Source of the DNA: an uncultured Clostridium sp.
GTDB taxonomy: Bacteria; Bacillota_I; Bacilli_A; RF39; UBA660
DNA: 64,000 nt
Direction of reading: 5' to 3'
NCBI GenBank assembly: GCA_964578175.1
Contig: CAZOBH010000003.1
Coordinates: 10,159 to 74,158 of the forward strand
Shown: in pieces, positions 1 to 64,000 of the stretch
Layout: every line of letters starts with the position of its first letter
Numbering within the stretch: position 1 is the first letter of the stretch
Notes under the pieces: model-generated
What the model saw: the letters and a program-made list of their open reading frames with translations, nothing else
The model's database searches: none
What the model was told of the DNA's origin: nothing
Position numbers and translations under genes: made by a program

Positions 1-613
1 CATATTCTTGTAGAGCTAATACTTCATTAACTAAACTTTGATGATAACCTAAATCATTAAAATGATTAATTACTTTACTTTTCATAATAGTATAACTTTT
101 ATTTCTAATTGTTTTCATATATTTAGGTATTAACTTTTCTAATTTATCTTTTTCTAAATCAAAATCATATTTATCTAAATATTCATTAATTATATTATCA
201 TCTACTTTAGCATTTTCTAATTCTTTTCTTATTTTAAATGGACCATCATTACTAAAATTAATTTTATCATTTATAAACGCTTCAGTATAAATTTTATCAT
301 CTAAATATCTTTCTTTAATAAGTCTTTTTATAACATCATTAATAGTGTCGTATTCTATCTCTTTATTTTTTAAATACATTCTAACTTCAAATACAGATCT
401 ATATCTAGTAGAAATATATCTAATAGCTAAATCATATGCTGATAAATTATTGTTTAAGACCTCTATATTATTCATAGTTTCATCATCTATTTCTTTAGTT
501 AATAACATATCTTTTTTTAGAATTAAATCTTCATGTACTTTAATAGTACTTTTATCTTCCAATGTCAATTTATACATACTATTTCTAAGTTTAGTAAATT
601 TTAAAATCTTCAT
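1..613 (-). CDS. recX: Regulatory protein RecX. N-terminal ~204 aa; the C-terminus runs off the window start, so it is absent from the six-frame ORF track.
   Basis: Hand translation of the minus strand gives MKILKFTKLRNSMYKLTLEDKSTIKVHEDLILKKDMLLTKEIDDETMNNIEVLNNNLSAYDLAIRYISTRYRSVFEVRMYLKNKEIEYDTINDVIKRLIKERYLDDKIYTEAFINDKINF... This matches the RecX three-repeat helical pattern (AYDxALRYLSxRxRSExEVRxKL; YLDDxxYAxxF). An AGAGGT RBS precedes the ATG at 613. Confidence 0.6.
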   Translation of the reverse strand, partial: MKILKFTKLRNSMYKLTLEDKSTIKVHEDLILKKDMLLTKEIDDETMNNIEVLNNNLSAYDLAIRYISTRYRSVFEVRMYLKNKEIEYDTINDVIKRLIKERYLDDKIYTEAFINDKINFSNDGPFKIRKELENAKVDDNIINEYLDKYDFDLEKDKLEKLIPKYMKTIRNKSYTIMKSKVINHFNDLGYHQSLVNEVLALQEY

Positions 614-652
614 ATCAATACCTCTAATATTATTATATAAAAAAAGAAGAAA

Positions 653-859
653 TTATTCTTCATCTTTTTTTACTGTTATAAGTCCTTCTGCAACTTCTTC
701 CAATGCTCTTCCAATAGGTTTACTACATTTATAATTTTTCTCAGGCATTTGATAAAACCCAGTTCTTTCCATTTCTCTAGCTCTACGAGAAGCTATATGA
801 ACTAATTCATATTTAGAAGTTACAATATTTAATAATTTGTCTACTGAAGGATAAATCAC
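653..859 (-). CDS. rpoZ: DNA-directed RNA polymerase subunit omega
   Basis: 68 aa. The KYELVHIASRRAREM and GRALEEVAEGL segments match the RpoZ family. Confidence 0.85.
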   Translation of the reverse strand: MIYPSVDKLLNIVTSKYELVHIASRRAREMERTGFYQMPEKNYKCSKPIGRALEEVAEGLITVKKDEE

Positions 860-934
860 TATATCACACTCCTATTTTAAAGATAAAACTATTTACATAA
901 GTGTTCAACTATTTACAAATAATTTTACAATAAT

Positions 935-1819
935 TTACACACCAGTATTATCAAATTCAGGTATAAATGACTCCTTCATTGTATCCCCTTCTTGAATAAA
1001 TGCGTTGGTAATACCTATATCTAATGCGTAATTAATAACATCATCATATTCTTCATCAGTTACTTTTCTATTTAAGTTTTCATATTCTAATTTATATACA
1101 GGTGTATATTGATTCATAATACTTATATAAATATTATCTTTATATTCATCATATAAATATTTAATAATTTTTTTAGCGTCATCTACTTCACCTGGTAGAA
1201 CTAAAACTCTAACTATAACTCCTTTTTTTATTATTCCATTTTCAATAATAGGTTTACCTACTTGCTTATACATTTCTTTTATATTTCTAGTTGCAACTTC
1301 AAAATAATCTGGAACTTTTGAATATTTAAGAGCTAACTTATTATCAAAATATTTTAAATCTGGTAAATACACATCTATTTTATTATTTAATTCTTTCATA
1401 GCTTCTAAACTTTCATATGAACTAGTATTGTAAATTATTGGTATATTAAGACCTTTATTTTTACTTAATTCAATAGCTTTAATAATACTAGGTATATAAT
1501 GAGTAGGAGTTACTAAATTAATATTATTAGCTTTTTTTTCTTGTAATTCTATAAATATATCACTAAGTCTTTCTATTGTTATCTCTTTACCAAAACCATC
1601 TCTACTTATATCTCTATTTTGGCAAAAAATACATTTTAAATTACAATTAGAGAAAAATACTGCTCCACTACCATTTTCACCAGATATAATTGGTTCTTCC
1701 CAGTAATGAAGAGCAGCTCGTGCAACAACTAACTTATTTGATGCATTACACATACCCTTTTCTTTTTCTCTATTTATATGACATTTTCTGTTACATAAAA
1801 TACAATCTTTATAATCCAT
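935..1819 (-). CDS. Radical SAM protein, PflX-like (COG1313-type activating-enzyme homolog)
   Basis: CxxxCxxC radical SAM motif (NLKCIFCQN) plus an N-terminal Cys cluster (CILCNRKCHINREKEKGMC). Confidence 0.5.
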   Translation of the reverse strand: MDYKDCILCNRKCHINREKEKGMCNASNKLVVARAALHYWEEPIISGENGSGAVFFSNCNLKCIFCQNRDISRDGFGKEITIERLSDIFIELQEKKANNINLVTPTHYIPSIIKAIELSKNKGLNIPIIYNTSSYESLEAMKELNNKIDVYLPDLKYFDNKLALKYSKVPDYFEVATRNIKEMYKQVGKPIIENGIIKKGVIVRVLVLPGEVDDAKKIIKYLYDEYKDNIYISIMNQYTPVYKLEYENLNRKVTDEEYDDVINYALDIGITNAFIQEGDTMKESFIPEFDNTGV

Positions 1820-2333
1820 ATCTTCTTTTAACCAATCCTTTAACTATAATTTCTTGATCAATAAAATGATTAGTTATTATATACAACTTTTGTCTTTTAT
1901 TAAATAGGTATCTAGCATATGGAATTTTATTTAATGAAAAATGTACTCCCTTTTTTCTAAGATAAGGACATACAAATAACTTACAAGCAATATTTCTTGT
2001 AGTGCATCTTCCATCCTTTAGTTTTTCACAATCTCTACCTTCCTTATATCCATGACAACAACCATTTTCATATGTATCCCTTATTATTCCTTTGTCTATC
2101 ATATCTTGTCGTCTACTACATATATTATTTTTAAATCCACAAAGATTCTTTCCATAGAACTCATCATCTAAATAATCACATATAAAATTATGAGCTAATA
2201 AATATCTTTTTTCTATATTTTTTTCATTTATTATTTTTTCAAAATTCTTAAGTTCTTCTTTCTTTTTCTTTTCACTTATTTTTTGTTTATTAATAAACCT
2301 TTTAGTTCTTATATAAATTATTTTATCAAACAT
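1809..2333 (-). CDS. Cysteine-rich hypothetical protein, possible Zn/Fe-S cluster protein. Overlaps the start of the radical SAM gene.
   Basis: 174 aa with several Cys clusters (CGFKNNIC, NGCCHGY, CEKLKDGRC, CKLFVCPY). The overlap with the downstream radical SAM gene suggests co-translation. Confidence 0.4.
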   Translation of the reverse strand: MFDKIIYIRTKRFINKQKISEKKKKEELKNFEKIINEKNIEKRYLLAHNFICDYLDDEFYGKNLCGFKNNICSRRQDMIDKGIIRDTYENGCCHGYKEGRDCEKLKDGRCTTRNIACKLFVCPYLRKKGVHFSLNKIPYARYLFNKRQKLYIITNHFIDQEIIVKGLVKRRYGL

Positions 2334-2341
2334 CTAATTAC

Positions 2342-2854
2342 CTACTTATATTCAATTGATTTACCATTTATATCAACTAAGTATATTTTCTTTTCACCCT
2401 TTGAAGATAATACTGATTTAACATTAGTTATATTATTATATCTAGTATTTTTTTCAATATAAGTACCATTTTCATTAATTAATTCAGAAAGAGTTCCATC
2501 TTCTTTTAATATAAAGCACTTATCATTTTCAATATCAATATCTAATACATTAGTAATATTAGTTTTTATTCCACAAATGTTGTCAAGTCCAGGTATTAAT
2601 TCACAGTTGGCATTACCTTTTGCATATAAAACATTATCTGTTCCAAGATAATATCCACTAAAATCACTAAATGATACTTCTTTAACATAGTCTCTATTTT
2701 TTAACCCATTTAAATAATCATTATAATTATTTTTAACAATCTTTGTGCAGACTTTTTCTTTTACATCTTCTCTAACTTCAGTACTAGTAACTATATACAA
2801 TCCAGTTAAAAATATAATTAATGATATTAAAATTATAAATACATTCTTTTTCAT
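2342..2854 (-). CDS. Hypothetical secreted or membrane-anchored protein
   Basis: N-terminal hydrophobic signal/anchor (MKKNVFIILISLIIFLTGLYIV). No recognisable catalytic motif. Confidence 0.4.
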   Translation of the reverse strand: MKKNVFIILISLIIFLTGLYIVTSTEVREDVKEKVCTKIVKNNYNDYLNGLKNRDYVKEVSFSDFSGYYLGTDNVLYAKGNANCELIPGLDNICGIKTNITNVLDIDIENDKCFILKEDGTLSELINENGTYIEKNTRYNNITNVKSVLSSKGEKKIYLVDINGKSIEYK

Positions 2855-3531
2855 TATTTCTCCTTTTTATAAAATGGTTTTGCTTTTAAATTATCAATAA
2901 ATTCTTTTATAACATCATTATTTAGATAAGCGATATCAACTAAAATATTTTTTGTTTCCAATTCTTTTCCTAGTTTCTCAAATAACTTGCTATCATCTTT
3001 ATCTATAACTAATAACATGCCAAGGTTATTCTTTTTATGTATTTTAAATATATATGCTTTAGTTATATCTTTATACTTTTTAAGTACTTTTATTATATCT
3101 TTTGTTTCTTCTGGATCTTTATCAAATAATTCTACTCCTACTTTATTAGAATTATATATCTCTTCTAAATTTTCTTTTGTAAGAGATATATTTTCAGTAA
3201 AAGGATTAATTACAAGACCAGTTGCATTATTACTCATAATAATATGAACAAATTCAGTAAAAGATACGTTAACTGTATCATATTCTTTATTATCAGGATG
3301 TTTTAAAAATGCCTCATTATCTGTATATGCTTGGAAATAATTTTCTCCTTTATCATTTGTTAATAAATATAAATTTATTTCATCTTCAATATTTTCTCCC
3401 TTACCTATAGGAGCAATAAATACTGAATCCATAAGAGTTGTAGTAAATTCTTCTAATAATTCAGGATTATTCTGTAGACTTAGTTCTATCATTAACATTT
3501 TAAGTTTATCATTGTTAATTTCTATATTCAT
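2854..3531 (-). CDS. SseB-like family protein (tentative)
   Basis: 225 aa. The ...YLLTNDKGENYFQAYTDNEAF... segment is reminiscent of the SseB N-terminal domain. Recognition by memory only. Confidence 0.35.
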   Translation of the reverse strand: MNIEINNDKLKMLMIELSLQNNPELLEEFTTTLMDSVFIAPIGKGENIEDEINLYLLTNDKGENYFQAYTDNEAFLKHPDNKEYDTVNVSFTEFVHIIMSNNATGLVINPFTENISLTKENLEEIYNSNKVGVELFDKDPEETKDIIKVLKKYKDITKAYIFKIHKKNNLGMLLVIDKDDSKLFEKLGKELETKNILVDIAYLNNDVIKEFIDNLKAKPFYKKEK

Positions 3532-3622
3532 ACAATCACCAACACTATTATAACATTAATAAATAGTGATGTCTAAATTAGTATTTTATGTTAAAATATA
3601 TTAGAGAATAGAAGGTGATAAC

Positions 3623-4309
3623 ATGCCAGCTGCAACAATTCATAGATGTGTTGGTAAGAAGATATTAGAAATAACAAATATGTATACTGATGAATATGAT
3701 AAAAAATTATTTGAAATAGGTTGTGTTGCTCCAGATAGTTGGAAGAATACATCTAGATATAAAAATTCTCTATTACCTAAAAAGATTAAAAGACGTGCAT
3801 CTCATTTTTCACCTGAAGGTAAATACATAGAATATTATTTAAACTTTTATGATAAATATAAACCTACTATTGATGATCCATTTATGATGGGATATCTAAT
3901 ACATTTAATGACAGATTTCTACTGGAGATATATTATGTTTTATAATTATTTTAATAGAGATGGATCAATCAGGTTATTAGATGGATCTTCAGTAAATGGA
4001 GAGAAAGGTGTAAGAAAAACACTTCTTAAAAATGAGACAGCAAAGATAGCTACTTTAATTTCAAAAGAATATAAATTAAAATGGCTTGATCAATTATCTG
4101 ATAATGAAATAGAAAGATTAACTAAAATTGATGAGTTAGAATACGATGGTCTAAATGAAACATTAATATATGATAATAAAGAAGCAAATGACACCATCGA
4201 TTATGAATTAAAAGTATATAGAGTAAAAGATTTTAAAAATGGTATTACAAAATGTTCTAATATTATTATTGGAGAATTAGGTAATATAGGAATAGCAGAA
4301 TTATTATAA
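3623..4309 (+). CDS. Zinc-dependent phospholipase C / P1-nuclease-like domain protein, cytoplasmic (no signal peptide)
   Basis: ASHFSPEGKY resembles Bacillus cereus PLC ASHFYDPDNGKTY. An HLMTDFYW H-x3-D metal-ligand pattern and an N-terminal IHRCVG segment are also present. Confidence 0.4.
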   Translation: MPAATIHRCVGKKILEITNMYTDEYDKKLFEIGCVAPDSWKNTSRYKNSLLPKKIKRRASHFSPEGKYIEYYLNFYDKYKPTIDDPFMMGYLIHLMTDFYWRYIMFYNYFNRDGSIRLLDGSSVNGEKGVRKTLLKNETAKIATLISKEYKLKWLDQLSDNEIERLTKIDELEYDGLNETLIYDNKEANDTIDYELKVYRVKDFKNGITKCSNIIIGELGNIGIAELL

Positions 4310-4330
4310 AAAAAATAACATCACAAGATG

Positions 4331-5968
4331 TTATTTTACTATGTCTTTTACTTTTAGTAATTGATCATATACTTTTTCAAAGGATTGGACTACTTTTGGA
4401 TTATAAAGAGTTCCACTTCCTTTTTTTATTATTTCTAAAGGATTATCTAATTCCTTTGTCTCCATATCGTTAAAATCAACTGCTATTTTTAAAACTTGAG
4501 CTGAAATTGGAATAGAATCTCCTTCAACTTTATTAGGAAGTCCTGATCCATCATAATTTTCTTGATGAAAACTAATCATATCTTTAACATAATGATTAAA
4601 AATACGATCTGTATTTCTATATAATATACTATCAAATATAGTAAGACCTATCTGAGTACTACTATTTATTATTTGTAAATCTTCTTCTGTATACTCTTTC
4701 TTTTTTAATATCTTTTTAGGTAAAGTAAATACACCAATATCATAATACTTAGATGCTTCCGTAATCTTTTCTAATCTTTCATTATCGACTCTATATTCTT
4801 CATAATCATCTGATACTTGTTTCATAATTATATTTGTATAAGTACTTATTCTTTTAAGACCAGTTTCACAATCTAATAGATATGATTTTAATATTACTCT
4901 TAATACATTTTTAATATCTTCATGTTGAGTTAATACAATTTCATTTAATGAGTTATTAGATTTATATATTTTAATTAAATTATTCATTCTATGTTTAACT
5001 ATTGGAACAGTAAATGGTTTTTCAAGAACGTCAGCTATTGGGTAGTTATAAGCTTTATTACGAACTTCTTGGTTATCACCACTAATGATTATTATAGGCA
5101 TCTTTGTTATTAAGTTTTTACTAGCTAAATAGTTTAATACATCGAACCCATCAACTCCAGGCATATTTAAATCTAAAAACATACCAACTATCTTTATCTT
5201 TTTTTCTAATCTTTCATTTAAATTATCATCTATTAATTTAATTACTTCTTCTCCATTACTACATACTTTAACTTTATAAGAACCAATAAAACATCTTTTT
5301 AAAATATCACAAGTAACATTATCATCATCAACAATAAGTAATGTTTTTTCTCCTTCTCCTAAATCAGTTAACATAGATTCACTAACTTTTTGACATAATT
5401 CAGGATAAGAATTAGATAAATCCATAGTAGCATTATTTACATATTCAATAATACCTCTTATTTCAGGATTTCTTGATGATACATTTATATCTACTACTCT
5501 ATTTAATTTGATAATAGTATCAGCAACACTATCTAATATTACTTCAATTTTCTTTTCTAATTCTTCTTCTCTAGGACTGTTTTCTACAGTAATTGATTTA
5601 AATTTATCAGGAGTAATTAATAGTAGTACTACATCATTTCCATCACTATCTTTTATTACTTTAGAAACATTTGTATACCAGTTATAAATACCTTCTTCAT
5701 TTTTTTTACGATATTTACATTTTTTGATTTCTCCTGGTCCAAAATTATTAATAGTAATACAATCAATCATTTCCTTTATATCATCTGTATGAACTAACTT
5801 TTCAATATCAGCAAATCTAGTAGTAAATGCATATCTATTTACTTCTTTTAATTCTTTATTATCAATTTTATATTCTATTTCTATATCTTTTAAAGTATCT
5901 AATACAAAAACACCCTCAAAAAAATCAGGTAATATACCTATGATTGATTCAAAATATTCATTATTCAT
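4331..5968 (-). CDS. PAS-like / REC / degenerate HD-GYP three-domain response regulator. The start is probably M14 of the listed ORF, MNNEYFES, which is preceded by AGGAG.
   Basis: Receiver motifs (LIVDDD...; FLDLNMPGVDGFDVL; KPF). The C-terminus has the HD-GYP fold signature with substitutions (YYDIG for HDIG; FHQENYDGSGLP for HHExxDGxGYP). Confidence 0.65.
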   Translation of the reverse strand: MNNEYFESIIGILPDFFEGVFVLDTLKDIEIEYKIDNKELKEVNRYAFTTRFADIEKLVHTDDIKEMIDCITINNFGPGEIKKCKYRKKNEEGIYNWYTNVSKVIKDSDGNDVVLLLITPDKFKSITVENSPREEELEKKIEVILDSVADTIIKLNRVVDINVSSRNPEIRGIIEYVNNATMDLSNSYPELCQKVSESMLTDLGEGEKTLLIVDDDNVTCDILKRCFIGSYKVKVCSNGEEVIKLIDDNLNERLEKKIKIVGMFLDLNMPGVDGFDVLNYLASKNLITKMPIIIISGDNQEVRNKAYNYPIADVLEKPFTVPIVKHRMNNLIKIYKSNNSLNEIVLTQHEDIKNVLRVILKSYLLDCETGLKRISTYTNIIMKQVSDDYEEYRVDNERLEKITEASKYYDIGVFTLPKKILKKKEYTEEDLQIINSSTQIGLTIFDSILYRNTDRIFNHYVKDMISFHQENYDGSGLPNKVEGDSIPISAQVLKIAVDFNDMETKELDNPLEIIKKGSGTLYNPKVVQSFEKVYDQLLKVKDIVK

Positions 5969-6004
5969 ACTACCAACTCCTATTATTGATTTAAGTATAA
6001 CATA

Positions 6005-6030
6005 CAAATAAAAAAAAGACTATCAGTCTT
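6005..6030 (-). terminator. Rho-independent terminator/attenuator between the REC gene and the PAS-REC-HD-GYP gene
   Basis: AAGACT-gat-AGTCTT hairpin followed by U8 on the minus strand. It overlaps the REC stop codon. Confidence 0.5.
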
Positions 6031-6412
6031 ATTTCATTTCCATAATACTAATAGTCTTCTCTACAATATTTCTAACGTTATCAATTGTAAATGGCTTTTT
6101 TAATACATCTATAATTGGATATTCAAATGCTTTTTCAATAGTATCTTGTCCATCATCTCCAGTAATAATAGAAACAGGTACAGTATTAAATAGATTTCTA
6201 TTTCTCATATACTCTAATACTTGAAACCCATCAACTTCTGGCATATTTAAATCAAGAAGCATTCCAACTACTTCTGTTAAATTATTATTTTCTATATAAT
6301 TAATTGCTTCTCTACCATTTTGAGCTCCAAATACATTATATTGTCCTTCAAACGCTTTCTTAGCAACATTAATAATTATATTAGAATCATCTGCAACAAT
6401 TATTGTTTTCAT
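6029..6412 (-). CDS. Single-domain response regulator (CheY-like receiver)
   Basis: 127 aa. IIVADDS, LLDLNMPEVDGFQVL and KKPF receiver motifs. Confidence 0.8.
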   Translation of the reverse strand: MKTIIVADDSNIIINVAKKAFEGQYNVFGAQNGREAINYIENNNLTEVVGMLLDLNMPEVDGFQVLEYMRNRNLFNTVPVSIITGDDGQDTIEKAFEYPIIDVLKKPFTIDNVRNIVEKTISIMEMK

Positions 6413-6413
6413 C

Positions 6414-6773
6414 CTATACCTCCAAATAGTTTTTTACTATTTCTTCTACTTTTTTACATTCTTCTACATATTGATTAAATCTTGTATTAACAAAATTTAT
6501 ATCATTTGATTTACCAGCCATTTCATGTTGATATGATAAATCAGCAAGATTCATTAATCCTAGATATTTACAATCACTTTTAATAGAATGAGCAAGTATT
6601 CCATAGTTTTCCATATCATTTGTATTTTTATAATTATCAAGTTCAACCAATCTTTGTTCTAAACTATTATAGAATTCAGTTAATGTTTCATTGTAAAACT
6701 CAATATCACCTAATAATTCTAAGCCTTTATCAACATCAACACTATTTTCTTTCAAATAATCTATAGTCTTCAT
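6414..6773 (-). CDS. Hpt (histidine phosphotransfer) domain protein. Start corrected to MKTIDYL, which is preceded by AGGAGGG.
   Basis: AHSIKSDCKYLGLMNLADLSYQHE matches the Hpt HxxKG...G signature. The 4-nt overlap with the downstream REC gene suggests an operon. Confidence 0.7.
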   Translation of the reverse strand: MKTIDYLKENSVDVDKGLELLGDIEFYNETLTEFYNSLEQRLVELDNYKNTNDMENYGILAHSIKSDCKYLGLMNLADLSYQHEMAGKSNDINFVNTRFNQYVEECKKVEEIVKNYLEV

Positions 6774-6812
6774 ATACCCTCCTATAATAATTTTAACATA
6801 TTTAATTAAATA

Positions 6813-6851
6813 TAGAATAAAAAATAAAAAAAGTTGACATATATCAACTTT
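6813..6851 (-). terminator. Terminator of der
   Basis: AAAGTTGA-tatatg-TCAACTTT 8-bp stem followed by TTTTTATTTTTTATT on the minus strand. Confidence 0.6.
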
Positions 6852-8145
6852 CATCTTTGTTTTTAAATTGAATTATTATCGGAGTACCTTCTAATTCAAA
6901 ATTCTCTCTTAATTTATTTTCTAGATATCTTTCATAAGAGAAGTGTACTAATTTTTTATTATTAACTCTAAACGTAAATTTAGGAGGTTTAATTCCTGAT
7001 TGGTTTACAAAGAATATTTTTAATCTATTACCTTTATATGAAGGAGGTATATTTAATTGATAAGCATCATTTATAACATCATTTAAGACACTTGTTTTGA
7101 TCTCTCTTTTTATATTTTCTCCTACTTTAATAATTTCAGGCATAATAAGATGTATTCTCTTTTTAGTTAATGCACTACAAAATACTACTGGACAATAAGT
7201 AATAAATTGAAATTCTGCTCTAACTTTTTTAGTAAATTCTTGAATTGATTCAGTTGCAGTATCCCATTTATTAACAACTATTATAAGTCCTTTTCCTTTT
7301 TCTAAAACATATCCAGCTATATGTTTATCATGTTCAATTATTCCTTCTTCAGCATTAATTACAAGCAAACATATATCACTTCTATCAATTGCTTCCATAC
7401 TACGTAATAAACTATATTTCTCAATAGATTCATAGATTCTACCTTTTTTTCTCATACCAGCAGTATCTATTACAACATACTCAGAACCATTATATTTTAA
7501 TACTGTATCAACAGCATCTCTAGTAGTACCTGATACATCACTAACTATAACTCTTTCTTCATTTAATAAGGCATTAATTAAACTACTTTTACCTACATTA
7601 GGTCTACCTACTACTGAAAACTTTAGTCTTTCATCAGTCTCTATGATTTCAGAAGGAAACTTTTCAGTTAATAATTCCATCATTTCATAGAATCCTTGTC
7701 CAGATTCACCACTTACTGGTATATACTTATCAAAACCTAATTCATAGAAATCATATTCATGTTCTGCAAATGATTTTGAATCAATTTTATTAATAGCTAC
7801 AACTACATCTTTTTTAGCTTTTCTTAGCATATCTCTAACTACTAAATCATTTTGAGTAAGTCCTTCTTTTCCATCTACTACAAATAAAACTATATCAGCT
7901 TCATCTATAGCTAGTTCAACTTGAACTCTAATTTCATCATTAAATATTTCTTTGGAAACATCTATTCCACCAGTATCTATAACATTGAAATGTTTATTAT
8001 TAAACTCTCCTTCAGAGTATATTCTATCTCTAGTAACACCAGGAGTATCTTCAATTATTGCAACTCTACTTTTAACTATTTTATTAAATATTGTACTTTT
8101 ACCTACATTAGGTCTACCAACTAAAGCAATAACTGGTAATTTCAT
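6844..8145 (-). CDS. der: GTPase Der (EngA), double GTP-binding domain
   Basis: Two G-domains (GRPNVGKST twice) plus a KH-like C-terminus. Confidence 0.9.
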   Translation of the reverse strand: MKLPVIALVGRPNVGKSTIFNKIVKSRVAIIEDTPGVTRDRIYSEGEFNNKHFNVIDTGGIDVSKEIFNDEIRVQVELAIDEADIVLFVVDGKEGLTQNDLVVRDMLRKAKKDVVVAINKIDSKSFAEHEYDFYELGFDKYIPVSGESGQGFYEMMELLTEKFPSEIIETDERLKFSVVGRPNVGKSSLINALLNEERVIVSDVSGTTRDAVDTVLKYNGSEYVVIDTAGMRKKGRIYESIEKYSLLRSMEAIDRSDICLLVINAEEGIIEHDKHIAGYVLEKGKGLIIVVNKWDTATESIQEFTKKVRAEFQFITYCPVVFCSALTKKRIHLIMPEIIKVGENIKREIKTSVLNDVINDAYQLNIPPSYKGNRLKIFFVNQSGIKPPKFTFRVNNKKLVHFSYERYLENKLRENFELEGTPIIIQFKNKDES

Positions 8146-8173
8146 AAAACTACCTCCTTTCTACAAAAAAAGA

Positions 8174-8767
8174 TTAGATAATATCAACTGATAAATTATC
8201 AATCTTTGTAAGTATTTCATCTCTTCCAGTTTTATTAACACTAGAAAATAATACTATATCATCTCCAACTACAATATTTAAAGTATCTGTAAGAATCTTC
8301 ATATTCTTTTCTCTTTTAGATCCAGAAACTTTATCAGCTTTTGTAGCAATTATTGTAACCGGAATATTATAATATTTTAAGAAATTATACATAAGAACAT
8401 CATCTTCTGTAGGCTTATGACGAAAATCTATAAGTAAAAATACTCTTTTTAATTGTTTCCTATTTTTAATATATTCTTCAATCATAAGACCAAATTTCTT
8501 TTGTTTTTCTTTATCTACTAAAGCATATCCATATCCAGGAACATCAACTAAATAAAAGGTTTCATTAACTATGTAAAAATTAAGAGTTTGAGTTCTTCCA
8601 GGTCTTCCTGAAATTCTAGCTAAATTTTTTCTATTAACCAATGTATTTACAAAACTACTCTTTCCTACGTTACTTCTACCTAACAATAAGAATTCAGGTA
8701 AATAATCTTCAGGATATTGACTTAATCTAACTGCAGATATACTAAGTTCAACACTACTAATTTTCAT
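8174..8767 (-). CDS. engB: Ribosome biogenesis GTP-binding protein EngB/YsxC
   Basis: GRSNVGKSSFVN G1 motif and YsxC-family length. Confidence 0.85.
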   Translation of the reverse strand: MKISSVELSISAVRLSQYPEDYLPEFLLLGRSNVGKSSFVNTLVNRKNLARISGRPGRTQTLNFYIVNETFYLVDVPGYGYALVDKEKQKKFGLMIEEYIKNRKQLKRVFLLIDFRHKPTEDDVLMYNFLKYYNIPVTIIATKADKVSGSKREKNMKILTDTLNIVVGDDIVLFSSVNKTGRDEILTKIDNLSVDII

Positions 8768-8769
8768 AA

Positions 8770-9717
8770 TTACACCTCTTCATTCATACTTTTGTAATCT
8801 TTACATACACAATCTAAATCTTTAATAAGTTCATCTACTTTATCTTTTTCAAATACTCTTGCACCAGCAGCAAATTTATGTCCACCGCCATTATAATTTT
8901 CAGCAATTAAATTGATTACAGGTCCACGTGATCTAATATTAAATCTATATACATTGTTTTTAACATCTTCTGATATTATCGTCCATACAAGAACTTCATC
9001 TATATTATTAAAATTATTAATTAGATTCCCTGCACTTGCTGCATCTACATCTAATTCCTTTATAATTTTATCTGTAAGAATTATATAAGCAAGACCATTT
9101 TCAGTAACTATGAAATTTTGTTCAATAAACCCTTGTAAATTTATCTCTTTTAAAGGACGAGAGAAAATATTACTATAAAGAGTTTTTAAATCTAAATCAT
9201 AATCTTTCATCAACTTAGATACTAAATAAAATGTCTTAGAAGTTGTCGAATATAAAAATCTATTAGTATCTGATACTATTCCCATAAATAACATACTAGC
9301 TATTTCATCATTAATCATTAAATCATTCTTATAAACAAAATCCAATATTATTTCACAAGCACTAGATGCTCTATCATCTATATATTCATAATCACAAATA
9401 CTCTCAAAATATGGATGATGATCGATCTTAATACTATAATTGAATCCATCAATGCTTTTAATATCCATTCTTTTTTTATCAGGAGTATCAAGTAATATCA
9501 ATAATCCATTATTATCTTCTAAACTTTTATCTAACCTTGGTAAAAATTTAAACTTAGCACTAGACATACCTGTTGCATAAACTGTTTTATTAGGGAAATT
9601 TAAGTTAATAATTTCTCTTAGTGATAATTGACTACATAAAGCATCTGGATCAGGTCCAGTATGCCTTATAATAGTAATATTATCGAATTCTTTTATTTTT
9701 TCTAATATTTTTTGCAC
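8770..9717 (-). CDS. nrnA: DHH-DHHA1 phosphoesterase, NrnA-type oligoribonuclease / pAp phosphatase
   Basis: DHH N-terminal motifs (RHTGPDPDA). GGGHKFAAGA DHHA1 motif. Confidence 0.75.
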   Translation of the reverse strand: MQKILEKIKEFDNITIIRHTGPDPDALCSQLSLREIINLNFPNKTVYATGMSSAKFKFLPRLDKSLEDNNGLLILLDTPDKKRMDIKSIDGFNYSIKIDHHPYFESICDYEYIDDRASSACEIILDFVYKNDLMINDEIASMLFMGIVSDTNRFLYSTTSKTFYLVSKLMKDYDLDLKTLYSNIFSRPLKEINLQGFIEQNFIVTENGLAYIILTDKIIKELDVDAASAGNLINNFNNIDEVLVWTIISEDVKNNVYRFNIRSRGPVINLIAENYNGGGHKFAAGARVFEKDKVDELIKDLDCVCKDYKSMNEEV

Positions 9718-9725
9718 TATAATAC

Positions 9726-10904
9726 CTATTTTATTAAGTCTTTAGTATCCATTGCTATCATTAATTCTTCATCAGTTGGTACTAAATATGATAGAATTGA
9801 TGAATCTTCAGCACTTATCTTTCTAAGTTCTCCACGAACATCATTTGCTTTATTATCAACTTTTACACCTAAAACATCTAATTTGTTTAAGATTTCAGCT
9901 CTAGTAGTAGCACTATTTTCCCCAATTCCAGCAGTAAATGTAATTACATCACATCCACCTAGTTCTACATAATATTGAGCTATATATTTAACTACACTAT
10001 TAACGAATAAATCTTCAGCTAATTTACACCTTTCGTTTCCTTCTTTGATTCCATCTTCGATATCGCGTGAATCAGAACTAACTCCACTAACACCTAAGAA
10101 TCCAGATTTTTTATTTAAAGCATTAACTACTTCTCCAGCACTTAATCCTTCTTTTTCCATAACATAAGGAACCATAGATACATCAATATCTCCTGAACGT
10201 GTTCCCATAACTACTCCTGCAAGTGGAGTAAATCCCATAGATGTATCAACACATTTTCCAGAATCAATTGCGCATATACTTGCTCCTTGTCCTAAATGAC
10301 ATGAAATAACTTTTAAATCATCTCTTCCAAGTTCTTCAGCAATTTTCTTAGATATATATTTATGACTTGTTCCATGAGCACCATATTTTCTAACACCATC
10401 TTTTTCATACCATTCATATGGTACAGCATATAAGAATCTTTCCTTTGTCATTGTTTGATGAAATGCTGTATCAAATACTGCAACCATTGGAGTATTAGGT
10501 AAAATCTTTTTAAATGCCTTAATTCCAATAACATGTGCAGGATTATGAAGAGGAGCAAGATCAGATAATTCAATAATATCATTTAGAACTTTATCAGTGA
10601 TTACTACTGACTTATCATATCTATCAGCACCTTGTACTATACGATGTCCAACACCATCAATTTCTTCATAACTTGATATAATTTTTAATTCTATTAATTT
10701 ATCAAGTAATATCTTTACTGCTTCAGAATGATCTTCCATTTCAGCATCTTCTTGAATTTTAAATTCTTTATTTTTTATAGTGTAACAACTTCCATCAGTA
10801 CCTATTCTTTCAAATAGACCTGAAACCATTACTTCGTTAGTGTCCATATCAAATAATTTAAATTTTAATGAACTACTACCAGCATTAATTGACATAATTT
10901 TCAT
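9726..10904 (-). CDS. ackA: Acetate kinase
   Basis: MKIMSINAGSSSLKFKLF N-terminus and acetokinase-family length and motifs. Confidence 0.9.
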   Translation of the reverse strand: MKIMSINAGSSSLKFKLFDMDTNEVMVSGLFERIGTDGSCYTIKNKEFKIQEDAEMEDHSEAVKILLDKLIELKIISSYEEIDGVGHRIVQGADRYDKSVVITDKVLNDIIELSDLAPLHNPAHVIGIKAFKKILPNTPMVAVFDTAFHQTMTKERFLYAVPYEWYEKDGVRKYGAHGTSHKYISKKIAEELGRDDLKVISCHLGQGASICAIDSGKCVDTSMGFTPLAGVVMGTRSGDIDVSMVPYVMEKEGLSAGEVVNALNKKSGFLGVSGVSSDSRDIEDGIKEGNERCKLAEDLFVNSVVKYIAQYYVELGGCDVITFTAGIGENSATTRAEILNKLDVLGVKVDNKANDVRGELRKISAEDSSILSYLVPTDEELMIAMDTKDLIK

Positions 10905-10957
10905 AATATTCCCTCATTTCTACTTCTATATTATACTATAATACATATTATTTTAAA

Positions 10958-10984
10958 AGAAAAAACTTAGTATCTAACTAAGTC
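10958..10984 (-). terminator. Terminator of thiI
   Basis: ACTTAGT-tagat-ACTAAGT hairpin followed by a U-tract. Confidence 0.5.
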
Positions 10985-10991
10985 TTATACT

Positions 10992-12176
10992 TTATAAAAT
11001 ATCATCAAAAGAATCATCTTTTTTATCTGTAATTGTAATTGTTTTTATTTTACCAATACATTTATTTAATAGAGTTTGATAATCAAATTTATCTTCTTCT
11101 TCACCACAAACATATAGTTTTGGATTAATAACTGGATGCTTAGGCACAAAAATTGTGCAGCAATCTTCAAAAGGAAGAATGCTTATGTCATATGTATCTA
11201 TTTTTTTTGCAATATCTATTATTTCAAGTTTATCAAGACACGCAACAGGTCTTACAACAGGCATATTAGTTACTTCATTAATTACAGACATACTAGATAG
11301 AGTTTGTGATGCTACTTGACCAATCGATTCACCATTAGTAATAATTTGACAATCCTTTTCTCTAGCTACTATTTCACTTATTCTATACATCATTCTTCTC
11401 ATAATAGTAATACAATAATCTTCTCTTACATAATGATATATAGCTTCTTGTAATTCAGTAAAAGGAACTATATGTAGATCAATATAATCAGTATACTTTG
11501 CTAACTTTTTAGCAAGATCAATAACTTTATTTCTAGCTTCAATTGAAGTATGAGGCATAGATTCAAAATATATACAATCTAATTTAACTCCTCTTTTTAA
11601 AGTTAAATAACCAGCAACAGGAGAATCAATTCCTCCACTAAGCATAAGAAGTCCTTTACCTAAAGTACCACTAGGATATCCACCAAGCCCTTTATATACA
11701 TTAGTATAAATATAAGTATAATTCTCTCTTATTTCCACATGAACAGTAAGTTCAGGATTATTAACATCTACTTTGATATTATCTACATTCTTAAGAATTA
11801 CTCCTCCTAATTTAGCAGAAAACTCAATACTATTATACGGAAAAGATTTATAACTTCTTTTTGTTTCTACTTTAAATGTACTGGGATTAAATTCTTTAAC
11901 CACTTCTACTGCTTTTTCATTTATTTTATCAATATCAGTATCTATTCTATATGCAACATCATATTCATGTATTCCAAAAATAGAATTAACTACTTCTAAT
12001 ACTTTATCTAATTCACTATCTTGAAATTCAATATACATTCTTGCTAGTTCTTTTTTTATATTAACATCTAATCCATTTAATTTATGTTTTAAATTTTGAT
12101 ACAAAGTATTTACAAAGAACTTTCTATTTCCTTTTTTAGTTGTTAATTCTCCATATTTAATAAGAATTACACGCAT
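10992..12176 (-). CDS. thiI: tRNA 4-thiouridine(8) synthase ThiI
   Basis: THUMP-like N-terminus and SGGIDSPVA PP-loop. Confidence 0.85.
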   Translation of the reverse strand: MRVILIKYGELTTKKGNRKFFVNTLYQNLKHKLNGLDVNIKKELARMYIEFQDSELDKVLEVVNSIFGIHEYDVAYRIDTDIDKINEKAVEVVKEFNPSTFKVETKRSYKSFPYNSIEFSAKLGGVILKNVDNIKVDVNNPELTVHVEIRENYTYIYTNVYKGLGGYPSGTLGKGLLMLSGGIDSPVAGYLTLKRGVKLDCIYFESMPHTSIEARNKVIDLAKKLAKYTDYIDLHIVPFTELQEAIYHYVREDYCITIMRRMMYRISEIVAREKDCQIITNGESIGQVASQTLSSMSVINEVTNMPVVRPVACLDKLEIIDIAKKIDTYDISILPFEDCCTIFVPKHPVINPKLYVCGEEEDKFDYQTLLNKCIGKIKTITITDKKDDSFDDIL

Positions 12177-12190
12177 AGTATCACCTCTTT

Positions 12191-13438
12191 TTATAAATTA
12201 CTAACCCAAATTGATATATACTTAGATAATATATCATATCCTTTACCATTTAAATGTATTTCATACATATCTTCATTTCTAAAACAAGATCCATTTTCAA
12301 CATCTAATAATTCACTATAAGAAATTGACTTTTTATTTTCATATACTTTTCCACTATATAAGTCTAAATAAGGAATATCCCATTTATTTGCTATTTCTTT
12401 TCCAAGTTCTATTTGTTTATCTCTATCTACAGTTTTTTGATTTTTAGCTTTAGGAGTACTATAAGTTAATATATATCCTATTTTAGCATCTTTATGATAT
12501 TTTCTTAAATAATAAAATATTTCTTCTAATCCACCTGCATAAGTATCAGTATCAAACTCATCTACTCTTTTTGAATCTGCTATTTCTCCGTTTTCTACGC
12601 CTCTACTTGCATCATTTATTCCACCTTGTACAATTATATAGTCGTACTCTTGATCTTTAGTTTTTTCAACTTGATCAATTATAGATTTATTGGAATGAGA
12701 AATAGTTGCACCATTTATTCCATAATTCTCCCAATCCATAAAATTAGCAAAACCAACTCTAGATGCCCATCCACCATATTTTTCATAAGTTGCTGCTGTA
12801 ATACTATCACCAATAAATAGTATTTTTTTACCTTCTAATTTATGTTTGTTGTTATAATATATAGTTTGTTCACTAATACTTTCTAATCCATTTTTGGATT
12901 TAGCTGTACATACTACTTTAGAATTATATATAGATTTATTTTTAACTTCACAATTGAATGATAAAATACCTATTTTTGATTTAACTTCATACATTGATTT
13001 ATAATCTAATTCTTCATTTTTATTATTTTGTATTATTACTTCATATTTTGGTTTTATAACAGGAAGACTTGCATCTACTAAATAGTATTTTTCATCACAA
13101 TATTTATTAACTTTTCCATTAACATCAGTAATTTTTATACAAATATGTTTCTTTTCCTCATACTCAGGATAAGAAATATTCAAATTAATAATTCTTTTAT
13201 TAACATCTACTTCACTGTTTAAAAAATCATTACAATAATCTTCAGTTGTAAAACAATAATCAATAGATTTAATTTTCTTATTAAAATTTAAAATTATTGA
13301 TTTAACTATAACACTATTATAATATGAATCAGTACCTGATTTCTTACTATAAGTAAAATATATTGGTGAACTATATATATTCCCACCAAAAATAGTTAAT
13401 GTTGTAATTAATATTATTAAGTATATAATCTTTTTCAT
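12191..13438 (-). CDS. Secreted SGNH/GDSL-family hydrolase with an N-terminal domain of unknown function
   Basis: Signal peptide. Block I FIGDSIT and block III GGINDA. Confidence 0.65.
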   Translation of the reverse strand: MKKIIYLIILITTLTIFGGNIYSSPIYFTYSKKSGTDSYYNSVIVKSIILNFNKKIKSIDYCFTTEDYCNDFLNSEVDVNKRIINLNISYPEYEEKKHICIKITDVNGKVNKYCDEKYYLVDASLPVIKPKYEVIIQNNKNEELDYKSMYEVKSKIGILSFNCEVKNKSIYNSKVVCTAKSKNGLESISEQTIYYNNKHKLEGKKILFIGDSITAATYEKYGGWASRVGFANFMDWENYGINGATISHSNKSIIDQVEKTKDQEYDYIIVQGGINDASRGVENGEIADSKRVDEFDTDTYAGGLEEIFYYLRKYHKDAKIGYILTYSTPKAKNQKTVDRDKQIELGKEIANKWDIPYLDLYSGKVYENKKSISYSELLDVENGSCFRNEDMYEIHLNGKGYDILSKYISIWVSNL

Positions 13439-13487
13439 ATTTTTTCTCCAAGTGATACCTATTATATATCTTAATTATTCATTTTTC

Positions 13488-13519
13488 AACAAATAAAAAT
13501 AGGTATTTAAACCTATTTT
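13488..13519 (-). terminator. Hairpin terminator, probably bidirectional
   Basis: AAATAGGT-atttaa-ACCTATTT stem flanked by A/T tracts. Confidence 0.45.
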
Positions 13520-14181
13520 ATTATAACTATTGAAAGTAGTTTTTCTTTTTCATGAACAAGTGTTATTTCAGCACTAGTTGGATACCCTGAACCATCATTA
13601 TCGTATTCCCATGAAAGACTTACTTTATAAGCATTTTGATCATTAATATCAATCTTTCTACTAGAATCTGTATATTTATAATTAGTCTTTTTTACAGTTC
13701 CTTCATCAACTTCTTTTACAACAGGAAGTTTTTGTTCACGATCACCATATACATTACTTTTTATATATTTATATATAGTATCAGTAGCTTTTAATTTAAA
13801 GTTTTCTTTAATTGATGAATGAACAAAATCTAATCCACCAACATCTTGATTAGTTATTCTATTATCAAATGAATAAAAATCAATTACAAATAATTTAGAT
13901 ACTAATAAAGCGTATTGTTCTTCATCTATTTCTTCACTCTCTAATACTTTTTTTAATTCAGTATAATATTTTTTATATAAATCAGAACTATTTTCATATA
14001 AATTGTATTCATACCCATTTATACTTTCAACTTTTTCTGCAACTTTATTTACTTTATTTTCTGTTTTCTTATTATCTTTATTTAAAAATATAAATACAGC
14101 ACCAACTATTAAAGCAACAATTATTAAAAATATTAATAATTTCAAAAATATTCTATTTTTTTTCTTATTCTTCTTTCTCAT
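13513..14181 (-). CDS. Membrane-anchored hypothetical protein
   Basis: N-terminal TM (FLKLLIFLIIVALIVGAVFIFL) and a K-rich N-terminus. Confidence 0.4.
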   Translation of the reverse strand: MRKKNKKKNRIFLKLLIFLIIVALIVGAVFIFLNKDNKKTENKVNKVAEKVESINGYEYNLYENSSDLYKKYYTELKKVLESEEIDEEQYALLVSKLFVIDFYSFDNRITNQDVGGLDFVHSSIKENFKLKATDTIYKYIKSNVYGDREQKLPVVKEVDEGTVKKTNYKYTDSSRKIDINDQNAYKVSLSWEYDNDGSGYPTSAEITLVHEKEKLLSIVIIK

Positions 14182-16322
14182 TAATTATTAGCTCCCTCTA
14201 TAATTTCAGATTCATTTAATTTTTCTTTACTTTCTTCAGTTGTTTCTAATAAATCATATACAATAATACTATTAGATGTACTAAGTAGTTTCTCTGCATA
14301 TGCAGAATTTTCTTCAATATAGTTATCAGGTAATATAGTATTTTCTTTAATCATATATGTTTCATTACGTTGTGCATTATAATAAACTTTATTAGTTAAC
14401 CAGTTACCTGTTGGGAATACTACTATATTATCTTTAGTTTTAAGACTAAACATATCATGTCCTAATTCATACTTGTTATAAATACCTAACATATTACCAA
14501 GAGTTGGCATTACATCATACATCCCCATTACAGTAGTTATTTCCTTCTTCATAGATACTCCCTTTATCTTTTTCTCTTTAGTCCATATAAAGAATGGAGT
14601 ACTTCTATTAAGTTCATATTCATAACTACCAAATTCTACATAATTTTCATCATCTGGACTTAAAATAGAATCTGTTTTGTAATCATAATTATAAAATTTT
14701 ACATAATCTGCTTTAGGAAGTCTAGCATCATGATCTCCATAAAATACTATAGCTGTATCATCAAGGATTCCTTTTTCCTCAAGATTATCCATTAACTCAC
14801 CTAAAGCTTCATCTGCGTAGTGAACTGATTTAAAATAACGACCAAGTTTAGTACCTTCCATATAAGGATAAACATTTTCAACTGTTTCTCCTTTTTCATT
14901 TTTTTCTTTAACCTTTAATGTAACATCAAATCCATCATCTACATAGAATGGAGTGTGATTAGTTAACATTATCAATATAGAATACAATTTGTCATGTTCA
15001 CTTCTTAATTTATCTATTTTATCAACAGATTGACGGAAGAATGATTTATCAGATAACCCAAGTCCTATAACTTCATCAATATCATATTCACTTTTACCAA
15101 TAACTTCATCATATCCTAAAGTCTTATGCATTGTTGCTCTATTCCAATAAGATGCAACATTTCCATGCATTGATACTGAATAATATCCTTTATCTTTTAA
15201 TAATTTAGGAATACTAATATAATGTCTATCAAAATATGAAACAAATGCAGTACCATTATTTGATGGCATTAAACTAGTATTAAAAGTAAATTCACTATCA
15301 CTACTTGTTCCTACACTAACTTGAGTATAAAAATTACTAAAATATAAACTTTCTTTTGCTAATTTAGTTAAATTTGGAGCCACTTCTTCTCCATTAATTT
15401 TAAGACCTATAACAAAGTCTTGTATACTTTCACCATGAATAACTATTATATTCTTACCTTCTAATATATTTGAATATTTATTAACTGTATTCGTGTCTTC
15501 TCTATCTGCAAAGTAATCATTAAATTTTCTAAGAGCTTCATCATATCCAAATAATGCTGATATTTTTGGTTCTACACTTTTTATAACGTCATTTATTTGA
15601 TAAGTATAGATACCATATTTAACTACTATATATTCTCTATTCCATTGTTTAGAAATTCTACTAATATCAGTTGATGATAATGTAGACATAAATATTAAAG
15701 CTACACTTACACCTAAAAGTACATTAGTAAACCATTTATTTTTTTCTTTATTATTAGCCTCAATATTAGTAAAATATTTTCTCTTAGATAAATTAATATG
15801 TAATATTATTAAAAGAATAGGCACTAAAATATATACAAAATCTTTTAACTTTAATATTGCAAAGATTGCATCACTTACATCCTCCCCATATTTAGCAGTT
15901 GATAAAAGTGATACTGATACATATGAAGAATAAAAAGTATAATATACAGAATTTATTATACAAATAAATGCATAAATTAAAGTTAGAAAATGCCAATAAA
16001 TCATTCTTATTTTATGTCTCATTAAATAACCAAATGAACCAAGTAAAACTACTACAGCAAAATCTGCTAGAATTGGTTGAATTTGCCATATATTAGATGG
16101 ATTATTAGTTGTTAAATATCTAACTAATATTCCACTAATAACATTTAAAACTATGTATATAAAAAAGAATAAATTAGTTGTTATATATAATTTTATATAA
16201 GAACCAAAATCTTTAAATACTTCAATTGGATTATTTTTAAGATTTTTAAGAAATTTTTTAAATTTATGAATTGTATTATTTTTTTTACTTTTAATCTTTT
16301 TCATAACATTCCTCTTTATCAC
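14181..16322 (-). CDS. ltaS: LTA-synthase family protein (polytopic N-terminus plus extracellular sulfatase-like domain)
   Basis: Five N-terminal TM helices followed by a sulfatase/LtaS catalytic-domain pattern (IVIHGESIQ...; 713 aa). Confidence 0.7.
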   Translation of the reverse strand: MIKRNVMKKIKSKKNNTIHKFKKFLKNLKNNPIEVFKDFGSYIKLYITTNLFFFIYIVLNVISGILVRYLTTNNPSNIWQIQPILADFAVVVLLGSFGYLMRHKIRMIYWHFLTLIYAFICIINSVYYTFYSSYVSVSLLSTAKYGEDVSDAIFAILKLKDFVYILVPILLIILHINLSKRKYFTNIEANNKEKNKWFTNVLLGVSVALIFMSTLSSTDISRISKQWNREYIVVKYGIYTYQINDVIKSVEPKISALFGYDEALRKFNDYFADREDTNTVNKYSNILEGKNIIVIHGESIQDFVIGLKINGEEVAPNLTKLAKESLYFSNFYTQVSVGTSSDSEFTFNTSLMPSNNGTAFVSYFDRHYISIPKLLKDKGYYSVSMHGNVASYWNRATMHKTLGYDEVIGKSEYDIDEVIGLGLSDKSFFRQSVDKIDKLRSEHDKLYSILIMLTNHTPFYVDDGFDVTLKVKEKNEKGETVENVYPYMEGTKLGRYFKSVHYADEALGELMDNLEEKGILDDTAIVFYGDHDARLPKADYVKFYNYDYKTDSILSPDDENYVEFGSYEYELNRSTPFFIWTKEKKIKGVSMKKEITTVMGMYDVMPTLGNMLGIYNKYELGHDMFSLKTKDNIVVFPTGNWLTNKVYYNAQRNETYMIKENTILPDNYIEENSAYAEKLLSTSNSIIVYDLLETTEESKEKLNESEIIEGANN

Positions 16323-16357
16323 TATAATTTTACATCAAATAACAAAAAAAGAAAATA

Positions 16358-17233
16358 TTACTTTTCTTTTTCTTCGTATTTAGACACATTAAGCGCCATA
16401 CCCATAACAAATATATATGATAAGAAATAAATCCACCACATCAAAATAATGATGTTAGAAATATTTCCATATAATGAATTAACATTGGCAGTTAAACCTA
16501 TGTATATTGCATATAGCTTTGTAAATAAAACCCATGAAAGACTGGTAAATAATACTCCATAGTTAACATTTTTTCTAGATATTTTAGCATCAGGTGCCAT
16601 AATATATATAATCTTAATTAACCAAAATATTATAAAATATGAAATCGGTAAGTTAAATAATTTATATGTAATTCTAATATATCTACCAATATCATCGTTA
16701 TGAAAAAATGTAGATATAATTGTTACGATTTGATTACCAAGAACAGGTACTATCATAATGAACAAAAATAATAGAACCATTATAAATAATATACCTACTG
16801 ATTTAGCTCTATCATATAAATATCCTTTATTTTTAATATGATAGATTCTATTTGATACTACGATTATTGTATAAGTACCATTACTAGCTAAAATAAGGGC
16901 TGATATATAAAATATTATATTATTAATATTAGCTGAACTACCTTTTGATATAGTTTCAATCATTTGAACAAATACATTTGGTAATTCATTAGCTATAAGC
17001 CTATTTAAAAATGAATTAGATACATTAAAGTTAGAACTAATAGCAAAAACTAAAGCTATTAATGGTACTAACATAAGTAAAAAGAAGAAAGCAAGTTGTC
17101 CAGGAAGAACTTGCATTTCTGTTGATCTAAAGTTCTTATTTAATCTTTTAGCTAAAGCTTTTATTCTTTTCTTAGTCTTTTTCATTTTATTTATAATCCT
17201 CTTTATTTGTACGCATTTCAAGAGTTGCTTCAT
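16358..17233 (-). CDS. YihY/BrkB family membrane protein. The true start may be the internal Met at 17185, which would remove the overlap with the upstream gene.
   Basis: PGQLAFFFLLMLVPLIALV matches the YihY N-terminal signature. The protein is polytopic. Confidence 0.65.
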   Translation of the reverse strand: MKQLLKCVQIKRIINKMKKTKKRIKALAKRLNKNFRSTEMQVLPGQLAFFFLLMLVPLIALVFAISSNFNVSNSFLNRLIANELPNVFVQMIETISKGSSANINNIIFYISALILASNGTYTIIVVSNRIYHIKNKGYLYDRAKSVGILFIMVLLFLFIMIVPVLGNQIVTIISTFFHNDDIGRYIRITYKLFNLPISYFIIFWLIKIIYIMAPDAKISRKNVNYGVLFTSLSWVLFTKLYAIYIGLTANVNSLYGNISNIIILMWWIYFLSYIFVMGMALNVSKYEEKEK

Positions 17234-19226
17234 TTATAGCATCATCAATAGTTTTCATTCCATCTTTAATCATACTGTAACCTATAGCAGCACCAAATCC
17301 ATATGGTAATTCTTTTAATTCTTTAGTTAATTTCTTAGTATAAGTTTCTATTTGTTTATCACTATAACCAATTAAATAAATTAAGAATTCATTACCATCA
17401 GTTCTGATTAATTCACTGTTTTCAAGTTGAGTATTTAATAATGTAGATGCAGCTTGAACTATTAACTTATCCCCTGCTTCATGTCCATAGTTATCATTTA
17501 CGTATTTAACATTATTTAAATCAACTATAACTATAGTTTGAGGATATTTTTCACTCTTATTCCACGCTTCCATATTGAAGTTTAAATAACTACGATTTTT
17601 AAGAGAAGTTAAATTATCAATATATTTTCTTCTTTCTTCTTTTTTAACCTTCTTAACTACTTTTTTCTTTCTTAATAAAGTATATAAAGAAATAAGCACT
17701 AATACAGGAATTAGAATTATTACCAAGATAATTATATATAATTCATTAAAACTCTTATTATCTATATTATTTCTATTATTAATTTCATTTATTCCCATAT
17801 TACGATAACGATAATATGAATTAGTGGCCATTAAATAATTTAAAATATCAGAGAATTCTTTTTCTTCCCCAGATACCATAAAGGCATAATCTTTTGTAAA
17901 TGTATTTGTATATAATACTTCATAGTTTTTAAATTTAGAATTACGATAATAATTATATACTTCTAAATCAACCACTATTATGTTATCTCTACTTTCTTTT
18001 ATCATTTTATCCAAATTATTAAAAGGTATAATATTTGCTTTACTATTATCTTTGAAATAATTAAATAAGGCAGTATTTTCTAATATTCCAATACTCTTTC
18101 CTTTTAATGATTCAAAAGATGTAACTACATTAGAAGAACTTAATTTAGATATAACAACATATTGTTCTACAAATGATGTATTTGATTCAATATAATTTTC
18201 ATTAGCAACATCATAATAATTAAAGTATATATCTACTTCTTTATTTTCAACTGCTTTTAATAGACTTTCAATACTATCATATTTTTTATAATTAAAATCT
18301 ATTCCAGTAAGTCTATTTATTCTTGAAATATATTCTCCACAAATACCTATTAAAGCATCACCGTTTTTTACTTCATAAGGATAATTTTCAACATATCCAT
18401 AAGTATAGGTTTTAGCTTGTAATGCACTCTTAGTACTATCAGAAATATTTTTAGATTCTATATAATAGTTAAATAACGCATCATTATATTTTTCAACATA
18501 ATCATTTTCTTTCCAATAATCAAAGTACTTTGCTATTATTTTATTAAATCTATCATTTTCATTTTCTGTAGTTATTACAATCTTTTTAGACATTTCAGAT
18601 AAAGTATAATTAATTGTATACTTATCATTTAATGTTTTATTTAAATACATAGTATTTGGTATGATAATTGAATTAACTTCAGATGTATCCAAAGCATTAA
18701 ATAAAAGATCAGCAGTATCATACTTTTTATAAACTAATTTATCTACATTACTTAAATAATAACTAACTTCTGCAGCATCATTAGTAAGAACTCCTACTTT
18801 AGTATTAGATATATCTAATACATTATCTATCTTTTGAGGAGTAGTACTTACAAGTACATATACATCTTCTCCTAGAAGTCTATCATTTTTACCTAAATCT
18901 TCATTATTATCTAATACTCTAAATCTTAATCCTGTTGTTGTAGGATTATTTTCTTTAGAATAACTAATTTTATTAAATTCTACCTTTCCTACAGTTTCAA
19001 AACTTTTTAAAAATGATGATATAATTCCATTATTTTCTCCATATACTGGATAATCATTAGGTATTTCTACATCTACTAAAGAATCTATATTTTTTTCAAG
19101 CCAGTTTTTATCTGTAACACTTATTGATTCTCCATTATTACGATAAAAATAAATAGATAAACCAGCAAAAACTATAATTGCTATTAGAATCGGAATAAAT
19201 ATTATCCATATTTTTTTATTTTTCAT
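17187..19226 (-). CDS. Membrane sensor: TM, ~480-aa extracytoplasmic region, TM, then a GGDEF-domain protein with a degenerate active site (RTDGNEF)
   Basis: GGDEF-domain hallmarks (DNLTSLKNRSYL; DLNNVKYVNDNYGHEAGDKLI) are present, but the GG[DE]EF motif reads DGNEF. Confidence 0.7.
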   Translation of the reverse strand: MKNKKIWIIFIPILIAIIVFAGLSIYFYRNNGESISVTDKNWLEKNIDSLVDVEIPNDYPVYGENNGIISSFLKSFETVGKVEFNKISYSKENNPTTTGLRFRVLDNNEDLGKNDRLLGEDVYVLVSTTPQKIDNVLDISNTKVGVLTNDAAEVSYYLSNVDKLVYKKYDTADLLFNALDTSEVNSIIIPNTMYLNKTLNDKYTINYTLSEMSKKIVITTENENDRFNKIIAKYFDYWKENDYVEKYNDALFNYYIESKNISDSTKSALQAKTYTYGYVENYPYEVKNGDALIGICGEYISRINRLTGIDFNYKKYDSIESLLKAVENKEVDIYFNYYDVANENYIESNTSFVEQYVVISKLSSSNVVTSFESLKGKSIGILENTALFNYFKDNSKANIIPFNNLDKMIKESRDNIIVVDLEVYNYYRNSKFKNYEVLYTNTFTKDYAFMVSGEEKEFSDILNYLMATNSYYRYRNMGINEINNRNNIDNKSFNELYIIILVIILIPVLVLISLYTLLRKKKVVKKVKKEERRKYIDNLTSLKNRSYLNFNMEAWNKSEKYPQTIVIVDLNNVKYVNDNYGHEAGDKLIVQAASTLLNTQLENSELIRTDGNEFLIYLIGYSDKQIETYTKKLTKELKELPYGFGAAIGYSMIKDGMKTIDDAINEATLEMRTNKEDYK

Positions 19227-19235
19227 AAATATCTC

Positions 19236-19703
19236 CTATCTATCCTTCGTCCATGATATATCTTTACTTGTATAATGTTTATAACCTACAATAGGGAAAT
19301 CAGTCTTTGTTGCATCGTCTTTATAAAAGTAAAATTGAATAGAAAAATATGATAATTGATCTTCTGTGAAATACGCAAGCATCTCACTACCCATTATTCT
19401 AGCATTATCATCTTTTAATTCAGGTTTAACTTTTATTTCTAAGTTAATTATCTTTCCTTCTTGATGATATTTAACATCTACTACATCTTCATCTTTTTTA
19501 ATATTTTCTTTTACTTTTTCTATATCACTATCAGATAATTGATAATTTTCAATACCATCAAGTCTACTTCCATAAGCTGCAGCATCATTATTATCCCAAT
19601 ACAAATTTTTTAAATATGATAAAACTAACATTGCTATTATAAATAAAATAATAACAAATACTGTTAATAAATTGTTTTTTAATAATTTTATAGTAGATTT
19701 CAT
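19236..19703 (-). CDS. Membrane-anchored hypothetical protein
   Basis: Single N-terminal TM. Confidence 0.4.
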   Translation of the reverse strand: MKSTIKLLKNNLLTVFVIILFIIAMLVLSYLKNLYWDNNDAAAYGSRLDGIENYQLSDSDIEKVKENIKKDEDVVDVKYHQEGKIINLEIKVKPELKDDNARIMGSEMLAYFTEDQLSYFSIQFYFYKDDATKTDFPIVGYKHYTSKDISWTKDR

Positions 19704-19754
19704 TTCAATCCCTCCATATTTTAATTATATACTAGTATTATTTTTTTGTAAAAA

Positions 19755-21173
19755 TTATTTTTTAAGTTCAGTTATTAGTAATTTATTAACCATTTCAGGA
19801 TTGGCTGAACCCTTAGTTTCCTTCATAATTTGACCCATTAAATACTTAATTGCTCTTTCATTACCATTTTTATAATCATTGACACTATTCTCATTATTTT
19901 TAAGTACATTATTTATAATTTCTAATAATTCTGATGGATCATTTATAATTTTAATTCCACTATTTTTTAATATTTCATCAACATTAATATCTTTCTCCAT
20001 CAAATCATTTAATATTTCTTTAAATACTTTACTATTAATATCTCCATTATCAAGTTTATTAACAACATCAATAAATTTTTCTACTGATAATTCAGTATCA
20101 GCAATTCTTTTTTCACTCTTATTTAAATAAGCAGAAATATCACCTAGTAATAAATTTGATGCTATTACAAAATTAATATCTTTATCTAAAAATTGATTTA
20201 AGTAATCAGATATTTCTCTATTTTGAATTATTTTACTAGCATTTAATTCACTAATTCCAAATGAAATATATTTCTTTTTTCTTTCATCTGCAAGCATTGG
20301 AATATTATTTTTAACATCCTCTATCATTCCATCAGTTATTTCAACAAATGGAATATCTGGTTCTGGGAAGTATCTATAGTCATTTCCAGCTTCTTTTATA
20401 CGCATAACTATAGTTTTATCGTTCTTTTCATCATATCTATATGTAGCAAATTCTACTTCTTTTCCACTTTCAAGTAATTCTTCTTGTCTTTTTGCTTCTG
20501 CAGTTATTGCTTTACCTACATTACTTATAGATCCAATATTTTTAATTTCTGCACGAGTTCCTAATTCATCAGTTTTAGAAATAGAAATATTAACATCACA
20601 TCTCATACTTCCTTCTTCTATCTTACAATCAGAAATATCAGCATATAAGAATAATTCTCTTAATTTTTCAATATAAGCCATTGCTTCTTCTTCACTATTC
20701 ATATCTGGTTCAGTAACTATTTCAACAAGTGGAACACCAGCTCTATTAAAATCTAAGAATGAATGTTGTTTATAGTGAATACTCTTACAAGTATCTTCTT
20801 CAATATGTATATCATGTATTCTAATTCTTTTAGTTTCATTATTTACATCTATATCAACATATCCATTAACACCAATTGGTGTTTCGGCTTGAGTAATTTG
20901 ATATCCTTTTGGTAAATCAGGATAAAAATAATTCTTACGATCAAAATGCATTAATTTATTAATATCACAATGTAATATTATTGCAGCTTTTAATGCTGTT
21001 TTAATTACTCCGTCATTTAATGTTGGAAGAGTTCCAGGATAACCTAAATCTACTACTGTTACATTTGAATTAGCAGTTCTTCCATATCCATTAATACTAT
21101 CAGAATAAATTTTTGTTTTAGTTTTTAATTCACAATGGATTTCAATACCAATTGTCTTCTTATAATCGCTCAT
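19755..21173 (-). CDS. gatB: Asp/Glu-tRNA amidotransferase subunit B
   Basis: IGIEIHCEL N-terminal motif. GatB length. Position in a gatCAB operon. Confidence 0.9.
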   Translation of the reverse strand: MSDYKKTIGIEIHCELKTKTKIYSDSINGYGRTANSNVTVVDLGYPGTLPTLNDGVIKTALKAAIILHCDINKLMHFDRKNYFYPDLPKGYQITQAETPIGVNGYVDIDVNNETKRIRIHDIHIEEDTCKSIHYKQHSFLDFNRAGVPLVEIVTEPDMNSEEEAMAYIEKLRELFLYADISDCKIEEGSMRCDVNISISKTDELGTRAEIKNIGSISNVGKAITAEAKRQEELLESGKEVEFATYRYDEKNDKTIVMRIKEAGNDYRYFPEPDIPFVEITDGMIEDVKNNIPMLADERKKKYISFGISELNASKIIQNREISDYLNQFLDKDINFVIASNLLLGDISAYLNKSEKRIADTELSVEKFIDVVNKLDNGDINSKVFKEILNDLMEKDINVDEILKNSGIKIINDPSELLEIINNVLKNNENSVNDYKNGNERAIKYLMGQIMKETKGSANPEMVNKLLITELKK

Positions 21174-22624
21174 TATTTAACCTCCCTTGGAATTAATTCT
21201 AAGTCTAATTTTTTCTCAATAAAACTAGCTAATTGATACATAGTAGCTTCATCCCATGAATTACCTATTATTTGTAGTCCAATTGGTAGATTATCATTAT
21301 TAAATCCAATTGGAACATTCATTCCAGGAAGTCCAGCCATATTAACTGGTATAACAAGAATATCATCTAAGAAAGTCTTACGTGGATCATCTAATCCTTC
21401 ATTTAAATTATAAGCAACTGTTGTAGCATTAGGTCCAATAATTAAATCATATTTTTTAAATGCTTCTAAGAATGATTCTCTAATACCATTTCTTATTTGT
21501 AATGCTTTATCATAATAGATTTTTGCATTATCTCCACTTAAAAGATAAGAACCTACCATAATACGTCTTTTAACTTCTTCTCCAAATCCTTCTCCTCTAG
21601 TATATCCATATAAATCATCTACACTAGATGGATTTTCTTTTGAATAACCATATTTAACCCCATCAAATCTAGCTAAGTTAGAACTTGCTTCACCCATAGC
21701 AATGATTTGATATAAAGTAACTGCATTTTCTATATAATCTATATCTATATAATCAATTGTTGCTCCATTTTCTTTAAGCATATCTATAACTTCATTTACT
21801 TTATCTTTAACTTCTTTAGATACGATTTCACTCATAAAGAAATTAGGTACAGCTATATGCATTCCTCTAATATCTTTACCTATTTTTCTTGTATAATCTT
21901 CTACTTCTCTATGTGAACTAGTTAAATCATTATCATCTCTTCCAGAAATAAGATTAAGAAGAACTGCATTTTCATATACGTTTCTAGTCATTGGACCAAT
22001 TTGATCTAGACTTGAACCAAATGCAACTAAACCAAAACGAGATACTCTTCCATATGTTGGCTTCATACCTACTATTCCACAATAACTTGATGGTTGTCTT
22101 ATAGATCCACCAGTATCACTTCCTAAAGCAAAAGGTGTAAGTCTTGCACTAACACAAACAGCAGAACCTCCACTTGATCCACCAGACACTTTAGTTTTAT
22201 TCCATGGATTTAATGGAGCTCCAAAATAACTAGTTTGACTAGTTGAACCCATTGCAAATTCATCCATATTTGTTTTACCTATAATTATCATATTTGCATC
22301 TTTTATTTTTTTAACAACAGTAGCATCATATATAGGCATAAAATTATCCAATATGTGTGATGCACATGTAGTTTTTAAATCTTTTGTTACAATATTATCC
22401 TTAATAGCTATAGGTATTCCATATAATAAATTATTAGGAGTAACTTCTTCTAATTCTTTTGCTCTTTTTAAAGCATTTTCTTTATCTAAAGTTATAAAAG
22501 CATTTAAATCTTTATTATTTTCTATTCTTTCAAAAGCCTCATTTACTAAATCTATTGGTTTAATTTTTTTATCAACTAATAATTTATGTATTTCATTTAT
22601 ATCTAAATCTAAGTAATTATTCAT
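21173..22624 (-). CDS. gatA: Glutamyl-tRNA(Gln) amidotransferase subunit A
   Basis: Amidase signature (GGSSGGSA). Confidence 0.9.
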   Translation of the reverse strand: MNNYLDLDINEIHKLLVDKKIKPIDLVNEAFERIENNKDLNAFITLDKENALKRAKELEEVTPNNLLYGIPIAIKDNIVTKDLKTTCASHILDNFMPIYDATVVKKIKDANMIIIGKTNMDEFAMGSTSQTSYFGAPLNPWNKTKVSGGSSGGSAVCVSARLTPFALGSDTGGSIRQPSSYCGIVGMKPTYGRVSRFGLVAFGSSLDQIGPMTRNVYENAVLLNLISGRDDNDLTSSHREVEDYTRKIGKDIRGMHIAVPNFFMSEIVSKEVKDKVNEVIDMLKENGATIDYIDIDYIENAVTLYQIIAMGEASSNLARFDGVKYGYSKENPSSVDDLYGYTRGEGFGEEVKRRIMVGSYLLSGDNAKIYYDKALQIRNGIRESFLEAFKKYDLIIGPNATTVAYNLNEGLDDPRKTFLDDILVIPVNMAGLPGMNVPIGFNNDNLPIGLQIIGNSWDEATMYQLASFIEKKLDLELIPREVK

Positions 22625-22913
22625 CTATCATCACCGGAACTTCCACAAAATTACCATTACTTTCAGGTACATTTTTCATTATATCTTCTGGATCCAACAT
22701 TGGACCTTCTACATCTTCTCTACAAATAGTATATTCTGTAACAGGAGTTATAACTCTTCCTTCATCTTTTAATTCAACATCTTTTATCTTATCAACATCA
22801 TCCATTAATGTTTTCAATTGAACTCTATATTTCTCTATTTCTTCATCAGTTAAATAAATTCTTGCAAGTCTAGCAACATGTTCTACTTCTTCTTTCGATA
22901 ATTTATCTGCCAT
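22617..22913 (-). CDS. gatC: Glutamyl-tRNA(Gln) amidotransferase subunit C. ATG start at MADK; the listed ORF extends upstream from a TTG.
   Basis: LARIYLTDEEIEKY GatC motif. GGAGGA RBS 6 nt before the ATG. Confidence 0.85.
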   Translation of the reverse strand: MADKLSKEEVEHVARLARIYLTDEEIEKYRVQLKTLMDDVDKIKDVELKDEGRVITPVTEYTICREDVEGPMLDPEDIMKNVPESNGNFVEVPVMIDE

Positions 22914-22971
22914 AATTTCCTCCAATATCTAACTTATTTTATCATAAATAATTATTATTTTAAACAAAAGC

Positions 22972-22999
22972 ATAAAAAAAGTAGATATTTCTATCTACT
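22972..22999 (-). terminator. Terminator after the 174-aa gene
   Basis: AGTAGAT-agaaat-ATCTACT hairpin followed by U7 on the minus strand. Confidence 0.55.
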
Positions 23000-23515
23000 T
23001 CTTTTAAATGTTCTAATTAATGATTTAACTGTTGTTTTATTAATTGCTTGTCCTATTTCACTTTCATCAATTCTTCCCATTGGGTGGAAAGGATCTGGAT
23101 CATATTCATCAAAGTAGATTTCTCCACTTTCTTTCATTTCTTTTCTCTTATCTTCTCCAAGTTGTAAAACATCTTTAATTGAACAAGGATAATCTTCTTC
23201 TAATCCAGCAGTTCTCTCTAATGATTCTTTTGCAGTTGTTACAAATTCAACTGGTGAACTATATCCATTTCTTTTTAAAAATCTAACCATACCCCTATCA
23301 AATAACAAATTATTATTTGGATCTATTCTATCTAACATTTCTCCTCTTACTTGATCATATCTAACCATACAAGCAATTGGATTAGTTCCTAATGAACGAT
23401 TTTTAACCAATTTTAAACTATCTCTTAACTCAGATACTGTTTTTCCTCTTAATAAAACTCTTCCTGTATTTAAGAATACTTCTAAATCACTAGCATATAC
23501 ATTTTTTCTTGCCAT
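22991..23515 (-). CDS. Conserved hypothetical protein (basic, cytoplasmic)
   Basis: 174 aa. No recognised motif. Confidence 0.4.
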   Translation of the reverse strand: MARKNVYASDLEVFLNTGRVLLRGKTVSELRDSLKLVKNRSLGTNPIACMVRYDQVRGEMLDRIDPNNNLLFDRGMVRFLKRNGYSSPVEFVTTAKESLERTAGLEEDYPCSIKDVLQLGEDKRKEMKESGEIYFDEYDPDPFHPMGRIDESEIGQAINKTTVKSLIRTFKRSR

Positions 23516-23619
23516 TATATATTCCTCCCTTTAAATGACGAGTTATATAATAACATAAAAATTGCATTTATGCCAATATAGACACTTTTTTGTTCATTTT
23601 TATGCTTTAATAGAGCATT

Positions 23620-25227
23620 TTAACTAAGTCCAACAACTTCAAAATTATCATTTAAGTCAATATGTTCATAATTAGGTACTTTAGGTAAACCAGGCATTGT
23701 TACTGTTTTTCCCATGAATGCAACAATAAATCCTGCACCATTATAAACCTCTAAATCTCTAATATGCATTGTATGATCTATTGAATATCCTAATTTATGT
23801 GGATCATCTGTAATTGAATATTGAGTCTTAGATATACATATTGGCATATTATTTAATTCTAATTTATTAAATAATTCTATTTTTTCTTTAGCTAATTCAC
23901 TATATTCTACATCTTTTGCTCTATATACTTCCTTGCAAAGTTTTTCTATCTTATTAGTTATACTATCATCTACATCATATAGGTATTTAAATTCATTTTC
24001 TTTATTTAAAGAATTAATAACTTCATCTGCAAGGACAATTGAACCTACTCCACCTTTTATATAACTATCAGATATTACAAAAGGTACATTGTAACATTGC
24101 ACTGATTTTCTTACTACATCTATTTCTTCCAAACTATCTGTTTTATATTTATTTAAACAAACTATAACATTTGAATTAAACTTAAGCATATTTTCGATAT
24201 GAACATTAAGATTAGGTAATCCTTTATGAACAGCATCTACATTTACTTGATCAAGGTTCTCTTGTGTTACTCCACCATTATATTTTAATGCTTTAATAGT
24301 ACATACAAGAACTACACAATCAGGTTTAATACCAGCTTTACGGCATTTTATATCAAAGAATTTTTCTGCTCCCAAATCACTTCCAAAACCTGCTTCAGTC
24401 ACAACATAATCAGAAAGTCTTCTACCAAGTTTTGTAGCAATAATAGAATTACATCCAATTGAAATATTTGCAAATGGTCCACCATGTATTAAAACAGGAT
24501 TATTCTCTAATGTTTGAACTATATTTGGATTAATTGCATCTTTTAATATAACAGCTAAACTACCTACTATATTTAAATCTCTTACATAAACAGGATTTCC
24601 ATCTAAGTTATAAGCAGCTATTATATTACCAAGATTTTCTTTTAAATCATCTAAATCATTTGATAAACAAAAGATACTCATTACTTCACTTGCAGCAGTA
24701 ATATTAAATTTATCACGCAAAGATCTATCATTAACGTCTAAACATCTTTTAAAAGCAATTCTATTTTGGTCGATTCTTAATTCATTTCCTTGATAAATAT
24801 GATTATCAATTGCAGCACTAATTAAATTGTTAGCGCTAGTTATTGCGTGAAGATCACCAGTAAAATGAAGATTAATATCTTCCATTGGTACAACTTGTGC
24901 ATAACCTCCACCAGTTGCTCCTCCTTTTAATCCAAACACAGGTCCTAAAGAAGGTTCTCTTAAAACACCTAAAGCATTTTTCTTCATATATCTTAAAGCA
25001 TCTAAAAGGCCTATGCTGATAGTGGTTTTTCCTTCACCAAATGGAGTTGGATTAATAGCTGTTACAAGTATTACTTTTCCGTTTTTATTTTTCATTACAT
25101 CATTAAATTTTATCTTAGCTTTATAATCTCCATATTGATCTATTAGATTTCTATCTATTTCTAATTCATCACAAATTTCTAAGATATTTTTCTTACTAAC
25201 AGATTTTGCAATTTCTATATCATTCAT
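23620..25227 (-). CDS. fhs: Formate--tetrahydrofolate ligase. Start set at MNDIEIAKS, which is preceded by GGTGGTGA.
   Basis: PTPFGEGKTTISIGL P-loop and full-length FTHFS pattern. Confidence 0.9.
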   Translation of the reverse strand: MNDIEIAKSVSKKNILEICDELEIDRNLIDQYGDYKAKIKFNDVMKNKNGKVILVTAINPTPFGEGKTTISIGLLDALRYMKKNALGVLREPSLGPVFGLKGGATGGGYAQVVPMEDINLHFTGDLHAITSANNLISAAIDNHIYQGNELRIDQNRIAFKRCLDVNDRSLRDKFNITAASEVMSIFCLSNDLDDLKENLGNIIAAYNLDGNPVYVRDLNIVGSLAVILKDAINPNIVQTLENNPVLIHGGPFANISIGCNSIIATKLGRRLSDYVVTEAGFGSDLGAEKFFDIKCRKAGIKPDCVVLVCTIKALKYNGGVTQENLDQVNVDAVHKGLPNLNVHIENMLKFNSNVIVCLNKYKTDSLEEIDVVRKSVQCYNVPFVISDSYIKGGVGSIVLADEVINSLNKENEFKYLYDVDDSITNKIEKLCKEVYRAKDVEYSELAKEKIELFNKLELNNMPICISKTQYSITDDPHKLGYSIDHTMHIRDLEVYNGAGFIVAFMGKTVTMPGLPKVPNYEHIDLNDNFEVVGLS

Positions 25228-25349
25228 ACTATCACCACCATAATTATACAAAAATTAGCCTTATTTTCCAAGAAAATGTCAAATATTACTAATATTTTTA
25301 TTATATTTAAATAAATAATGCTATAATTATTATAATAGAGGGTGATTAA

Positions 25350-27089
25350 ATGGCTAGTAACAATGAGGCTCTAGTAATCAGTGCAGCAAATTTAGACGTA
25401 ATTGAAAGAAATTTAGGTAATCTTGCTAACAATGTAGGTCAAGTAAGCTCTAATATAGAACACGTTGATTCTAAAGTTAACAAAGTCACTGATTCAGTAA
25501 AAACTATTGAAGAAGAAATTAAAAATTTTATGGTTGAAATAAGAGGTAGTACGGTTGTTGCTAACGCAAAACAATCAATTACTTTAGACCAAGATGAGAT
25601 CAATAAACAATATGGTCATTATGATAATGTTAGAAGAAAAATAAATGGAATATTTCAAGCTACTGATATTAATTCAATAAAAAAATCAACAATTGAAAAT
25701 ATTAGTGAACAAGTTATAATTGATACTCCTAACTACTGGCTTGCTCCGGCATTAGTTGCTATTTGTGCTTGGTTTAATGATAATAAAGACTTAGCTAATA
25801 GAGCATTAAAAGAAGCAATGACAAGAGACGATGAAAAAACTAGTTTATTATTTTGTTTAATTCATTTAAGAGCTGGAAGAAATGATACCGCTCTTCGTTG
25901 GTTAAGAAGATATTTAGAAATGCAAGATCCAACTAAAATGGAAAATAAAATTGTAACTATAATTGATGCAATTACAAACGGTACATTTGATGTAGATGCT
26001 AGAACTATGTGTCTAGACAAAATAAATACATGGCTTCAAGAATTAAATAATCAACCTGAATATAGAAATATTCAAGTAGATAGATGGACAACTTGTTTAA
26101 ATAGTTGGATTAAAGAAACTGAACCACAAAACTTTTATCATTTAAAAAATTATACTAACCAACATGATCAAATTCAAAAGATATTAGCTGTTACTACTTC
26201 CGAAAGGAATATATTAGAAGAACTTAAAAATATTCTCAAAGAAGATAGTGGTCCAAAGATATCAAGAGAAGCTGAAATAGATAAAATTATTAATTTGTTA
26301 GTGTTCAACTATGAAGATGAGGAATTAGAACTTAGAAAAGATATTGCTAAAAATAAATTAATTGTTGAAGAAAATGGAAATGTTAATAAAGCATTAGAAA
26401 GATTTAAAGAAACCGAGTTTGCATTTCAAAAGAATACTGATTTCTATTCACAACTAACTAATATAGTTTTAGAGAACAAATCAGTAAAACCTACAGTTAA
26501 TACTAGAAAACTTGCATTTGCACTATCTAAAGATTGGATTCTAGAAGCATACAATAAGAACATTAATAATGATGAAAATAATAACTTAAATATAAATATT
26601 AAAATTGGTAATTGGAATGGTAATACAATAAACGGATCAAATGAAAAAGAATTAGTACAAGATCTACATAATCACATAAATAATGATACTAACCAAGATA
26701 TTTATGGAAATAAATTATTTGATACTAAAATGATGATTGCAACAGTTATTGGCGTAATACTTACTATTATTTGTTTTATTATTAAGCAACCTCTAATTGC
26801 TCTTGTTGTATTAATTGGTGTATTAATAGTAGATGGATACTTCTTATTCTTAAATTATACTGAAAGAGAAAATAAAATTAAGAAAAGAGAAGAAAGAAAG
26901 AAAAATGAAACTTTAATACTTATGAATACTATTGCAGAAGTAGTAGATTTTAGATTCCTATATAAAGATGGAAAAGATACAGAAAATGAAATTATAGCGT
27001 TTATAAATTCATTAGATTATAACAATTATGTTAAAGCTGAAAGAAATCAAAGAAATATTCAGGTAGGTGATTTAAATGCTAGAAGATAA
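25350..27089 (+). CDS. Gene A of the plus-strand cassette. Domains: N-terminal coiled coil, a ~350-aa cytoplasmic alpha-helical domain, a two-helix membrane hairpin (aa ~459-505), and a short basic C-terminal tail. No recognised family.
   Basis: 579 aa. No signal peptide. Hydrophobic hairpin MMIATVIGVILTIICFIIKQPLIALVVLIGVLIVDGYFLFL. AGAGGGTGA RBS. Confidence 0.55.
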   Translation: MASNNEALVISAANLDVIERNLGNLANNVGQVSSNIEHVDSKVNKVTDSVKTIEEEIKNFMVEIRGSTVVANAKQSITLDQDEINKQYGHYDNVRRKINGIFQATDINSIKKSTIENISEQVIIDTPNYWLAPALVAICAWFNDNKDLANRALKEAMTRDDEKTSLLFCLIHLRAGRNDTALRWLRRYLEMQDPTKMENKIVTIIDAITNGTFDVDARTMCLDKINTWLQELNNQPEYRNIQVDRWTTCLNSWIKETEPQNFYHLKNYTNQHDQIQKILAVTTSERNILEELKNILKEDSGPKISREAEIDKIINLLVFNYEDEELELRKDIAKNKLIVEENGNVNKALERFKETEFAFQKNTDFYSQLTNIVLENKSVKPTVNTRKLAFALSKDWILEAYNKNINNDENNNLNINIKIGNWNGNTINGSNEKELVQDLHNHINNDTNQDIYGNKLFDTKMMIATVIGVILTIICFIIKQPLIALVVLIGVLIVDGYFLFLNYTERENKIKKREERKKNETLILMNTIAEVVDFRFLYKDGKDTENEIIAFINSLDYNNYVKAERNQRNIQVGDLNARR

Positions 27090-27267
27090 TACAGATTTTT
27101 TAGAAAAGAAAACTGAGTTATTTGATCAAGTTGATCAAGAAAGAAAAATTAAAGAACAAGAAAATAGAAAAAGTATAAATCCTAATGATGAAAAGTTTAT
27201 TAATGCTTTACCAGATTGGGATTTACCACCACTTTATGAAGGAGTAAGGAGAGTGGTTAGAAGATGA
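27076..27267 (+). CDS. Gene B: small acidic/basic protein (63 aa), translationally coupled to gene A
   Basis: Overlaps gene A by 14 nt. GGTAGGTGA RBS. C-terminal DWDLPPLYEG motif. Confidence 0.45.
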   Translation: MLEDNTDFLEKKTELFDQVDQERKIKEQENRKSINPNDEKFINALPDWDLPPLYEGVRRVVRR

Positions 27268-27695
27268 CTTATTATGAATGGATTGATTATTTAGATAAGT
27301 TAAAACATAACGCTATAACCGATAATGATGTTAACAAAATTGATCAAGCCAATTTAACCTATACTGGTGATATTAAAATAAGATTTCTAAATCACATCGT
27401 AGATTTAATAAACTATAGACTTAATGCATCAGTAGATAACTTTGTTTTAAAATTAGACAGAGTTAAACAAGATCAAAATACTTTACTTTTAGAATTAGGA
27501 TATATTAAAAATGAAATGGTATTTGCAAAGAAATTAGCTTCAGTAAGACATTTTGATGAAAATACCAAAAACTCATTACTTCAAAATATACATAAGTTTG
27601 GTGAAGATATAAATGGTCAAATAAGAAATGCATTTATGAATGATACAAATCCAGAAATAGCAATGATCATAAATAATTTGGATTTAAATAGTTAG
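27264..27695 (+). CDS. Gene C: 143-aa helical protein of unknown function
   Basis: ATGA start/stop overlap with gene B. AAGGAGAG RBS. Confidence 0.5.
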   Translation: MTYYEWIDYLDKLKHNAITDNDVNKIDQANLTYTGDIKIRFLNHIVDLINYRLNASVDNFVLKLDRVKQDQNTLLLELGYIKNEMVFAKKLASVRHFDENTKNSLLQNIHKFGEDINGQIRNAFMNDTNPEIAMIINNLDLNS

Positions 27696-27703
27696 GAGGA
27701 TTT

Positions 27704-29275
27704 ATGAACTATAAAGAAACAAAAGAAACTTTAATAAAATACATATTGGCAAGAATTCCTTTTATAGGAATAGACACTATTGAAAAAACTAGAACTTTAA
27801 ATTTATTAAGAGAAATTAGTAAAGAAACTAATACTATGATTAAAGTTCATTCTATGTCTAATGGATTTACTAATATATTAACTGGAGAAGTATATAATAA
27901 CGATAAACTATTGATGGGTGCTTTAGATTATATAGCAAAAGAATTACAAACGAGTGAAAATCAAATATATATATTAAGTGATGTACAAGAATTAGACACA
28001 GAAAATGTTACATCCAGATACCTAGCAGATTTAACTACATTAGCTGAAGAAAAATCATCAATTATTATGGTTATTACAGCTAATCCTTTATGGGTATTCT
28101 TACAAAGACAAGGAATGGTAATAGATTTTGAATTACCTGATGAAGATGAAATATTTAATTTAATAATTGAAGAAATTAGACCATATCAAAATCAAATTAA
28201 AATTGAATGGGATAAAGACGACGTAAAAGAGATTGCAAATATATTAGTTGGTGTTAGTTCAATTGAAATTAAAAATGTAATAGCTACTCTACTTGCTAGA
28301 GGTGAATTATTAAAAGATGATAAAATTGAACTTAGATTTGCTAAAGATAGTTTATTTTCTAATATTAATGGATTAGAAAAAATTAATGTAGAAGATGACT
28401 TAGCATTTGGAGGACTTCAAAATCTTAAACAATGGTTAGATGATAAACAAAAATTATTAGTTCCCGAAAAAAGAGAAGAAATGAAAAAAAGAGGTATAAA
28501 ACCTCCACGTGGAATATTATTAATGGGTGTTCCTGGATGTGGAAAGAGTTTATCTTCTAAAGCAATAGCTCAAAGATGGAAAAGACCTTTATATAGACTA
28601 GACTTTGCAACTATTCAAGGTAGATATGTAGGACAAAGTGAACAACAATTAAAAGAAGCTTTTGAAACAGCAGAACATGTATCTCCATGTATATTATGGA
28701 TTGATGAAATTGAAAAAGGATTAGCTGCTGGATCAAGTGATTCATCTGGAGTAACTCAAAGATTAATAGGTCAATTTCTATTCTGGTTACAAGAATGTAA
28801 TAAAGATGTATTCGTAGTTGCCACTGCCAATAATGTTAATGAACTCCCTCCTGAATTATTAAGAAAAGGAAGATTTGATGAATTATTCTTTATAGATTTA
28901 CCTAACTCTACAGAAAGAAAAGAAATACTTGAATTATATTTAAATAAATATTTTGAATTCCCTGGAGATGATAATTTAATTGCTCAATTAGTTAAAATAA
29001 CAGAGAATTATACTGGATCTGATATAGAAGCAATTCTAAGAGATTTAGCATATCAAAACATAGCAGGACTTATTGAAGTAAATGCAAATACTGTAATAAA
29101 TGCATTTAATGGTTCTGTATCTATGTATAATACAAATAAAGAGAAAATTGAAAAAATTAGAAACTGGGCAAAAGATAGAACAATTAATGCATCTATCCCT
29201 GATCAAGTACAACCTCAAAACACACCAGTTCAAAGTGCACCAGTTACACCACAAGAACAAATTGAAGTATTATAA
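27704..29275 (+). CDS. Gene D: classic-clade AAA ATPase (katanin/Vps4/FtsH-like module) with a ~260-aa N-terminal extension
   Basis: KPPRGILLMGVPGCGKSLSSKAIA (Walker A), ILWIDEIE (Walker B), ATANNVNELPPELLRKGRFD (SRH / Arg finger). AGGAGGA RBS. Confidence 0.8.
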   Translation: MNYKETKETLIKYILARIPFIGIDTIEKTRTLNLLREISKETNTMIKVHSMSNGFTNILTGEVYNNDKLLMGALDYIAKELQTSENQIYILSDVQELDTENVTSRYLADLTTLAEEKSSIIMVITANPLWVFLQRQGMVIDFELPDEDEIFNLIIEEIRPYQNQIKIEWDKDDVKEIANILVGVSSIEIKNVIATLLARGELLKDDKIELRFAKDSLFSNINGLEKINVEDDLAFGGLQNLKQWLDDKQKLLVPEKREEMKKRGIKPPRGILLMGVPGCGKSLSSKAIAQRWKRPLYRLDFATIQGRYVGQSEQQLKEAFETAEHVSPCILWIDEIEKGLAAGSSDSSGVTQRLIGQFLFWLQECNKDVFVVATANNVNELPPELLRKGRFDELFFIDLPNSTERKEILELYLNKYFEFPGDDNLIAQLVKITENYTGSDIEAILRDLAYQNIAGLIEVNANTVINAFNGSVSMYNTNKEKIEKIRNWAKDRTINASIPDQVQPQNTPVQSAPVTPQEQIEVL

Positions 29276-29276
29276 A

Positions 29277-29300
29277 AAGCAACTTAGTTGCTTTTTTTAT
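29277..29300 (+). terminator. Terminator of the plus-strand cassette
   Basis: AAGCAAC-tta-GTTGCTT hairpin followed by TTTTTT. Confidence 0.6.
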
Positions 29301-29650
29301 TATATAAAAATTAAACTAAAGAGATTTACAAATACTATTAAACTTATTTGAGTTATAAGTATAGAAAATATTGCAAAGCCTACTTTAATTGATACTTCTT
29401 TTTTAGATTTTCTAGCTAAATGAATCATTGCAATAGAAAATATTATTACAAGAATCATATCTGTCCATAGTAACCAAGTAAAAAACTTAGAAGTCATAAA
29501 ATTATTAATTAATGATATATCTTTATTAATATTTATAAAATAAGTTTCATACATAGTTAAGATTAAAAAATTAATAATATCTAATATATATAATGTTCTT
29601 CTAACAATCATTTCTTGATGCCAAACTGGTTCTTTTTCTTTCTTTTTCAT
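29300..29650 (-). CDS. Small polytopic membrane protein
   Basis: 116 aa with 3 predicted TM segments. Confidence 0.4.
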   Translation of the reverse strand: MKKKEKEPVWHQEMIVRRTLYILDIINFLILTMYETYFININKDISLINNFMTSKFFTWLLWTDMILVIIFSIAMIHLARKSKKEVSIKVGFAIFSILITQISLIVFVNLFSLIFI

Positions 29651-29674
29651 AAATCCTCCTATAAAAAAAGAGAA

Positions 29675-30214
29675 TTACTCTTCTCTTGCTTTTACAACTA
29701 CAAATATTGTACCAACTATTATAACAATAGCTACAATACCTATAATTAAATCAGATGTTTTTGATTCTTTTTTTGATGTATTTGTAGCACCATCAGGTTC
29801 TCCACCACCATTTTTTTCAATTACATCTTTTACTTTAGTTGATCTGTTATCATTTTTATATTCATCATCTATTGCTTTAAGAATTTCTTCTCCATCACCT
29901 TCACCATATCCAGAGAAAACTTTTTCTCCAATAATCATAAAAGGAACTCCTGATGCTTGTTGACCTAATGCTTCTCCAACTTTATTCATTAGTTCAGCAT
30001 TCTTTTCATTTTCCCAAACTTCAAATTTAATTAAATTATATTTAGCTTTTTCTTCTTGATCAACTGTTTCAAACCATTCATGTAATTCTTGGCAATGTGG
30101 ACAAGTACTTCCATAGAATAAATATACATCTACTGGTTCTTCTCCTTCAGCATTTACTCCAAAAGGGATAAATAACATTATTGCAACTAATAAAATACTT
30201 AATATCTTTTTCAT
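29675..30214 (-). CDS. Secreted thioredoxin-fold thiol-disulfide oxidoreductase with a C-terminal membrane anchor
   Basis: Signal peptide. CPHC active-site motif (YGSTCPHCQELHEW). C-terminal TM. Confidence 0.65.
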   Translation of the reverse strand: MKKILSILLVAIMLFIPFGVNAEGEEPVDVYLFYGSTCPHCQELHEWFETVDQEEKAKYNLIKFEVWENEKNAELMNKVGEALGQQASGVPFMIIGEKVFSGYGEGDGEEILKAIDDEYKNDNRSTKVKDVIEKNGGGEPDGATNTSKKESKTSDLIIGIVAIVIIVGTIFVVVKAREE

Positions 30215-30240
30215 TTTAAACCTCCATACTAATTATACAT

Positions 30241-30849
30241 TTATTTTTCATTATTTTTCAACTTATAAATGAAAAATGTAGCTATACCAACAACTATTAA
30301 AACAACAAATACTATTATATATCTTAAAGATTCACTAATATTTTTTTCGTTTTTATTCTTTTTAATACTATCCGTTTTACTAACTTGAATATTTATATCT
30401 TTATCTAATTTATTCCAAGTAAGAACATTATCATTTATACTATCAGCATTACTATTAATAATATTTTTATCTGTTTTAAAATTTACTTTTATATCATAAT
30501 TCTTACAATACTTTTCTCCACCAGTTTGTATTGTAAAATAATTAGACTCATTAATTAAATATATATCTTCATAGCAATAATTAAGTAATTTAGTAACAAC
30601 TAAATCTTCTCCAATATCAAGTGTAATAGTTTTAGTTTTACCATTATCAATATACTTATATTCTAAATTATTTTCTTCGTCTTTAAAATTATCAGAAGCT
30701 TTTAATTTATCGAATTTGCTAAGTTCCTCATCATTAATATTTTCAATAATTACTTCTTCATTAAAATTATTATTTTCATAAGTCAAAGTATAATTAGCAG
30801 TACATCCAGTTAATATAATAGGAACAATTAATAATAGATATTTTTTCAT
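30241..30849 (-). CDS. Lipoprotein with a C-terminal TM. Start corrected to MKKYLLL.
   Basis: Lipobox LTGC after a hydrophobic h-region. AGAGGTGA RBS. Confidence 0.5.
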   Translation of the reverse strand: MKKYLLLIVPIILTGCTANYTLTYENNNFNEEVIIENINDEELSKFDKLKASDNFKDEENNLEYKYIDNGKTKTITLDIGEDLVVTKLLNYCYEDIYLINESNYFTIQTGGEKYCKNYDIKVNFKTDKNIINSNADSINDNVLTWNKLDKDINIQVSKTDSIKKNKNEKNISESLRYIIVFVVLIVVGIATFFIYKLKNNEK

Positions 30850-30859
30850 TTTATCACCT

Positions 30860-31882
30860 CTATAAATTTTTATCATTTTTATATTTTTCTGCTGTAGATG
30901 TATAGAAGAATATATTACCATCATTTCCAGATACTGTAATACAATAATACTTACCTGATGAACCATAAACATTATTTAATTGAGTAACATGAGGTGTATA
31001 AGACTTATAAGATTCCCAACTAGCGCCTCTTATATCATTTGGATACCAGTCAAATTCATCTATATATAGTGGTAAAGTTCTCTTTCCTTCTACTAAAACG
31101 GATCTAACTACTTGTTGAGCTTGACTATTATCGTAACTAGAATCTCCTAATTTCCTTGCACAAGCATACCAACCACATGTTGTTATATATTGATATAAAC
31201 TTTTCCCTCCAGTTTGATTATTATGAGTTCTCAGTTCATATAAATTTGCCATATGTGATGCAACAGCACTCATACCATTAGCGTCAGTTCCATATTCGCA
31301 TGTAACCATCCTTGCAAGTCCTATTACTTCATCATTTGATAAATTATATTTAGTTCCATTGTAGTTACCTTTGCAATCATTTTCTCCTCCACTACCACTA
31401 CCATTTTGTTTCTCTTGTTTTTTTCTTGCTTCTTCAGCCTTTTTTTCATTTTTCTTTCTTGCTTCTTCTCTAACTTTTTCAACTCTTTTTCTATTTTCTT
31501 CAGCTTTTTCTTGTTCCTTCTTTTCTTTTTCATCCTGTATCTTTTGATTACTCTTTTCTATCTCTTTATACATTGCAACAGTAGTCATATTAGCATTATC
31601 CCAACACTTTGTTTCAGTATATGGAGTTTCATTAAGCATTGATAGAAATAGATTGGTAAATGTCGGCATAAAAAAAACTAAAGAAGTAGCAATTATTTTA
31701 AGAATAATACTTTTAACATGTTTTTTAAAATTCTCTTCACTACCAAAAACTATTTTAGCTAATTCTATAGCTAAAAATACTACTAAAAGTATAGGTACTA
31801 GTATACTAATAATATTTATTACTGCTTTTGCATAAACTAAAACACCTAAGAACCCTGATTCTTCACAAATATCTATGAACAT
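30860..31882 (-). CDS. Membrane protein with a K/E-rich low-complexity linker and a C-terminal domain resembling SleB/Hydrolase_2 cell-wall hydrolases
   Basis: Two N-terminal TMs. EKKEQEKAEENRKRVEKVREEARKKNEKKAEEARKKQEKQ linker. IGLARMVTCEYGTDANG is comparable to the SleB LARVxxAEARGE motif. Confidence 0.35.
   Translation of the reverse strand: MFIDICEESGFLGVLVYAKAVINIISILVPILLVVFLAIELAKIVFGSEENFKKHVKSIILKIIATSLVFFMPTFTNLFLSMLNETPYTETKCWDNANMTTVAMYKEIEKSNQKIQDEKEKKEQEKAEENRKRVEKVREEARKKNEKKAEEARKKQEKQNGSGSGGENDCKGNYNGTKYNLSNDEVIGLARMVTCEYGTDANGMSAVASHMANLYELRTHNNQTGGKSLYQYITTCGWYACARKLGDSSYDNSQAQQVVRSVLVEGKRTLPLYIDEFDWYPNDIRGASWESYKSYTPHVTQLNNVYGSSGKYYCITVSGNDGNIFFYTSTAEKYKNDKNL
31380..31560 (-). 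repeat. Low-complexity K/E-rich coding repeat inside the membrane-protein gene
   Basis: Reiterated KK/EE/AEEARKK units in the protein, with matching purine-rich periodic DNA. Confidence 0.6.
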
Positions 31883-31926
31883 ATATTATCACCTATTTTA
31901 AGTATAACAAAAAAAGAAATAGATTA

Positions 31927-33057
31927 CTATTTCTTTATAAGACATTTATTCAACTTTTCAATAATACCATCTTTATCCATGTTTTTACCAATGAATACTA
32001 TTTTATCCATTCTATCTCCATATTCAGGATCCCAATCAGCTTCAAGTTTTGGTTCTGCTTTTCTTAATTTATCTTGTTCTTCTTTTGGTAGCATTACAAA
32101 CCATTCTCCAGCTTCCATTAAAGATTTTTGAGTTCCAGCTTGTTCAAACATATAACTCATATTATCTTCATCATCAAAATAAAGTATACCTTTACATCTA
32201 ATTATTGTATTATCGAATTCTTTTTCTACAAACTCTTTAAATTTTTTCCTATCAAATGGATCTCTTTGAAAATAAACAAATGTACTTATTCCATATTCTA
32301 ATGCTTCACCTTCAGCTTCTTCCTCTTCTTCTTTTTCTAGTTCTTCTATCCATCCAGCTGAAGATAATGCTTTTTCAAAATCAAATAAATTAACATCTAT
32401 TATTTCATTTAGATTTACTTTTGAATAATCAGTTTCAATTATTTTGGCGTGTGGTTGTAACTTTCTAATTACTGTTTTAACTTCAGCTAACTCATCATTA
32501 GTAACGTCTGATACTTTATTAAGTACAACAATATCACAGAATTCTAGTTGTTGAATAATAAGATTTTCTATATCATCATCTTCTATTTTTTCTTTTAAAA
32601 GATTATCTCCTTTATTAAACTCTTTGCTAAGTCTTAAAGCATCTGTTACTGTTATTATTGAATCTAATCTAACAATATCGTCTAGTCCACTTTCATTAAC
32701 CATTTGATTAATTGCCATAATACTTTGAGCAATAGGTATTGGTTCACATATTCCACTTGCTTCAATTAATAAATAATCATATTTTCCAGTGTCATATAAT
32801 CCAGCTATTTGTTCAATCAAATTAGTTTTTAATGTACAACAAATACATCCATTTGATAAAGGTACTAAACTATCATCTTGTTCTGTTACTAATCCATTTT
32901 TTTCAATTAAATTAGCATCTATATTTACCTCTCCAATATCATTTACTATAACTGCAACTTTATATCCTTCTTGGTTTCTTAATATATGATTAATTAAAGT
33001 TGTTTTACCACTTCCTAAATATCCTGTTAATACAGTAATAGGCATAATTCTTCCCAT
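31927..33057 (-). CDS. COG0523 (CobW/ZigA/YciC-type) metallochaperone GTPase
   Basis: GYLGSGKTT Walker A and GCICCT metal-binding motif. Confidence 0.8.
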   Translation of the reverse strand: MGRIMPITVLTGYLGSGKTTLINHILRNQEGYKVAVIVNDIGEVNIDANLIEKNGLVTEQDDSLVPLSNGCICCTLKTNLIEQIAGLYDTGKYDYLLIEASGICEPIPIAQSIMAINQMVNESGLDDIVRLDSIITVTDALRLSKEFNKGDNLLKEKIEDDDIENLIIQQLEFCDIVVLNKVSDVTNDELAEVKTVIRKLQPHAKIIETDYSKVNLNEIIDVNLFDFEKALSSAGWIEELEKEEEEEAEGEALEYGISTFVYFQRDPFDRKKFKEFVEKEFDNTIIRCKGILYFDDEDNMSYMFEQAGTQKSLMEAGEWFVMLPKEEQDKLRKAEPKLEADWDPEYGDRMDKIVFIGKNMDKDGIIEKLNKCLIKK

Positions 33058-33148
33058 AATATCACCTTCCGATGTATATTATAACATATTAAAAATCTTT
33101 AATAAATAAAATAAATATGATAAAATTGTTATATAAAAAGGAGGAGAA

Positions 33149-33784
33149 ATGAATAATAGTTTTATATCTAAGGTATACCAATGGTTATGCATAGGACTAG
33201 TTATTACTTTTGGTTGTGGATATTTATTATCTATTAATACAAGTTTACTTACAACTCTATTTAATATATATCATTTATTAGCAATTGCTGAAGTAGTTGT
33301 GGGTTTTGTATTTATATTAGCAATTAATAAATTAAGTGATACTCTAGCCAAAATATTATATTGTTCTTATGCAGCATTAACTGGGGTTACGTTTGGTGCA
33401 GTATTTTTAGTATATGATGTAGCTTCAATAATGTATGTATTTCTAGCAACTGCTATAATATTTGCTATTATGTCTTTTGTTGGTAAGAATATAAAAGCCA
33501 ATTTAAATGGTATTGCTACTTTCTTAGCAGTAGCTTTACTAGGTATGATTGTATTATCAATTATAAATATATTCGTAGCTAATCAAGCACTTGATTTAAC
33601 TATAGCATTCGTAGTATTAATAATATTTATTGCTTATATTATGATTGATATAAATAGAATATATAAAAAAGATACAAATGGTCTTAGTGAAAAACATGCA
33701 GTATATTGGGCATTCCAATTATACTTAGATATCATCAATATTATATTAGAATTACTTAGATTATTTGGTAAAAGTAGAGACTAA
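33149..33784 (+). CDS. Bax-inhibitor-1/YccA family membrane protein
   Basis: 7-TM pattern and an N-terminus (FISKVYQWLCIGLVIT) typical of the BI-1 family. Confidence 0.75.
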   Translation: MNNSFISKVYQWLCIGLVITFGCGYLLSINTSLLTTLFNIYHLLAIAEVVVGFVFILAINKLSDTLAKILYCSYAALTGVTFGAVFLVYDVASIMYVFLATAIIFAIMSFVGKNIKANLNGIATFLAVALLGMIVLSIINIFVANQALDLTIAFVVLIIFIAYIMIDINRIYKKDTNGLSEKHAVYWAFQLYLDIINIILELLRLFGKSRD

Positions 33785-33815
33785 AAAAACATCTCATAAG
33801 AGATGTTTTATTTTG
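33783..33815. terminator. Bidirectional terminator between the BI-1 gene (+) and yidD (-)
   Basis: AAACATCTC-ataa-GAGATGTTT 9-bp stem with an A-tract upstream and a T-tract downstream. Confidence 0.6.
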
Positions 33816-34026
33816 TCTTTTTAGGTACTGGATCATATCCACTACCACCCCAAGGAGCACATCTAAGTATTCTTTTAAATCCCATAAAACTTCCTTTAAT
33901 TGCTCCATACTCTTCTATTGCTTCTTTTGTATATTCAGAGCAAGTAGGAGTATATCTACATAAACTATGACTATGAAAAGAAATTGACTGATACATTTCT
34001 ATTAGTTTTATCAAAATTCTTTTCAT
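33808..34026 (-). CDS. yidD: Membrane protein insertion efficiency factor YidD
   Basis: [10 protein letters not shown] motif. 72 aa. Confidence 0.85.
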
Positions 34027-34036
34027 ATTTCCTCCA

Positions 34037-34228
34037 TTATTTTATATTATTAACTGTCTTTTTAATATTATTTAATTCATCTACAATATTATTAAGATTT
34101 TCATTTATTTCATTAATAATAAAGAAATTACCAAATTCATTAAAATAATTAATATTATTTTGAAACTTAGCAATCGTTTTATCTAATTTTTCGTTATATT
34201 CTTTTAATTTCTCATCCATTAGTTTCAC
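34037..34228 (-). CDS. Small coiled-coil protein
   Basis: 63 aa, helical. Overlaps the upstream gene by 4 nt. Confidence 0.3.
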
Positions 34229-34521
34229 CCTTTATAATTATCCCAATCTTCTTTTACTCTTTCAAATAATAATCTAATATTATCATAGCTTTCTTGCATA
34301 TTATTTTTTGCTTCTGCTATGGCAATATTTATTTCTTTTTCATATTCTTTAGCTCTTTCAGGATCTTCTTTTTCTAGTTCTTCTATTATGCCTTTATAAT
34401 CAGACATATTATTTAATGCTTCCTTAGTAGCTGATGCAATATCACTCATTAATTTAGTAATTCCATCTATAGACATACCATAAGTTAACATTTTAGCTAA
34501 TTTTTTATCTTCTTCATTCAT
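34225..34521 (-). CDS. Small helical protein (98 aa), unknown
   Basis: ORF with coupled downstream partner. No motif recognised. Confidence 0.35.
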   Translation of the reverse strand: MNEEDKKLAKMLTYGMSIDGITKLMSDIASATKEALNNMSDYKGIIEELEKEDPERAKEYEKEINIAIAEAKNNMQESYDNIRLLFERVKEDWDNYKG

Positions 34522-34575
34522 CTTTTTATCCTCTTTCCATATTTTAAATATACCTTTAAAACTATTTTAAGTCAA

Positions 34576-36123
34576 TTAATTCTCCAGAATAGATCTAGCA
34601 ACTCTAATGCCATCTATTGCGGCACTCATTATTCCTCCTGCATAACCTGGTCCTTCTCCACATGGATATATTCCTTTTATGCTAGATTCAAATTTATCAT
34701 CTCTAACAATTCTAAGTGGAGAACTACTTCTAGTTTCAACTCCCGTTAAAATTGCATCATTATCATTAAATCCTTTTATTTTTCTATCAAAGTATATAAG
34801 CGCTTCTTTTAAAGTTTGTGAGACAAAGTTCGGTAGTATTATATTTAAATCTGTCATGGTAACACCAGGCTTATAAGTAGGTTTAACTTTTCCTAAATAT
34901 GTTGTTTTTATATTTTTGTGAAAATCTTCTGCTCTTTGAATTGGTGCATAGTAATTGTTTCCACCTAACTTAAATGCTTTATTCTCTAATTCTTCTTGAA
35001 AGATAATACCAGATAATGGAGAATCATCTTTATAATCACTAGGAATAACATTTACTAATAACGCACTATTAGAATTTACTCCATCTCTTTTATATTTACT
35101 CATTCCATTAGTTACAATTTCATTTTCCGAGCTTGATGAGGCTATTACCTCTCCTCCAGGACACATGCAGAATGTATAAGCAGATCTATCCTTACCATGA
35201 TATACAAGTTTGTATTCAGCTGGAGGTAAGTTCAATTTAGTTTTATCTCCATATTGAGATTTATTTATATCTTCTTGTAAATGTTCAATTCTAACTCCTA
35301 CTGAGAATGCTTTTTGTTCCATATTAATATTATAACTATATAAAGTTCTAAATGTATCTCTAGCACTATGACCAACAGCTAGAATAACTATGTCACTCTT
35401 ATACTCTTTATTACCAATTACTCCAACTAATTTATTATTTTCTATTATAAAATCACTTATTCTTTCATTAAAATGATATTCTCCTCCATTTTCTATAACA
35501 TATTCTCTTATATTTTTAATAATGTTTATTAAATTATCTGTACCAATATGTGGTTTACTCTCATATGTAATTTCAATCGGAGCACCAAATCTATAGAAAG
35601 TATCTAAAACTTTCTTACATAGTTTACTATTTAAACCGGTAGTTAATTTACCATCAGAAAAAGTTCCTGCTCCTCCTTCTCCAAATTGAACATTACATTC
35701 TGTATCTAATTTACCTTCATTCCTAAATCTTTCTACTTTTTCAGCTCTTTCTAAAACATCTGAACCTCTTTCAAAAATAATAGGTTTAATACCATTCTCA
35801 ATAAAAGTTAAAGCAGCAAACAATCCTGCTGGTCCAGCACCAATTATAATAGGTCTAAAATCTTTATCTTTATTAACTACAATACTTTCTAGTTCTTCCT
35901 CATCAACATGAATACAATCTTCAACATCATATTCTAAATCATATTCAATATCAAAAGAGTAATTATAATATATATCATCTTTATTTCTTGCATCAATTGA
36001 TTTTTTTCTTATATAAAATTTAGTAACATGTTCTTTAAATAATTTTTTTTCTTCACATAATAAATCTAATAATTCATCATTATTTAAGTCTTTTCTAACT
36101 TTTATATTATTAAATCTAATCAT
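34576..36123 (-). CDS. FAD-dependent oxidoreductase (COG2509-like)
   Basis: Dinucleotide-binding IIIGAGPAGLFAAL and a GGAGTFSDGKL motif. Confidence 0.7.
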   Translation of the reverse strand: MIRFNNIKVRKDLNNDELLDLLCEEKKLFKEHVTKFYIRKKSIDARNKDDIYYNYSFDIEYDLEYDVEDCIHVDEEELESIVVNKDKDFRPIIIGAGPAGLFAALTFIENGIKPIIFERGSDVLERAEKVERFRNEGKLDTECNVQFGEGGAGTFSDGKLTTGLNSKLCKKVLDTFYRFGAPIEITYESKPHIGTDNLINIIKNIREYVIENGGEYHFNERISDFIIENNKLVGVIGNKEYKSDIVILAVGHSARDTFRTLYSYNINMEQKAFSVGVRIEHLQEDINKSQYGDKTKLNLPPAEYKLVYHGKDRSAYTFCMCPGGEVIASSSSENEIVTNGMSKYKRDGVNSNSALLVNVIPSDYKDDSPLSGIIFQEELENKAFKLGGNNYYAPIQRAEDFHKNIKTTYLGKVKPTYKPGVTMTDLNIILPNFVSQTLKEALIYFDRKIKGFNDNDAILTGVETRSSSPLRIVRDDKFESSIKGIYPCGEGPGYAGGIMSAAIDGIRVARSILEN

Positions 36124-36159
36124 AATATCACCAACATATTTATTATATCATTAATACAT

Positions 36160-36186
36160 ATAAAAACTCGAGATATACTCTCGAGT
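36160..36186 (-). terminator. Hairpin terminator-like element
   Basis: CTCGAGA-gtata-TCTCGAG hairpin with a U-tract on the minus strand. Confidence 0.4.
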
Positions 36187-36363
36187 TAACATGATTTTAA
36201 AATTTTATATTTTTTGTTTTTAGTTAGATAGGGGGTTGTTTATATATATTTAAAACTTTTAGTTTATGTTCATTTTTATTATATTATTTTTATCTTATTA
36301 CACATCATCTCCTTTGATAATTTAATAATACTATTAAAATATGAAAAATATGTGATATATTTA

Positions 36364-36401
36364 TGAAAAAAAACAAAAAGTAGTTTATCTATGTAAACTA
36401 C
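36364..36401 (-). terminator. Terminator of the phosphodiester-glycosidase gene
   Basis: GTAGTTTA-catagA-TAAACTAC hairpin overlapping the stop codon, then TTTTTGTTTTTTTT. Confidence 0.6.
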
Positions 36402-37666
36402 TTACTATTATCAGTTACAATCCAAGCATTAGGTAAATATCTAAATGTTGGTTTTTTACCATTCCATGGAGAATTAATGTATTTATTATTTAAAGTTAAT
36501 GAAGTCGATGTTCCTCCATCTAAATTAGCAGCGTTAATAGCTCCATATTTCTCCATTATAGCTGCTTCATCTGCAAATGATGCTCCAGCTGAAAAACTTT
36601 GTAATCCATCTATAACAAGTAATAAAACAACTCTATCTGCTCTTTGGCCAATTGCAGTCCTTGATGTTGCCCAGCTATATTTTGTTACCTTTTTATATCT
36701 ATTTTTACCATCAACTATTAAAAATGGCCCAAAATCTACTGCATCTCTATAATTAAAATTCTTTGCCTCTTCATATCCCATATTCTTTTTAAGCACTAAT
36801 TTATTATCAGTAGTAAAACCTATCATTCCTTCAGAATAATTAGGAGATACTTTATATCCTTTATATACTTGTCCGTTAGCAACCACAACTCCATGTGGAA
36901 TACCGCCATTACTTCTAAATCTTGGATCGTGGAACCCTCCAGCATTCATTGCTAGAATCGCATTATAATTTTTGGATATCTTCTTTAATTGTTCACCATA
37001 TGCATAGACATTATTCTTACCATTTTTTTCCATTCCAGTACTTAAACCTAATGTTACATTAGCTGGATCATATACAACAACCATTATACCTTCATAGTGA
37101 CGTTTAGAACCAATTACTGTTCCACTAACTTTTATTATTTTATATAACTCATCTTCATTATGATCTAATATTTCTCTTTCAAATTCATCTGCATATATTT
37201 CATTTTCTACTTTAATATCATCTAACGAAATAATATCTTTTGATAAATCTACTTCATTTTTAACTAAATATTTAGATATTTCTTCATCTTTATATATATA
37301 CTTAGTTATATTTTGATAATTAATTGATTTTAGACTAGTATTAATAATCCAAGATTTAAAATCATTATTATAATAAACAATACTTACTATACCTAATCCT
37401 TCTAATAGAAAGAATATTGAAAACATTGCAAGAGATATTTTCTTAAGTACATATTTTCTATTTTTCAACTTATCATTTTTAAATAACATGATTAAAGAGA
37501 TTATAAATAGCACTATAAAAACTATTAATAATACTATTAATAACATATTTATACTATTAGAAAATAAGGGATTATTATTGCTAATCAATAATAATATAAA
37601 TAAAAAAGGAAGTATGAAAATACTTAATGATAATATTATTGAAAATATATTCATTTTATTTTTCAT
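36398..37666 (-). CDS. Membrane-anchored phosphodiester glycosidase family protein (DUF2233/NAGPA-like)
   Basis: N-terminal TMs. C-terminal NAANLDGGTSTSL motif. Confidence 0.6.
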   Translation of the reverse strand: MKNKMNIFSIILSLSIFILPFLFILLLISNNNPLFSNSINMLLIVLLIVFIVLFIISLIMLFKNDKLKNRKYVLKKISLAMFSIFFLLEGLGIVSIVYYNNDFKSWIINTSLKSINYQNITKYIYKDEEISKYLVKNEVDLSKDIISLDDIKVENEIYADEFEREILDHNEDELYKIIKVSGTVIGSKRHYEGIMVVVYDPANVTLGLSTGMEKNGKNNVYAYGEQLKKISKNYNAILAMNAGGFHDPRFRSNGGIPHGVVVANGQVYKGYKVSPNYSEGMIGFTTDNKLVLKKNMGYEEAKNFNYRDAVDFGPFLIVDGKNRYKKVTKYSWATSRTAIGQRADRVVLLLVIDGLQSFSAGASFADEAAIMEKYGAINAANLDGGTSTSLTLNNKYINSPWNGKKPTFRYLPNAWIVTDNSK

Positions 37667-37686
37667 ACTTACCTCCTGTTTAATAA

Positions 37687-38196
37687 CTACTTAATTATTG
37701 TTTCCTTTTTTAAATTATGTAATAATGCATAATCATTATATTGAATTACTATTTTATTATATTCCTCATATATTTTATTTTTAGAATTAATAACTGTATT
37801 ATAATTTATTATATAAGTATCGCACTTACTTTTTACATTATCTCTTGATATTCCATAACTACATAACTTATCAAGTTCTTTTTTATTATTATCTAATTTT
37901 GTTATGTCATTATTTATTATATCAATCTTTGCAAGTATATCACTTTTTTTATTTGGAAATGTTGATAAATAAATACCATCAAATGACTCATAAGCGGATT
38001 CTAGATCATATTTAAACAAACCAACTTTTGAATTAAAAGCTGCATAGTTTTTATCAACGTCTTCACTTATTCTATCACTAAGTTCTACATCTTTATTAAA
38101 GTCTTCAATATATGCTGATGTTATATCTACTGATTGAATACATAGACCTAAAGCTATTAAAAAAACACCTAGCTTTATAAAAATCTTTCCGCTCAT
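37687..38196 (-). CDS. Secreted hypothetical protein. Start set at MSGKIF, which is preceded by AGGTGA.
   Basis: Signal peptide (FIKLGVFLIALGLCIQS). Confidence 0.4.
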   Translation of the reverse strand: MSGKIFIKLGVFLIALGLCIQSVDITSAYIEDFNKDVELSDRISEDVDKNYAAFNSKVGLFKYDLESAYESFDGIYLSTFPNKKSDILAKIDIINNDITKLDNNKKELDKLCSYGISRDNVKSKCDTYIINYNTVINSKNKIYEEYNKIVIQYNDYALLHNLKKETIIK

Positions 38197-38353
38197 ATTA
38201 TCACCTACTTTTATCATACAATATATAGTAAAAACGATGTAAAACTAAATACATTTTTTATGTAAACTTTACGAATTTTCTTTTAAACAGTATATTTCTA
38301 ATTAATTTGTAAAAAAGCAATAATTTAGTTATTATAAAAAAGAAGGTGTACGT

Positions 38354-38947
38354 ATGAAATATATTATTAAAAGTGTTAACGATTATAAAGAAAACGAATT
38401 ATATGAATTTTATAAAATAATACATAAAGAAAAAAGGAAAAAAATAGATAAATATAAAAATATTGATGATAAAAAAAGATCTATAATAGGTGAAATGATT
38501 CTAAAAGAATTATTATCTAAAGAAGACATTGATTACAACGAAACAAAATTTACATATAATGAATATGGAAAACCATTTATGAATAATAATATTTATTTTA
38601 ATATAAGTCATTCAGATCAATATATAATAGTTGCTATTTCTAATAAAGAGATTGGAATAGATATAGAAAGAATAAAAAAGACACAAATAAATGTTATAGA
38701 TCAATTTGCAAGTGATAAAGAAAAAGAGTATATTCTAAAATCACCAAATAATATAGAAGAAAGATTATTTCAAATATATACACTAAAAGAATCATATTTA
38801 AAGATGAAGGGAACTAATTTAAATGATATATCAAACGTAGAGTTCATAATTAATAATGATAATATTACTTGTAGTGATAATAATGTTAATATTGGATTTA
38901 TAAAAGATATATCAGATTATATTATTTCTTATTGTGAAAAAAGATAG
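38354..38947 (+). CDS. Sfp-type 4'-phosphopantetheinyl transferase
   Basis: FNISHS...GIDIE and FQIYTLKESYLKMKG motifs. Confidence 0.75.
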   Translation: MKYIIKSVNDYKENELYEFYKIIHKEKRKKIDKYKNIDDKKRSIIGEMILKELLSKEDIDYNETKFTYNEYGKPFMNNNIYFNISHSDQYIIVAISNKEIGIDIERIKKTQINVIDQFASDKEKEYILKSPNNIEERLFQIYTLKESYLKMKGTNLNDISNVEFIINNDNITCSDNNVNIGFIKDISDYIISYCEKR

Positions 38948-39003
38948 CAAAAAAAGATGTGAAGATATAATAAATTTATAATGACGATAAAAGGAGTAAG
39001 TAT

Positions 39004-39645
39004 ATGAAGTTATGTTACCATTTTACAAATAAAGATCAATTAGAATCAATATTAAGTGAAGGTTTAAAACCACAATGCGGCATTAATAGTCAATTAATAT
39101 CAGATTCTAGGAAAGAAAAAGTATATTATTCAGTAGGTGAAGAAGCAACTATAAAGATATTTACAGCATTTAATGAAATACTATTGAGAGCACTTGATGG
39201 AAAAATAAGTCCTGAGTTATATGAAACTTATAGTGATGAAATAAAGCAAAAATTAGAAACTTCCCATGATGTAGAATCTTGGATGGGTGATGGAATATAT
39301 TTAGCTTTTGATGGAGATACACTTAATAATTTTAACGAAGAACAGTTAAAAGATGCATATACAACTGACACTATTCCACCAGAAAACTTATATGTATGTG
39401 TATTAAAAGATGAAACTTCAGGTGAAATTGTATCAACAAAACCATCAGATATAGTTACTTACTTTATAGCTAAAAGAACAAATAACTTTAGTGAAGCATT
39501 AAATATTGCAGGATTTTTTGCTCTTGATATAGAAGAAAAAGTAGAAGAGTATAGAAATACACCTTTAACAGTTGATTATATACCATTGTCAAAATATTAT
39601 AAATCACCTCAAAGTGACATCAATGATAAAAGAACTCATTTGTAG
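39004..39645 (+). CDS. Hypothetical protein. The N-terminal CYHFTNKDQLESILSEGL motif is reminiscent of DarT/DUF4433 ART-fold proteins; this attribution is speculative.
   Basis: 213 aa. YHFT...SIL..GL N-terminal pattern only. Confidence 0.3.
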   Translation: MKLCYHFTNKDQLESILSEGLKPQCGINSQLISDSRKEKVYYSVGEEATIKIFTAFNEILLRALDGKISPELYETYSDEIKQKLETSHDVESWMGDGIYLAFDGDTLNNFNEEQLKDAYTTDTIPPENLYVCVLKDETSGEIVSTKPSDIVTYFIAKRTNNFSEALNIAGFFALDIEEKVEEYRNTPLTVDYIPLSKYYKSPQSDINDKRTHL

Positions 39646-39768
39646 TTCTTTTTTATTTATAATAAAAAATACATATACTACATTTTGAACTTTTGATTTT
39701 AATATGAAGTTACATTTATTAATATTATTATGTCATTAATTACAAAATTTTTACCTATAAAATAAAAA

Positions 39769-39788
39769 CTCTAACTAAATAGTTAGAG
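39769..39788. other. Perfect 8-bp stem hairpin (CTCTAACT-aaat-AGTTAGAG)
   Basis: Read directly from the sequence. It lies downstream of the 213-aa gene, but no T-tract follows it. Confidence 0.4.
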
Positions 39789-39945
39789 CAAATATTCTAA
39801 TGGCACGTGTCAAAATTGTGTAGAACGACTCGTACGCATAAATACTAAGTAGTAATAAGATTACTAACTAAAATAATTTTATAATGAAAACGTTAAAAAC
39901 AAATATTAATATTTGTTGGAATTCGTACAAAAGTTTGTAATATTG

Positions 39946-39975
39946 TTAGCATTTTACTAAGATGTATGTTATAAT
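39946..39975 (+). promoter_or_regulatory. Sigma-A type promoter with an extended -10 (TTAGCA, 18-nt spacer, TGtTATAAT)
   Basis: Read directly: tgtTATAAT at 39967-39975. It lies upstream of a ~320-nt leader. Confidence 0.5.
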
Positions 39976-39981
39976 CTAAGA

Positions 39982-40293
39982 GGAAAAATTTAATTGGACA
40001 CAAAAAAACCATGTGTTCACATGATTTTTCTAAGAACTAGGTAGCTACCAACTACCTCAATAAAGCAATAGAATAAAAACAAGCAAGACTATAGTGCTTA
40101 AAAGTGATTCTACCAAAATCACCTATCTTATTCTACATTTTAATGATACAGCAAATTTCTTTCTGTGTCAATGACGATTATGATAGCATAAGTAAAGCAC
40201 GTTAGTCAAGTTCTAATGGAAGGGGGTAACGTGTTTTTTATTGTAATTTGTGTAGTTGGTACTCCTAAAAAATATAATGAAAGGAGTAATAAT
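39982..40293 (+). ncRNA. Structured 5' leader or candidate riboswitch/attenuator. It ends in a terminator-like hairpin (CACGTTA...TAACGTG plus U6) that abuts the RBS of the 40294 gene.
   Basis: Several local hairpins (CATGTG/CACATG; GGTAG/CTACC; GTGAT/ATCAC). GC-richer than the surroundings. Intrinsic-terminator geometry at 40197-40240. Confidence 0.4.
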
Positions 40294-40953
40294 ATGCATA
40301 ATTTATTAGATTTAATCAAAACAACAGACGAGTACATAACTTATTTAAAAAAACATAATTTCAAATTTGATGAAAACGGTTTTCCAATATTTAAAGAAGA
40401 TATGTTCTTAAAAGAAACACCTGAGTTAATTGTTCCCTACTCTAATAGAAATGATAAAAGAGTAAAGAATAAAGAGAAAACATTGTTATGTACATTTGCC
40501 CCAGATCAAAGAATATATCCAAGAATTAAAAATATATTTAAAGAAATTGATGTATATAAGCAATATCTTGGAGTTGCTACTGCAGACATAACTGTTACAG
40601 ATGATATGGATAAAGAGTGGCAAGAATTAATAATATTATTAAATCAGTTATATGGTGCAGTATTAGCGGTAAACGGAATAAAAATAGTACTTAACACTCG
40701 TATTGGTAGTTCGATTAATATTAGACTATATAAATATTTACCTAAAAATATAATATGTATTTCAAGTTTCTTAGGATGTAAAAAAGAAAATAAATATGAC
40801 TACTCATATTTATCTAAAATCTTAAATTTCTTACCATCTAAGCTTTTAATTTATGGTAAAGAAGATAAAAATGTAAATGCTATGCTAGATAACACGGGAA
40901 TCAATTATAAATATTACAACGATTTTCATAAATTAAGTAAAGGAGTGGTATAA
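40294..40953 (+). CDS. Hypothetical protein (220 aa). Start at MHNLLDL, which is preceded by AAAGGAG.
   Basis: Clear RBS. The longer listed ORF would begin inside the terminator hairpin. Confidence 0.5.
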   Translation: MHNLLDLIKTTDEYITYLKKHNFKFDENGFPIFKEDMFLKETPELIVPYSNRNDKRVKNKEKTLLCTFAPDQRIYPRIKNIFKEIDVYKQYLGVATADITVTDDMDKEWQELIILLNQLYGAVLAVNGIKIVLNTRIGSSINIRLYKYLPKNIICISSFLGCKKENKYDYSYLSKILNFLPSKLLIYGKEDKNVNAMLDNTGINYKYYNDFHKLSKGVV

Positions 40954-40955
40954 TA

Positions 40956-41324
40956 ATGGCAGATAGCAAAGAAAAATATTCTGATAGTTCCAGTAATTAT
41001 ATAAACAAAACAGTTCCATATTCAGAAGAAGCAAAACATAATTATAATGTTAGCAAAAAGAAAGAGGAAAAATATAACGTTGAATGGAGTAAAAATAAAG
41101 TTAACATCAATGAGGTAGTAGATAAATTCGCTCCAAATTCAGAAGGTCATGTTGAAGGATATAAATATGTATTTGAAGGTGAAAGATACCAAATTATAGC
41201 AGATATGGTAGCAGGATCACTTAGAATAAAAGATAAAAAAACAAATCAACATGTCAAATTAGATGGAAAGCCTGGAAGTAGGAGTGAAACACATTTAAAA
41301 ATTAAAAAGAGAGGTGAAATGTAA
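40956..41324 (+). CDS. Hypothetical small protein (122 aa)
   Basis: ORF coupled 2 nt after the previous gene. Confidence 0.4.
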   Translation: MADSKEKYSDSSSNYINKTVPYSEEAKHNYNVSKKKEEKYNVEWSKNKVNINEVVDKFAPNSEGHVEGYKYVFEGERYQIIADMVAGSLRIKDKKTNQHVKLDGKPGSRSETHLKIKKRGEM

Positions 41325-41664
41325 ATTGTATTTAGCTTTATACTTAAAAAAACCAGAGATAGAACCTGGTTATTATCCAAAGATTGATAAAAAATATATT
41401 AAAGAATATAGAAATGGAACATTAGAGCAGTCTTTAAAATTAGGAGATTTTTTCTTAAATAATATTGATGAAGAATGCGATGTTTTAGTAGGTCCTTACG
41501 AATATGATTATTGGGATTCAAAGCAATGTAAAAAAATAGTCGATTGGATAGAAAAAAATCAAGATAAAATTAAAGAAGCAGAATTAGATGATTTCTTTAA
41601 AGTGATAACTGATTATTGTAAACAGGCTGTTGAATTAGATACTGGTGTAGAAATTGACTTATAA
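41314..41664 (+). CDS. Hypothetical small acidic protein (116 aa), immunity-protein-like composition
   Basis: Overlapping or tightly packed ORF. W/Y/D-rich core (YEYDYWD). Confidence 0.35.
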   Translation: MKCKLYLALYLKKPEIEPGYYPKIDKKYIKEYRNGTLEQSLKLGDFFLNNIDEECDVLVGPYEYDYWDSKQCKKIVDWIEKNQDKIKEAELDDFFKVITDYCKQAVELDTGVEIDL

Positions 41665-42054
41665 TTGAAAAGTAGTTATAAACTATTAGGGGTGTTTTGG
41701 GATAATTTACAAACTACAAACACAGTATCTTATTTAGATAGCAATAATTTTATTAATGAATTAGATGATGATTATAATATATTTGATATGAATAAAATTA
41801 GAAAAATTAATATTTCAAATATCCTTCAAGTAGAAAATACAACTGATTTAGAAGCGCTTATTATTAAAATGAAAAAACATGAATCAATACTAATAAATAT
41901 TGATTATATTCCATCTAACAATAATAAAATTTTAAATAAACTATATTATAAGAGAATTAATCAAATATATAATTATTTTTCTAATCGTTTAAAAAATACA
42001 AAAATTTATTTATCAAGCAATTATAAATTTTATTTAGAAAATCAAGATGCATGA
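41665..42054 (+). CDS. Hypothetical small protein (129 aa)
   Basis: Starts at the stop of the previous gene. Confidence 0.35.
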   Translation: MKSSYKLLGVFWDNLQTTNTVSYLDSNNFINELDDDYNIFDMNKIRKINISNILQVENTTDLEALIIKMKKHESILINIDYIPSNNNKILNKLYYKRINQIYNYFSNRLKNTKIYLSSNYKFYLENQDA

Positions 42055-42080
42055 TATTGAAATCATGCATCTTTTATTTG
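42046..42080 (+). terminator. Terminator of the small-gene operon
   Basis: GATGCATGAT-attgaa-ATCATGCATC 10-bp perfect stem followed by TTTTATTT. The stop codon sits inside the stem. Confidence 0.7.
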
Positions 42081-42114
42081 TCCATATATATCTAATTTTA
42101 TTTTTTTAAATTTA

Positions 42115-42150
42115 AGCATAAAAAATCTAACTCCTTTCTTGAAGTTAGAA
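42115..42150 (-). terminator. Terminator downstream of tRNA-Trp
   Basis: TCTAACT-tcaagaaagg-AGTTAGA stem followed by U6 on the minus strand. Confidence 0.5.
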
Positions 42151-42188
42151 ATAATATTAAGTTCGAAAAGTTCGAACAGAATTACTCA

Positions 42189-42262
42189 TGGCAGGGGATG
42201 AGAGAATCGAACTCCCAACTAAAGTTTTGGAGACTCCTATTATACCATTTAACTAATCCCCT
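42189..42262 (-). tRNA. trnW: tRNA-Trp (anticodon CCA), CCA end encoded
   Basis: Hand-folded cloverleaf: acceptor AGGGGAT/ATCCCCT, D-arm GTTA/TAAT, anticodon loop CUCCAAA, T-arm GGGAG-TTCGATT-CTCTC, discriminator G, CCA. A TTGTAC-N17-TATAAT promoter lies 16 nt upstream. Confidence 0.85.
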
Positions 42263-42314
42263 AAAAATGTACATAAATATTATATCATAAATATATTTAT
42301 GTACAAGTCATATT

Positions 42315-44045
42315 TTATTTATTTTCTTCTTCTAATTTTCTGTAGTCTACTTTACCTATTAATGTTTTTGGTAAACTTTCTCTAAATTCAAATTCTTTTG
42401 GTATCATATATTTAGCTAAATTCTTTTCACAATATTCTTTAATTTCACGTTTGATCTTAGAATTAACTTTTACACCATCTTTTAATACTATATATGCTTT
42501 AGGTACTTGTACTTTATATGGATGAGGTATTCCTACTACACAACAATTAAGTACATATTCATTTTTATTAATTACATCTTCTAAATGTGATGGGAATACA
42601 TTGTATCCAGATACGATTATTAATCTTTTTAATCTTTGGACAAAGAATAATACTCCATCTTCATTAATATAACCTAAATCACCTGTATGAACCCAAATAT
42701 TACCTTTTTTATCTTTTTCTAATATATCATTAGTTTCTTTTTCATTATTTAAATATCCAAGCATTACAGATGGTCCACTTACAAGAATCTCACCTGTTTC
42801 ATTAGGTTTTAACTCTTTATGAGTATTTGGATCAATTATTTTTAAATCATTACCAACAAGCGGAATTCCAACACTACCTAAAACATCTGACCCAAGTGCT
42901 GCAAATATTACTCCTCCTGATGCTTCAGTAAGTCCATATCCTTGTACAATATTATGCTTACAGTTATGTGCTTTTAAGAACTCATTAACTGCTTTATTTC
43001 TTTCTGGTGTTAAAGTATCTCCACCTGAAACTATATATTTAACTTTTGAAAAATCAACTTTATCCATGTGTTTATTACTTATTAATGCTTCAAATAAAGT
43101 AGGCACTCCTGGAATGATAGTTGGCTTATATTTTGTTAGTAATTTATCAAATCTACCAGCATCAAACTTAGGAACTAAAATAACAGTTGCACCAACACAT
43201 AATGGATAATGGATACATTCTACTAATCCAAATGCATGGAAAAGAGGTAGGATGGATAACATTGAATCTGTTCTATCAACTTCAGGTAAAGATATTTTAG
43301 CTTGACCAACAACTACATTAATATTTCCATTTGATAATAATATATGTTTTGGTGTACCACTAGTTCCACCACTATGCATAATTACTGCAGGTTGATCTTT
43401 TGTAGTATTAACTATAACTTGAGTATCATAATCTTTTCCTTGTTCAATAAAATCATTCCAATAAATAAACTTTTCACTACTTTTTGGTATTTTTGTTTTT
43501 CTATCTTCTAAAATATAATATCCAAGTCCCATTATTCCTGGCATAGAATCTTTTGCAGAGACTATAACAGTTTTATATACATTTGTTTCTTCAACTACAT
43601 GTTTTACTTTAGAATAAGTTATATTCATTGTTATTAATAAAACACTTTTAGTTTCATTTAATGAATATCTTATTTCCTCTTCTGCAGATAATGGATGGAT
43701 AAGATTTGCAATAGCCCCTATTTTACTAACAGCATACAATGATACAACAGCTTCTGGAGTATTTGCCATACATATACTTACAACATCACCAGGTCTTATT
43801 CCGTTAGTTCTTAATGCTTTCGCACAATTATCTATTTCAGAGAAGAAATCTCTATATGTTATTTTGTTTCCAAAATAGTTTATAGCAATACTATCCATAT
43901 TACCAATATTATTCTTTTTCAAGAACTCATATAATGACATATTTGGATAGTCTATTTTTCTTTTATCTTTGGGATAGAACTTCATCCATCTTTTATTATT
44001 GTCATTAAAACTTAATCTATCTTTAATTTCATCTATTATTTTCAT
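42315..44045 (-). CDS. AMP-dependent synthetase/ligase (acyl-CoA / fatty-acid-CoA ligase type)
   Basis: SGGTSGTPK (A3), GYGLTE (A5), TGDLG (A7). Confidence 0.8.
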   Translation of the reverse strand: MKIIDEIKDRLSFNDNNKRWMKFYPKDKRKIDYPNMSLYEFLKKNNIGNMDSIAINYFGNKITYRDFFSEIDNCAKALRTNGIRPGDVVSICMANTPEAVVSLYAVSKIGAIANLIHPLSAEEEIRYSLNETKSVLLITMNITYSKVKHVVEETNVYKTVIVSAKDSMPGIMGLGYYILEDRKTKIPKSSEKFIYWNDFIEQGKDYDTQVIVNTTKDQPAVIMHSGGTSGTPKHILLSNGNINVVVGQAKISLPEVDRTDSMLSILPLFHAFGLVECIHYPLCVGATVILVPKFDAGRFDKLLTKYKPTIIPGVPTLFEALISNKHMDKVDFSKVKYIVSGGDTLTPERNKAVNEFLKAHNCKHNIVQGYGLTEASGGVIFAALGSDVLGSVGIPLVGNDLKIIDPNTHKELKPNETGEILVSGPSVMLGYLNNEKETNDILEKDKKGNIWVHTGDLGYINEDGVLFFVQRLKRLIIVSGYNVFPSHLEDVINKNEYVLNCCVVGIPHPYKVQVPKAYIVLKDGVKVNSKIKREIKEYCEKNLAKYMIPKEFEFRESLPKTLIGKVDYRKLEEENK

Positions 44046-44085
44046 ATGTTCTCCTTTTTAAACAATTGTTGAATAAAATACACTT

Positions 44086-44130
44086 ATATTATATAATTTG
44101 CTTATAAGCATAATCAATATGCAATTATTT
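44086..44130. promoter_or_regulatory. Candidate TetR operator: perfect 12-bp palindrome TGCTTATAAGCA in the divergent intergenic region
   Basis: Palindrome read directly. It sits between the divergent TetR gene and the acyl-CoA ligase gene. A second near-palindrome, AAACAAAAATTTTAATTTTGTTT, is at ~44148-44171. Confidence 0.35.
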
Positions 44131-44185
44131 AAATTATGTTAGTTATTAAACAAAAATTTTAATTTTGTTTAAAAAAGGAGTATTT

Positions 44186-44758
44186 ATGGATAGAAGAGTT
44201 AAATATACAAAGAAAGTTATCGAAGATACATTTTTGAGTCTACTAGAAAAAAAAGATATATCTAAGATAAGTATTACTGAAATATGTGAAATAGCAGATG
44301 TTAACAGAGCTACATTTTATAGATACTATTTAGATATTAATGATTTATTAAAAAAAATAGAAGAAGAATTTGCATATGAATTAAAGACTTCTGATCCATT
44401 AGAGAACTTATCTGATCAATCAGTATTTTCGTTTACAAAAGGAATCCTTTCTATTTTAAAAAAGAATAAAAAATTAGTAAGAATACTATTCAATACTAAT
44501 CATAATTTATATTTTTTGAATGATGTATTAGAAATAGCTTATGATAAATGTATTGAAAAATGGGAATTAGATTTAGAGATAGAAGATCAAGATGAAGTAA
44601 CTTATGCTGTTATATTTGTATTTAATGGTGCTTTAGGGATTATTAATTATTGGGTAAAAGAAGACTTTAATGAAGATGTTGAAGAACTTGCTAAAAGAAT
44701 AGAAAAATTAACTATATATGGTGCCAAGAAGTTTGTACATAATAAAGGAAATGTTTAA
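44186..44758 (+). CDS. TetR/AcrR family transcriptional regulator. Start at MDRRVKY, which is preceded by AAGGAG.
   Basis: HTH SITEICEIADVNRATFYRYY. Confidence 0.8.
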   Translation: MDRRVKYTKKVIEDTFLSLLEKKDISKISITEICEIADVNRATFYRYYLDINDLLKKIEEEFAYELKTSDPLENLSDQSVFSFTKGILSILKKNKKLVRILFNTNHNLYFLNDVLEIAYDKCIEKWELDLEIEDQDEVTYAVIFVFNGALGIINYWVKEDFNEDVEELAKRIEKLTIYGAKKFVHNKGNV

Positions 44759-45696
44759 TCCACATTCCCTATTATTTCTTCAATATTATCATATTCATTA
44801 TCTTCATTAATTATTCTTAATCTATACAAATCACATTCATCATAATTACAATTAAATACTTTACTCATATCATAATTATCTAATAAAGAAATATTAAATA
44901 CTTTATATTCTTCATTTCTTATTATTAATATATTTAAGTCATAATCAGATATTAAATAATCTTTTAAATCTTTATTATTATCATCAATATTTTTAAGTAT
45001 TTCTTCATCATTTATATTTATATTATTACAATCAACATAATAATATGAGTATTGGCTATATTTATTCATCCATGATATAAATATAGGAATAAAGTTATAT
45101 GAATTAACAGACATATTTTTATTTAATATTAAGACTATAGCATTTTTATCATTCATTTTTAAATTGATATATTCATCGATTGATAATTGATTTATAGCAG
45201 TTAATTTACTTATTTGAGCACTCTTATAATCAACATCACTTATCTTATTCTTTATATTAATTATTTTATCTATCTCATCTTCTGATATGTCTTTTAATTT
45301 ATTTTCCTTCATATAATCTATTATTTCTTTATATTTATAATATTTTTTAGTTACAGTAGTTTTAGAATTATCATAAGAAATAATCATTCTATATGAATTT
45401 ATATCTAATACTTTATAATCAATATTTAAACATTTTAAATATATTTTATTACTATCAAGAATATAATTATAATCACAATTATCTAACTTTTTATCTGAGC
45501 TTTTTATTTTACCATTAACAAACTCTAAAGTTGAACCATCTTCCTCACTATACCAAACTAATCCATTTATTTTTGATGGAAGATCATTATTAACATTTAT
45601 TTGTTCATCTATTATATATATTTTTACGTAAGTTATTATAGATATAATAAATAATATATATAAAATTATTCTAAAAGCTCTACTTTCTCTAATCAT
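44755..45696 (-). CDS. Membrane-anchored hypothetical protein
   Basis: N-terminal TM. N/D/Y-rich. Confidence 0.4.
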   Translation of the reverse strand: MIRESRAFRIILYILFIISIITYVKIYIIDEQINVNNDLPSKINGLVWYSEEDGSTLEFVNGKIKSSDKKLDNCDYNYILDSNKIYLKCLNIDYKVLDINSYRMIISYDNSKTTVTKKYYKYKEIIDYMKENKLKDISEDEIDKIINIKNKISDVDYKSAQISKLTAINQLSIDEYINLKMNDKNAIVLILNKNMSVNSYNFIPIFISWMNKYSQYSYYYVDCNNININDEEILKNIDDNNKDLKDYLISDYDLNILIIRNEEYKVFNISLLDNYDMSKVFNCNYDECDLYRLRIINEDNEYDNIEEIIGNVD

Positions 45697-45744
45697 TCAA
45701 GTCACCTAACTGTATTATACTACAAATAAAAATAATGACCAATA

Positions 45745-46830
45745 TTAGCCATTATTTTTTGTTAATGTTACTTCAGTAGTTTTAATCTTACCATCTCTTA
45801 TATATGTTACTTTAATTTTATCTCCTACTTTATAACTATATAATACATATTTTAAATAAGCTTGATTCTCTATTTTTTCTTGTCCAATCATTGTTATTAC
45901 GTCACCTTTTTGAAGTCCTGAATTAGCAGCTCCACTATCTTTAATAACAGACATAACAACAACACCATATTCGATACTATCATCTACATCTATTCCATAC
46001 ATTTTTAAATAACCTTTATCACTTACATTAACTAATGTTATTCCAAGTAATGGTCTCTCAATAGATTCTCCTTTTTCAAATGTAGAAATATATGCCATTG
46101 CATCTTCTATTTTTATACAGAATCCCATATTTTCAATACTATTATCAACTAATTTCATTGAAGTAATACCTACTACTTGTCCATTACTATTTACAAGTGG
46201 TCCTCCACTATTACCAGAATTTATAGCTGTATCTACTTGGATAGCTTTCATTACCCAATCACTATTTGACTCTACACTTACAGTTATTTTTCTATCTAGG
46301 CCTGAAACAATACCTCTAGTTATAGTATTAAAATATTCTTCTCCAATAGGAGATCCAACTGCGAATATTGTATCTCCTAATTTTAAATCTGAACTTGAAC
46401 CTAATTCAGCTACTTCAAGAACTGAATTCTTATCAACTCTTACTACAGCTACATCTAAATACTTATCTCCACCAAGTACTTTAGCTTCAACTTCACTTTC
46501 ATCACTATAGTGTACAACTACCTTTTTTGCATTTTCAACAACGTGATAGTTAGTTAAAATATATCCATATTTATTATCTACTTTATATACAAATCCACTT
46601 CCAGAACCATAATAAGTATCATTTTTATAAAGTTTAATCATTACAACTGAATTATATATCTTATTAACAGCTTCTGATATTCCACTATTATCTGTAATAG
46701 TTACATTTCTATTTTCTATTACTCCAGTTTCAGCATCAAATTTGTATTTACTTGAAAAATAATACATTGATCCAGCACCTAATGCAAACACTACTATTAT
46801 TAATAATATATTTATTGCTTTACTTCTCAT
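45745..46830 (-). CDS. htrA: HtrA/DegP-family serine protease (trypsin-like domain plus PDZ)
   Basis: TNYHVV (His), D, GNSGGPLVN (Ser). N-terminal anchor. C-terminal PDZ. Confidence 0.85.
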   Translation of the reverse strand: MRSKAINILLIIVVFALGAGSMYYFSSKYKFDAETGVIENRNVTITDNSGISEAVNKIYNSVVMIKLYKNDTYYGSGSGFVYKVDNKYGYILTNYHVVENAKKVVVHYSDESEVEAKVLGGDKYLDVAVVRVDKNSVLEVAELGSSSDLKLGDTIFAVGSPIGEEYFNTITRGIVSGLDRKITVSVESNSDWVMKAIQVDTAINSGNSGGPLVNSNGQVVGITSMKLVDNSIENMGFCIKIEDAMAYISTFEKGESIERPLLGITLVNVSDKGYLKMYGIDVDDSIEYGVVVMSVIKDSGAANSGLQKGDVITMIGQEKIENQAYLKYVLYSYKVGDKIKVTYIRDGKIKTTEVTLTKNNG

Positions 46831-46834
46831 CTTT

Positions 46835-47782
46835 TTATTCCACCTCTATACTTGCAATATCTTTCCAATTTTCAGGGAATCCCATTCTGTCTAGGACATC
46901 ACTTATATCAATAGAATGAAGATTATATTCTAAATTATCTAGTCTGTTTTGAATTTCAATAATTAAATTCTTTACTTCATCTTGAGTTAACATTTGTTTT
47001 AAAATAATTATTAACGCAAATAAATCATTTTTACCATATATGTACTCATCATCCATCTTATCTATACCTAAAATTTTATGATAAATAGTATCATCTATAG
47101 ATCTTTTAGTTCTATTTTCAAACAATATATCTTCGTGTGCACAAAGATTTCGATAATTTGCAAGAATTGGTAAATAATTAACAAGCTCTTCATGATCTAT
47201 CCCATATATACTTGCAATACTTAATCTATCTTCTAATTTTAAAATAGAATACATTTCGCTAACAATACCAAATGATAGTACTTTAACTAAAACCCATAAT
47301 GGTATATAACCATAGTTAGTTATATAGTGACTAGTAGCCGAATGCTGTGTAGCATTAACTCTTATTTGTCTTTTCATTTTCTTAAGTAAATCATTGATTT
47401 GTTTTTGTTTACCAGGATCATTATCGAAGTTTTTGTTCTTTAAATAATCACTTTCTTTATATCCATATTTTTTAGATAATTGATAAGATATTATTGATTT
47501 AATATTATTTTCAATTATAAGTAAATTTTTAAAGATTATGTTACGAATTTGTCTATCAAATAAAAACAAACTATATAACTCTTCAAATGTTGAACCAGGT
47601 ATATACATTTTATTGTTTTTTGATTTCATGAACAAATGTCTATAACCACTTAAAAAGAAATAATTTTCTCTTAATAGAACATTTTTAGCATATTCTTCAT
47701 TTTCTATAGTGAGACCTTTAAATCTAAAGATTTCTATTTGTTCATCCAAGTTTACAAAGTGTTTTTCCCTCATTATTCTCAC
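46835..47782 (-). CDS. Abi_2 family (AbiD/AbiF-like) abortive-infection protein
   Basis: 315 aa. The N-terminus (EQIEIFRFKGLTIENEEYAKNVLLRENYFFLSGYRHLF) is typical of the Abi_2/AbiD1 family. Confidence 0.6.
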   Translation of the reverse strand: MRIMREKHFVNLDEQIEIFRFKGLTIENEEYAKNVLLRENYFFLSGYRHLFMKSKNNKMYIPGSTFEELYSLFLFDRQIRNIIFKNLLIIENNIKSIISYQLSKKYGYKESDYLKNKNFDNDPGKQKQINDLLKKMKRQIRVNATQHSATSHYITNYGYIPLWVLVKVLSFGIVSEMYSILKLEDRLSIASIYGIDHEELVNYLPILANYRNLCAHEDILFENRTKRSIDDTIYHKILGIDKMDDEYIYGKNDLFALIIILKQMLTQDEVKNLIIEIQNRLDNLEYNLHSIDISDVLDRMGFPENWKDIASIEVE

Positions 47783-47847
47783 CTATTAGAATTATAACAC
47801 AGAGTAAATCCTTTTGTATGAAATTTTAGTGAAATAATGTGAATTTA

Positions 47848-47880
47848 AATAAAAAAAATAAGTTAAATACAAACTTATTT
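47848..47880 (-). terminator. Terminator between the HD gene and the Abi gene
   Basis: AATAAGTT-tgtattt-AACTTATT hairpin followed by U-rich sequence on the minus strand. Confidence 0.55.
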
Positions 47881-47881
47881 T

Positions 47882-48943
47882 TTATTTATCTGTAAAGTTA
47901 AAATCCATATAAATATATCTATCAAATGTATAATTTAAGCATGAATCTATATATTCTTTTGCCTTTAATGATATATCAGATATTCTTTTAATACCATCTT
48001 CAGTTTTAACTAATGGATCAATATATCTTTTCTTAGCTTTGACATTAACACAGTACTTATCCTTTATCTCTTTATCACTAATTTTAACATCAGTTCCATT
48101 TTGCCATTTTTCAAAACATTTAGATATATTATATTTATCACATTTTTTAATCTTTTCTATAATTTCTAATTCTGATAATTCATATAAATCAGATATTGAT
48201 ATTATACCTAGTTCTGACATTTTTTTCATAATATCAGCAAGAAATTGCATTCCAAATCTTCTTTTATCATCCATATATAAACGAGATAACTCACTCATTA
48301 CTTCTACAAATCTTAAAGCTATATCTTTATCTTTAAAACACATTTCTTGTATTCCATTTTCTTTTTCCACAATAATTATATTATCATATATTCTTTTTAT
48401 TTCATCTAATCCCCATATTTTCTTAGTTTGACCTAAAGCATTAGATAAAGTATATTCAAGTCTATCAGCAGACAACATAGGTGTATCATTATCAGCAATG
48501 GGATACATGTGATAGTCTGCTACTTCATCTACTTTTATATTATCTCTAGTTAGTAAATTCATTATCTCAGTTGATTCTAAAATCATATTCTTTGTAAGAT
48601 ACTCAGTTGATTCTTGGGTTTCATGATCATTATTCATAAAATCAATACAATGTTTAAATGAAGGAGTAGAAATATCGTGGAACAAACCAGATAAAGTTTG
48701 TTTCTTATCGTGGGTAAAATGCCATATGATAAGAGCTACTGCAATACTGTGATCTAAACTTGAAAACCAAAATTCAATATCATACATCTTGGAATAATAT
48801 GTACCACAAGAACAACTTATTCTATTTTGTTTCAACATTCTAGGTGTTTCTATATAATCTATTAAAAATTCTGGGAAATCATCTGATAGAATTTTATAAT
48901 AGTCTTTAATAATTGGATTAATAATATCTATGTATTTACTCAT
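47882..48943 (-). CDS. HD-domain phosphohydrolase-like protein. Start at MSKYIDI, which is preceded by AGGTGA.
   Basis: LDHSIAVALIIWHFTHD...LSGLFHDIS, an H...HD...H...D metal-ligand pattern. Confidence 0.6.
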   Translation of the reverse strand: MSKYIDIINPIIKDYYKILSDDFPEFLIDYIETPRMLKQNRISCSCGTYYSKMYDIEFWFSSLDHSIAVALIIWHFTHDKKQTLSGLFHDISTPSFKHCIDFMNNDHETQESTEYLTKNMILESTEIMNLLTRDNIKVDEVADYHMYPIADNDTPMLSADRLEYTLSNALGQTKKIWGLDEIKRIYDNIIIVEKENGIQEMCFKDKDIALRFVEVMSELSRLYMDDKRRFGMQFLADIMKKMSELGIISISDLYELSELEIIEKIKKCDKYNISKCFEKWQNGTDVKISDKEIKDKYCVNVKAKKRYIDPLVKTEDGIKRISDISLKAKEYIDSCLNYTFDRYIYMDFNFTDK

Positions 48944-49003
48944 GTTAAATTCACCTAAAATAATTATACAACAAAACATCACTTTTTATAATCTACTTAT
49001 AGC

Positions 49004-49032
49004 ACAAAAAAAGCCCGAATAATCGGACTTTC
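49004..49032 (-). terminator. Terminator of the rplM-rpsI operon
   Basis: AAAGtCCGA-ttat-TCGGGCTTT hairpin followed by U7 on the minus strand. Confidence 0.55.
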
Positions 49033-49038
49033 AAATTT

Positions 49039-49458
49039 TTATCTCTTACTAAATTGTGGAGCACGACGTGCTTTCTTTAATCCTGGTTTCTTACGTTCTT
49101 TAATTCTAGAATCTCTTGTAATAAATCCAGCTGGTTTTAAAATCTTTCTAAAACTATCTTCATTTCCTTCATTTGGTTTATCATATTCAAGAAGTGCTCT
49201 AGTAATTCCTAATCTAATAGCACCAGTTTGTCCTGAGAAACCTCCACCTTTAACTTGAACTTCTACATCAAAAATTTCTTTTGTATTAGTTAATTCAAGT
49301 GGTTGAACTAAATCCATAACTAATGTTTCATAAGGTAGATATTCATGAACATCTTTACCATTAACAGTTATTTTTCCTTTTCCAGGAACTAATTTAACTT
49401 TTGCAATACTAGTTTTTCTTTTTCCAGTACCATAGTATACTTTATCATTCTTTGCCAT
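49039..49458 (-). CDS. rpsI: 30S ribosomal protein S9
   Basis: C-terminus [14 protein letters not shown]. Confidence 0.95.
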
Positions 49459-49471
49459 TACAACCTACCTC

Positions 49472-49903
49472 CTATTTAATTTCCATCTTTTCTGGTTTTT
49501 GAGCAATGTGTGGATGTTCACTACCAGTATAAACAAATAATTTTTTATACATTTGTCTTCCTAATCTATTATGAGGAAGCATTCCTTTTACAGCTCTTTC
49601 TACCATTTCAACTGGATATTTTTCTTTCATAGTTTTAGCGTTTCTTACTCTTAATCCTCCTGGATACATTGAGTGATTATAATACATTTTATCTTCTAGT
49701 TTATTACCAGTTAATGCAACTTTATCAGCGTTAATGATAATAACATAATCACCACAATCTAAATGTGGAGTATAAGTAGGTTTATTCTTTCCACGTAAGA
49801 TATGTGCTGCTTTAGTAGCAACTCTACCTAAAATTTGATCTTCTGCATCGATAACGTACCATTTACGTTCGATTGTTTCCTTTTTTTGCATATAGCTATT
49901 CAT
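49472..49903 (-). CDS. rplM: 50S ribosomal protein L13
   Basis: L13 family pattern. Position ahead of rpsI. Confidence 0.95.
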
Positions 49904-49973
49904 AATTATTTTCTCCTTAATATATATGACTTTCCGGCCAAAGTCTTATATGGGATTCAATGTACCAGTTTGA

Positions 49974-50002
49974 ATTATACTAAAATGCTCCTAAAATGTC
50001 AA
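49974..50002 (-). promoter_or_regulatory. Consensus sigma-A promoter for rplM-rpsI (TTGACA, 17-nt spacer, TATAAT) plus a leader hairpin
   Basis: Exact -35/-10 hexamers with a 17-nt spacer. The leader contains a GACTTT-ggccgg-AAAGTC hairpin (49928-49945 on the plus strand). Confidence 0.6.
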
Positions 50003-50026
50003 TAATTTCAAGCAAAATAAAAGGAA

Positions 50027-50758
50027 TTAGTAATTTACTTTAAATAAATACAATCCCTCACTTTTAGCAGTATATACATACTTATCATATTTTTTATCTT
50101 CAAATATTTTATCGATGATATCAACATCCAGTTTACCAGCACCAATTTTTATTAATGTACCTACCATATTCCTAATTTGGTACTTCATAAATCCATTACC
50201 AGTAAAAGAAATAGTAATTATATCTTTATCTTTAGCTATATTTACTTTATATATTTCTCTAACATAATTATCTTTTTTTGCATTCTTAGAAACAAAAGAT
50301 TCGAAATTATGTATACCAATATATTTCTTTATCGCTAAATTCATTTTATCAATATCTAATTCCCTATTGTATTGATAAACATAATTTCTATCTAACGGAT
50401 TATATTCACCTACGTTAATTTTATAGATATACTCTTTTTCTTTAACCATATATCTTGGATGAAAATCATCATCAATTCTATTTACCTCAAAAACATGTAT
50501 ATCATCTGGTAAAAATGTATTCAAAGCTCTTTTCAATTTATAATCAGTTATTGATATATCTAATGTAAAAGAAACAACTTGATCCAATGCATGAACTCCT
50601 CTATCAGTTCTACCAGATGCTGTTACCTTACTATAAATATTATTATTAATCTCTTTAACTGCTCTTTCTAATTCACTTTCAACACATCTTTTATTAGGTT
50701 GTTTTTCATACCCATAAAAATTGGTTCCATCATAAGATAATCTAACAATATATCTCAT
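50027..50758 (-). CDS. truA: tRNA pseudouridine(38-40) synthase TruA
   Basis: MRYIVRLSYDGTNFYGYEKQP. Catalytic Asp in a RTDRGVHA motif. Confidence 0.9.
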   Translation of the reverse strand: MRYIVRLSYDGTNFYGYEKQPNKRCVESELERAVKEINNNIYSKVTASGRTDRGVHALDQVVSFTLDISITDYKLKRALNTFLPDDIHVFEVNRIDDDFHPRYMVKEKEYIYKINVGEYNPLDRNYVYQYNRELDIDKMNLAIKKYIGIHNFESFVSKNAKKDNYVREIYKVNIAKDKDIITISFTGNGFMKYQIRNMVGTLIKIGAGKLDVDIIDKIFEDKKYDKYVYTAKSEGLYLFKVNY

Positions 50759-50759
50759 A

Positions 50760-51389
50760 TTACATACCAAATACTATAACTATAACAAAGAATAGTAATG
50801 TAACTGCTATATAAAAATTGTCATAATTATTCCAAGAGAAAGACAACTTACTCTTCTTATTAGTAAAGAATCTATCAAATCTCATCTTATCTAATAAATA
50901 TAAATCATCAATTCTTACTTCAGCTTTCTTCTCAGCTTCTTCTTTTAAGAATTTTTTATATTTATCTTTTTCAAATAAGTATTTATTAACACTTTCATTA
51001 TAATCATCAATTTCATTAATAATATCTTTGTAATAGTATCTTCTCATATATCTTTTTAATTGTTTTGTAGTTCTATTTCTATAAAATAATTTATCATATA
51101 GATATCTCTTTTCTAGAGATAATAAACTTGACTCTATTATTAAAGCATATAAAATGACTAAACATACTCTTAACGCTATAAACGTTGGTAAATTATAAGG
51201 TACTAAATATGTTACTAAAAACAATAAAAGAGAGATAAAAAACAAAATCTTATTTTTATTTAAAAAACTAACAATAAAAATCATACCACATATCAATAAG
51301 AAAATATTGTAATTTTTAATAATAACCATTGATATAACTAAAAGGATAAAACTAACTAACTTACCATAAAAACTTAAACCCTTATACAT
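50760..51389 (-). CDS. Polytopic membrane protein in the EcfT position (short and divergent; possible degenerate ECF T-component)
   Basis: Synteny (ecfA-ecfA-X-truA) and TM helices. No recognisable EcfT coupling motif. 209 aa versus the usual ~265. Confidence 0.35.
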   Translation of the reverse strand: MYKGLSFYGKLVSFILLVISMVIIKNYNIFLLICGMIFIVSFLNKNKILFFISLLLFLVTYLVPYNLPTFIALRVCLVILYALIIESSLLSLEKRYLYDKLFYRNRTTKQLKRYMRRYYYKDIINEIDDYNESVNKYLFEKDKYKKFLKEEAEKKAEVRIDDLYLLDKMRFDRFFTNKKSKLSFSWNNYDNFYIAVTLLFFVIVIVFGM

Positions 51390-52170
51390 GTTTATAAATA
51401 TCCTTTATTATATCTCTTGTATCTTTGTGATAAGATAATTTAACAGATTTTTTAGTCTTAGCTAGGTAAGTTACTTTAGTTATACTTGGCATTGGTATGA
51501 TGCCCCCTTTCATAATCTCAGGTGATGTAAATATTTTATCAGTTTGTCCATTCTTATATACTTGATTATTATCTAATAATAATGTTTCATCTGTATATTG
51601 ATATAAAATATTAGTATCGTTTGATGTAATAATTACTAATTTATGATCCTCTTTTAAATTATTTATAATTGTTGCAAGAATTTTCATATTTTTATGATCT
51701 AGTCCTAAAGCATAATTCTTAAATAAAATTACTTCAGGTCCAAATGATAAATTAACAGCAATTGTTAATAAATATTTTTCACTTCTAGATAAAGTATTAA
51801 TACTTCTTCCTAATATATTTTCTTTTAAATTAACTAAACCAATAAACTTTTTAATTATTTTGTCATAATCTCCAGATACTTTTCTAAGTTGTAAATTAAA
51901 TCTAAATTCTTCTTCTACTTTATTTGTATAAAATCTAGGCATACTATCTATAAGTGCAATTGAACTCGAATTATTTTTATAAAATGATTCATTTATTTCA
52001 TTTTTATCATATTGAATATTACCTGAATAATCACTTATATCTCCATTAATAATATCTAATATATATTTTGAATTATCTCCATATATACCAAATATTCTAT
52101 TATTTCCTATTCTAAAAGATATGTCATCTAAATAGTCTTTATATTTTAAATTATTTACTACTAATCCCAT
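51382..52170 (-). CDS. EcfA2-like ABC ATPase homolog with eroded catalytic motifs (pseudo-ATPase)
   Basis: Alignable to the EcfA2 layout, but Walker A reads GIYGDNSKY, the signature motif reads LSRSEK, and Walker B reads ILFKNY. Confidence 0.55.
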   Translation of the reverse strand: MGLVVNNLKYKDYLDDISFRIGNNRIFGIYGDNSKYILDIINGDISDYSGNIQYDKNEINESFYKNNSSSIALIDSMPRFYTNKVEEEFRFNLQLRKVSGDYDKIIKKFIGLVNLKENILGRSINTLSRSEKYLLTIAVNLSFGPEVILFKNYALGLDHKNMKILATIINNLKEDHKLVIITSNDTNILYQYTDETLLLDNNQVYKNGQTDKIFTSPEIMKGGIIPMPSITKVTYLAKTKKSVKLSYHKDTRDIIKDIYKHV

Positions 52171-52985
52171 AATGTATCAACCATCTCTTCTTCATTTAAT
52201 ATTACTTTATCTAATAAATTATAAAATTTTAATTTTAAAGACATATCCATCATCACAGGTATTTCAATTCCAATTTTAGTTAACGTATTATCATGTTCTA
52301 ATATATCTTTAAGTCTACCACTATATACTATTGTTCCTTCATTAAGAATTAATAAAGCATCACTATATATTGCCTCTTCTAAATCAGAAGTAGTCATAAT
52401 AACAATAAGTTTTAGCTCTTTTATTATTTTTCTAAGCATTAATAATACTCTTTCTTTATCTTCGGTAGATAATGTTGTTAATATATCATCTAATAATAAT
52501 ACCTTTGGTTCATATATTATAGTAGTAGCAAGTAATACTTTTATTTTCTCAAATTCAGTTAAATCAGAAATACTCTTATTCAATATATCTTGTAAGAATA
52601 ATAGTTTTTTAATCTTATTAACTTGTTGTTTTATTTTCTTCTTACTATAGTTCAAATTATATAAAGGAAATGATACTTCATCTATTACTTTACCAAATAG
52701 GAATTGTTTATTATCCAATGAAAATATAGTCCCAATACTTCTAGAATACTTTCTAATAGTCTTCTTATTTAATGTATCTTCATCTATACTTATTTCCCCA
52801 TCAGTTGGAACAACTCCAGATAAGCATTTGATAAAAGTAGTTTTTCCTCCATTATTCGGAGCAATAAAAGATATTAAAGATGGAACTTTTACTTTAAAAT
52901 TAATATCTTTTAAAATTTCCTTATCACCATATTTAAAACTTAAATCATTAATAGAAATCACACTCATAGAATCACCTTGTCTCAT
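52161..52985 (-). CDS. EcfA1-like ABC ATPase homolog with partly degenerate motifs
   Basis: Walker A APNNGGKTT. The signature region reads ISDLTEFEK rather than LSGGQ. Walker B VLLLDD. Confidence 0.55.
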   Translation of the reverse strand: MRQGDSMSVISINDLSFKYGDKEILKDINFKVKVPSLISFIAPNNGGKTTFIKCLSGVVPTDGEISIDEDTLNKKTIRKYSRSIGTIFSLDNKQFLFGKVIDEVSFPLYNLNYSKKKIKQQVNKIKKLLFLQDILNKSISDLTEFEKIKVLLATTIIYEPKVLLLDDILTTLSTEDKERVLLMLRKIIKELKLIVIMTTSDLEEAIYSDALLILNEGTIVYSGRLKDILEHDNTLTKIGIEIPVMMDMSLKLKFYNLLDKVILNEEEMVDTLWD

Positions 52986-53012
52986 TATTATATTATAAAA
53001 AAGTTAAAAGGT

Positions 53013-53780
53013 CTACTTACCTTTTCGACTTTTTAACTTTTGTTTTTGTATTTTATATGTAAATTTAGCTAGTTTCTTAGTTGATAAGAATCTAGAACCA
53101 AAAATAGCTAGTTTCATTTTTACTCCAGGAATTATAATTAATTTATTTTTAAACATTTTATCGATAGCATATCTAGCTACTTTTTCACTAGACAAAGCTT
53201 TAACTCCAAATTCAACATTTGCTACATTGTTAAAGTTAGTATTAACTGGTCCAGGACATAAACATGAAACATGTACATTTGATTTTTCTCTTCTTAATTC
53301 TTCATATAAGGATGTAGTAAATCTTAGTACATAAGCTTTTGTACTATAATAAGTAGTCATTAAAGGCCCCGGCATAAATGCTGCTGATGAGGCAACATTT
53401 AAAATATAACCTTTATTTTTCTTTTTCATCTCTTTAAGAAATAATTTAGTTAATACATGAACAGCAATAATATTTGTATTAATCATTTCTATTTCTTTAC
53501 TCAAATCTAATTCATCAAAATTACCACACAAACCAAAACCTGCATTGTTTATTAATACATCTACATCTTCGTTTTTGCACAAAACAAATATATCTTTTAA
53601 TTTACTTTCAATAGATAAATCAGCAACTATTATTTTTACATTTGTTTTTATATCTTTTTGCATAAACTGTAGTTTTTCCTTATCTCTTGCAACTAGAATT
53701 AAATCATAACCAAGTTCAGCAAGATAATAAGACATATCTTTTCCAATACCAGATGATGCGCCAGTTATTAATGCTTTCAT
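53013..53780 (-). CDS. SDR-family short-chain dehydrogenase/reductase
   Basis: TGASSGIG cofactor motif and a YxxxK region. Confidence 0.8.
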   Translation of the reverse strand: MKALITGASSGIGKDMSYYLAELGYDLILVARDKEKLQFMQKDIKTNVKIIVADLSIESKLKDIFVLCKNEDVDVLINNAGFGLCGNFDELDLSKEIEMINTNIIAVHVLTKLFLKEMKKKNKGYILNVASSAAFMPGPLMTTYYSTKAYVLRFTTSLYEELRREKSNVHVSCLCPGPVNTNFNNVANVEFGVKALSSEKVARYAIDKMFKNKLIIIPGVKMKLAIFGSRFLSTKKLAKFTYKIQKQKLKSRKGK

Positions 53781-53813
53781 ACAATCATCTCCATTACCAT
53801 TATATCATACTAT

Positions 53814-54890
53814 TTAAATATCAAAGAAATCTCTTATTAATTCTATATCTTTTTTACTTATATCTTTTACATCTTTAGATTTACTAATATCTACTGATGG
53901 CATAGTTTTATTTATTTCTTCAATAGTTAATGTATAATTTAATTTTAAACTATCTAAGTTAGTAGATAATTCTAAATTAATTTTTTTATCTTTTAATGTA
54001 TATTTTAATGTACCAATAGAATTATTTTTTAAATTCATAAATTCTATATTAAAAATATTATCCTTGTATGTTCCTTTTCCTTTAAATAAGGAATCAACAT
54101 ATAAATCAATTTTGTTATTATTAAAATCAATATATGAATTTTTCTTATTATTAATATATGTAATTCTTAAATGATTTTTATAATTAAATAATTGAAACGA
54201 GATATTCTCTTTAGAATCTATCTCTAATTCTGTTACTATCGGATTATTTTTATATACATAAACAGATAACACACAATTATATTTATTATCTTTTATTTGA
54301 TCCGTAAAACTATTTGATATATTAAAATTATTAAAGAATTTAATTAATGTATCATTATTAATTTTTAATGAATACTTTTTAGTTTTAAATTTATCATTAT
54401 TAATATTAATTGTTTCATTAGTTTTTGTATAATCTTTTTTATATGTATTATTTTTTAAAAAATCTATATAATCTTTATAATTCATTTTTAAATTTTCGTA
54501 ATTAGTATAATAATAACTATCTTGTATTTTAAAATATAATTTATTATCACGATTAAATGCTTTTAAATTATTTTTATCCCTATTTAATGATAGATAGATT
54601 ATATTATCTTTGTAGTAGACATCTCCAGTTAGATTAACTAGATTATCATTATAATTTAATTTTTGTTCTATATTTACACTATAATCATCGTCTAAAAATG
54701 TTGCATACTTATTAATTATTTCATTATATGTTTTTTGTGTTATATCAGCGCTATTATCAATGTATTTGTAAAACTTATTTTTAGGATGATTAAAATAGAA
54801 TAAAAAAGCTAGAAATAGTATGACAATTATTAGAAAAATAAAGAAACTTTTCTTAACTCTTAATTTTTTCTTTTTTCTTTTTTTGTTCAT
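53814..54890 (-). CDS. Secreted or membrane-anchored N/K/Y-rich hypothetical protein
   Basis: Poly-K N-terminus plus a TM helix. Low-complexity composition. Confidence 0.4.
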   Translation of the reverse strand: MNKKRKKKKLRVKKSFFIFLIIVILFLAFLFYFNHPKNKFYKYIDNSADITQKTYNEIINKYATFLDDDYSVNIEQKLNYNDNLVNLTGDVYYKDNIIYLSLNRDKNNLKAFNRDNKLYFKIQDSYYYTNYENLKMNYKDYIDFLKNNTYKKDYTKTNETININNDKFKTKKYSLKINNDTLIKFFNNFNISNSFTDQIKDNKYNCVLSVYVYKNNPIVTELEIDSKENISFQLFNYKNHLRITYINNKKNSYIDFNNNKIDLYVDSLFKGKGTYKDNIFNIEFMNLKNNSIGTLKYTLKDKKINLELSTNLDSLKLNYTLTIEEINKTMPSVDISKSKDVKDISKKDIELIRDFFDI

Positions 54891-54913
54891 ACTATCACCT
54901 GTATAAATTATAA

Positions 54914-54946
54914 CACAAAAAAAGAAGTTTAATATTAAACTTCTAA
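54914..54946 (-). terminator. Terminator of the alpha operon, after rplQ
   Basis: AGAAGTTTA-atat-TAAACTTCT hairpin followed by U7 on the minus strand. Confidence 0.6.
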
Positions 54947-55294
54947 TTATTCTTCTACTAACTCTAAAATTGCCATTAGAGAATTATCTCCTCTTCTTTC
55001 TGACAATTTAATTATTCTAGTATATCCACCATTTCTTTTTGCGTATTTAGTTGCAAGTTCATCAAATACTTTCTTAACAGCTGCTTCATCATTTTGTAAA
55101 AATGCAAGAGCTTTTCTTCTAGAAACTAAGTTTCCATTTTTACCATAAGTAATCATTTTGTCGACAAACTTACGAACTTCTTTAGCTCTAGTCTCAGTTG
55201 TTTCAATTCTACCGTTCATAATAACATCTTTAGTAAGATTAGCAAGCATACTTCTTCTATGCTTATTATCAACACCTAATTTTCTATATGCCAT
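54947..55294 (-). CDS. rplQ: 50S ribosomal protein L17
   Basis: MAYRKLG...RRGDN pattern. Confidence 0.95.
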
Positions 55295-55309
55295 ATTAAT
55301 TCCTCCTTA

Positions 55310-56260
55310 CTAGTCTTCGTCTTTTAATACTAAACCTAGTTCTTTAACTTTGTCTAATACTTCTTTTAAAGACTTCTTTCCTAAATTATGAATTTTCATA
55401 ATATCACTTTCAGTCATATTAACTAAATCATGAAGTGTATGAATATTTGCTCTCTTTAAACAATTATATGCACGAGCAGAGAAATCTAAATCTTCAATAG
55501 TTACTTCTAAAGCTTTGACTTTTGAATCTTCAGTTTTTTCAATCATCATACCAGTAACATCTGCTATTTCAGATAGATCTGTTAATAGTTCAAAATGTTC
55601 AATTAAGATTCTTGCAGCTAATGCTACAGCTTCTTCTGGTTTAATTGATCCATTAGTCCAAACTTGAAGAACTAATTTATCATAACTTTCATCTTGCCCT
55701 ACACGAGCACTCTCAACATCATAAGAAACTCTTTCAATTGGAGAAAATAAAGAATCTACTGGAATAATTCCAACTTTTTTAATATCTAATAACTTCTTAT
55801 TTTCTTCACTTCTAACATATCCACGACCATTTGATACAGTCATTTCCATAACTAAACTTCCACCTTTAGCAACATTAGCTATTACTAAATCTGGATTAAG
55901 TATTTCAATGTCACTGTCATGATCTATATCTCCAGCAGTAACTGGACCTTCTTTAGATACATTGATTCTTACAGTTTTCATTTCTTCTGAATAATTTTTT
56001 ATTACTATTTTCTTTAAATTAAGAATAATTGTAGTAACATCTTCAACAATTCCTTCAATTGTTTGGAATTCATGAAGTGCTCCTTCAATTTTAACACTAC
56101 TTATTGCGCTACCAGGAAGTGAAGATAACATTACTCTTCTTAGTGCATTTCCTAAAGTAGTACCAAATCCTCTCTCTAATGGTTCTAATTCAAACTTACC
56201 ATAGAAATTATTTTCTACATAATCAGTTATTTTATAACTTGGTTTTTTAAATTCAATCAT
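55310..56260 (-). CDS. rpoA: DNA-directed RNA polymerase subunit alpha
   Basis: 316 aa. NTD/CTD pattern and synteny. Confidence 0.95.
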   Translation of the reverse strand: MIEFKKPSYKITDYVENNFYGKFELEPLERGFGTTLGNALRRVMLSSLPGSAISSVKIEGALHEFQTIEGIVEDVTTIILNLKKIVIKNYSEEMKTVRINVSKEGPVTAGDIDHDSDIEILNPDLVIANVAKGGSLVMEMTVSNGRGYVRSEENKKLLDIKKVGIIPVDSLFSPIERVSYDVESARVGQDESYDKLVLQVWTNGSIKPEEAVALAARILIEHFELLTDLSEIADVTGMMIEKTEDSKVKALEVTIEDLDFSARAYNCLKRANIHTLHDLVNMTESDIMKIHNLGKKSLKEVLDKVKELGLVLKDED

Positions 56261-56281
56261 GAAACTACCTCCCTTTTATTA

Positions 56282-56665
56282 TTAACCACGTGGACGTTTT
56301 GGTGGACGACATCCGTTATGTGGAATTGGTGTCACGTCTGTAATTGCAGTTATTTCAAGTCCTGCAGTTTGAAGTGATCTAATAGCTGTTTCACGTCCAG
56401 GACCTAGTCCTTTTACAAATACTTCAACTTTTCTCATTCCTAAATCAAATGCAGCTTTTCCTGCAGCTTCTGCAGCTTGTCCAGCAGCAAATGGTGTAGA
56501 TTTCTTACTTCCTTTGAAACCTATAGCTCCACTACTAGCCCAAGAAATTACATTTCCTTCTTTATCACTGATAGTTGTTATTGTATTATTAAATGTTGCA
56601 TGAATATGTGCTACACCTTCAGGAACATTTTTCTTAACTTTTCTTTTTCTTGTCTTATAAGCCAT
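56282..56665 (-). CDS. rpsK: 30S ribosomal protein S11
   Basis: Family pattern and synteny. Confidence 0.95.
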
Positions 56666-56687
56666 AATCCGTAGACCTCCTTTTTAA

Positions 56688-57059
56688 CTAACTAGCTTTC
56701 TTCTTATTTGCTACTGTTTTTCCTCTACCTTTACGAGTACGAGCGTTACTTCTAGTTGATTGTCCTCTTACAGGTAAACCTCTTTTATGACGAACTCCTT
56801 GATAACAGTTAATTTCCATTTTAGTTTTAATGTTCATATTAACTTCTCTTCTTAAATCTCCTTCAACTAAATGTTTAGAGATTTCTTCTCTTATTTTATC
56901 AAGTTCTTCATCACTTAAATCTTTTACTCTTCTTGTTGGATCAATTTTAACATTATCTAAAATAGTCAATGCTAAATTCTTTCCTATTCCATAAATATAA
57001 GTTAATGATGTACCAACTTGTTTATCATTTGGTATATCTACTCCTTTTATACGAGCCAT
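56688..57059 (-). CDS. rpsM: 30S ribosomal protein S13
   Basis: [11 protein letters not shown]-terminus. Confidence 0.95.
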
Positions 57060-57078
57060 CTAAATGCACTTCCTTTCA

Positions 57079-57192
57079 TTAACCTTGTACTTGTTTGTGC
57101 TTTGGGTTTTCACAAATTACCATAACTTTTCCATTACGTTTGATAACTTTGCATTTAGCACACATTTTCTTTACTGATGATCTTACTTTCAT
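57079..57192 (-). CDS. rpmJ: 50S ribosomal protein L36 (zinc-ribbon form). Absent from the ORF track because it is below the length cutoff.
   Basis: Hand translation: [37 protein letters not shown]. Confidence 0.9.
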
Positions 57193-57206
57193 ATTTTTCC
57201 CTCCTA

Positions 57207-57422
57207 TTATTTCCTATAGGTAATTCGCCCACGTGTTAAGTCATAAGGCGATAGTTCTAACATTACGGTATCCCCCGGTAAAATGCGAATGTAATTCATA
57301 CGGATTTTACCAGAAACGTGAGCTTCCACAATGTAACCATTCTCAAGTTCTACTTTAAACTTACCACCGGGTAATATTTCAAGAACTTTTCCTTCAACTT
57401 CAATTGTATCATCTTTTGCCAT
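57207..57422 (-). CDS. infA: Translation initiation factor IF-1
   Basis: 71 aa. [13 protein letters not shown]... Confidence 0.95.
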
Positions 57423-57426
57423 ACAA

Positions 57427-58176
57427 TCACTCCTTTGTTAGGATTTCATACCCGTCATCTGTGATGACTACAGTATGTTCAAAATGACCAGATAAACTAC
57501 CGTCGTCTGTCTTTATAGTCCATCCATCTTCCAACATATATATATCTGGACTTCCAATTGTTAACATAGGTTCAACTGCTATTACCATACCAGTTCTTAG
57601 GATAGGTCCACTTCCTGCTTTACCATAATTTGGAACATATGGTTCTTCATGTAAATTTCTTCCTATTCCATGCCCAGTTAACTCTTTGATAACACCTAAA
57701 TGATATCTATTAGCATATTCTTCAACTGCATGAGAAATATCTCCTACACGGCATCCATTTTTTATAACAGATAATCCTGCATATAAAGCTTCCTCAGTAT
57801 GTTCAAGTATATATTGTGCATCACTTGATACTTTCCCAACAGGATAACTCCAACCAGAGTCACCATGATATCCTTTATAACAAGCACATATATCAAGAGT
57901 TACAATATCTCCTTCCTTCAATTTTCTTTTGGAAGAAGCGATTCCATGTACTACTTCATCATTAATACTAATACATATATTAGCAGGATATCCTTCATAT
58001 CCTTTACATGATGGAGTAGCACCTTTACTAATTATGAAATCTCTTGCTAAATCATCTATCTCTTTAGTTGTTATTCCTGGTTTAATAAATGGTTTTAAAT
58101 ATTGATGCGTTTCATATACTATATGTCCAGCTTCTCTCATTAATTCTATTTCTCTTGAACTTTTAACTTCTACCAT
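57427..58176 (-). CDS. map: Methionine aminopeptidase type I
   Basis: Metal-ligand pattern (D, D, H, E, E) and synteny. Confidence 0.9.
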
Positions 58177-58179
58177 TTA

Positions 58180-58836
58180 CTATACTTCCTTAATAATCTC
58201 AGAAACTTGATTTAAAGTATCATCTGGATTATTTCCAGCATCAACTCTACTTAAACAATTTTTATTTTCATAAAAATCTATTAATGGTTTTGTTTGTTCT
58301 ACAAATGTTTTATATCTAACTTTTAATGATTCTTCATTATCATCATTTCTTTGATATAAATCAGATCCACACTTATCACAAACACCTTCATTTTTAGGCA
58401 TCATTTCTGGATTATTGATATTGTATATTTCACCACATTTAGAACAAATTCTTCTACCTGTGATTCTATTTATTAATATACTTTCATCAACATCAAGTAA
58501 AATAGCTTCACCTAAATCTATATTTAATTCTGAAATTATTTCATCATATTTTTTTGCTTGTTCTATATTTCTAGGAAAACCATCTAAAATAATTCCATTT
58601 TTCACATCAGGTTTTTCTAATCTATTTTTTAATACTTCATATACAAGTTCATCATCTACAAGCAAACCTTTTTCTTGTATACCTTTTATTTTTTCTCCTA
58701 AGGGAGTACCACTTTTAACAATATCCCTTAGTAAATCTCCTGTTGATATATGAATATAATTGTATTTTTCTACTAAAGCATTTGCTAAAGTTCCTTTTCC
58801 TGCTCCTGGAGCAGCAATCAATATCAAATTCTTCAT
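58180..58836 (-). CDS. adk: Adenylate kinase (with a Zn-finger lid, CxxC...CxxC)
   Basis: GAPGAGKGT P-loop. Lid CSKCGEIY...CDKCG. Confidence 0.95.
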   Translation of the reverse strand: MKNLILIAAPGAGKGTLANALVEKYNYIHISTGDLLRDIVKSGTPLGEKIKGIQEKGLLVDDELVYEVLKNRLEKPDVKNGIILDGFPRNIEQAKKYDEIISELNIDLGEAILLDVDESILINRITGRRICSKCGEIYNINNPEMMPKNEGVCDKCGSDLYQRNDDNEESLKVRYKTFVEQTKPLIDFYENKNCLSRVDAGNNPDDTLNQVSEIIKEV

Positions 58837-58837
58837 A

Positions 58838-60103
58838 CTATCTTCTTGAATAACCTCTTTTATAATTTCTACTAACTAAACTTGCTTCCAATTGTTTATA
58901 TGTTTCAAGTAAAACTCCAACAACGATTAACAAACTTGTACCACCAATTGATACAGTAGTTGGCATCTTTGTTACAGCACTGAATACAATTGGAATAGCA
59001 GCTAAGAATGCAATAGCAAAACCTCCAACTAATGTAAGTCTTACTAATACTCTACTTAAATAATTTTCAGTTGCTTTTCCTGGTCTTACTCCTGGTATAT
59101 ATCCACCAGCTTCATTAATATTTTTTGCAAATTCATCTGGTCTAATTTGAATAAATGTATATACATATGAGAATAAATAAATTAATAATACATAAATTAT
59201 AAATCCTACTGGTTGTGTATATGTTAAATATTTATTTGCAAATGAAGTAAATGCTTCATTTTTAGCAAAATTTGCAATTGTTGCAGGTATTGCAAGTAAA
59301 CTTGATGCAAATATTACTGGTATAACTCCAGCTACATTTATTTTAATAGGCATATATGATCTATTATTAGCATAAGCAATTGTTGTTTTATTAGCGTATT
59401 GAATTTTAATTTTTCTATGAGCTTCTTCAACAAAAATAACACCTATAATAACTAATAAATAAATAACTATAAATCCTATAAATAATGCTGGTCCAACAAT
59501 ATCATTATAAGTTCCTTTAGAAATTAATTCTTGGAATGCTGTTGAGAATGTTTGAGGCATCTCAATTATAATTCCAGCCATGATTATCAAAGACACTCCG
59601 TTACCTAAACCTTTTTGAGTAACTTGATCTCCTAACCATAATAAGAATGCTGTACCTGCTGTTAATATTAGTGATATATAAAGATATTCAAATGTGCTTT
59701 TTCCACTTCCTAACATAAGAAATGAATAAGCAAAACCTTGAATAAATGCAAAAGCAATTCCTGTATATCTCGTTATTTTAGTAATTTTTTGTCTTCCTGT
59801 AGGTCCTTCCTTACGCAACTCACTGAAATATGGAACTATATCCATTTGAAGTAATTGCATAACGATTGATGCACTAATATATGGCATAACACCTAATGCA
59901 AATATTGAAAAGTTTCTAAGAGCTCCTCCACTCATTGCATTAACTATTTCCATAAATCCAAGTGAACCAGTATAATCTGTAGTTCCTGGAACACGTACAT
60001 TAACACCTATAACAAAAATTAATAATACTAATAAAGTAAAATAAATTCTATGTCTTATATCTTTATTAGATGGTGAAAATATAAGTTTCAAATTACGAAA
60101 CAT
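58838..60103 (-). CDS. secY: Preprotein translocase subunit SecY
   Basis: 10-TM pattern and synteny. Confidence 0.95.
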   Translation of the reverse strand: MFRNLKLIFSPSNKDIRHRIYFTLLVLLIFVIGVNVRVPGTTDYTGSLGFMEIVNAMSGGALRNFSIFALGVMPYISASIVMQLLQMDIVPYFSELRKEGPTGRQKITKITRYTGIAFAFIQGFAYSFLMLGSGKSTFEYLYISLILTAGTAFLLWLGDQVTQKGLGNGVSLIIMAGIIIEMPQTFSTAFQELISKGTYNDIVGPALFIGFIVIYLLVIIGVIFVEEAHRKIKIQYANKTTIAYANNRSYMPIKINVAGVIPVIFASSLLAIPATIANFAKNEAFTSFANKYLTYTQPVGFIIYVLLIYLFSYVYTFIQIRPDEFAKNINEAGGYIPGVRPGKATENYLSRVLVRLTLVGGFAIAFLAAIPIVFSAVTKMPTTVSIGGTSLLIVVGVLLETYKQLEASLVSRNYKRGYSRR

Positions 60104-60104
60104 A

Positions 60105-60548
60105 TTAGATCACCTCGTATTTACTTCCTGCTGCATTTATCTTTTCTATTGCAATTTTTGAAAATTTATTAGCTTGAATTGTAACTTTTTTAGTTAATTC
60201 ACCATTTCCTAATACTTTAACTCCGTCTTTTTGATTCTTTAAAAGACCACTTTCTTTTAATAGTGCTGGTGTAATTAAAGTATTGTCATCAAAAACATTT
60301 AAATCACTAACATTAATAACTGAATAAGTTGTTTTAAATTTGGCATTAGAGAATCCTCTTTTTGGTAATCTTCTATATAGTGGTAATTGTCCACCTTCGA
60401 AGTTAACTCTAACTCCTCCACCGCTTCTTGAATTTTGTCCTTTTTGTCCTCTTCCAGCTGTTTTTCCGTTTCCTGTTCCTCTACCTAAACCTTTTCTTTT
60501 AGCACGATGAGTAGCACCGATATTTTTTTCTAATTCATGTAATTTCAT
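60105..60548 (-). CDS. rplO: 50S ribosomal protein L15
   Basis: Gly-rich N-terminus and synteny. Confidence 0.95.
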
Positions 60549-61060
60549 TATCCTAAAATCTCCTCTACTGTTTTTCCTCTTAATTCTGCAACATGTTCAG
60601 GTGTTTTTAATTGTTTTAATGCATTTAATGTAGCATTAGCCATATTATTTTTAGTTCTTGAACCTAATGATTTTGATAAAATATCATGAATTCCAGCAAG
60701 TTCAAGTACAGAACGAACAGCTCCACCAGCGATAACTCCAGTACCAGCTGATGCAGGTCTTAATACAACTTTAGCTGCTCCACTTACACCTAATAATTCA
60801 TGTGCAATTGTTCTATTATCTGTTATAGGTACTTTAATAACATTTTTATTTGCAGCTTGAATAGCTTTCTTTATAGCATCAGGTACTTCAGCGGCTTTTC
60901 CAATACCTAATCCAACGCGACCTTTTCTATCTCCAACAACTACAGTAGCAGAAAATCTTCTTTGTCTACCACCTTTATTAACTTTAGTAACACTTTTGAT
61001 TTCAATTACTTGTTCTTCAAAAATCTTATTAGCCTTTGGGTCTTTCTTTTCTCTTTGCAT
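60548..61060 (-). CDS. rpsE: 30S ribosomal protein S5
   Basis: Family pattern and synteny. Confidence 0.95.
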
Positions 61061-61073
61061 AATTACCCTCCTT

Positions 61074-61436
61074 TTAGAATTCTAAACCTTGTTCACGTGC
61101 TGCTTCAGCTAATGCTTCAACACGTCCATGATAAAGATAACCACCTCTATCAAATACAACTTTTTTAATGTTAGCTTTTAATGCTTTTTTAGCAATGTCT
61201 TCACCAACTATTTTAGCTGCTTCAACATTACTTCCATTTGTTATCTTTAAACTCTTATCTGTTGAAGTAGAACTAACTAAAGTTTTTCCACTTTCATCAT
61301 CAATGATTTGAGCAGATATATTAGAGTTTGATCTATAAACGTTTAATCTTGGAACAGCACTAGTACCAAAGATTACATTTCTTTCACGATCATGTCTAGC
61401 TTTACGCATAACATTTCTTGATTCTTTTTTAATCAT
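61074..61436 (-). CDS. rplR: 50S ribosomal protein L18
   Basis: Family pattern and synteny. Confidence 0.95.
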
Positions 61437-61460
61437 AAGTAACTCTCCTTATCTTAATTT

Positions 61461-61997
61461 TTAAGCAGCCTTTTTACCTTCTTTAGTATGAACGACTTCG
61501 TCTTTATAACGAATTCCTTTACCTTTATAAGGTTCTGGTTGTCTTACTTTTCTTACTTGTGCTGCAAATTCTCCTACTAAAACTTTATCAATTCCACTAA
61601 TACTTAATTCAGTATTACTTGGAACTTCAACTTTTAATCCTTCTGGTATATCTAATTCTACAGGATGAGAATATCCAGCATTAATTACAATTTTATTTCC
61701 TTTTAATGCAAATCTATATCCAACACCAATTATTTCTAATCCTTTTGTGTAACCATTAGTTACTCCGATCATCATATTATTGATGTTAGCATTAATAGTT
61801 CCTTGCATAACATTAGTTGTATCGTTATCTTTTACTTTATGAACTTCTAAAGTGTCTCCTTCTACTTTAATCTCTATACCTTTTACAAGATGAGTAGTAA
61901 GTTCTCCTTTAGGTCCTTTAACAGTTACAACGTTGTTATCTACATTAATAGTAACTCCTGCAGGAATTACCAATTTTCTATCTCCTATACGACTCAT
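61461..61997 (-). CDS. rplF: 50S ribosomal protein L6
   Basis: Family pattern and synteny. Confidence 0.95.
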   Translation of the reverse strand: MSRIGDRKLVIPAGVTINVDNNVVTVKGPKGELTTHLVKGIEIKVEGDTLEVHKVKDNDTTNVMQGTINANINNMMIGVTNGYTKGLEIIGVGYRFALKGNKIVINAGYSHPVELDIPEGLKVEVPSNTELSISGIDKVLVGEFAAQVRKVRQPEPYKGKGIRYKDEVVHTKEGKKAA

Positions 61998-62024
61998 AAT
62001 AGACCTCCTTACACTTTATCCATT

Positions 62025-62423
62025 CTACCAAATATACGCAAGTACTTCTCCACCAAGATGTTGTTTTCTTGCTTCTTTATCTGTCATTATACCTTTAGAA
62101 GTAGAAATAATAGCTATTCCAAGTCCATTTAATACTTTTGGTATTTCTTCTGACTTAGCATATACTCTTAATCCTGGTTTTGATATACGTTTTAATTCAG
62201 TAATAACTCTTTCTTTATTAACATATTTTAAAGTTAATATAATATTACTTTGGTTTTTGTCTTTTTCAATTTTATAATCTTTTATAAATCCTTCTTCTTT
62301 TAAAATTCTAGCAATTTCTTCTTTAAGTTTAGAAGCAGGTACTGAAACTTCTTCATAACGCATTGCATTTGCATTTCTAATACGAGTAAGCATATCAGCG
62401 ATTGTATCAGTTACTACAGCCAT
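62025..62423 (-). CDS. rpsH: 30S ribosomal protein S8
   Basis: Family pattern and synteny. Confidence 0.95.
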
Positions 62424-62443
62424 TTTTATTTCCTCCTTCCCAA

Positions 62444-62629
62444 TTACCAGCTTGATTTTTTAACGCCTGGTATTTGTCCTTTACTAGCTAATTCTCTAAA
62501 GCAAATACGGCATATTCCAAATTCACTCATAACTGCATGTGGTCTTCCACATCTTTTGCAACGAGAATATTCTCTAACTTTGAATTTTTGCTTTCTATTA
62601 GCTTTTACTATCATACTTTTTCTTGCCAT
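62444..62629 (-). CDS. rpsZ: 30S ribosomal protein S14 type Z (zinc-binding, C4)
   Basis: 61 aa. CxxC...CxxC ([20 protein letters not shown]). Confidence 0.95.
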
Positions 62630-62642
62630 AATTTACCTCCGA

Positions 62643-63182
62643 TTACTTTCTAAATGGAATTCCAAGTTCATCTAGTAAGTCAAATGCTTCTTCATTAGTT
62701 TTAGCAGTTGTAACTAAAACAATATCCATTCCTCTTACTTTAACTACTTTATCAAATTCTATTTCTCCAAAAATTAATTGTTCTTTAATTCCTAAAGTAT
62801 AGTTTCCTCTTCCATCAAATGCTTTAGGAGAAACTCCTCTAAAATCACGAACACGAGGTAATGATATAGATATAAGTTTATCTAAGAAGTTATACATATT
62901 TTCTCCTCTTAGAGTAACTTTACATCCAATAGCTTGACCTTCTCTAACTTTAAATCCAGCTATTGATTTTTTAGCTTTAGTAATTATTGGTTTTTGTCCA
63001 GAAATTAAAGCTAAATCTTCTACTGCTGCTTCTAACATTTTAGAATTAGTAGTAGCGTCTCCTACACCCATATTTATTACTATCTTATCAAGTTTTGGTA
63101 CTTCCATAACTGATTTGTAATTATATTTTTTCTTTAAACTTGGTACTATTTCCTTTAGATATTTTTCTTTTAGGCGGTTCAT
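62643..63182 (-). CDS. rplE: 50S ribosomal protein L5
   Basis: Family pattern and synteny. Confidence 0.95.
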
Positions 63183-63196
63183 TTTAACACCTTCCT

Positions 63197-63505
63197 TTAC
63201 TTATCTATCTTTTCGCCAGATTTTTTAGCGACTCTAATTTTTTTATCTTTGTTGATAGTATGACCTATTCTAGTAGGTTTCTTAGTTTTTGGATCAACTA
63301 ACATAACGTTTGATGCATCAATCTTAGCTTCCTTTTCTATAATTCCACCAGTTGATGTAGCGCTTTGTCTTTCATGTTTTTTTACGATATTAACACCTTC
63401 AACAATTACTTTATTTTCATTCTTGAAAGTTCTAAGTATTTTTCCTTGTTTACCCTTACTAGCTCCAGTTATTACTTCAACATTATCTCCAACTTTTAAC
63501 TTCAT
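63197..63505 (-). CDS. rplX: 50S ribosomal protein L24
   Basis: KOW motif and synteny. Confidence 0.95.
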
Positions 63506-63514
63506 AATGTCCTC

Positions 63515-63883
63515 CTATAATACTTCCTTAGCTAAAGACACAATTTTCATGAAATCTTTTTCACGAAGTTCACGTGCTACAGGTCCGAAAATACGAGTTC
63601 CGATTGGGCTCTTATCATCTCTGATAATTACACATGCATTATCATCAAATTTAATATAAGATCCATCTTCTCTTCTTATTCCGAATGTTGTTCTTACTAT
63701 AACAGCTTTAACTACAGCTCCCTTTTTTACAGCTCCATTAGGTGTTGTATTCTTAACTGTACCAACAACTATGTCTCCTATGTTTCCTGTTTTAACTTTA
63801 CTTCCACCAAGGACTTTAATAACTAAAAGTTCTTTAGCTCCTGTATTATCAGCAACTTTTAAACGACTTTCTTGTTGAATCAT
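63515..63883 (-). CDS. rplN: 50S ribosomal protein L14
   Basis: [18 protein letters not shown]-terminus. Confidence 0.95.
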
Positions 63884-63904
63884 AATTAATCCTCCTTCAC
63901 CTAA

Positions 63905-64000
63905 TTATAATATAACTGCTTCTTTAACAATCTCTGCTAAATAGAAACGTTTAGTAGCTGAAATTGGTTTAGTTTCAACTATTTTAACTACATCTCCTTC
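63905..64000 (-). CDS. rpsQ: 30S ribosomal protein S17, C-terminal fragment; truncated by the window end
   Basis: Hand translation: ...[30 protein letters not shown]. Confidence 0.8.

Follow-up and report, generated by a model that had tools for sequence, protein, structure and literature searches.

A standalone Hpt gene and two receiver genes as the probable distal half of a phosphorelay with a probably non-enzymatic HD-GYP-like output

His-Asp-His-Asp logic is followed by the unorthodox (tripartite) kinases ArcB and BarA, in which all transmitter modules reside in one polypeptide, and by the split Spo0F-Spo0B-Spo0A relay, whose Spo0B does not belong to the type of Hpt-fold monomer described below. 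The HptB pathway of Pseudomonas centers on HptB, a single-domain Hpt encoded beside its acceptor regulator HsbR and fed by several hybrid kinases whose genes lie elsewhere (bioRxiv 10.1101/2024.11.25.625174); HsbR combines a REC domain with kinase and phosphatase activities on HsbA. In Xanthomonas campestris, the hybrid kinase RpfC, which carries REC and Hpt domains, signals to the REC-HD-GYP regulator RpfG (PMC3749722). The Hpt of RpfC is fused to the kinase, the genes lie in one operon, and RpfG is an active phosphodiesterase with an intact HD dyad. Finally, in the Pseudomonas aeruginosa protein PA2572 (REC plus YN-GYP), Tyr replaces the HD histidine and c-di-GMP phosphodiesterase activity is undetectable; the protein nevertheless regulates, and no neighboring gene is an obvious candidate for its cognate kinase (PMC3411652). 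Its reported partner is a chemoreceptor-like sensor, not an Hpt.

The locus described here is a rearranged version of this well-known scheme and not a new one. Three successive minus-strand ORFs occupy 4331..6854 of the window, the 64-kb stretch of uncultured Clostridium sp. DNA that was analyzed. From upstream to downstream, they encode a standalone Hpt (6414..6773, minus strand; 119 aa), a CheY/Spo0F-like single-domain receiver (6029..6412, minus strand; 127 aa), hereafter the small REC, and a PAS-like/REC/HD-GYP-like regulator (4331..5968, minus strand; 545 aa). An earlier note on this DNA implied that such an arrangement is rare, but a standalone Hpt beside receivers with the kinases elsewhere is what the HptB pathway already provides. 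The differences from that pathway lie in the acceptors, which are here a bare REC and a regulator with a degenerate HD-GYP domain, and in the host, which is a low-G+C Bacilli-like lineage rather than a proteobacterium. Unlike RpfC/RpfG, the window has a separate Hpt gene, no nearby kinase, and an extra small REC, and its regulator differs from RpfG in having an N-terminal PAS-like domain and a YD instead of an HD dyad; the kinase family linked to the locus in relatives does, however, also occur in the RpfC-like form HisKA-HATPase_c-REC-Hpt. As in PA2572, a REC is followed by an HD-GYP fold with Tyr for His (Y409-D410 in the window regulator), and 31 of 118 members of the regulator family carry the Y-N of PA2572 itself, possibly through convergence. 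The window protein departs from PA2572 in its YD and GLP motifs and in the PAS-like and helical regions that precede the REC.

Both the ORF calls and Pfam agree with the three consecutive minus-strand genes for an Hpt, a REC, and a three-domain receiver protein that had been proposed previously. The proposed 4-nt overlap between the Hpt and REC genes does not exist: the Hpt gene ends with a TAG at 6416..6414 and the REC gene begins with an ATG at 6412..6410, leaving a gap of one base. Judging from the sequence, the Hpt likely starts at the ATG at 6773, 3' of a GGAGGG site, which gives the 119-aa model. An ATG at 6854 was rejected as an ORF-finder artefact, as the resulting protein would overlap der and carry a hydrophobic, T-rich extension absent from all homologues. 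The most likely regulator start is 5968, as in all homologues, with a TTG at 6007 disfavored. Several almost identical strains recovered from different samples carry all three ORFs uninterrupted.

The flanking genes are those reported earlier. On the upstream side of the Hpt gene lie der (8145..6844) and, beyond it, engB (8767..8174); on the other side, a Zn_dep_PLPC-like gene with a weak Pfam match (3623..4309, plus strand) is convergent with the regulator gene. The acetate kinase gene ackA (9726..10904) is four genes upstream of the Hpt gene, and the order thiI, ackA, DHH, engB, der, Hpt is common to the window and to relatives L009, L015, and L017. The host DNA of the trio is very AT-rich (24% G+C). 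A terminator-like hairpin with an 11-bp stem and a U-run (4308..4337, minus strand) is found at the end of the regulator gene, before the convergent gene, with a folding energy of -10.3 kcal/mol (z = -3.85 against shuffles); a strict G+C-based scan of this 24% G+C DNA called no terminator. A second hairpin (6817..6850, minus strand), in which an 8-bp stem is followed by the U-run UUUUUUUAUUUUUU, overlaps the der stop codon and may separate der from the Hpt operon. It is suggestive at most, because the 77-nt fragment containing it is as a whole indistinguishable from shuffles (z = -1.15).

The identity of the first protein as an Hpt, claimed earlier from its HxxKS...G signature, held up by profile, motif, and fold. 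The 119-aa model matches the Pfam Hpt profile (PF01627) marginally, at 24.9 bits against a cut-off of 24.6 (the mechanical 146-aa ORF scores 24.1 bits), and 13 of 15 homologues match it as well. The signature reads H62-S-I-K65-S-D-C-K-Y-L-G72, where H62 is the predicted phospho-His, and H62, K65, and G72 are invariant among the 15-16 homologues aligned. A profile of the family matches solved Hpt proteins (E=1.8e-4) with the phospho-His positions aligned. The AlphaFold model is a four-helix bundle (pLDDT 96) whose 27 highest-ranking Foldseek matches are without exception Hpt proteins or domains (TM about 0.8, up to 0.82), including 3myf, plant AHPs, BarA, ArcB, YPD1, and P. aeruginosa HptB (7c1i), which is among the best matches by both sequence and structure.

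Consistent with the earlier note, no histidine kinase was found within about 70 kb. Pfam searches of ORFs between 2.3 and 49 kb detected no HisKA/HATPase_c protein in the 64-kb window, and when four hybrid kinases were compared by phmmer with all six-frame ORFs of at least 40 aa in the window, the sole match was the REC gene. Contigs from strains 99.3% identical in nucleotides cover about 9 kb past the left edge of the window, and no kinase lies just outside it in this stretch either.

Relatives supply the connection to a kinase. In the family concerned (>8000 members in our search), HisKA, HATPase_c, and REC domains come after a polytopic N-terminal part, and the proteins are about 610-625 aa long in these genomes. 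On the 1.38-Mb contig of L012, the Hpt, a regulator homologue (33% identical), and a 624-aa HisKA-HATPase_c-REC kinase are consecutive on one strand, and there is no small REC. In L002, a hybrid kinase is directly followed by the Hpt, with a second hybrid kinase close by, and in L007 two tandem hybrid kinases lie upstream of the Hpt. Elsewhere, the Hpt is followed by a REC protein (L005, L021), the REC by the regulator (L013), or the order der, Hpt, REC, regulator is as in the window (L015, L009, L004, L017-L020). Members of the hybrid-kinase family that are 863-982 aa long end in an Hpt domain of their own, to which residues 1-118 of the window Hpt are 46-53% identical. Among 148 Hpt-profile matches classified by Hpt position, taken from the best 150 cluster representatives, the Hpt forms the C-terminus of a protein of at least 600 aa in 41, precedes further sequence in 43 (25 of them including a full-length homologue of the window REC), and stands alone (≤135 aa) in just 6; Pfam confirmed both kinase-REC-Hpt and Hpt-REC fusions. 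The apparently orphan module is explained by module shuffling, with the Hpt fused to the kinase, adjacent to it, fused to a receiver, or, as here, placed beside receivers.

Given these ties of the Hpt and regulator to one polytopic hybrid-kinase family, we consider it likely that the locus is the distal half of a His-Asp-His-Asp phosphorelay fed by a hybrid kinase, with a regulator whose output is non-enzymatic. The earlier proposal that a hybrid kinase feeds the free Hpt gains indirect support from the L012, L002, and L007 neighborhoods and from the kinase-fused Hpt domains, which are about 50% identical. The cognate kinase is probably encoded elsewhere in the host genome, an extrapolation from relatives in which the Hpt is just 37-50% identical.

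The small REC matches Response_reg (PF00072) with E=6e-20 and, from its translation, has a complete pocket (D8, D9, D54, T84, K106). L009, L013, and L015 have orthologues, 64-81% identical, at the corresponding position. The small REC and the regulator REC share 43% identity, which fits one common Hpt partner for the two; the identity of the small REC to hybrid-kinase REC domains is about 25-28%. With its much greater similarity to the regulator REC than to those of the kinases, it resembles a paralogue of an acceptor.

The regulator begins with a PAS-like domain (residues about 1-120; 5609..5968, minus strand) whose match to PAS_3 is weak (E about 0.013; 16.2 bits against the Pfam cut-off of 25.6). 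PAS_3 is matched by 16 of 33 homologues at E ≤0.1, at best with 4.9e-6, and the AlphaFold model of the region (helix, three strands, two helices, three strands; pLDDT about 75-88) has a PAS-compatible topology. A helical linker follows (residues about 132-201; 5366..5575, minus strand), modeled as three long helices (pLDDT 55-72) and lacking a match in the Pfam scan of the regulator. In the REC (residues about 208-338; 4955..5347, minus strand; Response_reg 4.5e-15), D214, D215, the predicted phospho-Asp D266, S296, and K317 do not vary among 33 homologues. Over the whole protein, about 65 columns are invariant in this set, which spans 33-100% identity.

The C-terminal domain (residues about 341-545; 4334..4948, minus strand) has an HD-GYP fold without the catalytic signature. 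It matches HD_5 with E=1.3e-17 (64.5 bits against a Pfam cut-off of 27.2), and its best phmmer and Foldseek matches are the HD-GYP domains of PA4781, PmGH, and DvhD. In this 'YD...HQE...GLP' variant, however, HD has become YD, HHE has become HQE, and GYP has become GLP, the HHExxDGxGYP site reading H-Q-E-N-Y-D-G-S-G-L-P. Mapped from PmGH, the replacements are H221 to Y409, K225 to V413, H250 to S437, H277 to Q469, Y285 to L477, D305 to V497, and D308 to N500; by motif spacing (D366-x-E368-x-x-x-K372), H189 corresponds to K372. The equivalents of D222 and H276 are kept, as is that of E185 (E368, also by spacing). Of the eight metal ligands of PmGH (E185, H189, H221, D222, H250, H276, H277, D305), at least five are thus replaced. 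Tyr takes the place of the HD histidine (the H221 position) in all 118 regulator homologues; the dyad is Y-D in 83 and Y-N in 31, HH of the second motif is YH or HE, and G-Y-P is kept in 116. The window regulator departs from those 116 in its GLP. If the GYP loop serves as a contact surface, this contact may be altered in the window protein.

In the reading we favor, the kinase's own receiver would pass a phosphoryl group to His62 of the Hpt, which would in turn phosphorylate the two paralogous receivers encoded directly downstream, at Asp54 of the small REC and Asp266 of the regulator. The HD-GYP fold of the regulator would most likely not hydrolyze c-di-GMP, and its output would probably be a phosphorylation-controlled, non-enzymatic protein contact, as has been proposed for PA2572 and for GYP-dependent contacts of RpfG. 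The small REC would most likely compete for the phosphorylated Hpt as a phosphate sink or second branch.

The small REC could instead act as a donor to the Hpt, much as Spo0F offers a possible alternative role for it. An orthodox kinase encoded elsewhere would then phosphorylate the 127-aa REC, which would replace the hybrid-kinase receiver and pass the phosphoryl group through His62 to the regulator. The Hpt is always adjoined by a small REC in the window clade, Hpt-REC fusions are common, and the window clade has a small REC without an adjacent kinase and the L012 clade a hybrid kinase without a small REC. We nevertheless judge this order unlikely, given the greater resemblance of the small REC to the regulator REC than to kinase RECs and the roughly 50% identity of the Hpt to Hpt domains fused behind kinase RECs, which makes a kinase-borne REC the ancestral donor of the Hpt. 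That no kinase lies within about 70 kb would also suit a kinase-independent module that reports acetyl-phosphate status, in which acetyl phosphate charges the receivers and the Hpt only redistributes the phosphoryl groups between them. Acetyl phosphate can be used by many receivers, and the conserved position of ackA upstream is in keeping with such a scheme. However, ackA, engB, and der are housekeeping genes whose proximity is explicable without function, and the linkage or fusion of homologous Hpt and regulator proteins to hybrid kinases in relatives makes the idea very improbable.

The c-di-GMP-type output domain of the earlier note stands as regards the HD_5 match and fold but not the catalytic signature. 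Its implied reading, that the regulator is a phosphodiesterase for c-di-GMP or another cyclic dinucleotide activated by phosphorylation like RpfG, could draw on that match and on a GGDEF-domain protein encoded 11 kb away. Against this, the GGDEF protein reads DGNEF at its signature, and alanine substitution of H189, H221, H250, or H277 in PmGH is each enough to essentially abolish c-di-GMP hydrolysis (PMC4159591). Since neither the regulator nor the rest of its family retains the HD dyad or most of the metal ligands, we regard such activity as very unlikely; the retained D222, H276, and E185 equivalents leave room for another metal site or substrate. An HD_5/HD-GYP match alone is no ground for annotating a c-di-GMP phosphodiesterase when an entire family has Tyr for the catalytic His. 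A degenerate output domain, the lack of a nearby kinase, and the loss in the window regulator of an otherwise conserved GYP tyrosine might also be expected of a non-functional operon decaying after kinase loss in a reduced genome. This explanation deserves very little credence in view of the intact ORFs in strains from different samples and the phospho-acceptors and other columns that remain invariant down to 33% identity, and the family-wide fixation of Tyr for His indicates a conserved new state, not drift.

PAS-like/REC/'YD-GYP' regulators appear to be a large and conserved family, with at least several hundred members (33-100% identical) in metagenome genomes of gut-type low-G+C Bacilli. 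If their role is indeed non-enzymatic, the idea of a PA2572-type inactive HD-GYP regulator would no longer be confined to one Pseudomonas protein but would cover a family that is widespread in uncultured gut Bacilli. A more speculative and doubtful extension is that the family represents a 'fossil' c-di-GMP module, a permanently non-enzymatic contact switch controlled by phosphorylation that has kept the GYP loop and lost the metal center, and that could here receive its input from a split Hpt, with a decoy receiver as a buffer. Such regulators may operate where c-di-GMP is scarce or not produced at all, because the protein with the DGNEF signature is the sole GGDEF protein in the window.

Open reading frames filling the interval 4331..6854, where three adjacent minus-strand genes had been proposed in the earlier note, were found in a region of ~24% G+C in which nearly all surrounding genes also lie on the minus strand. 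The most probable start of the Hpt gene (6773..6414, minus strand; 119 aa) is the ATG at 6773, which follows a GGAGGG motif by eight bases; the homologues of its product are all 118–126 aa long. The start at 6854 returned by the ORF finder was rejected. It adds a hydrophobic, T-rich extension of 27 codons (6774..6854, minus strand) that reaches into der, and since this extension consists of T-rich intergenic sequence plus a U-run hairpin overlapping the der stop codon, we regard it as an ORF-calling artefact. The small REC gene (6412..6029, minus strand; 127 aa) begins with an ATG at 6412, one base beyond the Hpt stop codon (TAG, 6416..6414), so the 4-nt overlap that had been described for these two genes does not exist. 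After a 60-nt spacer, the regulator gene (5968..4331, minus strand), with AGGAG upstream of its start, encodes 545 aa, the same length as in its homologues.

The domain identities of all three products could be established. The earlier note had named failure to match Hpt profiles as refuting; Pfam places the 119-aa protein among Hpt proteins (24.9 bits; cut-off 24.6), as it does 13 of 15 homologues. Within the HxxKS...G motif, H62, K65 and G72 are invariant in the homologue alignment, and the family profile picked up Hpt proteins of solved structure (E=1.8e-4) and aligned their histidine with that of the family. The AlphaFold model (pLDDT 96) gave exclusively Hpt structures as top Foldseek matches (TM up to 0.82), including the Hpt domain of a Shewanella hybrid kinase, P. 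aeruginosa HptB, plant AHPs, BarA, ArcB and YPD1. The small REC is a canonical single-domain receiver (Pfam 6e-20) in which D8, D9, D54, T84 and K106 are present. The regulator comprises a PAS-like region (residues ~1–120; PAS_3 below cut-off, matched by 16 of 33 homologues, predicted topology compatible), a helical linker (residues ~132–201), a canonical REC (residues ~208–338) with D214, D215, D266, S296 and K317 invariant in the family, and an HD-GYP-fold domain (residues ~341–545; Pfam HD_5 1.3e-17) whose best structural matches are the solved HD-GYP proteins PA4781, PmGH and DvhD. The phosphorylation sites of the module are intact. Identity between the two receivers is 43%; the small REC shares 64–81% identity with its orthologues from other lineages versus 39–47% with any regulator REC, which rules out a recent duplication of the regulator REC and indicates an old paralogue.

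Consensus-based scans for transcription signals were uninformative at 24% G+C, the promoter scan yielding 40 sites versus 48 expected by chance and the G+C-based terminator rule zero terminators; intergenic regions were folded in their place. A U-run hairpin over the regulator stop codon (-10.3 kcal/mol, z = -3.85 versus shuffles) faces the convergent gene at 3623..4309. The second U-run hairpin, over the der stop codon, is statistically not distinctive when folded against shuffles, and no internal terminator is proposed between the small REC and regulator genes, the hairpin there (-3.8 kcal/mol, z = 0.16) being indistinguishable from shuffles. An Rfam scan of the whole window returned tRNA-Trp alone, and neither a riboswitch nor a leader close to the operon. 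Because two housekeeping genes, der and engB, bound the operon upstream and the convergent gene bounds it downstream, it is excluded that a kinase belongs to this operon.

No kinase was found in the wider neighbourhood either, as the earlier note had maintained. Across the ORFs at 2.3–49 kb, Pfam scans detected no HisKA or HATPase_c kinase, and when four hybrid kinases were compared by phmmer with all six-frame ORFs of at least 40 aa in the window, the small REC was the only match. The earlier note had also considered a same-operon kinase just outside the window. Contigs of 99.3% nucleotide identity, assembled from other samples, continue for ~9 kb past the left edge; the genes there include recX, the suf genes, ssb and those for a PrsA-like rotamase and a ROK kinase, and there is no sensor kinase among them. 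A scan of species genomes with the regulator returned a single match, a REC of 24% identity from a Thermosediminibacteraceae MAG; the homologues of the Hpt and regulator are metagenome-derived sequences only.

The neighbourhoods of these homologues link the module to hybrid kinases. Two loci, L015 and L009, retain the order der, Hpt, REC, regulator at 52–81% protein identity; in L013 the regulator directly follows the REC, and in L005 and L021 a REC protein follows the Hpt. In L002 the Hpt gene lies directly after a hybrid kinase gene, with a second one close by, and in L007 it lies downstream of two tandem hybrid kinase genes. The second of these (L007 7399..9237, plus strand), between the annotated kinase and the Hpt, is full-length, encodes a protein 40% identical to the kinase of L012 and is missing among the gene calls of the record. 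On the 1.38-Mb contig of L012, Hpt, regulator and hybrid kinase are consecutive on one strand. L015, a 52%-identical relative, also has genes for an SLH protein and for a surface protein of 1643 aa (Peptidase_C1, Flg_new, dockerin-like) inserted between the regulator and PLC-like genes (11729..17619); they are absent at the corresponding ~4310 of the window. In the window, thiI, ackA, DHH/DHHA1 (NrnA-like) phosphoesterase, engB and der (8770..12176, minus strand) lead straight up to the module, an order kept in L009, L015 and L017; that an NrnA-like enzyme and acetate kinase lie beside a phosphorelay whose regulator is HD-GYP-like may be a coincidence of housekeeping synteny.

In the neighbouring kinases (609–624 aa), the HisKA, HATPase_c and REC domains come after a polytopic N-terminal part. 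A profile of four hybrid kinases gave >8000 matches, of which the best 120 are nearly all 730–980-aa forms from other organisms, none of them traceable to the genome of the window; one homologue is labelled Bacilli bacterium. Many members of the kinase family, at 870–980 aa, end in a C-terminal Hpt domain, to which the window Hpt is 46–53% identical over its full length. An exhaustive profile search with the Hpt retrieved 8414 proteins at E <=0.001, and 148 of the best 150 cluster representatives were classified. The Hpt is C-terminal in 41 proteins of at least 600 aa and in 50 shorter ones (mostly likely gene fragments), N-terminal with more sequence after it in 43, standalone (<=135 aa) in 6 and otherwise placed in 8. 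A complete REC homologous to that of the window is present in 25 of the 43 N-terminal cases, and Pfam confirmed both the kinase-REC-Hpt and the Hpt-REC architecture. Both halves of the Hpt-REC fusions (representatives P0337, P0358, P0366, P0374 and ~20 more; 250–290 aa, plus a 400–440-aa form with a ~180-aa insert) are homologous to the separate Hpt and small REC of the window. From the neighbourhoods, the identity to C-terminal Hpt domains and the fusion census, the window Hpt thus emerges as a transmitter module that has split off from an unorthodox hybrid kinase and moved beside its receivers.

To characterize the output domain, the regulator family was aligned with PmGH and PA4781 fragments, PmGH residues were mapped and 118 homologues were counted. 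PmGH H221 corresponds to Y409 (Tyr in 118/118) and D222 to D410 (Asn in 31/118); K225, H250, H277 and D305 are replaced by V413, S437, Q469 and V497, and H276 is retained as H468. At Y285 the window protein has L477 (Tyr in 116/118 homologues), at D308 it has N500 (Asn in 117/118 homologues), and motif spacing equates H189 with K372. This degenerate catalytic site defines the family as a 'YD/YN...GYP' variant. Substitution of H189, H221, D222, H250, H276 or H277 by Ala nearly eliminates c-di-GMP hydrolysis by PmGH (PMC4159591). The c-di-GMP-type label that had been given to the output holds for its fold, by HD_5 and the HD-GYP structural matches; for its chemistry the label is probably wrong, given the replaced metal ligands. 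The sole GGDEF protein of the window, a 679-aa membrane protein (17187..19226, minus strand), has a C-terminal GGDEF domain (Pfam 3e-20) with the signature R-T-D-G-N-E-F, not RxGG(D/E)EF; upstream substrate motifs (D..N..GH..GD) appear intact, and the protein is probably not an active diguanylate cyclase. Its DGNEF signature bears on whether the organism uses c-di-GMP at all. A more novel reading, in which the HD-GYP output of the regulator family has become non-enzymatic for good and is widespread among lineages whose c-di-GMP system has decayed, seems rather unlikely to us.

In the mechanism we consider most likely, a member of this hybrid kinase family, presumably encoded elsewhere in the genome, would pass a phosphoryl group from its REC to H62 of the Hpt, which would in turn phosphorylate the small REC at D54 and the regulator at D266. 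The degenerate HD-GYP domain would provide a non-enzymatic output, and the small REC would serve as a competitor for phosphorylated Hpt or as a second branch. The same logic operates in the Pseudomonas HptB pathway, where several hybrid kinases feed a free Hpt that transfers to a response regulator (bioRxiv 10.1101/2024.11.25.625174), and relay logic is shared with RpfC/RpfG, in which a hybrid kinase with an Hpt relays to a REC-HD-GYP regulator (PMC3749722). The output formally resembles that of P. aeruginosa PA2572, a YN-GYP protein with undetectable phosphodiesterase activity that is yet a virulence regulator (PMC3411652). Compared with these systems, the module differs in arrangement and detail (split Hpt, extra small REC, PAS-like domain before the REC, YD/GLP variant); the principle is unchanged.

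Other explanations fit these observations less well. A Spo0F-like role, in which the canonical small REC would be fed by an orthodox kinase, is unlikely beside the links of the module to hybrid kinases. The regulator could still be an active phosphodiesterase, as its fold would allow; with the metal ligands replaced, this is very improbable. Acetyl phosphate might drive a module that has no kinase, and the position of ackA four genes upstream, in conserved synteny, speaks for it; set against the recurrent adjacency of hybrid kinases in relatives, we give this idea scant credence. Scarcely any weight falls on a decaying remnant, which might account for the missing kinase, but the ORFs are intact in several strains and the functional residues invariant.

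Several further loci were noted in the window. The 129-aa GTG ORF at 345..734 (plus strand), low-complexity, hydrophobic and antisense to rpoZ (653..859, minus strand), is almost certainly spurious. Overlapping ORFs of 243 and 340 aa (30241..31882, minus strand) gave weak matches only (Phage_Gp23, 1.5e-4; PADLOC Csx27, 9e-5). Three plus-strand genes at 25350..29275 form an island among minus-strand genes. Its 579-aa and 143-aa proteins match neither Pfam nor PADLOC, and its 523-aa AAA+ ATPase matches PADLOC IetA models (E=2e-32); the island may represent a defence locus, IetAS-like or of another kind, in which no protease partner is recognisable.

Follow-up and report, generated by a model that had tools for sequence, protein, structure and literature searches.

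Catalytically dead REC-HD-GYP regulators that act through partner proteins have precedent in HnoD, ECA3548 and PA2572. HnoD of Shewanella oneidensis (SO_2541), a member of the H-NOX/HnoK network that is fed by a multi-component phosphotransfer network, does not hydrolyse c-di-GMP; it binds and inhibits the REC-EAL enzyme HnoB. PA2572 of Pseudomonas aeruginosa is enzymatically inactive, yet has regulatory phenotypes. RpfG of Xanthomonas and Lysobacter is the archetypal REC-HD-GYP protein, and some of its outputs are independent of phosphodiesterase activity, reaching GGDEF proteins by way of the GYP loop or, in Lysobacter, acting through hybrid two-component proteins; the GYP motif is required for binding of GGDEF proteins independently of enzymatic activity. 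The structure of Bd1817 from Bdellovibrio has a loop, fixed by a Glu and two Gly residues, which is exposed and was described as available to binding partners including GGDEF proteins.

The contacts with c-di-GMP have been defined for PmGH and DvhD. The enzyme PmGH holds c-di-GMP with K235 and G237 of its KPG motif, Y285, R314 and K317, and R314/K317 were described as largely responsible for c-di-GMP specificity. The metal-free receptor DvhD contacts c-di-GMP through Y621, K582, R650, Y652 and E668. The view that degenerate HD-GYP domains are poorly characterised, expressed in a preliminary description of the present locus, predates the DvhD structure of 2026 and is out of date. Dead HD-GYP domains have so far been known from only a few cases in proteobacteria and Desulfovibrio; the domain analysed here is lineage-wide, occurring in about 70 species of gut and rumen Bacilli.

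Gene, domain architecture and putative phosphorelay locus

The regulator gene is encoded on the minus strand of the 64-kb stretch of DNA analysed here (the window; Table 1). The minus-strand ORF, 4331..6007, begins at TTG and would encode 558 aa. An AGGAG sequence sits 8 nt 5′ of the ATG at 5968, a 100% identical protein of 545 aa (P0001) exists, family homologs span 545–552 aa, and the gene calls in two strain loci (L086 and L087) likewise give 545 aa. As the ribosome-binding site, homolog lengths and gene calls agree, the TTG start was dropped and the ATG was taken as the real start. Positions 4331–4900 encode residues 357–545 and the stop codon. A promoter scan returned 24 promoter-like sites against 27.6 expected.

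Table 1 Features of the regulator gene and of related genes in the window
Feature	Position	Strand	Evidence
Response regulator gene, 545 aa (stop codon included)	4331..5968	-	ORF list, homologs
PAS-like domain, residues 1-125	5594..5968	-	weak Pfam PAS_3 match, E=0.014; AF2 fold
Helical segment of three helices, residues 131-204	5357..5578	-	AF2 models
REC domain, residues 208-320	5009..5347	-	Pfam Response_reg, E=4.5e-15
Linker (stalk) helix from REC to HD-GYP, residues 321-366	4871..5008	-	single AF2 helix H321-366
Degenerate HD-GYP domain, residues 367-535	4364..4870	-	Pfam HD_5, PDB profile matches, Foldseek
Y408-Y409-D410, replacing x-H-D of the HD dyad	4739..4747	-	translation (KYYDIGV); aligned to PmGH H221/D222
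FHQENYDGSGLP, replacing HHExxDGxGYP (H468-Q469-E470-N-Y-D473-G474-S-G476-L477-P478)	4535..4567	-	translation
Stand-alone REC protein, 127 aa	6029..6412	-	Pfam Response_reg, E=6e-20
Hpt protein, 119 aa from second ATG, phosphorylatable His (H61) in AHSIKS	6414..6773	-	Pfam Hpt, E=4e-5; gene calls; translation
GGDEF-domain membrane receptor, very strongly conserved, invariant non-canonical DGNEF	17187..19226		phmmer and Pfam

From its N-terminus, the protein has a PAS-like domain and a helical segment, followed by an intact REC domain and then by a linker helix that leads into a degenerate HD-GYP domain at the C-terminus. AF2 modelled the PAS-like domain as beta-beta-beta-alpha-alpha-beta-beta-beta with a pLDDT of ~90, Foldseek matched it to LOV/PAS domains, and its D24 and D28 are invariant in a 25-sequence alignment (A1). 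The helical segment was aligned by Foldseek, weakly (TM 0.25–0.38), to the PAS-coiled-coil-DHp parts of LOV histidine kinases. Comparison with the DHp domains of neighbouring kinases by hhalign gave a probability of 0.4%, and the segment has no conserved His; given these results and the low TM-scores, a DHp-like reading is not claimed. In the REC domain, translation showed an intact phospho-acceptor site composed of D214/D215/D216, D266 (window positions 5171–5173), S296 and K317, all invariant in 25 homologs, and its pN/pS of 0.06 is the lowest of any part of the protein. The linker helix has a mean pairwise identity of 52%, above that of the HD-GYP domain. A REC domain with its phospho-acceptor Asp is thus found immediately N-terminal to the HD-GYP domain, as is characteristic of the RpfG family, and an N-terminal module of ~205 residues is additional when compared with the canonical REC-HD-GYP relatives of 340–370 aa.

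The HD-GYP identity proposed in the preliminary description was borne out by several searches. Pfam HD_5 (PF13487) gave a clear match (E=1.3e-17; 64.5 bits, cut-off 27.2), and phmmer and profile searches matched the solved HD-GYP structures PA4781, PmGH, V-cGAP3 and DvhD with E-values down to 5e-23, the PDB profile matches including 4r8z (E=5e-23), 4mcw, 5z7c and 9rbz. The AF2 model has a pLDDT of ~90 across the domain, and its leading Foldseek matches were 4r8z (E=2e-10, TM 0.75 normalised to target), 4mcw and 9rbz. The HD-GYP assignment is far beyond chance. The nearest relatives outside the family were found to be clostridial-type REC-HD-GYP proteins, with which it has YPEYxL and FNPK motifs in common; therefore, we infer that the family descended from canonical enzymes.

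In the window, the regulator gene forms a module with the genes for an Hpt protein and a stand-alone REC protein. In 67–71 loci the Hpt gene immediately precedes the family gene, and the phosphorylatable His of the Hpt is kept in all 71 true orthologs. A gene of 155–214 aa found upstream in L001-type loci was considered as an Hpt and rejected, having no Pfam match and no similarity to true Hpts. The stand-alone REC is paralogous to the main protein's own REC domain, with phmmer scores of ~100 bits against family REC domains versus ~30 bits against hybrid-kinase RECs, and is located at the same position in loci L001–L015. A terminator scan found none; the sole feature it returned was a weak 5-bp hairpin followed by a T-run, 3′ of the stand-alone REC gene. 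In ~58 more distant relatives, the Hpt gene and the family gene are followed directly downstream by one or two hybrid histidine kinase genes. No hybrid histidine kinase (HisKA, HATPase_c, REC) was found in the 64-kb window or in L001–L015, and among the family loci no neighbours besides Hpt and the kinases were consistently linked.

Metal ligands and conservation of the HD-GYP domain

Translation confirmed the motif readings YYD, HQE and GLP made earlier. In place of the HHExxDGxGYP signature stands HQENYDGSGLP, which preserves E, D, G, G and P but has Gln for the second His and Leu for the Tyr. This motif and the YYD motif were identical across 7 independently assembled strain variants. Profile alignment mapped the ligand positions on PmGH as follows: E185, the third-metal ligand position, corresponds to D366, H189 to G370, H221 to Y409, D222 to D410, H250 to S437, H276 to H468, H277 to Q469, E278 to E470, Y285 to L477 and D305 to V497. 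Five of the eight metal ligands are exchanged for non-ligand residues (H189G, H221Y, H250S, H277Q and D305V), which confirms the ligand loss noted in the preliminary description. Its statement that all metal-ligand motifs are substituted stands in that every motif is altered, but not in full, as D366, D410 and H468 are still ligand-capable. Losses not noticed before are those of H189, H250 and D305, the change of KPG to KKK (K422-K-K) and the deletion of the R314-x-x-K317 loop; the RxY[K/R] (RxxK) c-di-GMP-binding loop corresponds to a 6–7-residue deletion in every family member.

Ligand positions were tabulated for 71 species-level relatives. None of the 71 has a canonical residue at the H189, H221 or D305 position, and none has the RxxK loop. 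At H221, 67 relatives carry Y and 4 carry F; at D222, 49 retain D and 22 have N, G, A, S or H instead, with a YYN variant present in 10. Tyr is found at the H250 position in 44 relatives and at the H276 position in 36, the latter being H in 28; at the Tyr position of GYP, 50 have Y, 18 have F and 2 have L. D366 is Asp in 71/71. The conserved portion of the domain is the GYP sub-domain, in which E470, G474, G476 and P478 are each present in 70/70 unambiguous sequences, as well as being invariant in A1, and D473 is kept in 66/71. The window protein is without H250 and Y285, both of which are retained by its closest relatives.

The features of an active enzyme are absent at the HD dyad, at the other metal ligands (only H468 is kept, with E185 replaced by D366), in HHExxDGxGYP and in KPG/RxY[K/R]. 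Several variants described in the literature as inactive carry changes of similar or lesser extent, namely YN-GYP in PA2572, SE/QLE in HnoD, HT/ANE in ECA3548 and SQ/MN in DvhD. The earlier prediction of no phosphodiesterase activity agrees with these losses and precedents: metal-dependent phosphodiesterase activity is very unlikely, and the term non-catalytic is well supported.

The family occurs in ~70 species-level genomes of uncultured gut and rumen Bacilli, with the domain full-length and free of frameshifts. [quoted passage not shown] Comparison of the window with L086/L087 found 7–8 synonymous and 4 non-synonymous differences, and that of L086 with L087 found 1 and 6, counts too low for a useful strain-level dN/dS. 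All-pairs family dN/dS, with apparent values of 0.3–0.9, was discarded because synonymous sites are saturated and biased at ~24% GC. With the His of the HD dyad, the Asp at D305 and the RxxK loop absent in 71 relatives, E470 and D-G-x-G-x-P near-invariant and pN/pS ~0.2, the domain is, as judged from these comparisons, a maintained pseudoenzyme under purifying selection.

Candidate functions and proposed mechanism

A residual or altered hydrolase, in which D366, D410, H468 and E470 would hold one metal and cleave a phosphoester that is possibly not c-di-GMP, is very improbable. Three ligand-capable residues persist, the HD superfamily includes mononuclear-site enzymes and HD-GYP metal sites have been described as heterogeneous; however, every member lacks the His that defines the HD dyad, single H or D substitutions in RpfG abolish activity, and D410 and H468 vary among family members, so a common catalytic site is unlikely. 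The former metal site might also have been remodelled, with aromatic and acidic side chains now forming a pocket for some other small molecule that modulates the regulator, which we regard as improbable. Such a pocket would be lined by Tyr at 221 and mostly also at 250 and 276, a family-wide His-to-Tyr exchange, by Tyr or Phe at 285 and by the invariant D366 and E470, and Y363 is invariant and Y408 at least 90% conserved in A1. The aromatics may, however, merely fill the empty metal cavity and so lend stability to the fold; three of the positions are S, H and L in the window protein, so that no pocket is conserved family-wide.

The preliminary description proposed a receptor for c-di-GMP or another nucleotide, and DvhD (SQ, MN) is proof that the loss of metal ligands does not prevent an HD-GYP domain from serving as a receptor for c-di-GMP. 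For the window protein, a metal-independent receptor for c-di-GMP, pGpG, cGAMP or c-di-AMP, whose binding together with REC phosphorylation would set the output, seems unlikely. Both the fold and the helices that form the pocket are modelled at high confidence, K422 corresponds to PmGH K235, basic K505 lies near the deleted loop, and the conserved GGDEF-domain protein of Table 1 is encoded 11 kb away. Against this, four of five polar or stacking DvhD contacts are lost, with Y621 replaced by L477, K582 by L431 and E668 by S518 and the R650/Y652 loop deleted in 71/71 relatives. Only M646 (M502) and L577 (Y426) have conservative counterparts in a comparison restricted to reliable alignment, which leaves DvhD Y523 aside; the PmGH specificity residues R314/K317 are absent. 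The neighbouring GGDEF protein, the sole one in the window and missed by a GG[DE]EF regex, reads DGNEF for the catalytic GG[DE]EF and DLN for DxD. Regex searches of the 64-kb window found no canonical GGDEF or EAL domain, H-box or PilZ motif, an Rfam scan of it found tRNA only and no c-di-GMP riboswitch, and a literature search linking these organisms to c-di-GMP found nothing. As most of the contacts used by PmGH and DvhD are absent, a c-di-GMP receptor is not supported by the residues present, although binding might occur in some new mode. It is scarcely credible that the C-terminal domain is a functionless, decaying relic and that REC alone matters, as a phosphate sink. Its pN/pS is the highest in the protein, and the window protein has lost the H250 and Y285 that its closest relatives keep; but the domain keeps its full length and an unbroken reading frame in ~70 species and 7 strains, its pN/pS is far under 1, it has 11 invariant positions, and a stand-alone REC is already there as a sink.

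Sequence and models establish the architecture, the intact phospho-acceptors, the loss of ligands and loop, the conservation of the GYP sub-domain, the operon and the purifying selection. With about an even chance of being right, we propose that a His-Asp-His-Asp phosphorelay ends in this protein as its terminal response regulator, with a dead HD-GYP output that would be switched by phosphorylation and act via a partner protein. Partner binding is the most likely function because the metal site and the nucleotide loop are lost yet the domain is conserved in ~70 species, and protein-protein interaction is the best reading of the output by analogy with HnoD, RpfG and PA2572. A membrane hybrid histidine kinase, whose gene is adjacent in most relatives and outside this window, would pass phosphate to the small Hpt and from there to D266 of REC; in this subclade, the paralogous stand-alone REC probably competes for phosphate or drains it. 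The signal of phosphorylation would be relayed along the conserved long linker helix, the HD-GYP module would rearrange, and its preserved surface-exposed E...DGxG[Y/F/L]P loop would bind or release the partner.

Several findings count against the partner model. The window protein has Leu for the Tyr of GYP, and RpfG-type binding may need the Tyr; the nearby GGDEF protein has DLN and not the DxD reported as necessary for RpfG binding; selection constrains HD-GYP less than any other part of the protein (pN/pS 0.215 versus 0.06 for REC); and the window contains no kinase, with only Hpt and kinases consistently linked to the family gene. An RpfG-style pairing with the neighbouring DGNEF protein was downgraded because of DLN in place of DxD and GLP in place of GYP, and is retained only at low probability. 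A broader proposal, which we hold to be rather improbable, is that this lineage of low-GC gut Bacilli retained c-di-GMP enzyme domains for signalling that dispenses with the nucleotide, with the dead HD-GYP regulator and the DGNEF receptor working as a protein-protein relay, or with a different nucleotide product. If true, extracellular solute-binding input would be tied to a membrane-kinase phosphorelay without c-di-GMP turnover.

As the metal site and nucleotide loop are gone while the GYP loop is selected, the family offers a good system for the role of the GYP sub-domain on its own. The compact Hpt/hybrid-kinase phosphorelay is conserved in these bacteria and therefore suggests that common gut commensals have a signalling pathway not yet studied. 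For annotation, HD_5 and GGDEF matches in these genomes should not be equated with a capacity for c-di-GMP turnover.

Comparison with known systems

HnoD resembles the window protein in being a response regulator that has lost its HD and HHE ligands (SE/QLE in HnoD). The best NCBIfam match of the C-terminal half was indeed the NosR/Hno-type response regulator model NF053512, but at 82.1 bits against a cut-off of 400; thus the protein is not a NosR/HnoD-type member. Compared with HnoD it has an added N-terminal PAS-like and helical module and is without the RxxK loop. It is from low-GC Bacilli whereas the HnoD type is from Proteobacteria, and neither an EAL partner nor an H-NOX gene was seen. 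PA2572, termed 'YN-GYP', has the same His-to-Tyr exchange in the HD dyad (YNIGK versus YYDIGV, with YYN in 10 of the 71 relatives). It differs in retaining GYP and in having an uncharacterised C-terminal domain.

DvhD of Desulfovibrio vulgaris (9rbz, 9rc0), which ranked fifth in Foldseek and was one of five PDB profile matches, likewise has a metal-free HD-GYP domain (SQ, MN) following a PAS domain and a stalk helix. In contrast to the window protein, it keeps KPG, GYP and RsYR and uses them for c-di-GMP, and it belongs to the dCache membrane receptors rather than to the response regulators. RpfG has the same order of REC and HD-GYP and is fed by a hybrid kinase with Hpt; it differs in its full set of catalytic residues, and Lysobacter RpfG is an active phosphodiesterase, an activity of which the window protein is predicted to be incapable.

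The V-cGAP3 pseudo-domain of Vibrio cholerae regulates its active HD-GYP domain. This N-terminal pseudo-HD-GYP (5z7c) is also without the 6-residue RxxK insertion when aligned with the family profile over the GYP region and the subsequent helices, and its GYP reads GRP. It is fused to the active HD-GYP in one chain, whereas the window protein has no active HD-GYP. In Bd1817 the Tyr of GYP is likewise absent (G-P, HEE), with the loop still ordered and surface-exposed, but a complete binuclear metal site is kept.

Domain architecture of the response regulator

The region initially described as an HD-GYP domain occupies the 3′ third of a gene on the minus strand, whose longest ORF (4331..6007) starts with TTG. 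An ATG at 5968 has AGGAG 8 nt upstream, and independent gene calls, about 50 homologs and a database protein of 100% identity all support a length of 545 aa; residue numbers refer to this form. Pfam matches were HD_5 (PF13487; E=1.3e-17, 64.5 bits, cut-off 27.2), Response_reg (E=4.5e-15) and, weakly, PAS_3 (E=0.014). An AlphaFold2 model based on 25 homologs (mean pLDDT 81, about 90 across the C-terminal domain) comprised a PAS-like domain (residues 1-125), three helices (131-204), REC (208-320), a single long helix (321-366) and a C-terminal domain of helices. The top Foldseek PDB matches of the last were all HD-GYP proteins: PA4781 (4r8z; E=2e-10, TM 0.75 normalised to target), PmGH (4mcw) and DvhD (9rbz). 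Taken together, the Pfam match, the model and the structural matches make the HD-GYP assignment secure, as the preliminary description had proposed. No DNA-binding domain was found in the protein, the degenerate HD-GYP being its only output domain.

REC is preceded by the PAS-like domain and the three helices, an unusual order. A separate model of this N-terminal module (pLDDT 84) again showed a PAS fold and then three helices, with best Foldseek matches to PAS-coiled-coil-DHp parts of LOV histidine kinases (E=2e-5, TM 0.25-0.38). A DHp-like reading of the helices was dropped because of the low TM, a profile comparison that gave no match to the DHp of neighbouring kinases, and the lack of a conserved His in the module. 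We go no further than calling it a PAS-like module for sensing or dimerisation.

Coordinates of features in the window
Feature	Position	Strand	Remarks
Gene with weak phospholipase C match	3623..4309	+	228 aa
HD-GYP response regulator gene	4331..5968	-	545 aa
PAS-like domain and three helices	5357..5968	-	N-terminal module
Hairpin AGACT-GAT-AGTCT, then T8	~6008..6030	-	directly 3′ of stand-alone REC stop, ~40 nt before response regulator start
Stand-alone REC	6029..6412	-	127 aa; between Hpt and response regulator
Hpt protein	6414..6773	-	119 aa; His in AHSIKS
LtaS	14181..16322		flanks 679-aa protein gene
BrkB-like protein	16358..17233		flanks 679-aa protein gene
GGDEF-domain membrane protein	17187..19226	-	679 aa; GGDEF Pfam E=3e-20; 11 kb from HD-GYP gene

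Degeneration and conservation of the HD-GYP domain

Metal ligands were mapped by phmmer of the protein against the PDB, by hmmsearch of family profiles against the PDB, and by a MAFFT alignment including PmGH and three canonical HD-GYP proteins; the three routes agreed. The motifs KYYDIGV and FHQENYDGSGLP read in translation as first reported and were unchanged in seven independently assembled strain variants differing at just 3-4 other residues, and so are not assembly errors. The three altered motifs of the preliminary description were correct, while the changes at H189, H250 and D305 had been missed. Also missed was damage to c-di-GMP-binding elements: K235-P-G237 of PmGH is K422-K-K here, and the R314-x-Y-K317 loop, to which c-di-GMP specificity has largely been attributed, is lost in a 6-7-residue deletion across the family. 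With H189, H221, H250, H277 and D305 replaced by G, Y, S, Q and V, metal-dependent phosphodiesterase activity is very unlikely, in line with the non-catalytic role suggested earlier.

Residues at PmGH functional positions in the window protein and in 71 non-redundant family members
PmGH position	Role	Window protein	Family
E185	third-metal ligand	D366	D 71/71
H189	metal ligand	G370	His 0/71
H221	metal ligand (HD)	Y409	Y 67/71, F 4/71
D222	metal ligand (HD)	D410	D 49/71; rest N, G, A, S or H
H250	metal ligand	S437	Y 44, H 11, A 9 of 71
H276	metal ligand (HHE)	H468	Y 36, H 28 of 71
H277	metal ligand (HHE)	Q469	H 29, N 28, E 9 of 71
E278	HHE Glu	E470	E 70/70 unambiguous
D281			D 66/71
G282, G284, P286			kept in 70/70 unambiguous
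Y285	c-di-GMP contact (GYP)	L477	Y 50, F 18, L 2 of 71
D305	metal ligand	V497	Asp 0/71
RxxK loop			missing in 71/71

Scanning a single genome from each GTDB species yielded about 75 loci encoding the same architecture, in every case in uncultured gut or rumen MAGs, with labels including Bacilli bacterium, Mollicutes, Erysipelotrichaceae, Mycoplasma sp. CAG:472 and Clostridium sp. CAG:914; we take the CAG genomes to be placed in GTDB orders such as RF39. The GC content of the window is 21-34%. Four canonical HD-GYP proteins aligned with the family retained all tabulated positions. When 1.84 billion representative proteins were searched with a profile, the family stood apart as a discrete set, with about 15 clusters at 50% identity. 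The next-best matches were canonical HD-GYP proteins, among them clostridial-type REC-HD-GYP proteins that have YPEYxL and FNPK motifs in common with the family. The ancestor was thus an active RpfG-type enzyme, and its degeneration predates the family's radiation. The search also returned an 898-aa protein (P0193) with three tandem HD-GYP-like repeats and a differing pattern of degeneration: HDxGK reads FDVGK, YDMGK or FDMGK, HHERPDGKGYP is retained, and RxYK reads KRWNR.

The gene was intact in every species and strain examined. pN/pS was computed on 31 pairs at 80-99% identity, more distant pairs being saturated at this base composition and strain-level pairs having too few changes. The overall value was 0.14. 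REC had the lowest regional value (0.06), followed by the N-terminal module (0.13) and the linker (0.145); the HD-GYP domain, at 0.215, is thus the least constrained region, yet under clear purifying selection. Residues E470, D473, G474, G476 and P478 were preserved, plus I486/P487 and N523/P524. In the Bd1817 structure, the equivalents of these residues build an ordered, surface-exposed GYP sub-domain, described there as open to binding partners, GGDEF proteins included.

Genomic neighbourhood

The gene directly upstream encodes Hpt in 67-71 loci. In the majority arrangement (about 58 species), Hpt and the family gene, in this order, are followed by one or two hybrid kinases, whose multi-pass membrane N-terminus precedes HisKA, HATPase_c and REC. 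The order Hpt, stand-alone REC, family gene is found in the window and in relatives L006-L008; no hybrid kinase is present in the whole 64-kb window or in the fetched flanks (±6 kb) of those relatives. In one subclade (L001 and L009-L015), the place of Hpt is taken by a gene for an unrelated 155-214-aa protein (8925..9401 in L001), with no detectable Hpt similarity and no Pfam match, ahead of the stand-alone REC and family genes. The stand-alone REC, limited to the subclade without an adjacent hybrid kinase, is a paralog of the family's own REC (about 100 bits against family REC domains, about 30 against kinase REC) and may serve as a phosphate sink or competitor. The REC phosphorylation residues and the Hpt His are conserved throughout. 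Comparison of family loci revealed no other consistently linked genes besides Hpt and kinases.

In many relatives (L016, L022, L023, L027 and others), the family gene is followed by a tandem pair of paralogous hybrid kinases, each about 615-630 aa long, some copies giving no phmmer match to the stand-alone REC query. The hairpin preceding the response regulator gene, not called by the terminator scan, may attenuate read-through. The 228-aa gene, which weakly matches Zn-dependent phospholipase C, is convergent with the HD-GYP gene and stops 21 nt short of that gene's stop codon; it and the SseB-like and radical-SAM genes beyond are syntenic in relatives (L001-L003, L007) at 44% identity.

Searches of the 64-kb window found neither a c-di-GMP riboswitch nor canonical GGDEF, EAL or PilZ motifs. 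The 679-aa membrane protein combines a long extracytoplasmic region at its N-terminus with a TM helix and a GGDEF domain, whose signature is RTDGNEF versus GG[D/E]EF, with DLN in place of DxD and Thr presumably at the phosphate-binding Lys position of canonical cyclases (PleD residues). The protein is unlikely to be a canonical diguanylate cyclase. DGNEF was invariant in 11 homologs at 55-70% identity, the domain being almost invariant in sequence, and more than 1000 homolog clusters exist. Many homologs match SBP_bac_3 (PF00497), which suggests that the extracytoplasmic region may contain solute-binding-like modules. Contigs of equal length suggest that this gene and the HD-GYP gene share a contig in close relatives.

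Proposed output and comparison with known HD-GYP proteins

In our best reading, the response regulator would accept the phosphate last in a His-Asp-His-Asp phosphorelay. Two modes of action have been published for degenerate HD-GYP proteins, partner binding and metal-free c-di-GMP binding. DvhD, which binds c-di-GMP without metal, is the precedent for the nucleotide receptor suggested in the preliminary description, and its mode was checked contact by contact; seven of eight contacts could be placed, Y523 having no placeable counterpart. Y621, K582 and E668 correspond to L477, L431 and S518, R650 and Y652 are deleted, and M646 and L577 align with M502 and Y426, so that every polar contact placed, to phosphates and base, is missing. 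Together with the damaged KPG and RxYK elements, this indicates that the domain is probably not a canonical nucleotide receptor, and we consider a receptor role an unlikely, minority alternative. The loss of these contacts and the preserved GYP sub-domain favour a phosphorylation-gated protein interaction as output, to which we give about even chances.

Tyr is the main replacement of the former metal-site His in the family, which would suit a remodelled small-molecule pocket but fits cavity filling equally well; such a pocket seems quite improbable. Residual catalysis, given the ligands lost, is very improbable, and a functionless relic extremely so, against which stand the intact genes and the pN/pS of the domain. 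A further reading, of low probability, builds on the presence in one lineage of two c-di-GMP-type domains that are conserved but non-canonical; in it, the dead HD-GYP regulator and the DGNEF protein would form a c-di-GMP-free relay.

Partner binding has parallels among characterised proteins: HnoD inhibits the EAL enzyme HnoB, PA2572 (YN-GYP) and ECA3548 exert regulation in the absence of hydrolysis, and RpfG binds GGDEF proteins via its GYP motif and hybrid two-component proteins independently of phosphodiesterase activity. The family is a new lineage-wide variant within the known class of inactive REC-HD-GYP regulators.

What the first reader, a model, noticed from the sequence alone, without database searches (positions are those of the whole stretch)
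25350..29300. Compact, translationally coupled four-gene cassette on the plus strand: coiled-coil/membrane-hairpin protein, two small proteins and a katanin/Vps4-like AAA ATPase. Candidate undescribed membrane-associated ATPase system.
These are the only long plus-strand genes in a roughly 30-kb minus-strand housekeeping stretch. They sit between the divergently oriented fhs gene and a thioredoxin-like gene.

The four ORFs are packed with overlaps of 14 nt and 4 nt and an 8-nt gap. Each has a good Shine-Dalgarno sequence, and a clean intrinsic terminator follows the last one. This pattern indicates a single operon.

The composition is unusual. Gene A (579 aa) has no signal peptide. It has an N-terminal coiled coil, a large helical cytoplasmic domain, an internal two-helix membrane hairpin and a basic tail. 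Genes B (63 aa) and C (143 aa) are tiny helical proteins. Gene D is a classic-clade AAA ATPase whose P-loop (PPRGILLMGVPGCGKSLSSKAIA) most resembles the katanin/spastin/Vps4 'meiotic' clade, with an intact Walker B, SRH and Arg finger. It is preceded by a ~260-aa domain with AAA-like beta-alpha periodicity but no P-loop.

An AAA unfoldase or remodeller paired with an in/out membrane-hairpin scaffold plus small helical partners recalls the logic of ESCRT-III/Vps4 or PspA-type membrane remodelling. It also recalls NTPase-based conflict systems. No component matches a family I can name.
Basis: partly seen in the sequence, partly recalled or inferred. Interest (0 to 1): 0.8.

Follow-up and report, generated by a model that had tools for sequence, protein, structure and literature searches.

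The report
Membrane-tethered AAA ATPase gene cassette
This is a real four-gene operon for a membrane-anchored scaffold, a floppy adaptor peptide, a small helical protein and a protein-unfolding ATPase; the same cassette, usually with a fifth gene, moves between bacterial phyla on plasmids and a phage satellite, and only its ATPase belongs to a described family.

Summary
Four tightly packed plus-strand ORFs (A 579 aa, B 63 aa, C 143 aa, D 523 aa) lie between an extended -10 promoter-like site and an intrinsic terminator.

The order A-B-C-D recurs in about 75 loci from uncultured Bacilli, Clostridia, Streptococcus, Veillonella, Bifidobacterium, Fusobacterium and Proteobacteria. These include a Streptococcus satellite prophage and small plasmids. 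Outside the window's clade a fifth gene, E, is always present.

- A is a cytoplasmic helical, TPR-like platform held in the membrane by a two-helix hairpin.
- B is not a helical protein. It is a variable linker carrying a nearly invariant C-terminal peptide (LPxW[DS]hxPP...VRR), and in some relatives it is fused to A.
- C is a generic helical bundle.
- D is a classical-clade AAA+ unfoldase with a degenerate, P-loop-less N-terminal AAA-like domain. It is nearest to Cdc48/VAT, not katanin/Vps4. It is homologous over its full length to ATPases in contractile-injection-system clusters and Ycf35/DUF2997 clusters.

Neither A nor C has an ESCRT-III/PspA fold. A, B, C and E match no Pfam, NCBIfam, PADLOC or PHROG family.

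Best reading: a mobile, membrane-tethered AAA+ remodelling module, probably conflict-related, that has become fixed beside fhs in this lineage. Its function is untested.

The parts
25319..25327 (+). Extended -10 promoter-like element TGcTATAAT upstream of gene A
   Evidence: Read directly from the sequence. The consensus scan lists weaker nearby sites at 25276-25304 and 25306-25333. Not tested experimentally.
25350..27089 (+). Gene A (579 aa): membrane-anchored scaffold. Cytoplasmic long helices and a TPR-like helical platform, a two-helix membrane hairpin, then a cytoplasmic C-terminal helix.
25365..25658 (+). A residues 6-103: N-terminal long helices (coiled-coil-like); the first 40 residues are low confidence
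   Evidence: AF2 helices 6-29 and 36-103. Conserved block ELNKKYGHYDxVRRKINGL.
25683..26585 (+). A residues 112-412: helical-repeat (TPR-like) cytoplasmic domain with invariant PNYWLAP, RDDEKTSLLF and WLxRYLxMQD motifs
26730..26864 (+). A residues about 461-505: two hydrophobic helices separated by about 3 residues (KQP), followed by a strongly basic stretch (RENKIKKREERKK). This gives an in-out-in hairpin.
   Evidence: Sequence. AF2 helices 459-477 and 481-553. Topology is inferred from the lack of a signal peptide and the positive-inside rule.
27076..27267 (+). Gene B (63 aa): variable, charged linker plus a conserved C-terminal docking-type peptide
   Evidence: ORF. The B-position ORF is 43-394 aa long in about 70 loci. 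It is fused in frame to the A C-terminus in P0044/P0051 and L013/L022.
27208..27264 (+). B residues 45-63, LPDWDLPPLYEGVRRVVRR: the conserved short linear motif (consensus GLPxW[DS]hxPPxhhVRRKxx)
   Evidence: The motif occurs once per locus, always in B, 7-15 residues before the stop. Proteobacterial versions read FPEWDLLPA / LPAWDLLPA.
27264..27695 (+). Gene C (143 aa): compact helical-bundle accessory protein
27704..29275 (+). Gene D (523 aa): AAA+ ATPase with a degenerate N-terminal AAA-like domain and an active classical-clade AAA domain
   Evidence: Pfam AAA at residues 271-398, E 6e-31. PDB best hit VAT/p97. Invariant K281, D334/E335, N376, R387/R390 and Y308-V309-G310. phrog_8638 matched over full length at 1e-94.
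27704..28408 (+). D residues 1-235: P-loop-less N-domain (ARIPFIxIxTxExxR in place of Walker A; 'GMxIxxxLPxExE' in register with the RFD...LP...ER segment of the AAA fold)
   Evidence: Alignment A6. hhalign of the N-half against the AAA half gives E 9e-4 in register but only 23% probability. No PDB hit by HMM.
28514..28897 (+). D residues 271-398: AAA core (Walker A GVPGCGKS, pore loop YVG, Walker B ILWIDEIEK, sensor 1 ATAN, Arg fingers RKGRFD)
29198..29272 (+). D residues about 499-523: P/Q-rich tail ending in the acidic-hydrophobic ...QIEVL-COOH
   Evidence: Close relatives end in IETLY, LEVL, AETLI, LDVI, LDLI or VEII. Clades that have gene E end in (K/R)TRKVL(V/L) instead.
29274..29296 (+). 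Intrinsic-terminator-like hairpin plus T-run, overlapping the D stop codon

Best explanation
The four genes form one operon that builds a membrane-tethered AAA+ protein-remodelling machine.

Shown:
- A is an integral-membrane anchor. Its large N-terminal part (long helices plus a TPR-like repeat platform) and its C-terminal helix lie on the same side of a two-helix hairpin.
- D is a classical-clade AAA+ ATPase with every catalytic residue and the pore loop invariant, behind a degenerate AAA-like N-domain.
- B is a variable linker ending in a nearly invariant peptide, and that peptide can be fused to A's C-terminus.
- C is a helical bundle.
- The genes travel together across at least five phyla, usually with a fifth gene, E.

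Inferred:
- A D hexamer is recruited to the cytoplasmic face of the membrane on A. Recruitment uses short peptide motifs: B's W-D-h-x-P-P/basic tail, and D's own C-terminal tail. TPR grooves typically bind such peptides.
- D then threads or unfolds a protein client, or a component of the complex itself, and so switches A or the client.
- The module is autonomous and horizontally mobile: it is cargo of a satellite prophage, sits on small plasmids beside IS, integrase and toxin-antitoxin genes, and has a patchy distribution. Its most likely biological role is therefore a conflict system (anti-phage or anti-mobile-element, abortive-infection or exclusion type) acting at the membrane.
- In the window's lineage it has been inherited vertically beside fhs. 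It has lost E and the D tail that co-occurs with E, so it may have been reduced or domesticated.

Rough split of biological role: conflict/defence about 0.4; membrane-protein quality control or remodelling about 0.3; export/loading about 0.15; other about 0.15.
For: - Operon anatomy.
- Co-occurrence of A-B-C-D in about 75 loci, with D about 50% identical where A is only about 30%.
- Models and fold searches for A and C.
- D motifs invariant. N-domain aligns in register with the AAA fold.
- Full-length homology of D to an ATPase inside a Treponema contractile-injection cluster (35% identity, 1e-80) and to a Bacillus megaplasmid ATPase next to DUF1257/DUF2997.
- Pvc15 of such injection systems has a deficient D1, and it handles cargo that carries disordered N-terminal signals (PMC11495950).
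- B motif occurs once per locus, always near the C-terminus, and natural A-B fusions exist.
- D tail (K/R)TRKVL is present in 44/44 loci with E and absent in 28/28 loci without E.
- Mobility: Javan368 satellite; 13 Streptococcus genomes of three species share its cassette end at 93-97% nucleotide identity while the rest of the satellite is deleted; Komagataeibacter and Comamonas plasmids.
- Some defence neighbours: type I R-M, AbiLi, PDC-S01, mads.
Against: - No experiment exists, and no subunit contacts were modelled because no multimer tool was available.
- PADLOC v2 has no model for A, B, C or E.
- Defence-gene enrichment among neighbours is modest, roughly 8-10 of 126 (my count from the partial table), with no formal background.
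- In the window's own clade the cassette sits in a housekeeping context (fhs, gatCAB) with flank-like GC and conserved synteny down to about 45% A identity. That is unusual for a defence island.
- The commonest neighbours in Clostridia are Zn-ribbon membrane proteins rather than defence genes.
- No hit in IMG/VR with clade-specific patterns.
- The AAA-fold assignment of D's N-domain rests on a weak profile match (23% probability).
Confidence: 0.45

Rival explanations
1. A housekeeping envelope system. A membrane-tethered unfoldase extracts, quality-controls or remodels membrane proteins or the membrane itself, following Cdc48/Msp1/FtsH or PspA-Vps4 logic. Candidate clients are the N-terminal zinc-ribbon, single-pass membrane proteins encoded next to it in Clostridia.
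For: - Long vertical inheritance and synteny with fhs in the window's clade, with no compositional anomaly.
- Zn_Ribbon_1 is found in 17 of 126 nearest neighbours. B itself carries an N-terminal zinc ribbon in Clostridia.
- In one locus (L069) A is followed by a vWA protein and an FtsZl1/Tubulin_2 protein. That pairing was predicted to act in membrane remodelling (PMC2875224).
Against: - No ESCRT-III/PspA fold or Pfam signal in A or C.
- The distribution is patchy and mobile, including a satellite prophage and small plasmids.
- The window's own flanks hold no zinc-ribbon membrane genes.
- Zinc-ribbon surface proteins may simply mark variable genomic regions.
Confidence: 0.25
2. A protein loading or export device. 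D unfolds a small cargo protein that carries a disordered N-terminal leader (gene E in other clades), and an oligomer of A's hairpins forms the conduit or docking site. This would be analogous to eCIS ATPases loading signal-tagged payloads.
For: - A D homologue sits inside a contractile-injection cluster. Pvc15 recognises disordered N-terminal signals.
- E has a conserved N-terminus (MPRPML), a Q-rich linker and a small Cys/His domain.
- Six Lachnospiraceae loci add a HerA/FtsK-like ATPase and a Zn-ribbon 3-TM protein directly upstream of A.
Against: - A has only a 2-TM hairpin with an external loop of about 3 residues.
- No injection-system structural genes or secretion components lie in the window or in the cassette loci.
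- The window's clade lacks E altogether.
Confidence: 0.12
3. A two-part ATP-dependent protease, with D as unfoldase and E as peptidase. A, B and C would act as membrane adaptors. The window would then carry a crippled remnant.
For: - E has invariant Cys104, His113, His124 and Glu151.
- D's C-terminal tail motif co-occurs perfectly with E, as docking tails do in other unfoldase-peptidase pairs.
- D matches the IetA model of the IetAS ATPase-protease defence pair across its AAA region.
Against: - E matches no peptidase or any other family in Pfam, PADLOC, PHROGs or PDB sequences.
- The spacing of its Cys and His residues fits no peptidase clan that I know.
- The E-less cassette is conserved and intact in at least 28 loci, so it is not a decaying remnant.
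Confidence: 0.08
4. Sub-hypothesis for gene B only. The conserved W-D-h-x-P-P peptide is a ribosome-arrest or translational-coupling leader that tunes expression of C and D, rather than a docking motif.
For: - Only the last 20 or so residues are conserved, they contain a PP, and they lie 7-15 codons before a stop that overlaps the C start (ATGA).
- Known arrest peptides (SecM, MifM, VemP; my own knowledge) share this layout.
Against: - The motif is equally conserved when fused to the end of A, and in loci where B and C do not overlap.
- The basic tail after the PP is also conserved.
- B has no membrane or secretion segment that could relieve an arrest.
Confidence: 0.1

Closest known systems
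'Inactive classical AAA + classical AAA' ATPases linked to PspA / TM-Snf7 (Ravi et al. 2024, mSystems, PMC11237479)
   Same: The ATPase has the same two-part architecture. It is paired with coiled-coil, alpha-helical or membrane-anchored partners, and ATP-dependent action at the membrane is predicted.
   Different: No PspA or Snf7 gene lies in the window or in any cassette locus. A and C do not have that fold. I could not fetch the reference protein (AEY64320) to test orthology with D.
eCIS ATPases (Pvc15/Afp15-type) of contractile injection systems
   Same: D is 35% identical over its full length to the ATPase inside the Treponema succinifaciens pTRESU01 injection cluster. Pvc15 has a deficient D1 and an active D2 with pore loops, and acts on disordered signal peptides.
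   Different: No sheath, tube, baseplate or VgrG genes lie near the cassette. Pvc15 also has an extra N-domain. Orthology between the Treponema ATPase and Pvc15 was not tested.
Cdc48/p97/VAT
   Same: These give the best sequence matches for D's AAA domain (VAT D2 110.7 bits; NCBIfam CDC48 1.2e-40). They are classical-clade substrate-threading unfoldases recruited by short linear motifs on adaptors.
   Different: D has no double-psi-barrel N-domain and only one active ring. It scores 139.6 bits against a family cut-off of 802.65.
ESCRT-III/Vps4 and CdvABC
   Same: The logic is similar: a membrane-bound partner plus an AAA+ ATPase recruited by a C-terminal peptide after a flexible linker (MIM-MIT).
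   Different: There is no ESCRT-III fold and no MIT or Vps4_C domain. D scores 96 bits against a CdvC cut-off of 650.
IetAS (Gao 2020) anti-phage pair
   Same: D hits the IetA models at 2e-32. IetAS is likewise a mobile AAA+-based module.
   Different: The match covers only the generic AAA core (IetA positions 107-353 of 374). No IetS subtilase is nearby. NCBIfam IteA scores 88.8 bits against a cut-off of 510.
TPR co-chaperones and class II T3SS chaperones (HOP TPR1, Sti1, CHIP; AcrH, IpgC, SycD)
   Different: The similarity is fold-level only (7-13% identity). Pfam TPR matches are not significant. No binding was tested, and A is membrane-anchored.
vWA/FtsZl1 operons (Makarova & Koonin 2010, PMC2875224)
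   Same: One A homologue (L069) is followed by a vWA protein and a Tubulin_2/FtsZl1 protein. Those operons contain many unannotated membrane proteins and were predicted to remodel membranes.
   Different: This is a single locus, and the window has an AAA+ ATPase instead.

Membership tests
Classical-clade AAA+ unfoldase | Walker A GxxGxGK[ST], Walker B hhhhDE, sensor-1 Asn, two SRH arginines, aromatic-hydrophobic-Gly pore loop | tested here: met
   GVPGCGKS (K281), ILWIDE (D334/E335), ATAN (N376), RKGRFD (R387/R390) and YVG (308-310) are all invariant in 24 diverse D sequences. Pfam AAA E 6e-31.
Katanin/spastin/Vps4 'meiotic' clade | Closest sequence affinity to that clade, an MIT domain at the N-terminus, and a Vps4_C element | tested here: not met
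   The top 60 PDB hits are VAT, p97, Cdc48, NVL, AFG2 and Rix7. NCBIfam ranks CDC48 > PAN > CdvC. No MIT or Vps4_C hit in Pfam.
ESCRT-III/Vps4 or PspA-type remodelling system | A subunit with the ESCRT-III/PspA fold (Snf7 or PspA_IM30) | tested here: not met
'Inactive AAA + active AAA' ATPases (Ravi et al. 2024) | N-terminal domain that lacks the nucleotide-binding motifs | tested here: met
   There is no GK[ST] or hhhhDE in residues 1-235. ARIPFIxIxTxExxR occupies the P-loop position.
'Inactive AAA + active AAA' ATPases (Ravi et al. 2024) | N-terminal domain with an AAA fold | tested here: inconclusive
   hhalign of the N-half against the AAA half gives E 9e-4, in register from beta4 to the lid, but only 23% probability. 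The HMM finds nothing in the PDB.
'Inactive AAA + active AAA' ATPases (Ravi et al. 2024) | Adjacent PspA or membrane-anchored Snf7 gene | tested here: not met
   None in the window or in about 80 loci.
Cdc48/p97/VAT family | Cdc48-type N-domain plus two AAA rings, scoring above the family cut-off | tested here: not met
   TIGR01243 scores 139.6 bits against a cut-off of 802.65. No CDC48_N or CDC48_2 hit.
IetAS defence system | IetA ATPase together with the IetS S8 protease | tested here: not met
   The IetA match is confined to the AAA core. NF042959 scores 88.8 bits against a cut-off of 510. No peptidase_S8 appears among neighbours.
Extracellular contractile injection system (ATPase component) | ATPase encoded within a sheath/tube/baseplate gene cluster | tested here: not met
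   Homology to such an ATPase exists, but no injection-system structural genes lie in the window or the cassette loci.
TPR-domain protein (A, central domain) | Tandem helix-turn-helix repeats recognised by TPR profiles | tested here: inconclusive
Any catalogued anti-phage system (PADLOC-DB v2.0) | Model hits to the system-specific (non-ATPase) components | tested here: not met
   No significant hit for A, B, C or E from the window, Javan368 or Komagataeibacter. DefenseFinder and newer PADLOC releases were not available.

The most novel reading that the evidence does not exclude
A-B-C-D(-E) is a previously undescribed, multi-phylum, self-contained conflict system. In this reading a TPR-like membrane-hairpin protein senses an invader or acts as the membrane effector. 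A degenerate-D1 AAA+ unfoldase, wired to it by short peptide motifs, arms or fires it. One gut Bacilli lineage has fixed a reduced four-gene version as a core operon.
Probability: 0.35. Interest if true: 0.8.

Novelty: new variant of a known kind. Interest (0 to 1): 0.64.

Why it matters
Four of the five protein families in this module (A, B, C, E) have no annotation in Pfam, NCBIfam, PADLOC or PHROGs. Yet the module is conserved in order and sequence across Firmicutes, Actinobacteria, Fusobacteria and Proteobacteria, and it rides on a phage satellite and on plasmids.

If it is a defence or exclusion system, it would add a membrane-tethered, unfoldase-driven mechanism to bacterial immunity. 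If it is a membrane-protein remodelling machine, it would be a bacterial counterpart of Cdc48/Msp1-type extraction that is built from different parts.

Either way, three features give experiments precise handles: the invariant B peptide, the two alternative D tails, and the perfect co-occurrence of the D tail with E. Cultured carriers exist (Streptococcus oralis, S. mitis and S. sanguinis; Komagataeibacter; Comamonas).

Tried and rejected
- **Katanin/Vps4 clade for D.** Rejected.
- **IetAS, TRIP13, Cdc48, PAN, FtsH membership.** Only generic AAA-core matches, all below the family cut-offs.
- **HMM search of D's N-domain against PDB sequences.** No hit even at E up to 10.
- **IMG/VR scan with A patterns.** No relatives found. 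The patterns were specific to the Bacilli clade, so this is a weak negative.
- **BFVD fold search with A.** Nothing significant.
- **Extra proteins carrying the B motif ('clients') in about 90 loci.** None found; the motif occurs only in B.
- **Positions in A, C or D that change together with the atypical B tails of L018 and L027-30.** No charge-compensating signal.
- **E against Pfam, PADLOC, PHROGs and PDB sequences.** Nothing.
- **Structure prediction with locus-derived C sequences.** I used database hits instead.
- **AFDB Foldseek.** Unavailable.
- **Literature searches.** Searches for Ycf46, defence-system descriptions and DUF1257/DUF2997 found no description of this cassette.
- **Ycf46 link.** The idea that D is a Ycf46 relative rests on my memory plus the DUF1257(Ycf35)/DUF2997 neighbours of a Bacillus homologue. 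It was not tested directly.

Full report
**1. The observation**

The window contains four plus-strand ORFs at exactly the stated places: A 25350-27089 (579 aa), B 27076-27267 (63 aa), C 27264-27695 (143 aa) and D 27704-29275 (523 aa).

Reading the junctions confirms a 14-nt A/B overlap, a 4-nt ATGA B/C overlap and an 8-nt C-D gap. Each start is preceded by a purine-rich Shine-Dalgarno-like sequence. A hairpin plus T-run at 29274-29296 overlaps the D stop. An extended -10 (TGcTATAAT, 25319-25327) lies upstream of A.

Between about 4.3 and 33.1 kb these are the only plus-strand ORFs of at least 150 aa. fhs is divergent upstream and a weak thioredoxin-like membrane protein is convergent downstream. 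GC content (25-28%) matches the flanks.

**2. Are the genes real and linked?**

Protein A has 349 or more close database relatives. A profile of 25 of them finds 828 clusters at 50% identity, 435 of them at E below 1e-30, nearly all about 570 aa long.

A scan of one genome per species returned 80 loci. tblastn with the four window proteins shows D 0.6-1.7 kb downstream of A in about 75 of 83 loci. Seven of the eight exceptions end within 1.3 kb of A.

Between A and D there is always one ORF of variable length (B position) and one of 139-171 aa (C position). D stays about 50% identical over residues 5-497 where A has dropped to about 30% and C to about 20%.

**3. Distribution and mobility**

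The closest relatives are uncultured low-GC gut and rumen Bacilli; their records are titled Bacilli, Mollicutes/Tenericutes or Erysipelotrichaceae bacterium. In these the cassette sits beside fhs and gatCAB in conserved synteny down to about 45% A identity.

A second, larger clade covers Lachnospiraceae, Ruminococcaceae, Clostridium, Streptococcus oralis/mitis/sanguinis, Veillonella, Mitsuokella and Bifidobacterium.

tblastn against annotated collections adds further carriers:
- Streptococcus satellite phage Javan368, where the cassette fills the right end of a 14.3-kb integrase/replication element.
- Two small Komagataeibacter plasmids, where it lies next to an IS3 transposase, an integrase, RepA and a RelE toxin-antitoxin pair.
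- A Comamonas megaplasmid.
- A chromosome-sized Fusobacterium record.

Thirteen Streptococcus genomes of three species share the Javan368 cassette end at 93-97% nucleotide identity. Several retain only the last 200-500 nt of the integrase gene, so the satellite has decayed around a retained cassette (truncated integrase).

Among 126 nearest-neighbour proteins in the second clade, I count roughly 8-10 matching defence models (type I R-M, AbiLi, PDC-S01, mads). This count comes from the partial table of that call. The enrichment is modest and I did not calibrate it against a background.

**4. A fifth gene**

Every locus outside the window's clade has a fifth gene, E, of about 160 aa. It lies downstream of D in Firmicutes and Fusobacterium and upstream of A in Proteobacteria.

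E has a conserved N-terminus (MPRPML), a Q-rich linker, a basic helix (LRxxRSxxY...LDxG) and a small domain with invariant Cys104, His113, His124 and Glu151. It matches nothing in Pfam, PADLOC, PHROGs or PDB sequences. E is absent from the 64-kb window and from all 28 loci of its clade.

D's C-terminal tail tracks E perfectly. (K/R)TRKVL(V/L) is present in 44 of 44 loci with E and in none of 28 without it. This is one phylogenetic split, so it amounts to a single event, but it suggests that the tail and E work together.

In the window's near relatives D instead ends in a P/Q/T-rich linker plus an acidic-hydrophobic terminus: QIEVL in the window, and IETLY, LEVL, AETLI, LDVI, LDLI or VEII elsewhere.

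**5. The parts**

*Protein A.* The AlphaFold2 model (pLDDT 79.5) shows helices 6-29 and 36-103, a helical-repeat domain at 112-412, a beta hairpin at 415-426, and helices 459-477 and 481-553. The last two begin as hydrophobic segments separated by KQP and are followed by RENKIKKREERKK. Together with the lack of a signal peptide, this implies an in-out-in hairpin with both large parts cytoplasmic. That topology is inference.

Across loci it is 43-394 aa long, compositionally biased and unalignable except for its last 20 or so residues, consensus GLPxW[DS]hxPPxhhVRRKxx. That B is disordered is my inference from composition and length variation; no tool predicted it.

A regular-expression scan of all six frames of about 85 sequences finds the motif once per locus, always in B, 7-15 residues before the stop. 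Proteobacterial versions read FPEWDLLPA and LPAWDLLPA.

In Clostridia, B carries a CxxC...CxxC zinc ribbon at about residue 21. In one subclade (P0044, P0051, L013, L022) the B tail is fused in frame to the C-terminus of A and no separate B gene exists. This is the behaviour of a tethered docking peptide.

*Protein D.* Pfam AAA covers residues 271-398 (E 6e-31), with a weak AAA_lid_3 match. The best PDB matches are VAT, p97, Cdc48, NVL, AFG2 and Rix7. NCBIfam ranks CDC48 > PAN > CdvC > FtsH > IteA, all far below their cut-offs.

In 24 diverse sequences the Walker A lysine, Walker B DE, sensor-1 Asn, both arginine fingers and the pore-loop YVG are invariant. The motor is therefore expected to hydrolyse ATP and thread substrate.

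The N-terminal 235 residues have no P-loop. A profile of them aligns in register with the beta4-to-lid part of the AAA half (hhalign E 9e-4, but only 23% probability). An HMM of the same residues finds nothing in the PDB.

Over its full length D matches:
- phrog_8638 (1e-94);
- an ATPase inside a contractile-injection-system cluster on a Treponema plasmid (35% identity, 1e-80);
- a Bacillus licheniformis megaplasmid ATPase next to DUF1257 (Ycf35) and DUF2997 genes (31% identity, 8e-66).

The injection-system ATPase Pvc15 is described as having a deficient D1 and an active D2 that handles cargo with disordered N-terminal signals (PMC11495950). [quoted passage not shown] This cassette may be one of those unnamed 'others'.

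**6. Context clues outside the window**

In Clostridia the commonest neighbours are same-strand proteins with an N-terminal zinc ribbon, one TM segment and varied extracellular domains. Zn_Ribbon_1 occurs in 17 of 126 neighbours, YARHG in 6 and DZR in 4.

Six Lachnospiraceae loci place a Zn-ribbon 3-TM protein and an 890-aa HerA/FtsK-like ATPase directly upstream of A.

One Ruminococcus locus (L069) keeps A but replaces B-C-D with a vWA protein, a Tubulin_2/FtsZl1 protein and an unknown protein. That pairing was earlier predicted to remodel membranes (PMC2875224). A therefore looks like a membrane module that can serve different NTPase engines.

**7. Mechanism**

What is shown:
- A membrane anchor with a TPR-like cytoplasmic platform.
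- A catalytically intact, pore-loop-bearing AAA+ motor with a degenerate first domain.
- A linker protein whose only conserved feature is a C-terminal peptide that can be fused to the anchor.
- A helical accessory subunit.
- Strict co-inheritance of the four genes.

What I infer:
- D hexamers are held at the inner face of the membrane on A through peptide-in-groove contacts. These would involve B's PxWxLxP/basic tail and D's own tail. TPR grooves bind EEVD-COOH tails in Hsp70/90 co-chaperones and PxLxxP in T3SS chaperones (my own knowledge).
- D then unfolds a client or a subunit to switch the complex.
- Which partner binds which peptide is untested.

For the biological role I favour a conflict system (about 0.4) because of the satellite, plasmid, IS and integrase contexts and the patchy multi-phylum spread. 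The fhs-linked, E-less, vertically inherited version in this window argues that here it may be a domesticated or housekeeping membrane-quality-control machine (about 0.3). Export/loading and ATP-dependent protease readings remain possible but less supported.

**8. Comparison with known systems and novelty**

The cassette works like an adaptor-recruited Cdc48/Vps4-type remodeller, but it fails the membership tests for ESCRT-III/Vps4, Cdc48, IetAS and eCIS (see the table of tests). Only the ATPase family has been noticed before.

A, B, C and E are unannotated in the four profile libraries I could search. I found no paper describing the cassette. I rate it a new variant of a known kind: an AAA+ motor with a membrane adaptor. 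There is a real chance (about 0.35) that it is an undescribed defence system.

**9. Limits**

- There was no multimer modelling.
- The AFDB library was unavailable.
- DefenseFinder and HHpred were not available.
- Neighbour enrichment has no formal background.
- The taxonomy of the source organism is known only from the titles of related records.
- The Ycf46 connection comes from memory and from neighbouring genes, not from a direct comparison.

Noticed in passing
L083:12090-12572; L084 (Javan368):13775-14257; L085:1106-1576; L086:8489-8974: A fifth conserved gene, E (about 160 aa), accompanies the cassette in every clade except the window's. It has an MPRPML N-terminus, a Q-rich linker and a small domain with invariant Cys/His/His/Glu. 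No family match in any library.
   Followed up: partly
L034:3878-7974 (also L035, L036, L040, L050, L072): An extended variant. A Zn-ribbon protein, a Zn-ribbon 3-TM protein (313 aa) and an 891-aa HerA/FtsK-like (DUF87) ATPase abut the start of A on the same strand. Extra large unknown genes lie between D and E.
   Followed up: partly
L069:7959-17394: An A homologue is followed by a vWA protein (686 aa), a Tubulin_2/FtsZl1 protein (1175 aa) and an unknown 636-aa protein instead of B-C-D. A therefore appears to pair with a different NTPase engine here.
   Followed up: partly
Flanks of L031-L079 (e.g. L072:12810-14499; L064:881-7393; L073:4967-7850): Genes for proteins with an N-terminal zinc ribbon, one TM segment and an extracellular domain (YARHG, Big_2, SH3_3, amidase, M48, beta-lactamase) cluster on the same strand around the cassette: 17 of 126 nearest neighbours. 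No background frequency was computed.
   Followed up: partly
L055-L083 (Streptococcus loci) compared with L084: Thirteen S. oralis, S. mitis and S. sanguinis genomes keep only the cassette-bearing 4.6-5.4 kb right end of satellite Javan368 (93-97% nucleotide identity), sometimes with the last 200-500 nt of its integrase gene. The replication and regulation module is deleted.
   Followed up: yes
L088:6348-8503 and L089:2718-8617: Distant D homologues in a Treponema plasmid (inside a contractile-injection cluster) and a Bacillus licheniformis megaplasmid (next to DUF1257/Ycf35 and DUF2997) each have a '4Fe-4S cluster-binding domain' gene upstream. It is immediately upstream in Treponema and about 3.4 kb upstream in Bacillus. 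Cyanobacteria link DUF2997, ycf35 and a ferredoxin.
   Followed up: no
window:22991-23515 (-): A 174-aa ORF with no Pfam hit sits between gatC and fhs. ORFs of similar size occupy the same position in the closest related loci (L004-L006).
   Followed up: no
window:30241-31882 (-): Two overlapping minus-strand ORFs. The 340-aa product has N-terminal TM segments, a Lys/Glu-rich low-complexity stretch (weak Phage_Gp23 hit, E 1.5e-4) and a C-terminal globular part. The 243-aa ORF probably starts at an internal ATG.
   Followed up: no
window:31927-33057 (-): A CobW/G3E-family GTPase (cobW 1e-48, CobW_C 6e-20), the type usually regarded as a metal chaperone, lies downstream of the thioredoxin-like membrane protein.
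   Followed up: no
window:29198-29272 and D tails in L002-L010, L019: D proteins of the window's near relatives end in a P/Q/T-rich linker plus an acidic-hydrophobic C-terminus (QIEVL, IETLY, LEVL, AETLI, LDVI...). This layout recalls the linker-plus-EEVD tails that TPR co-chaperones bind. Deeper members of the clade lack any tail.
   Followed up: partly
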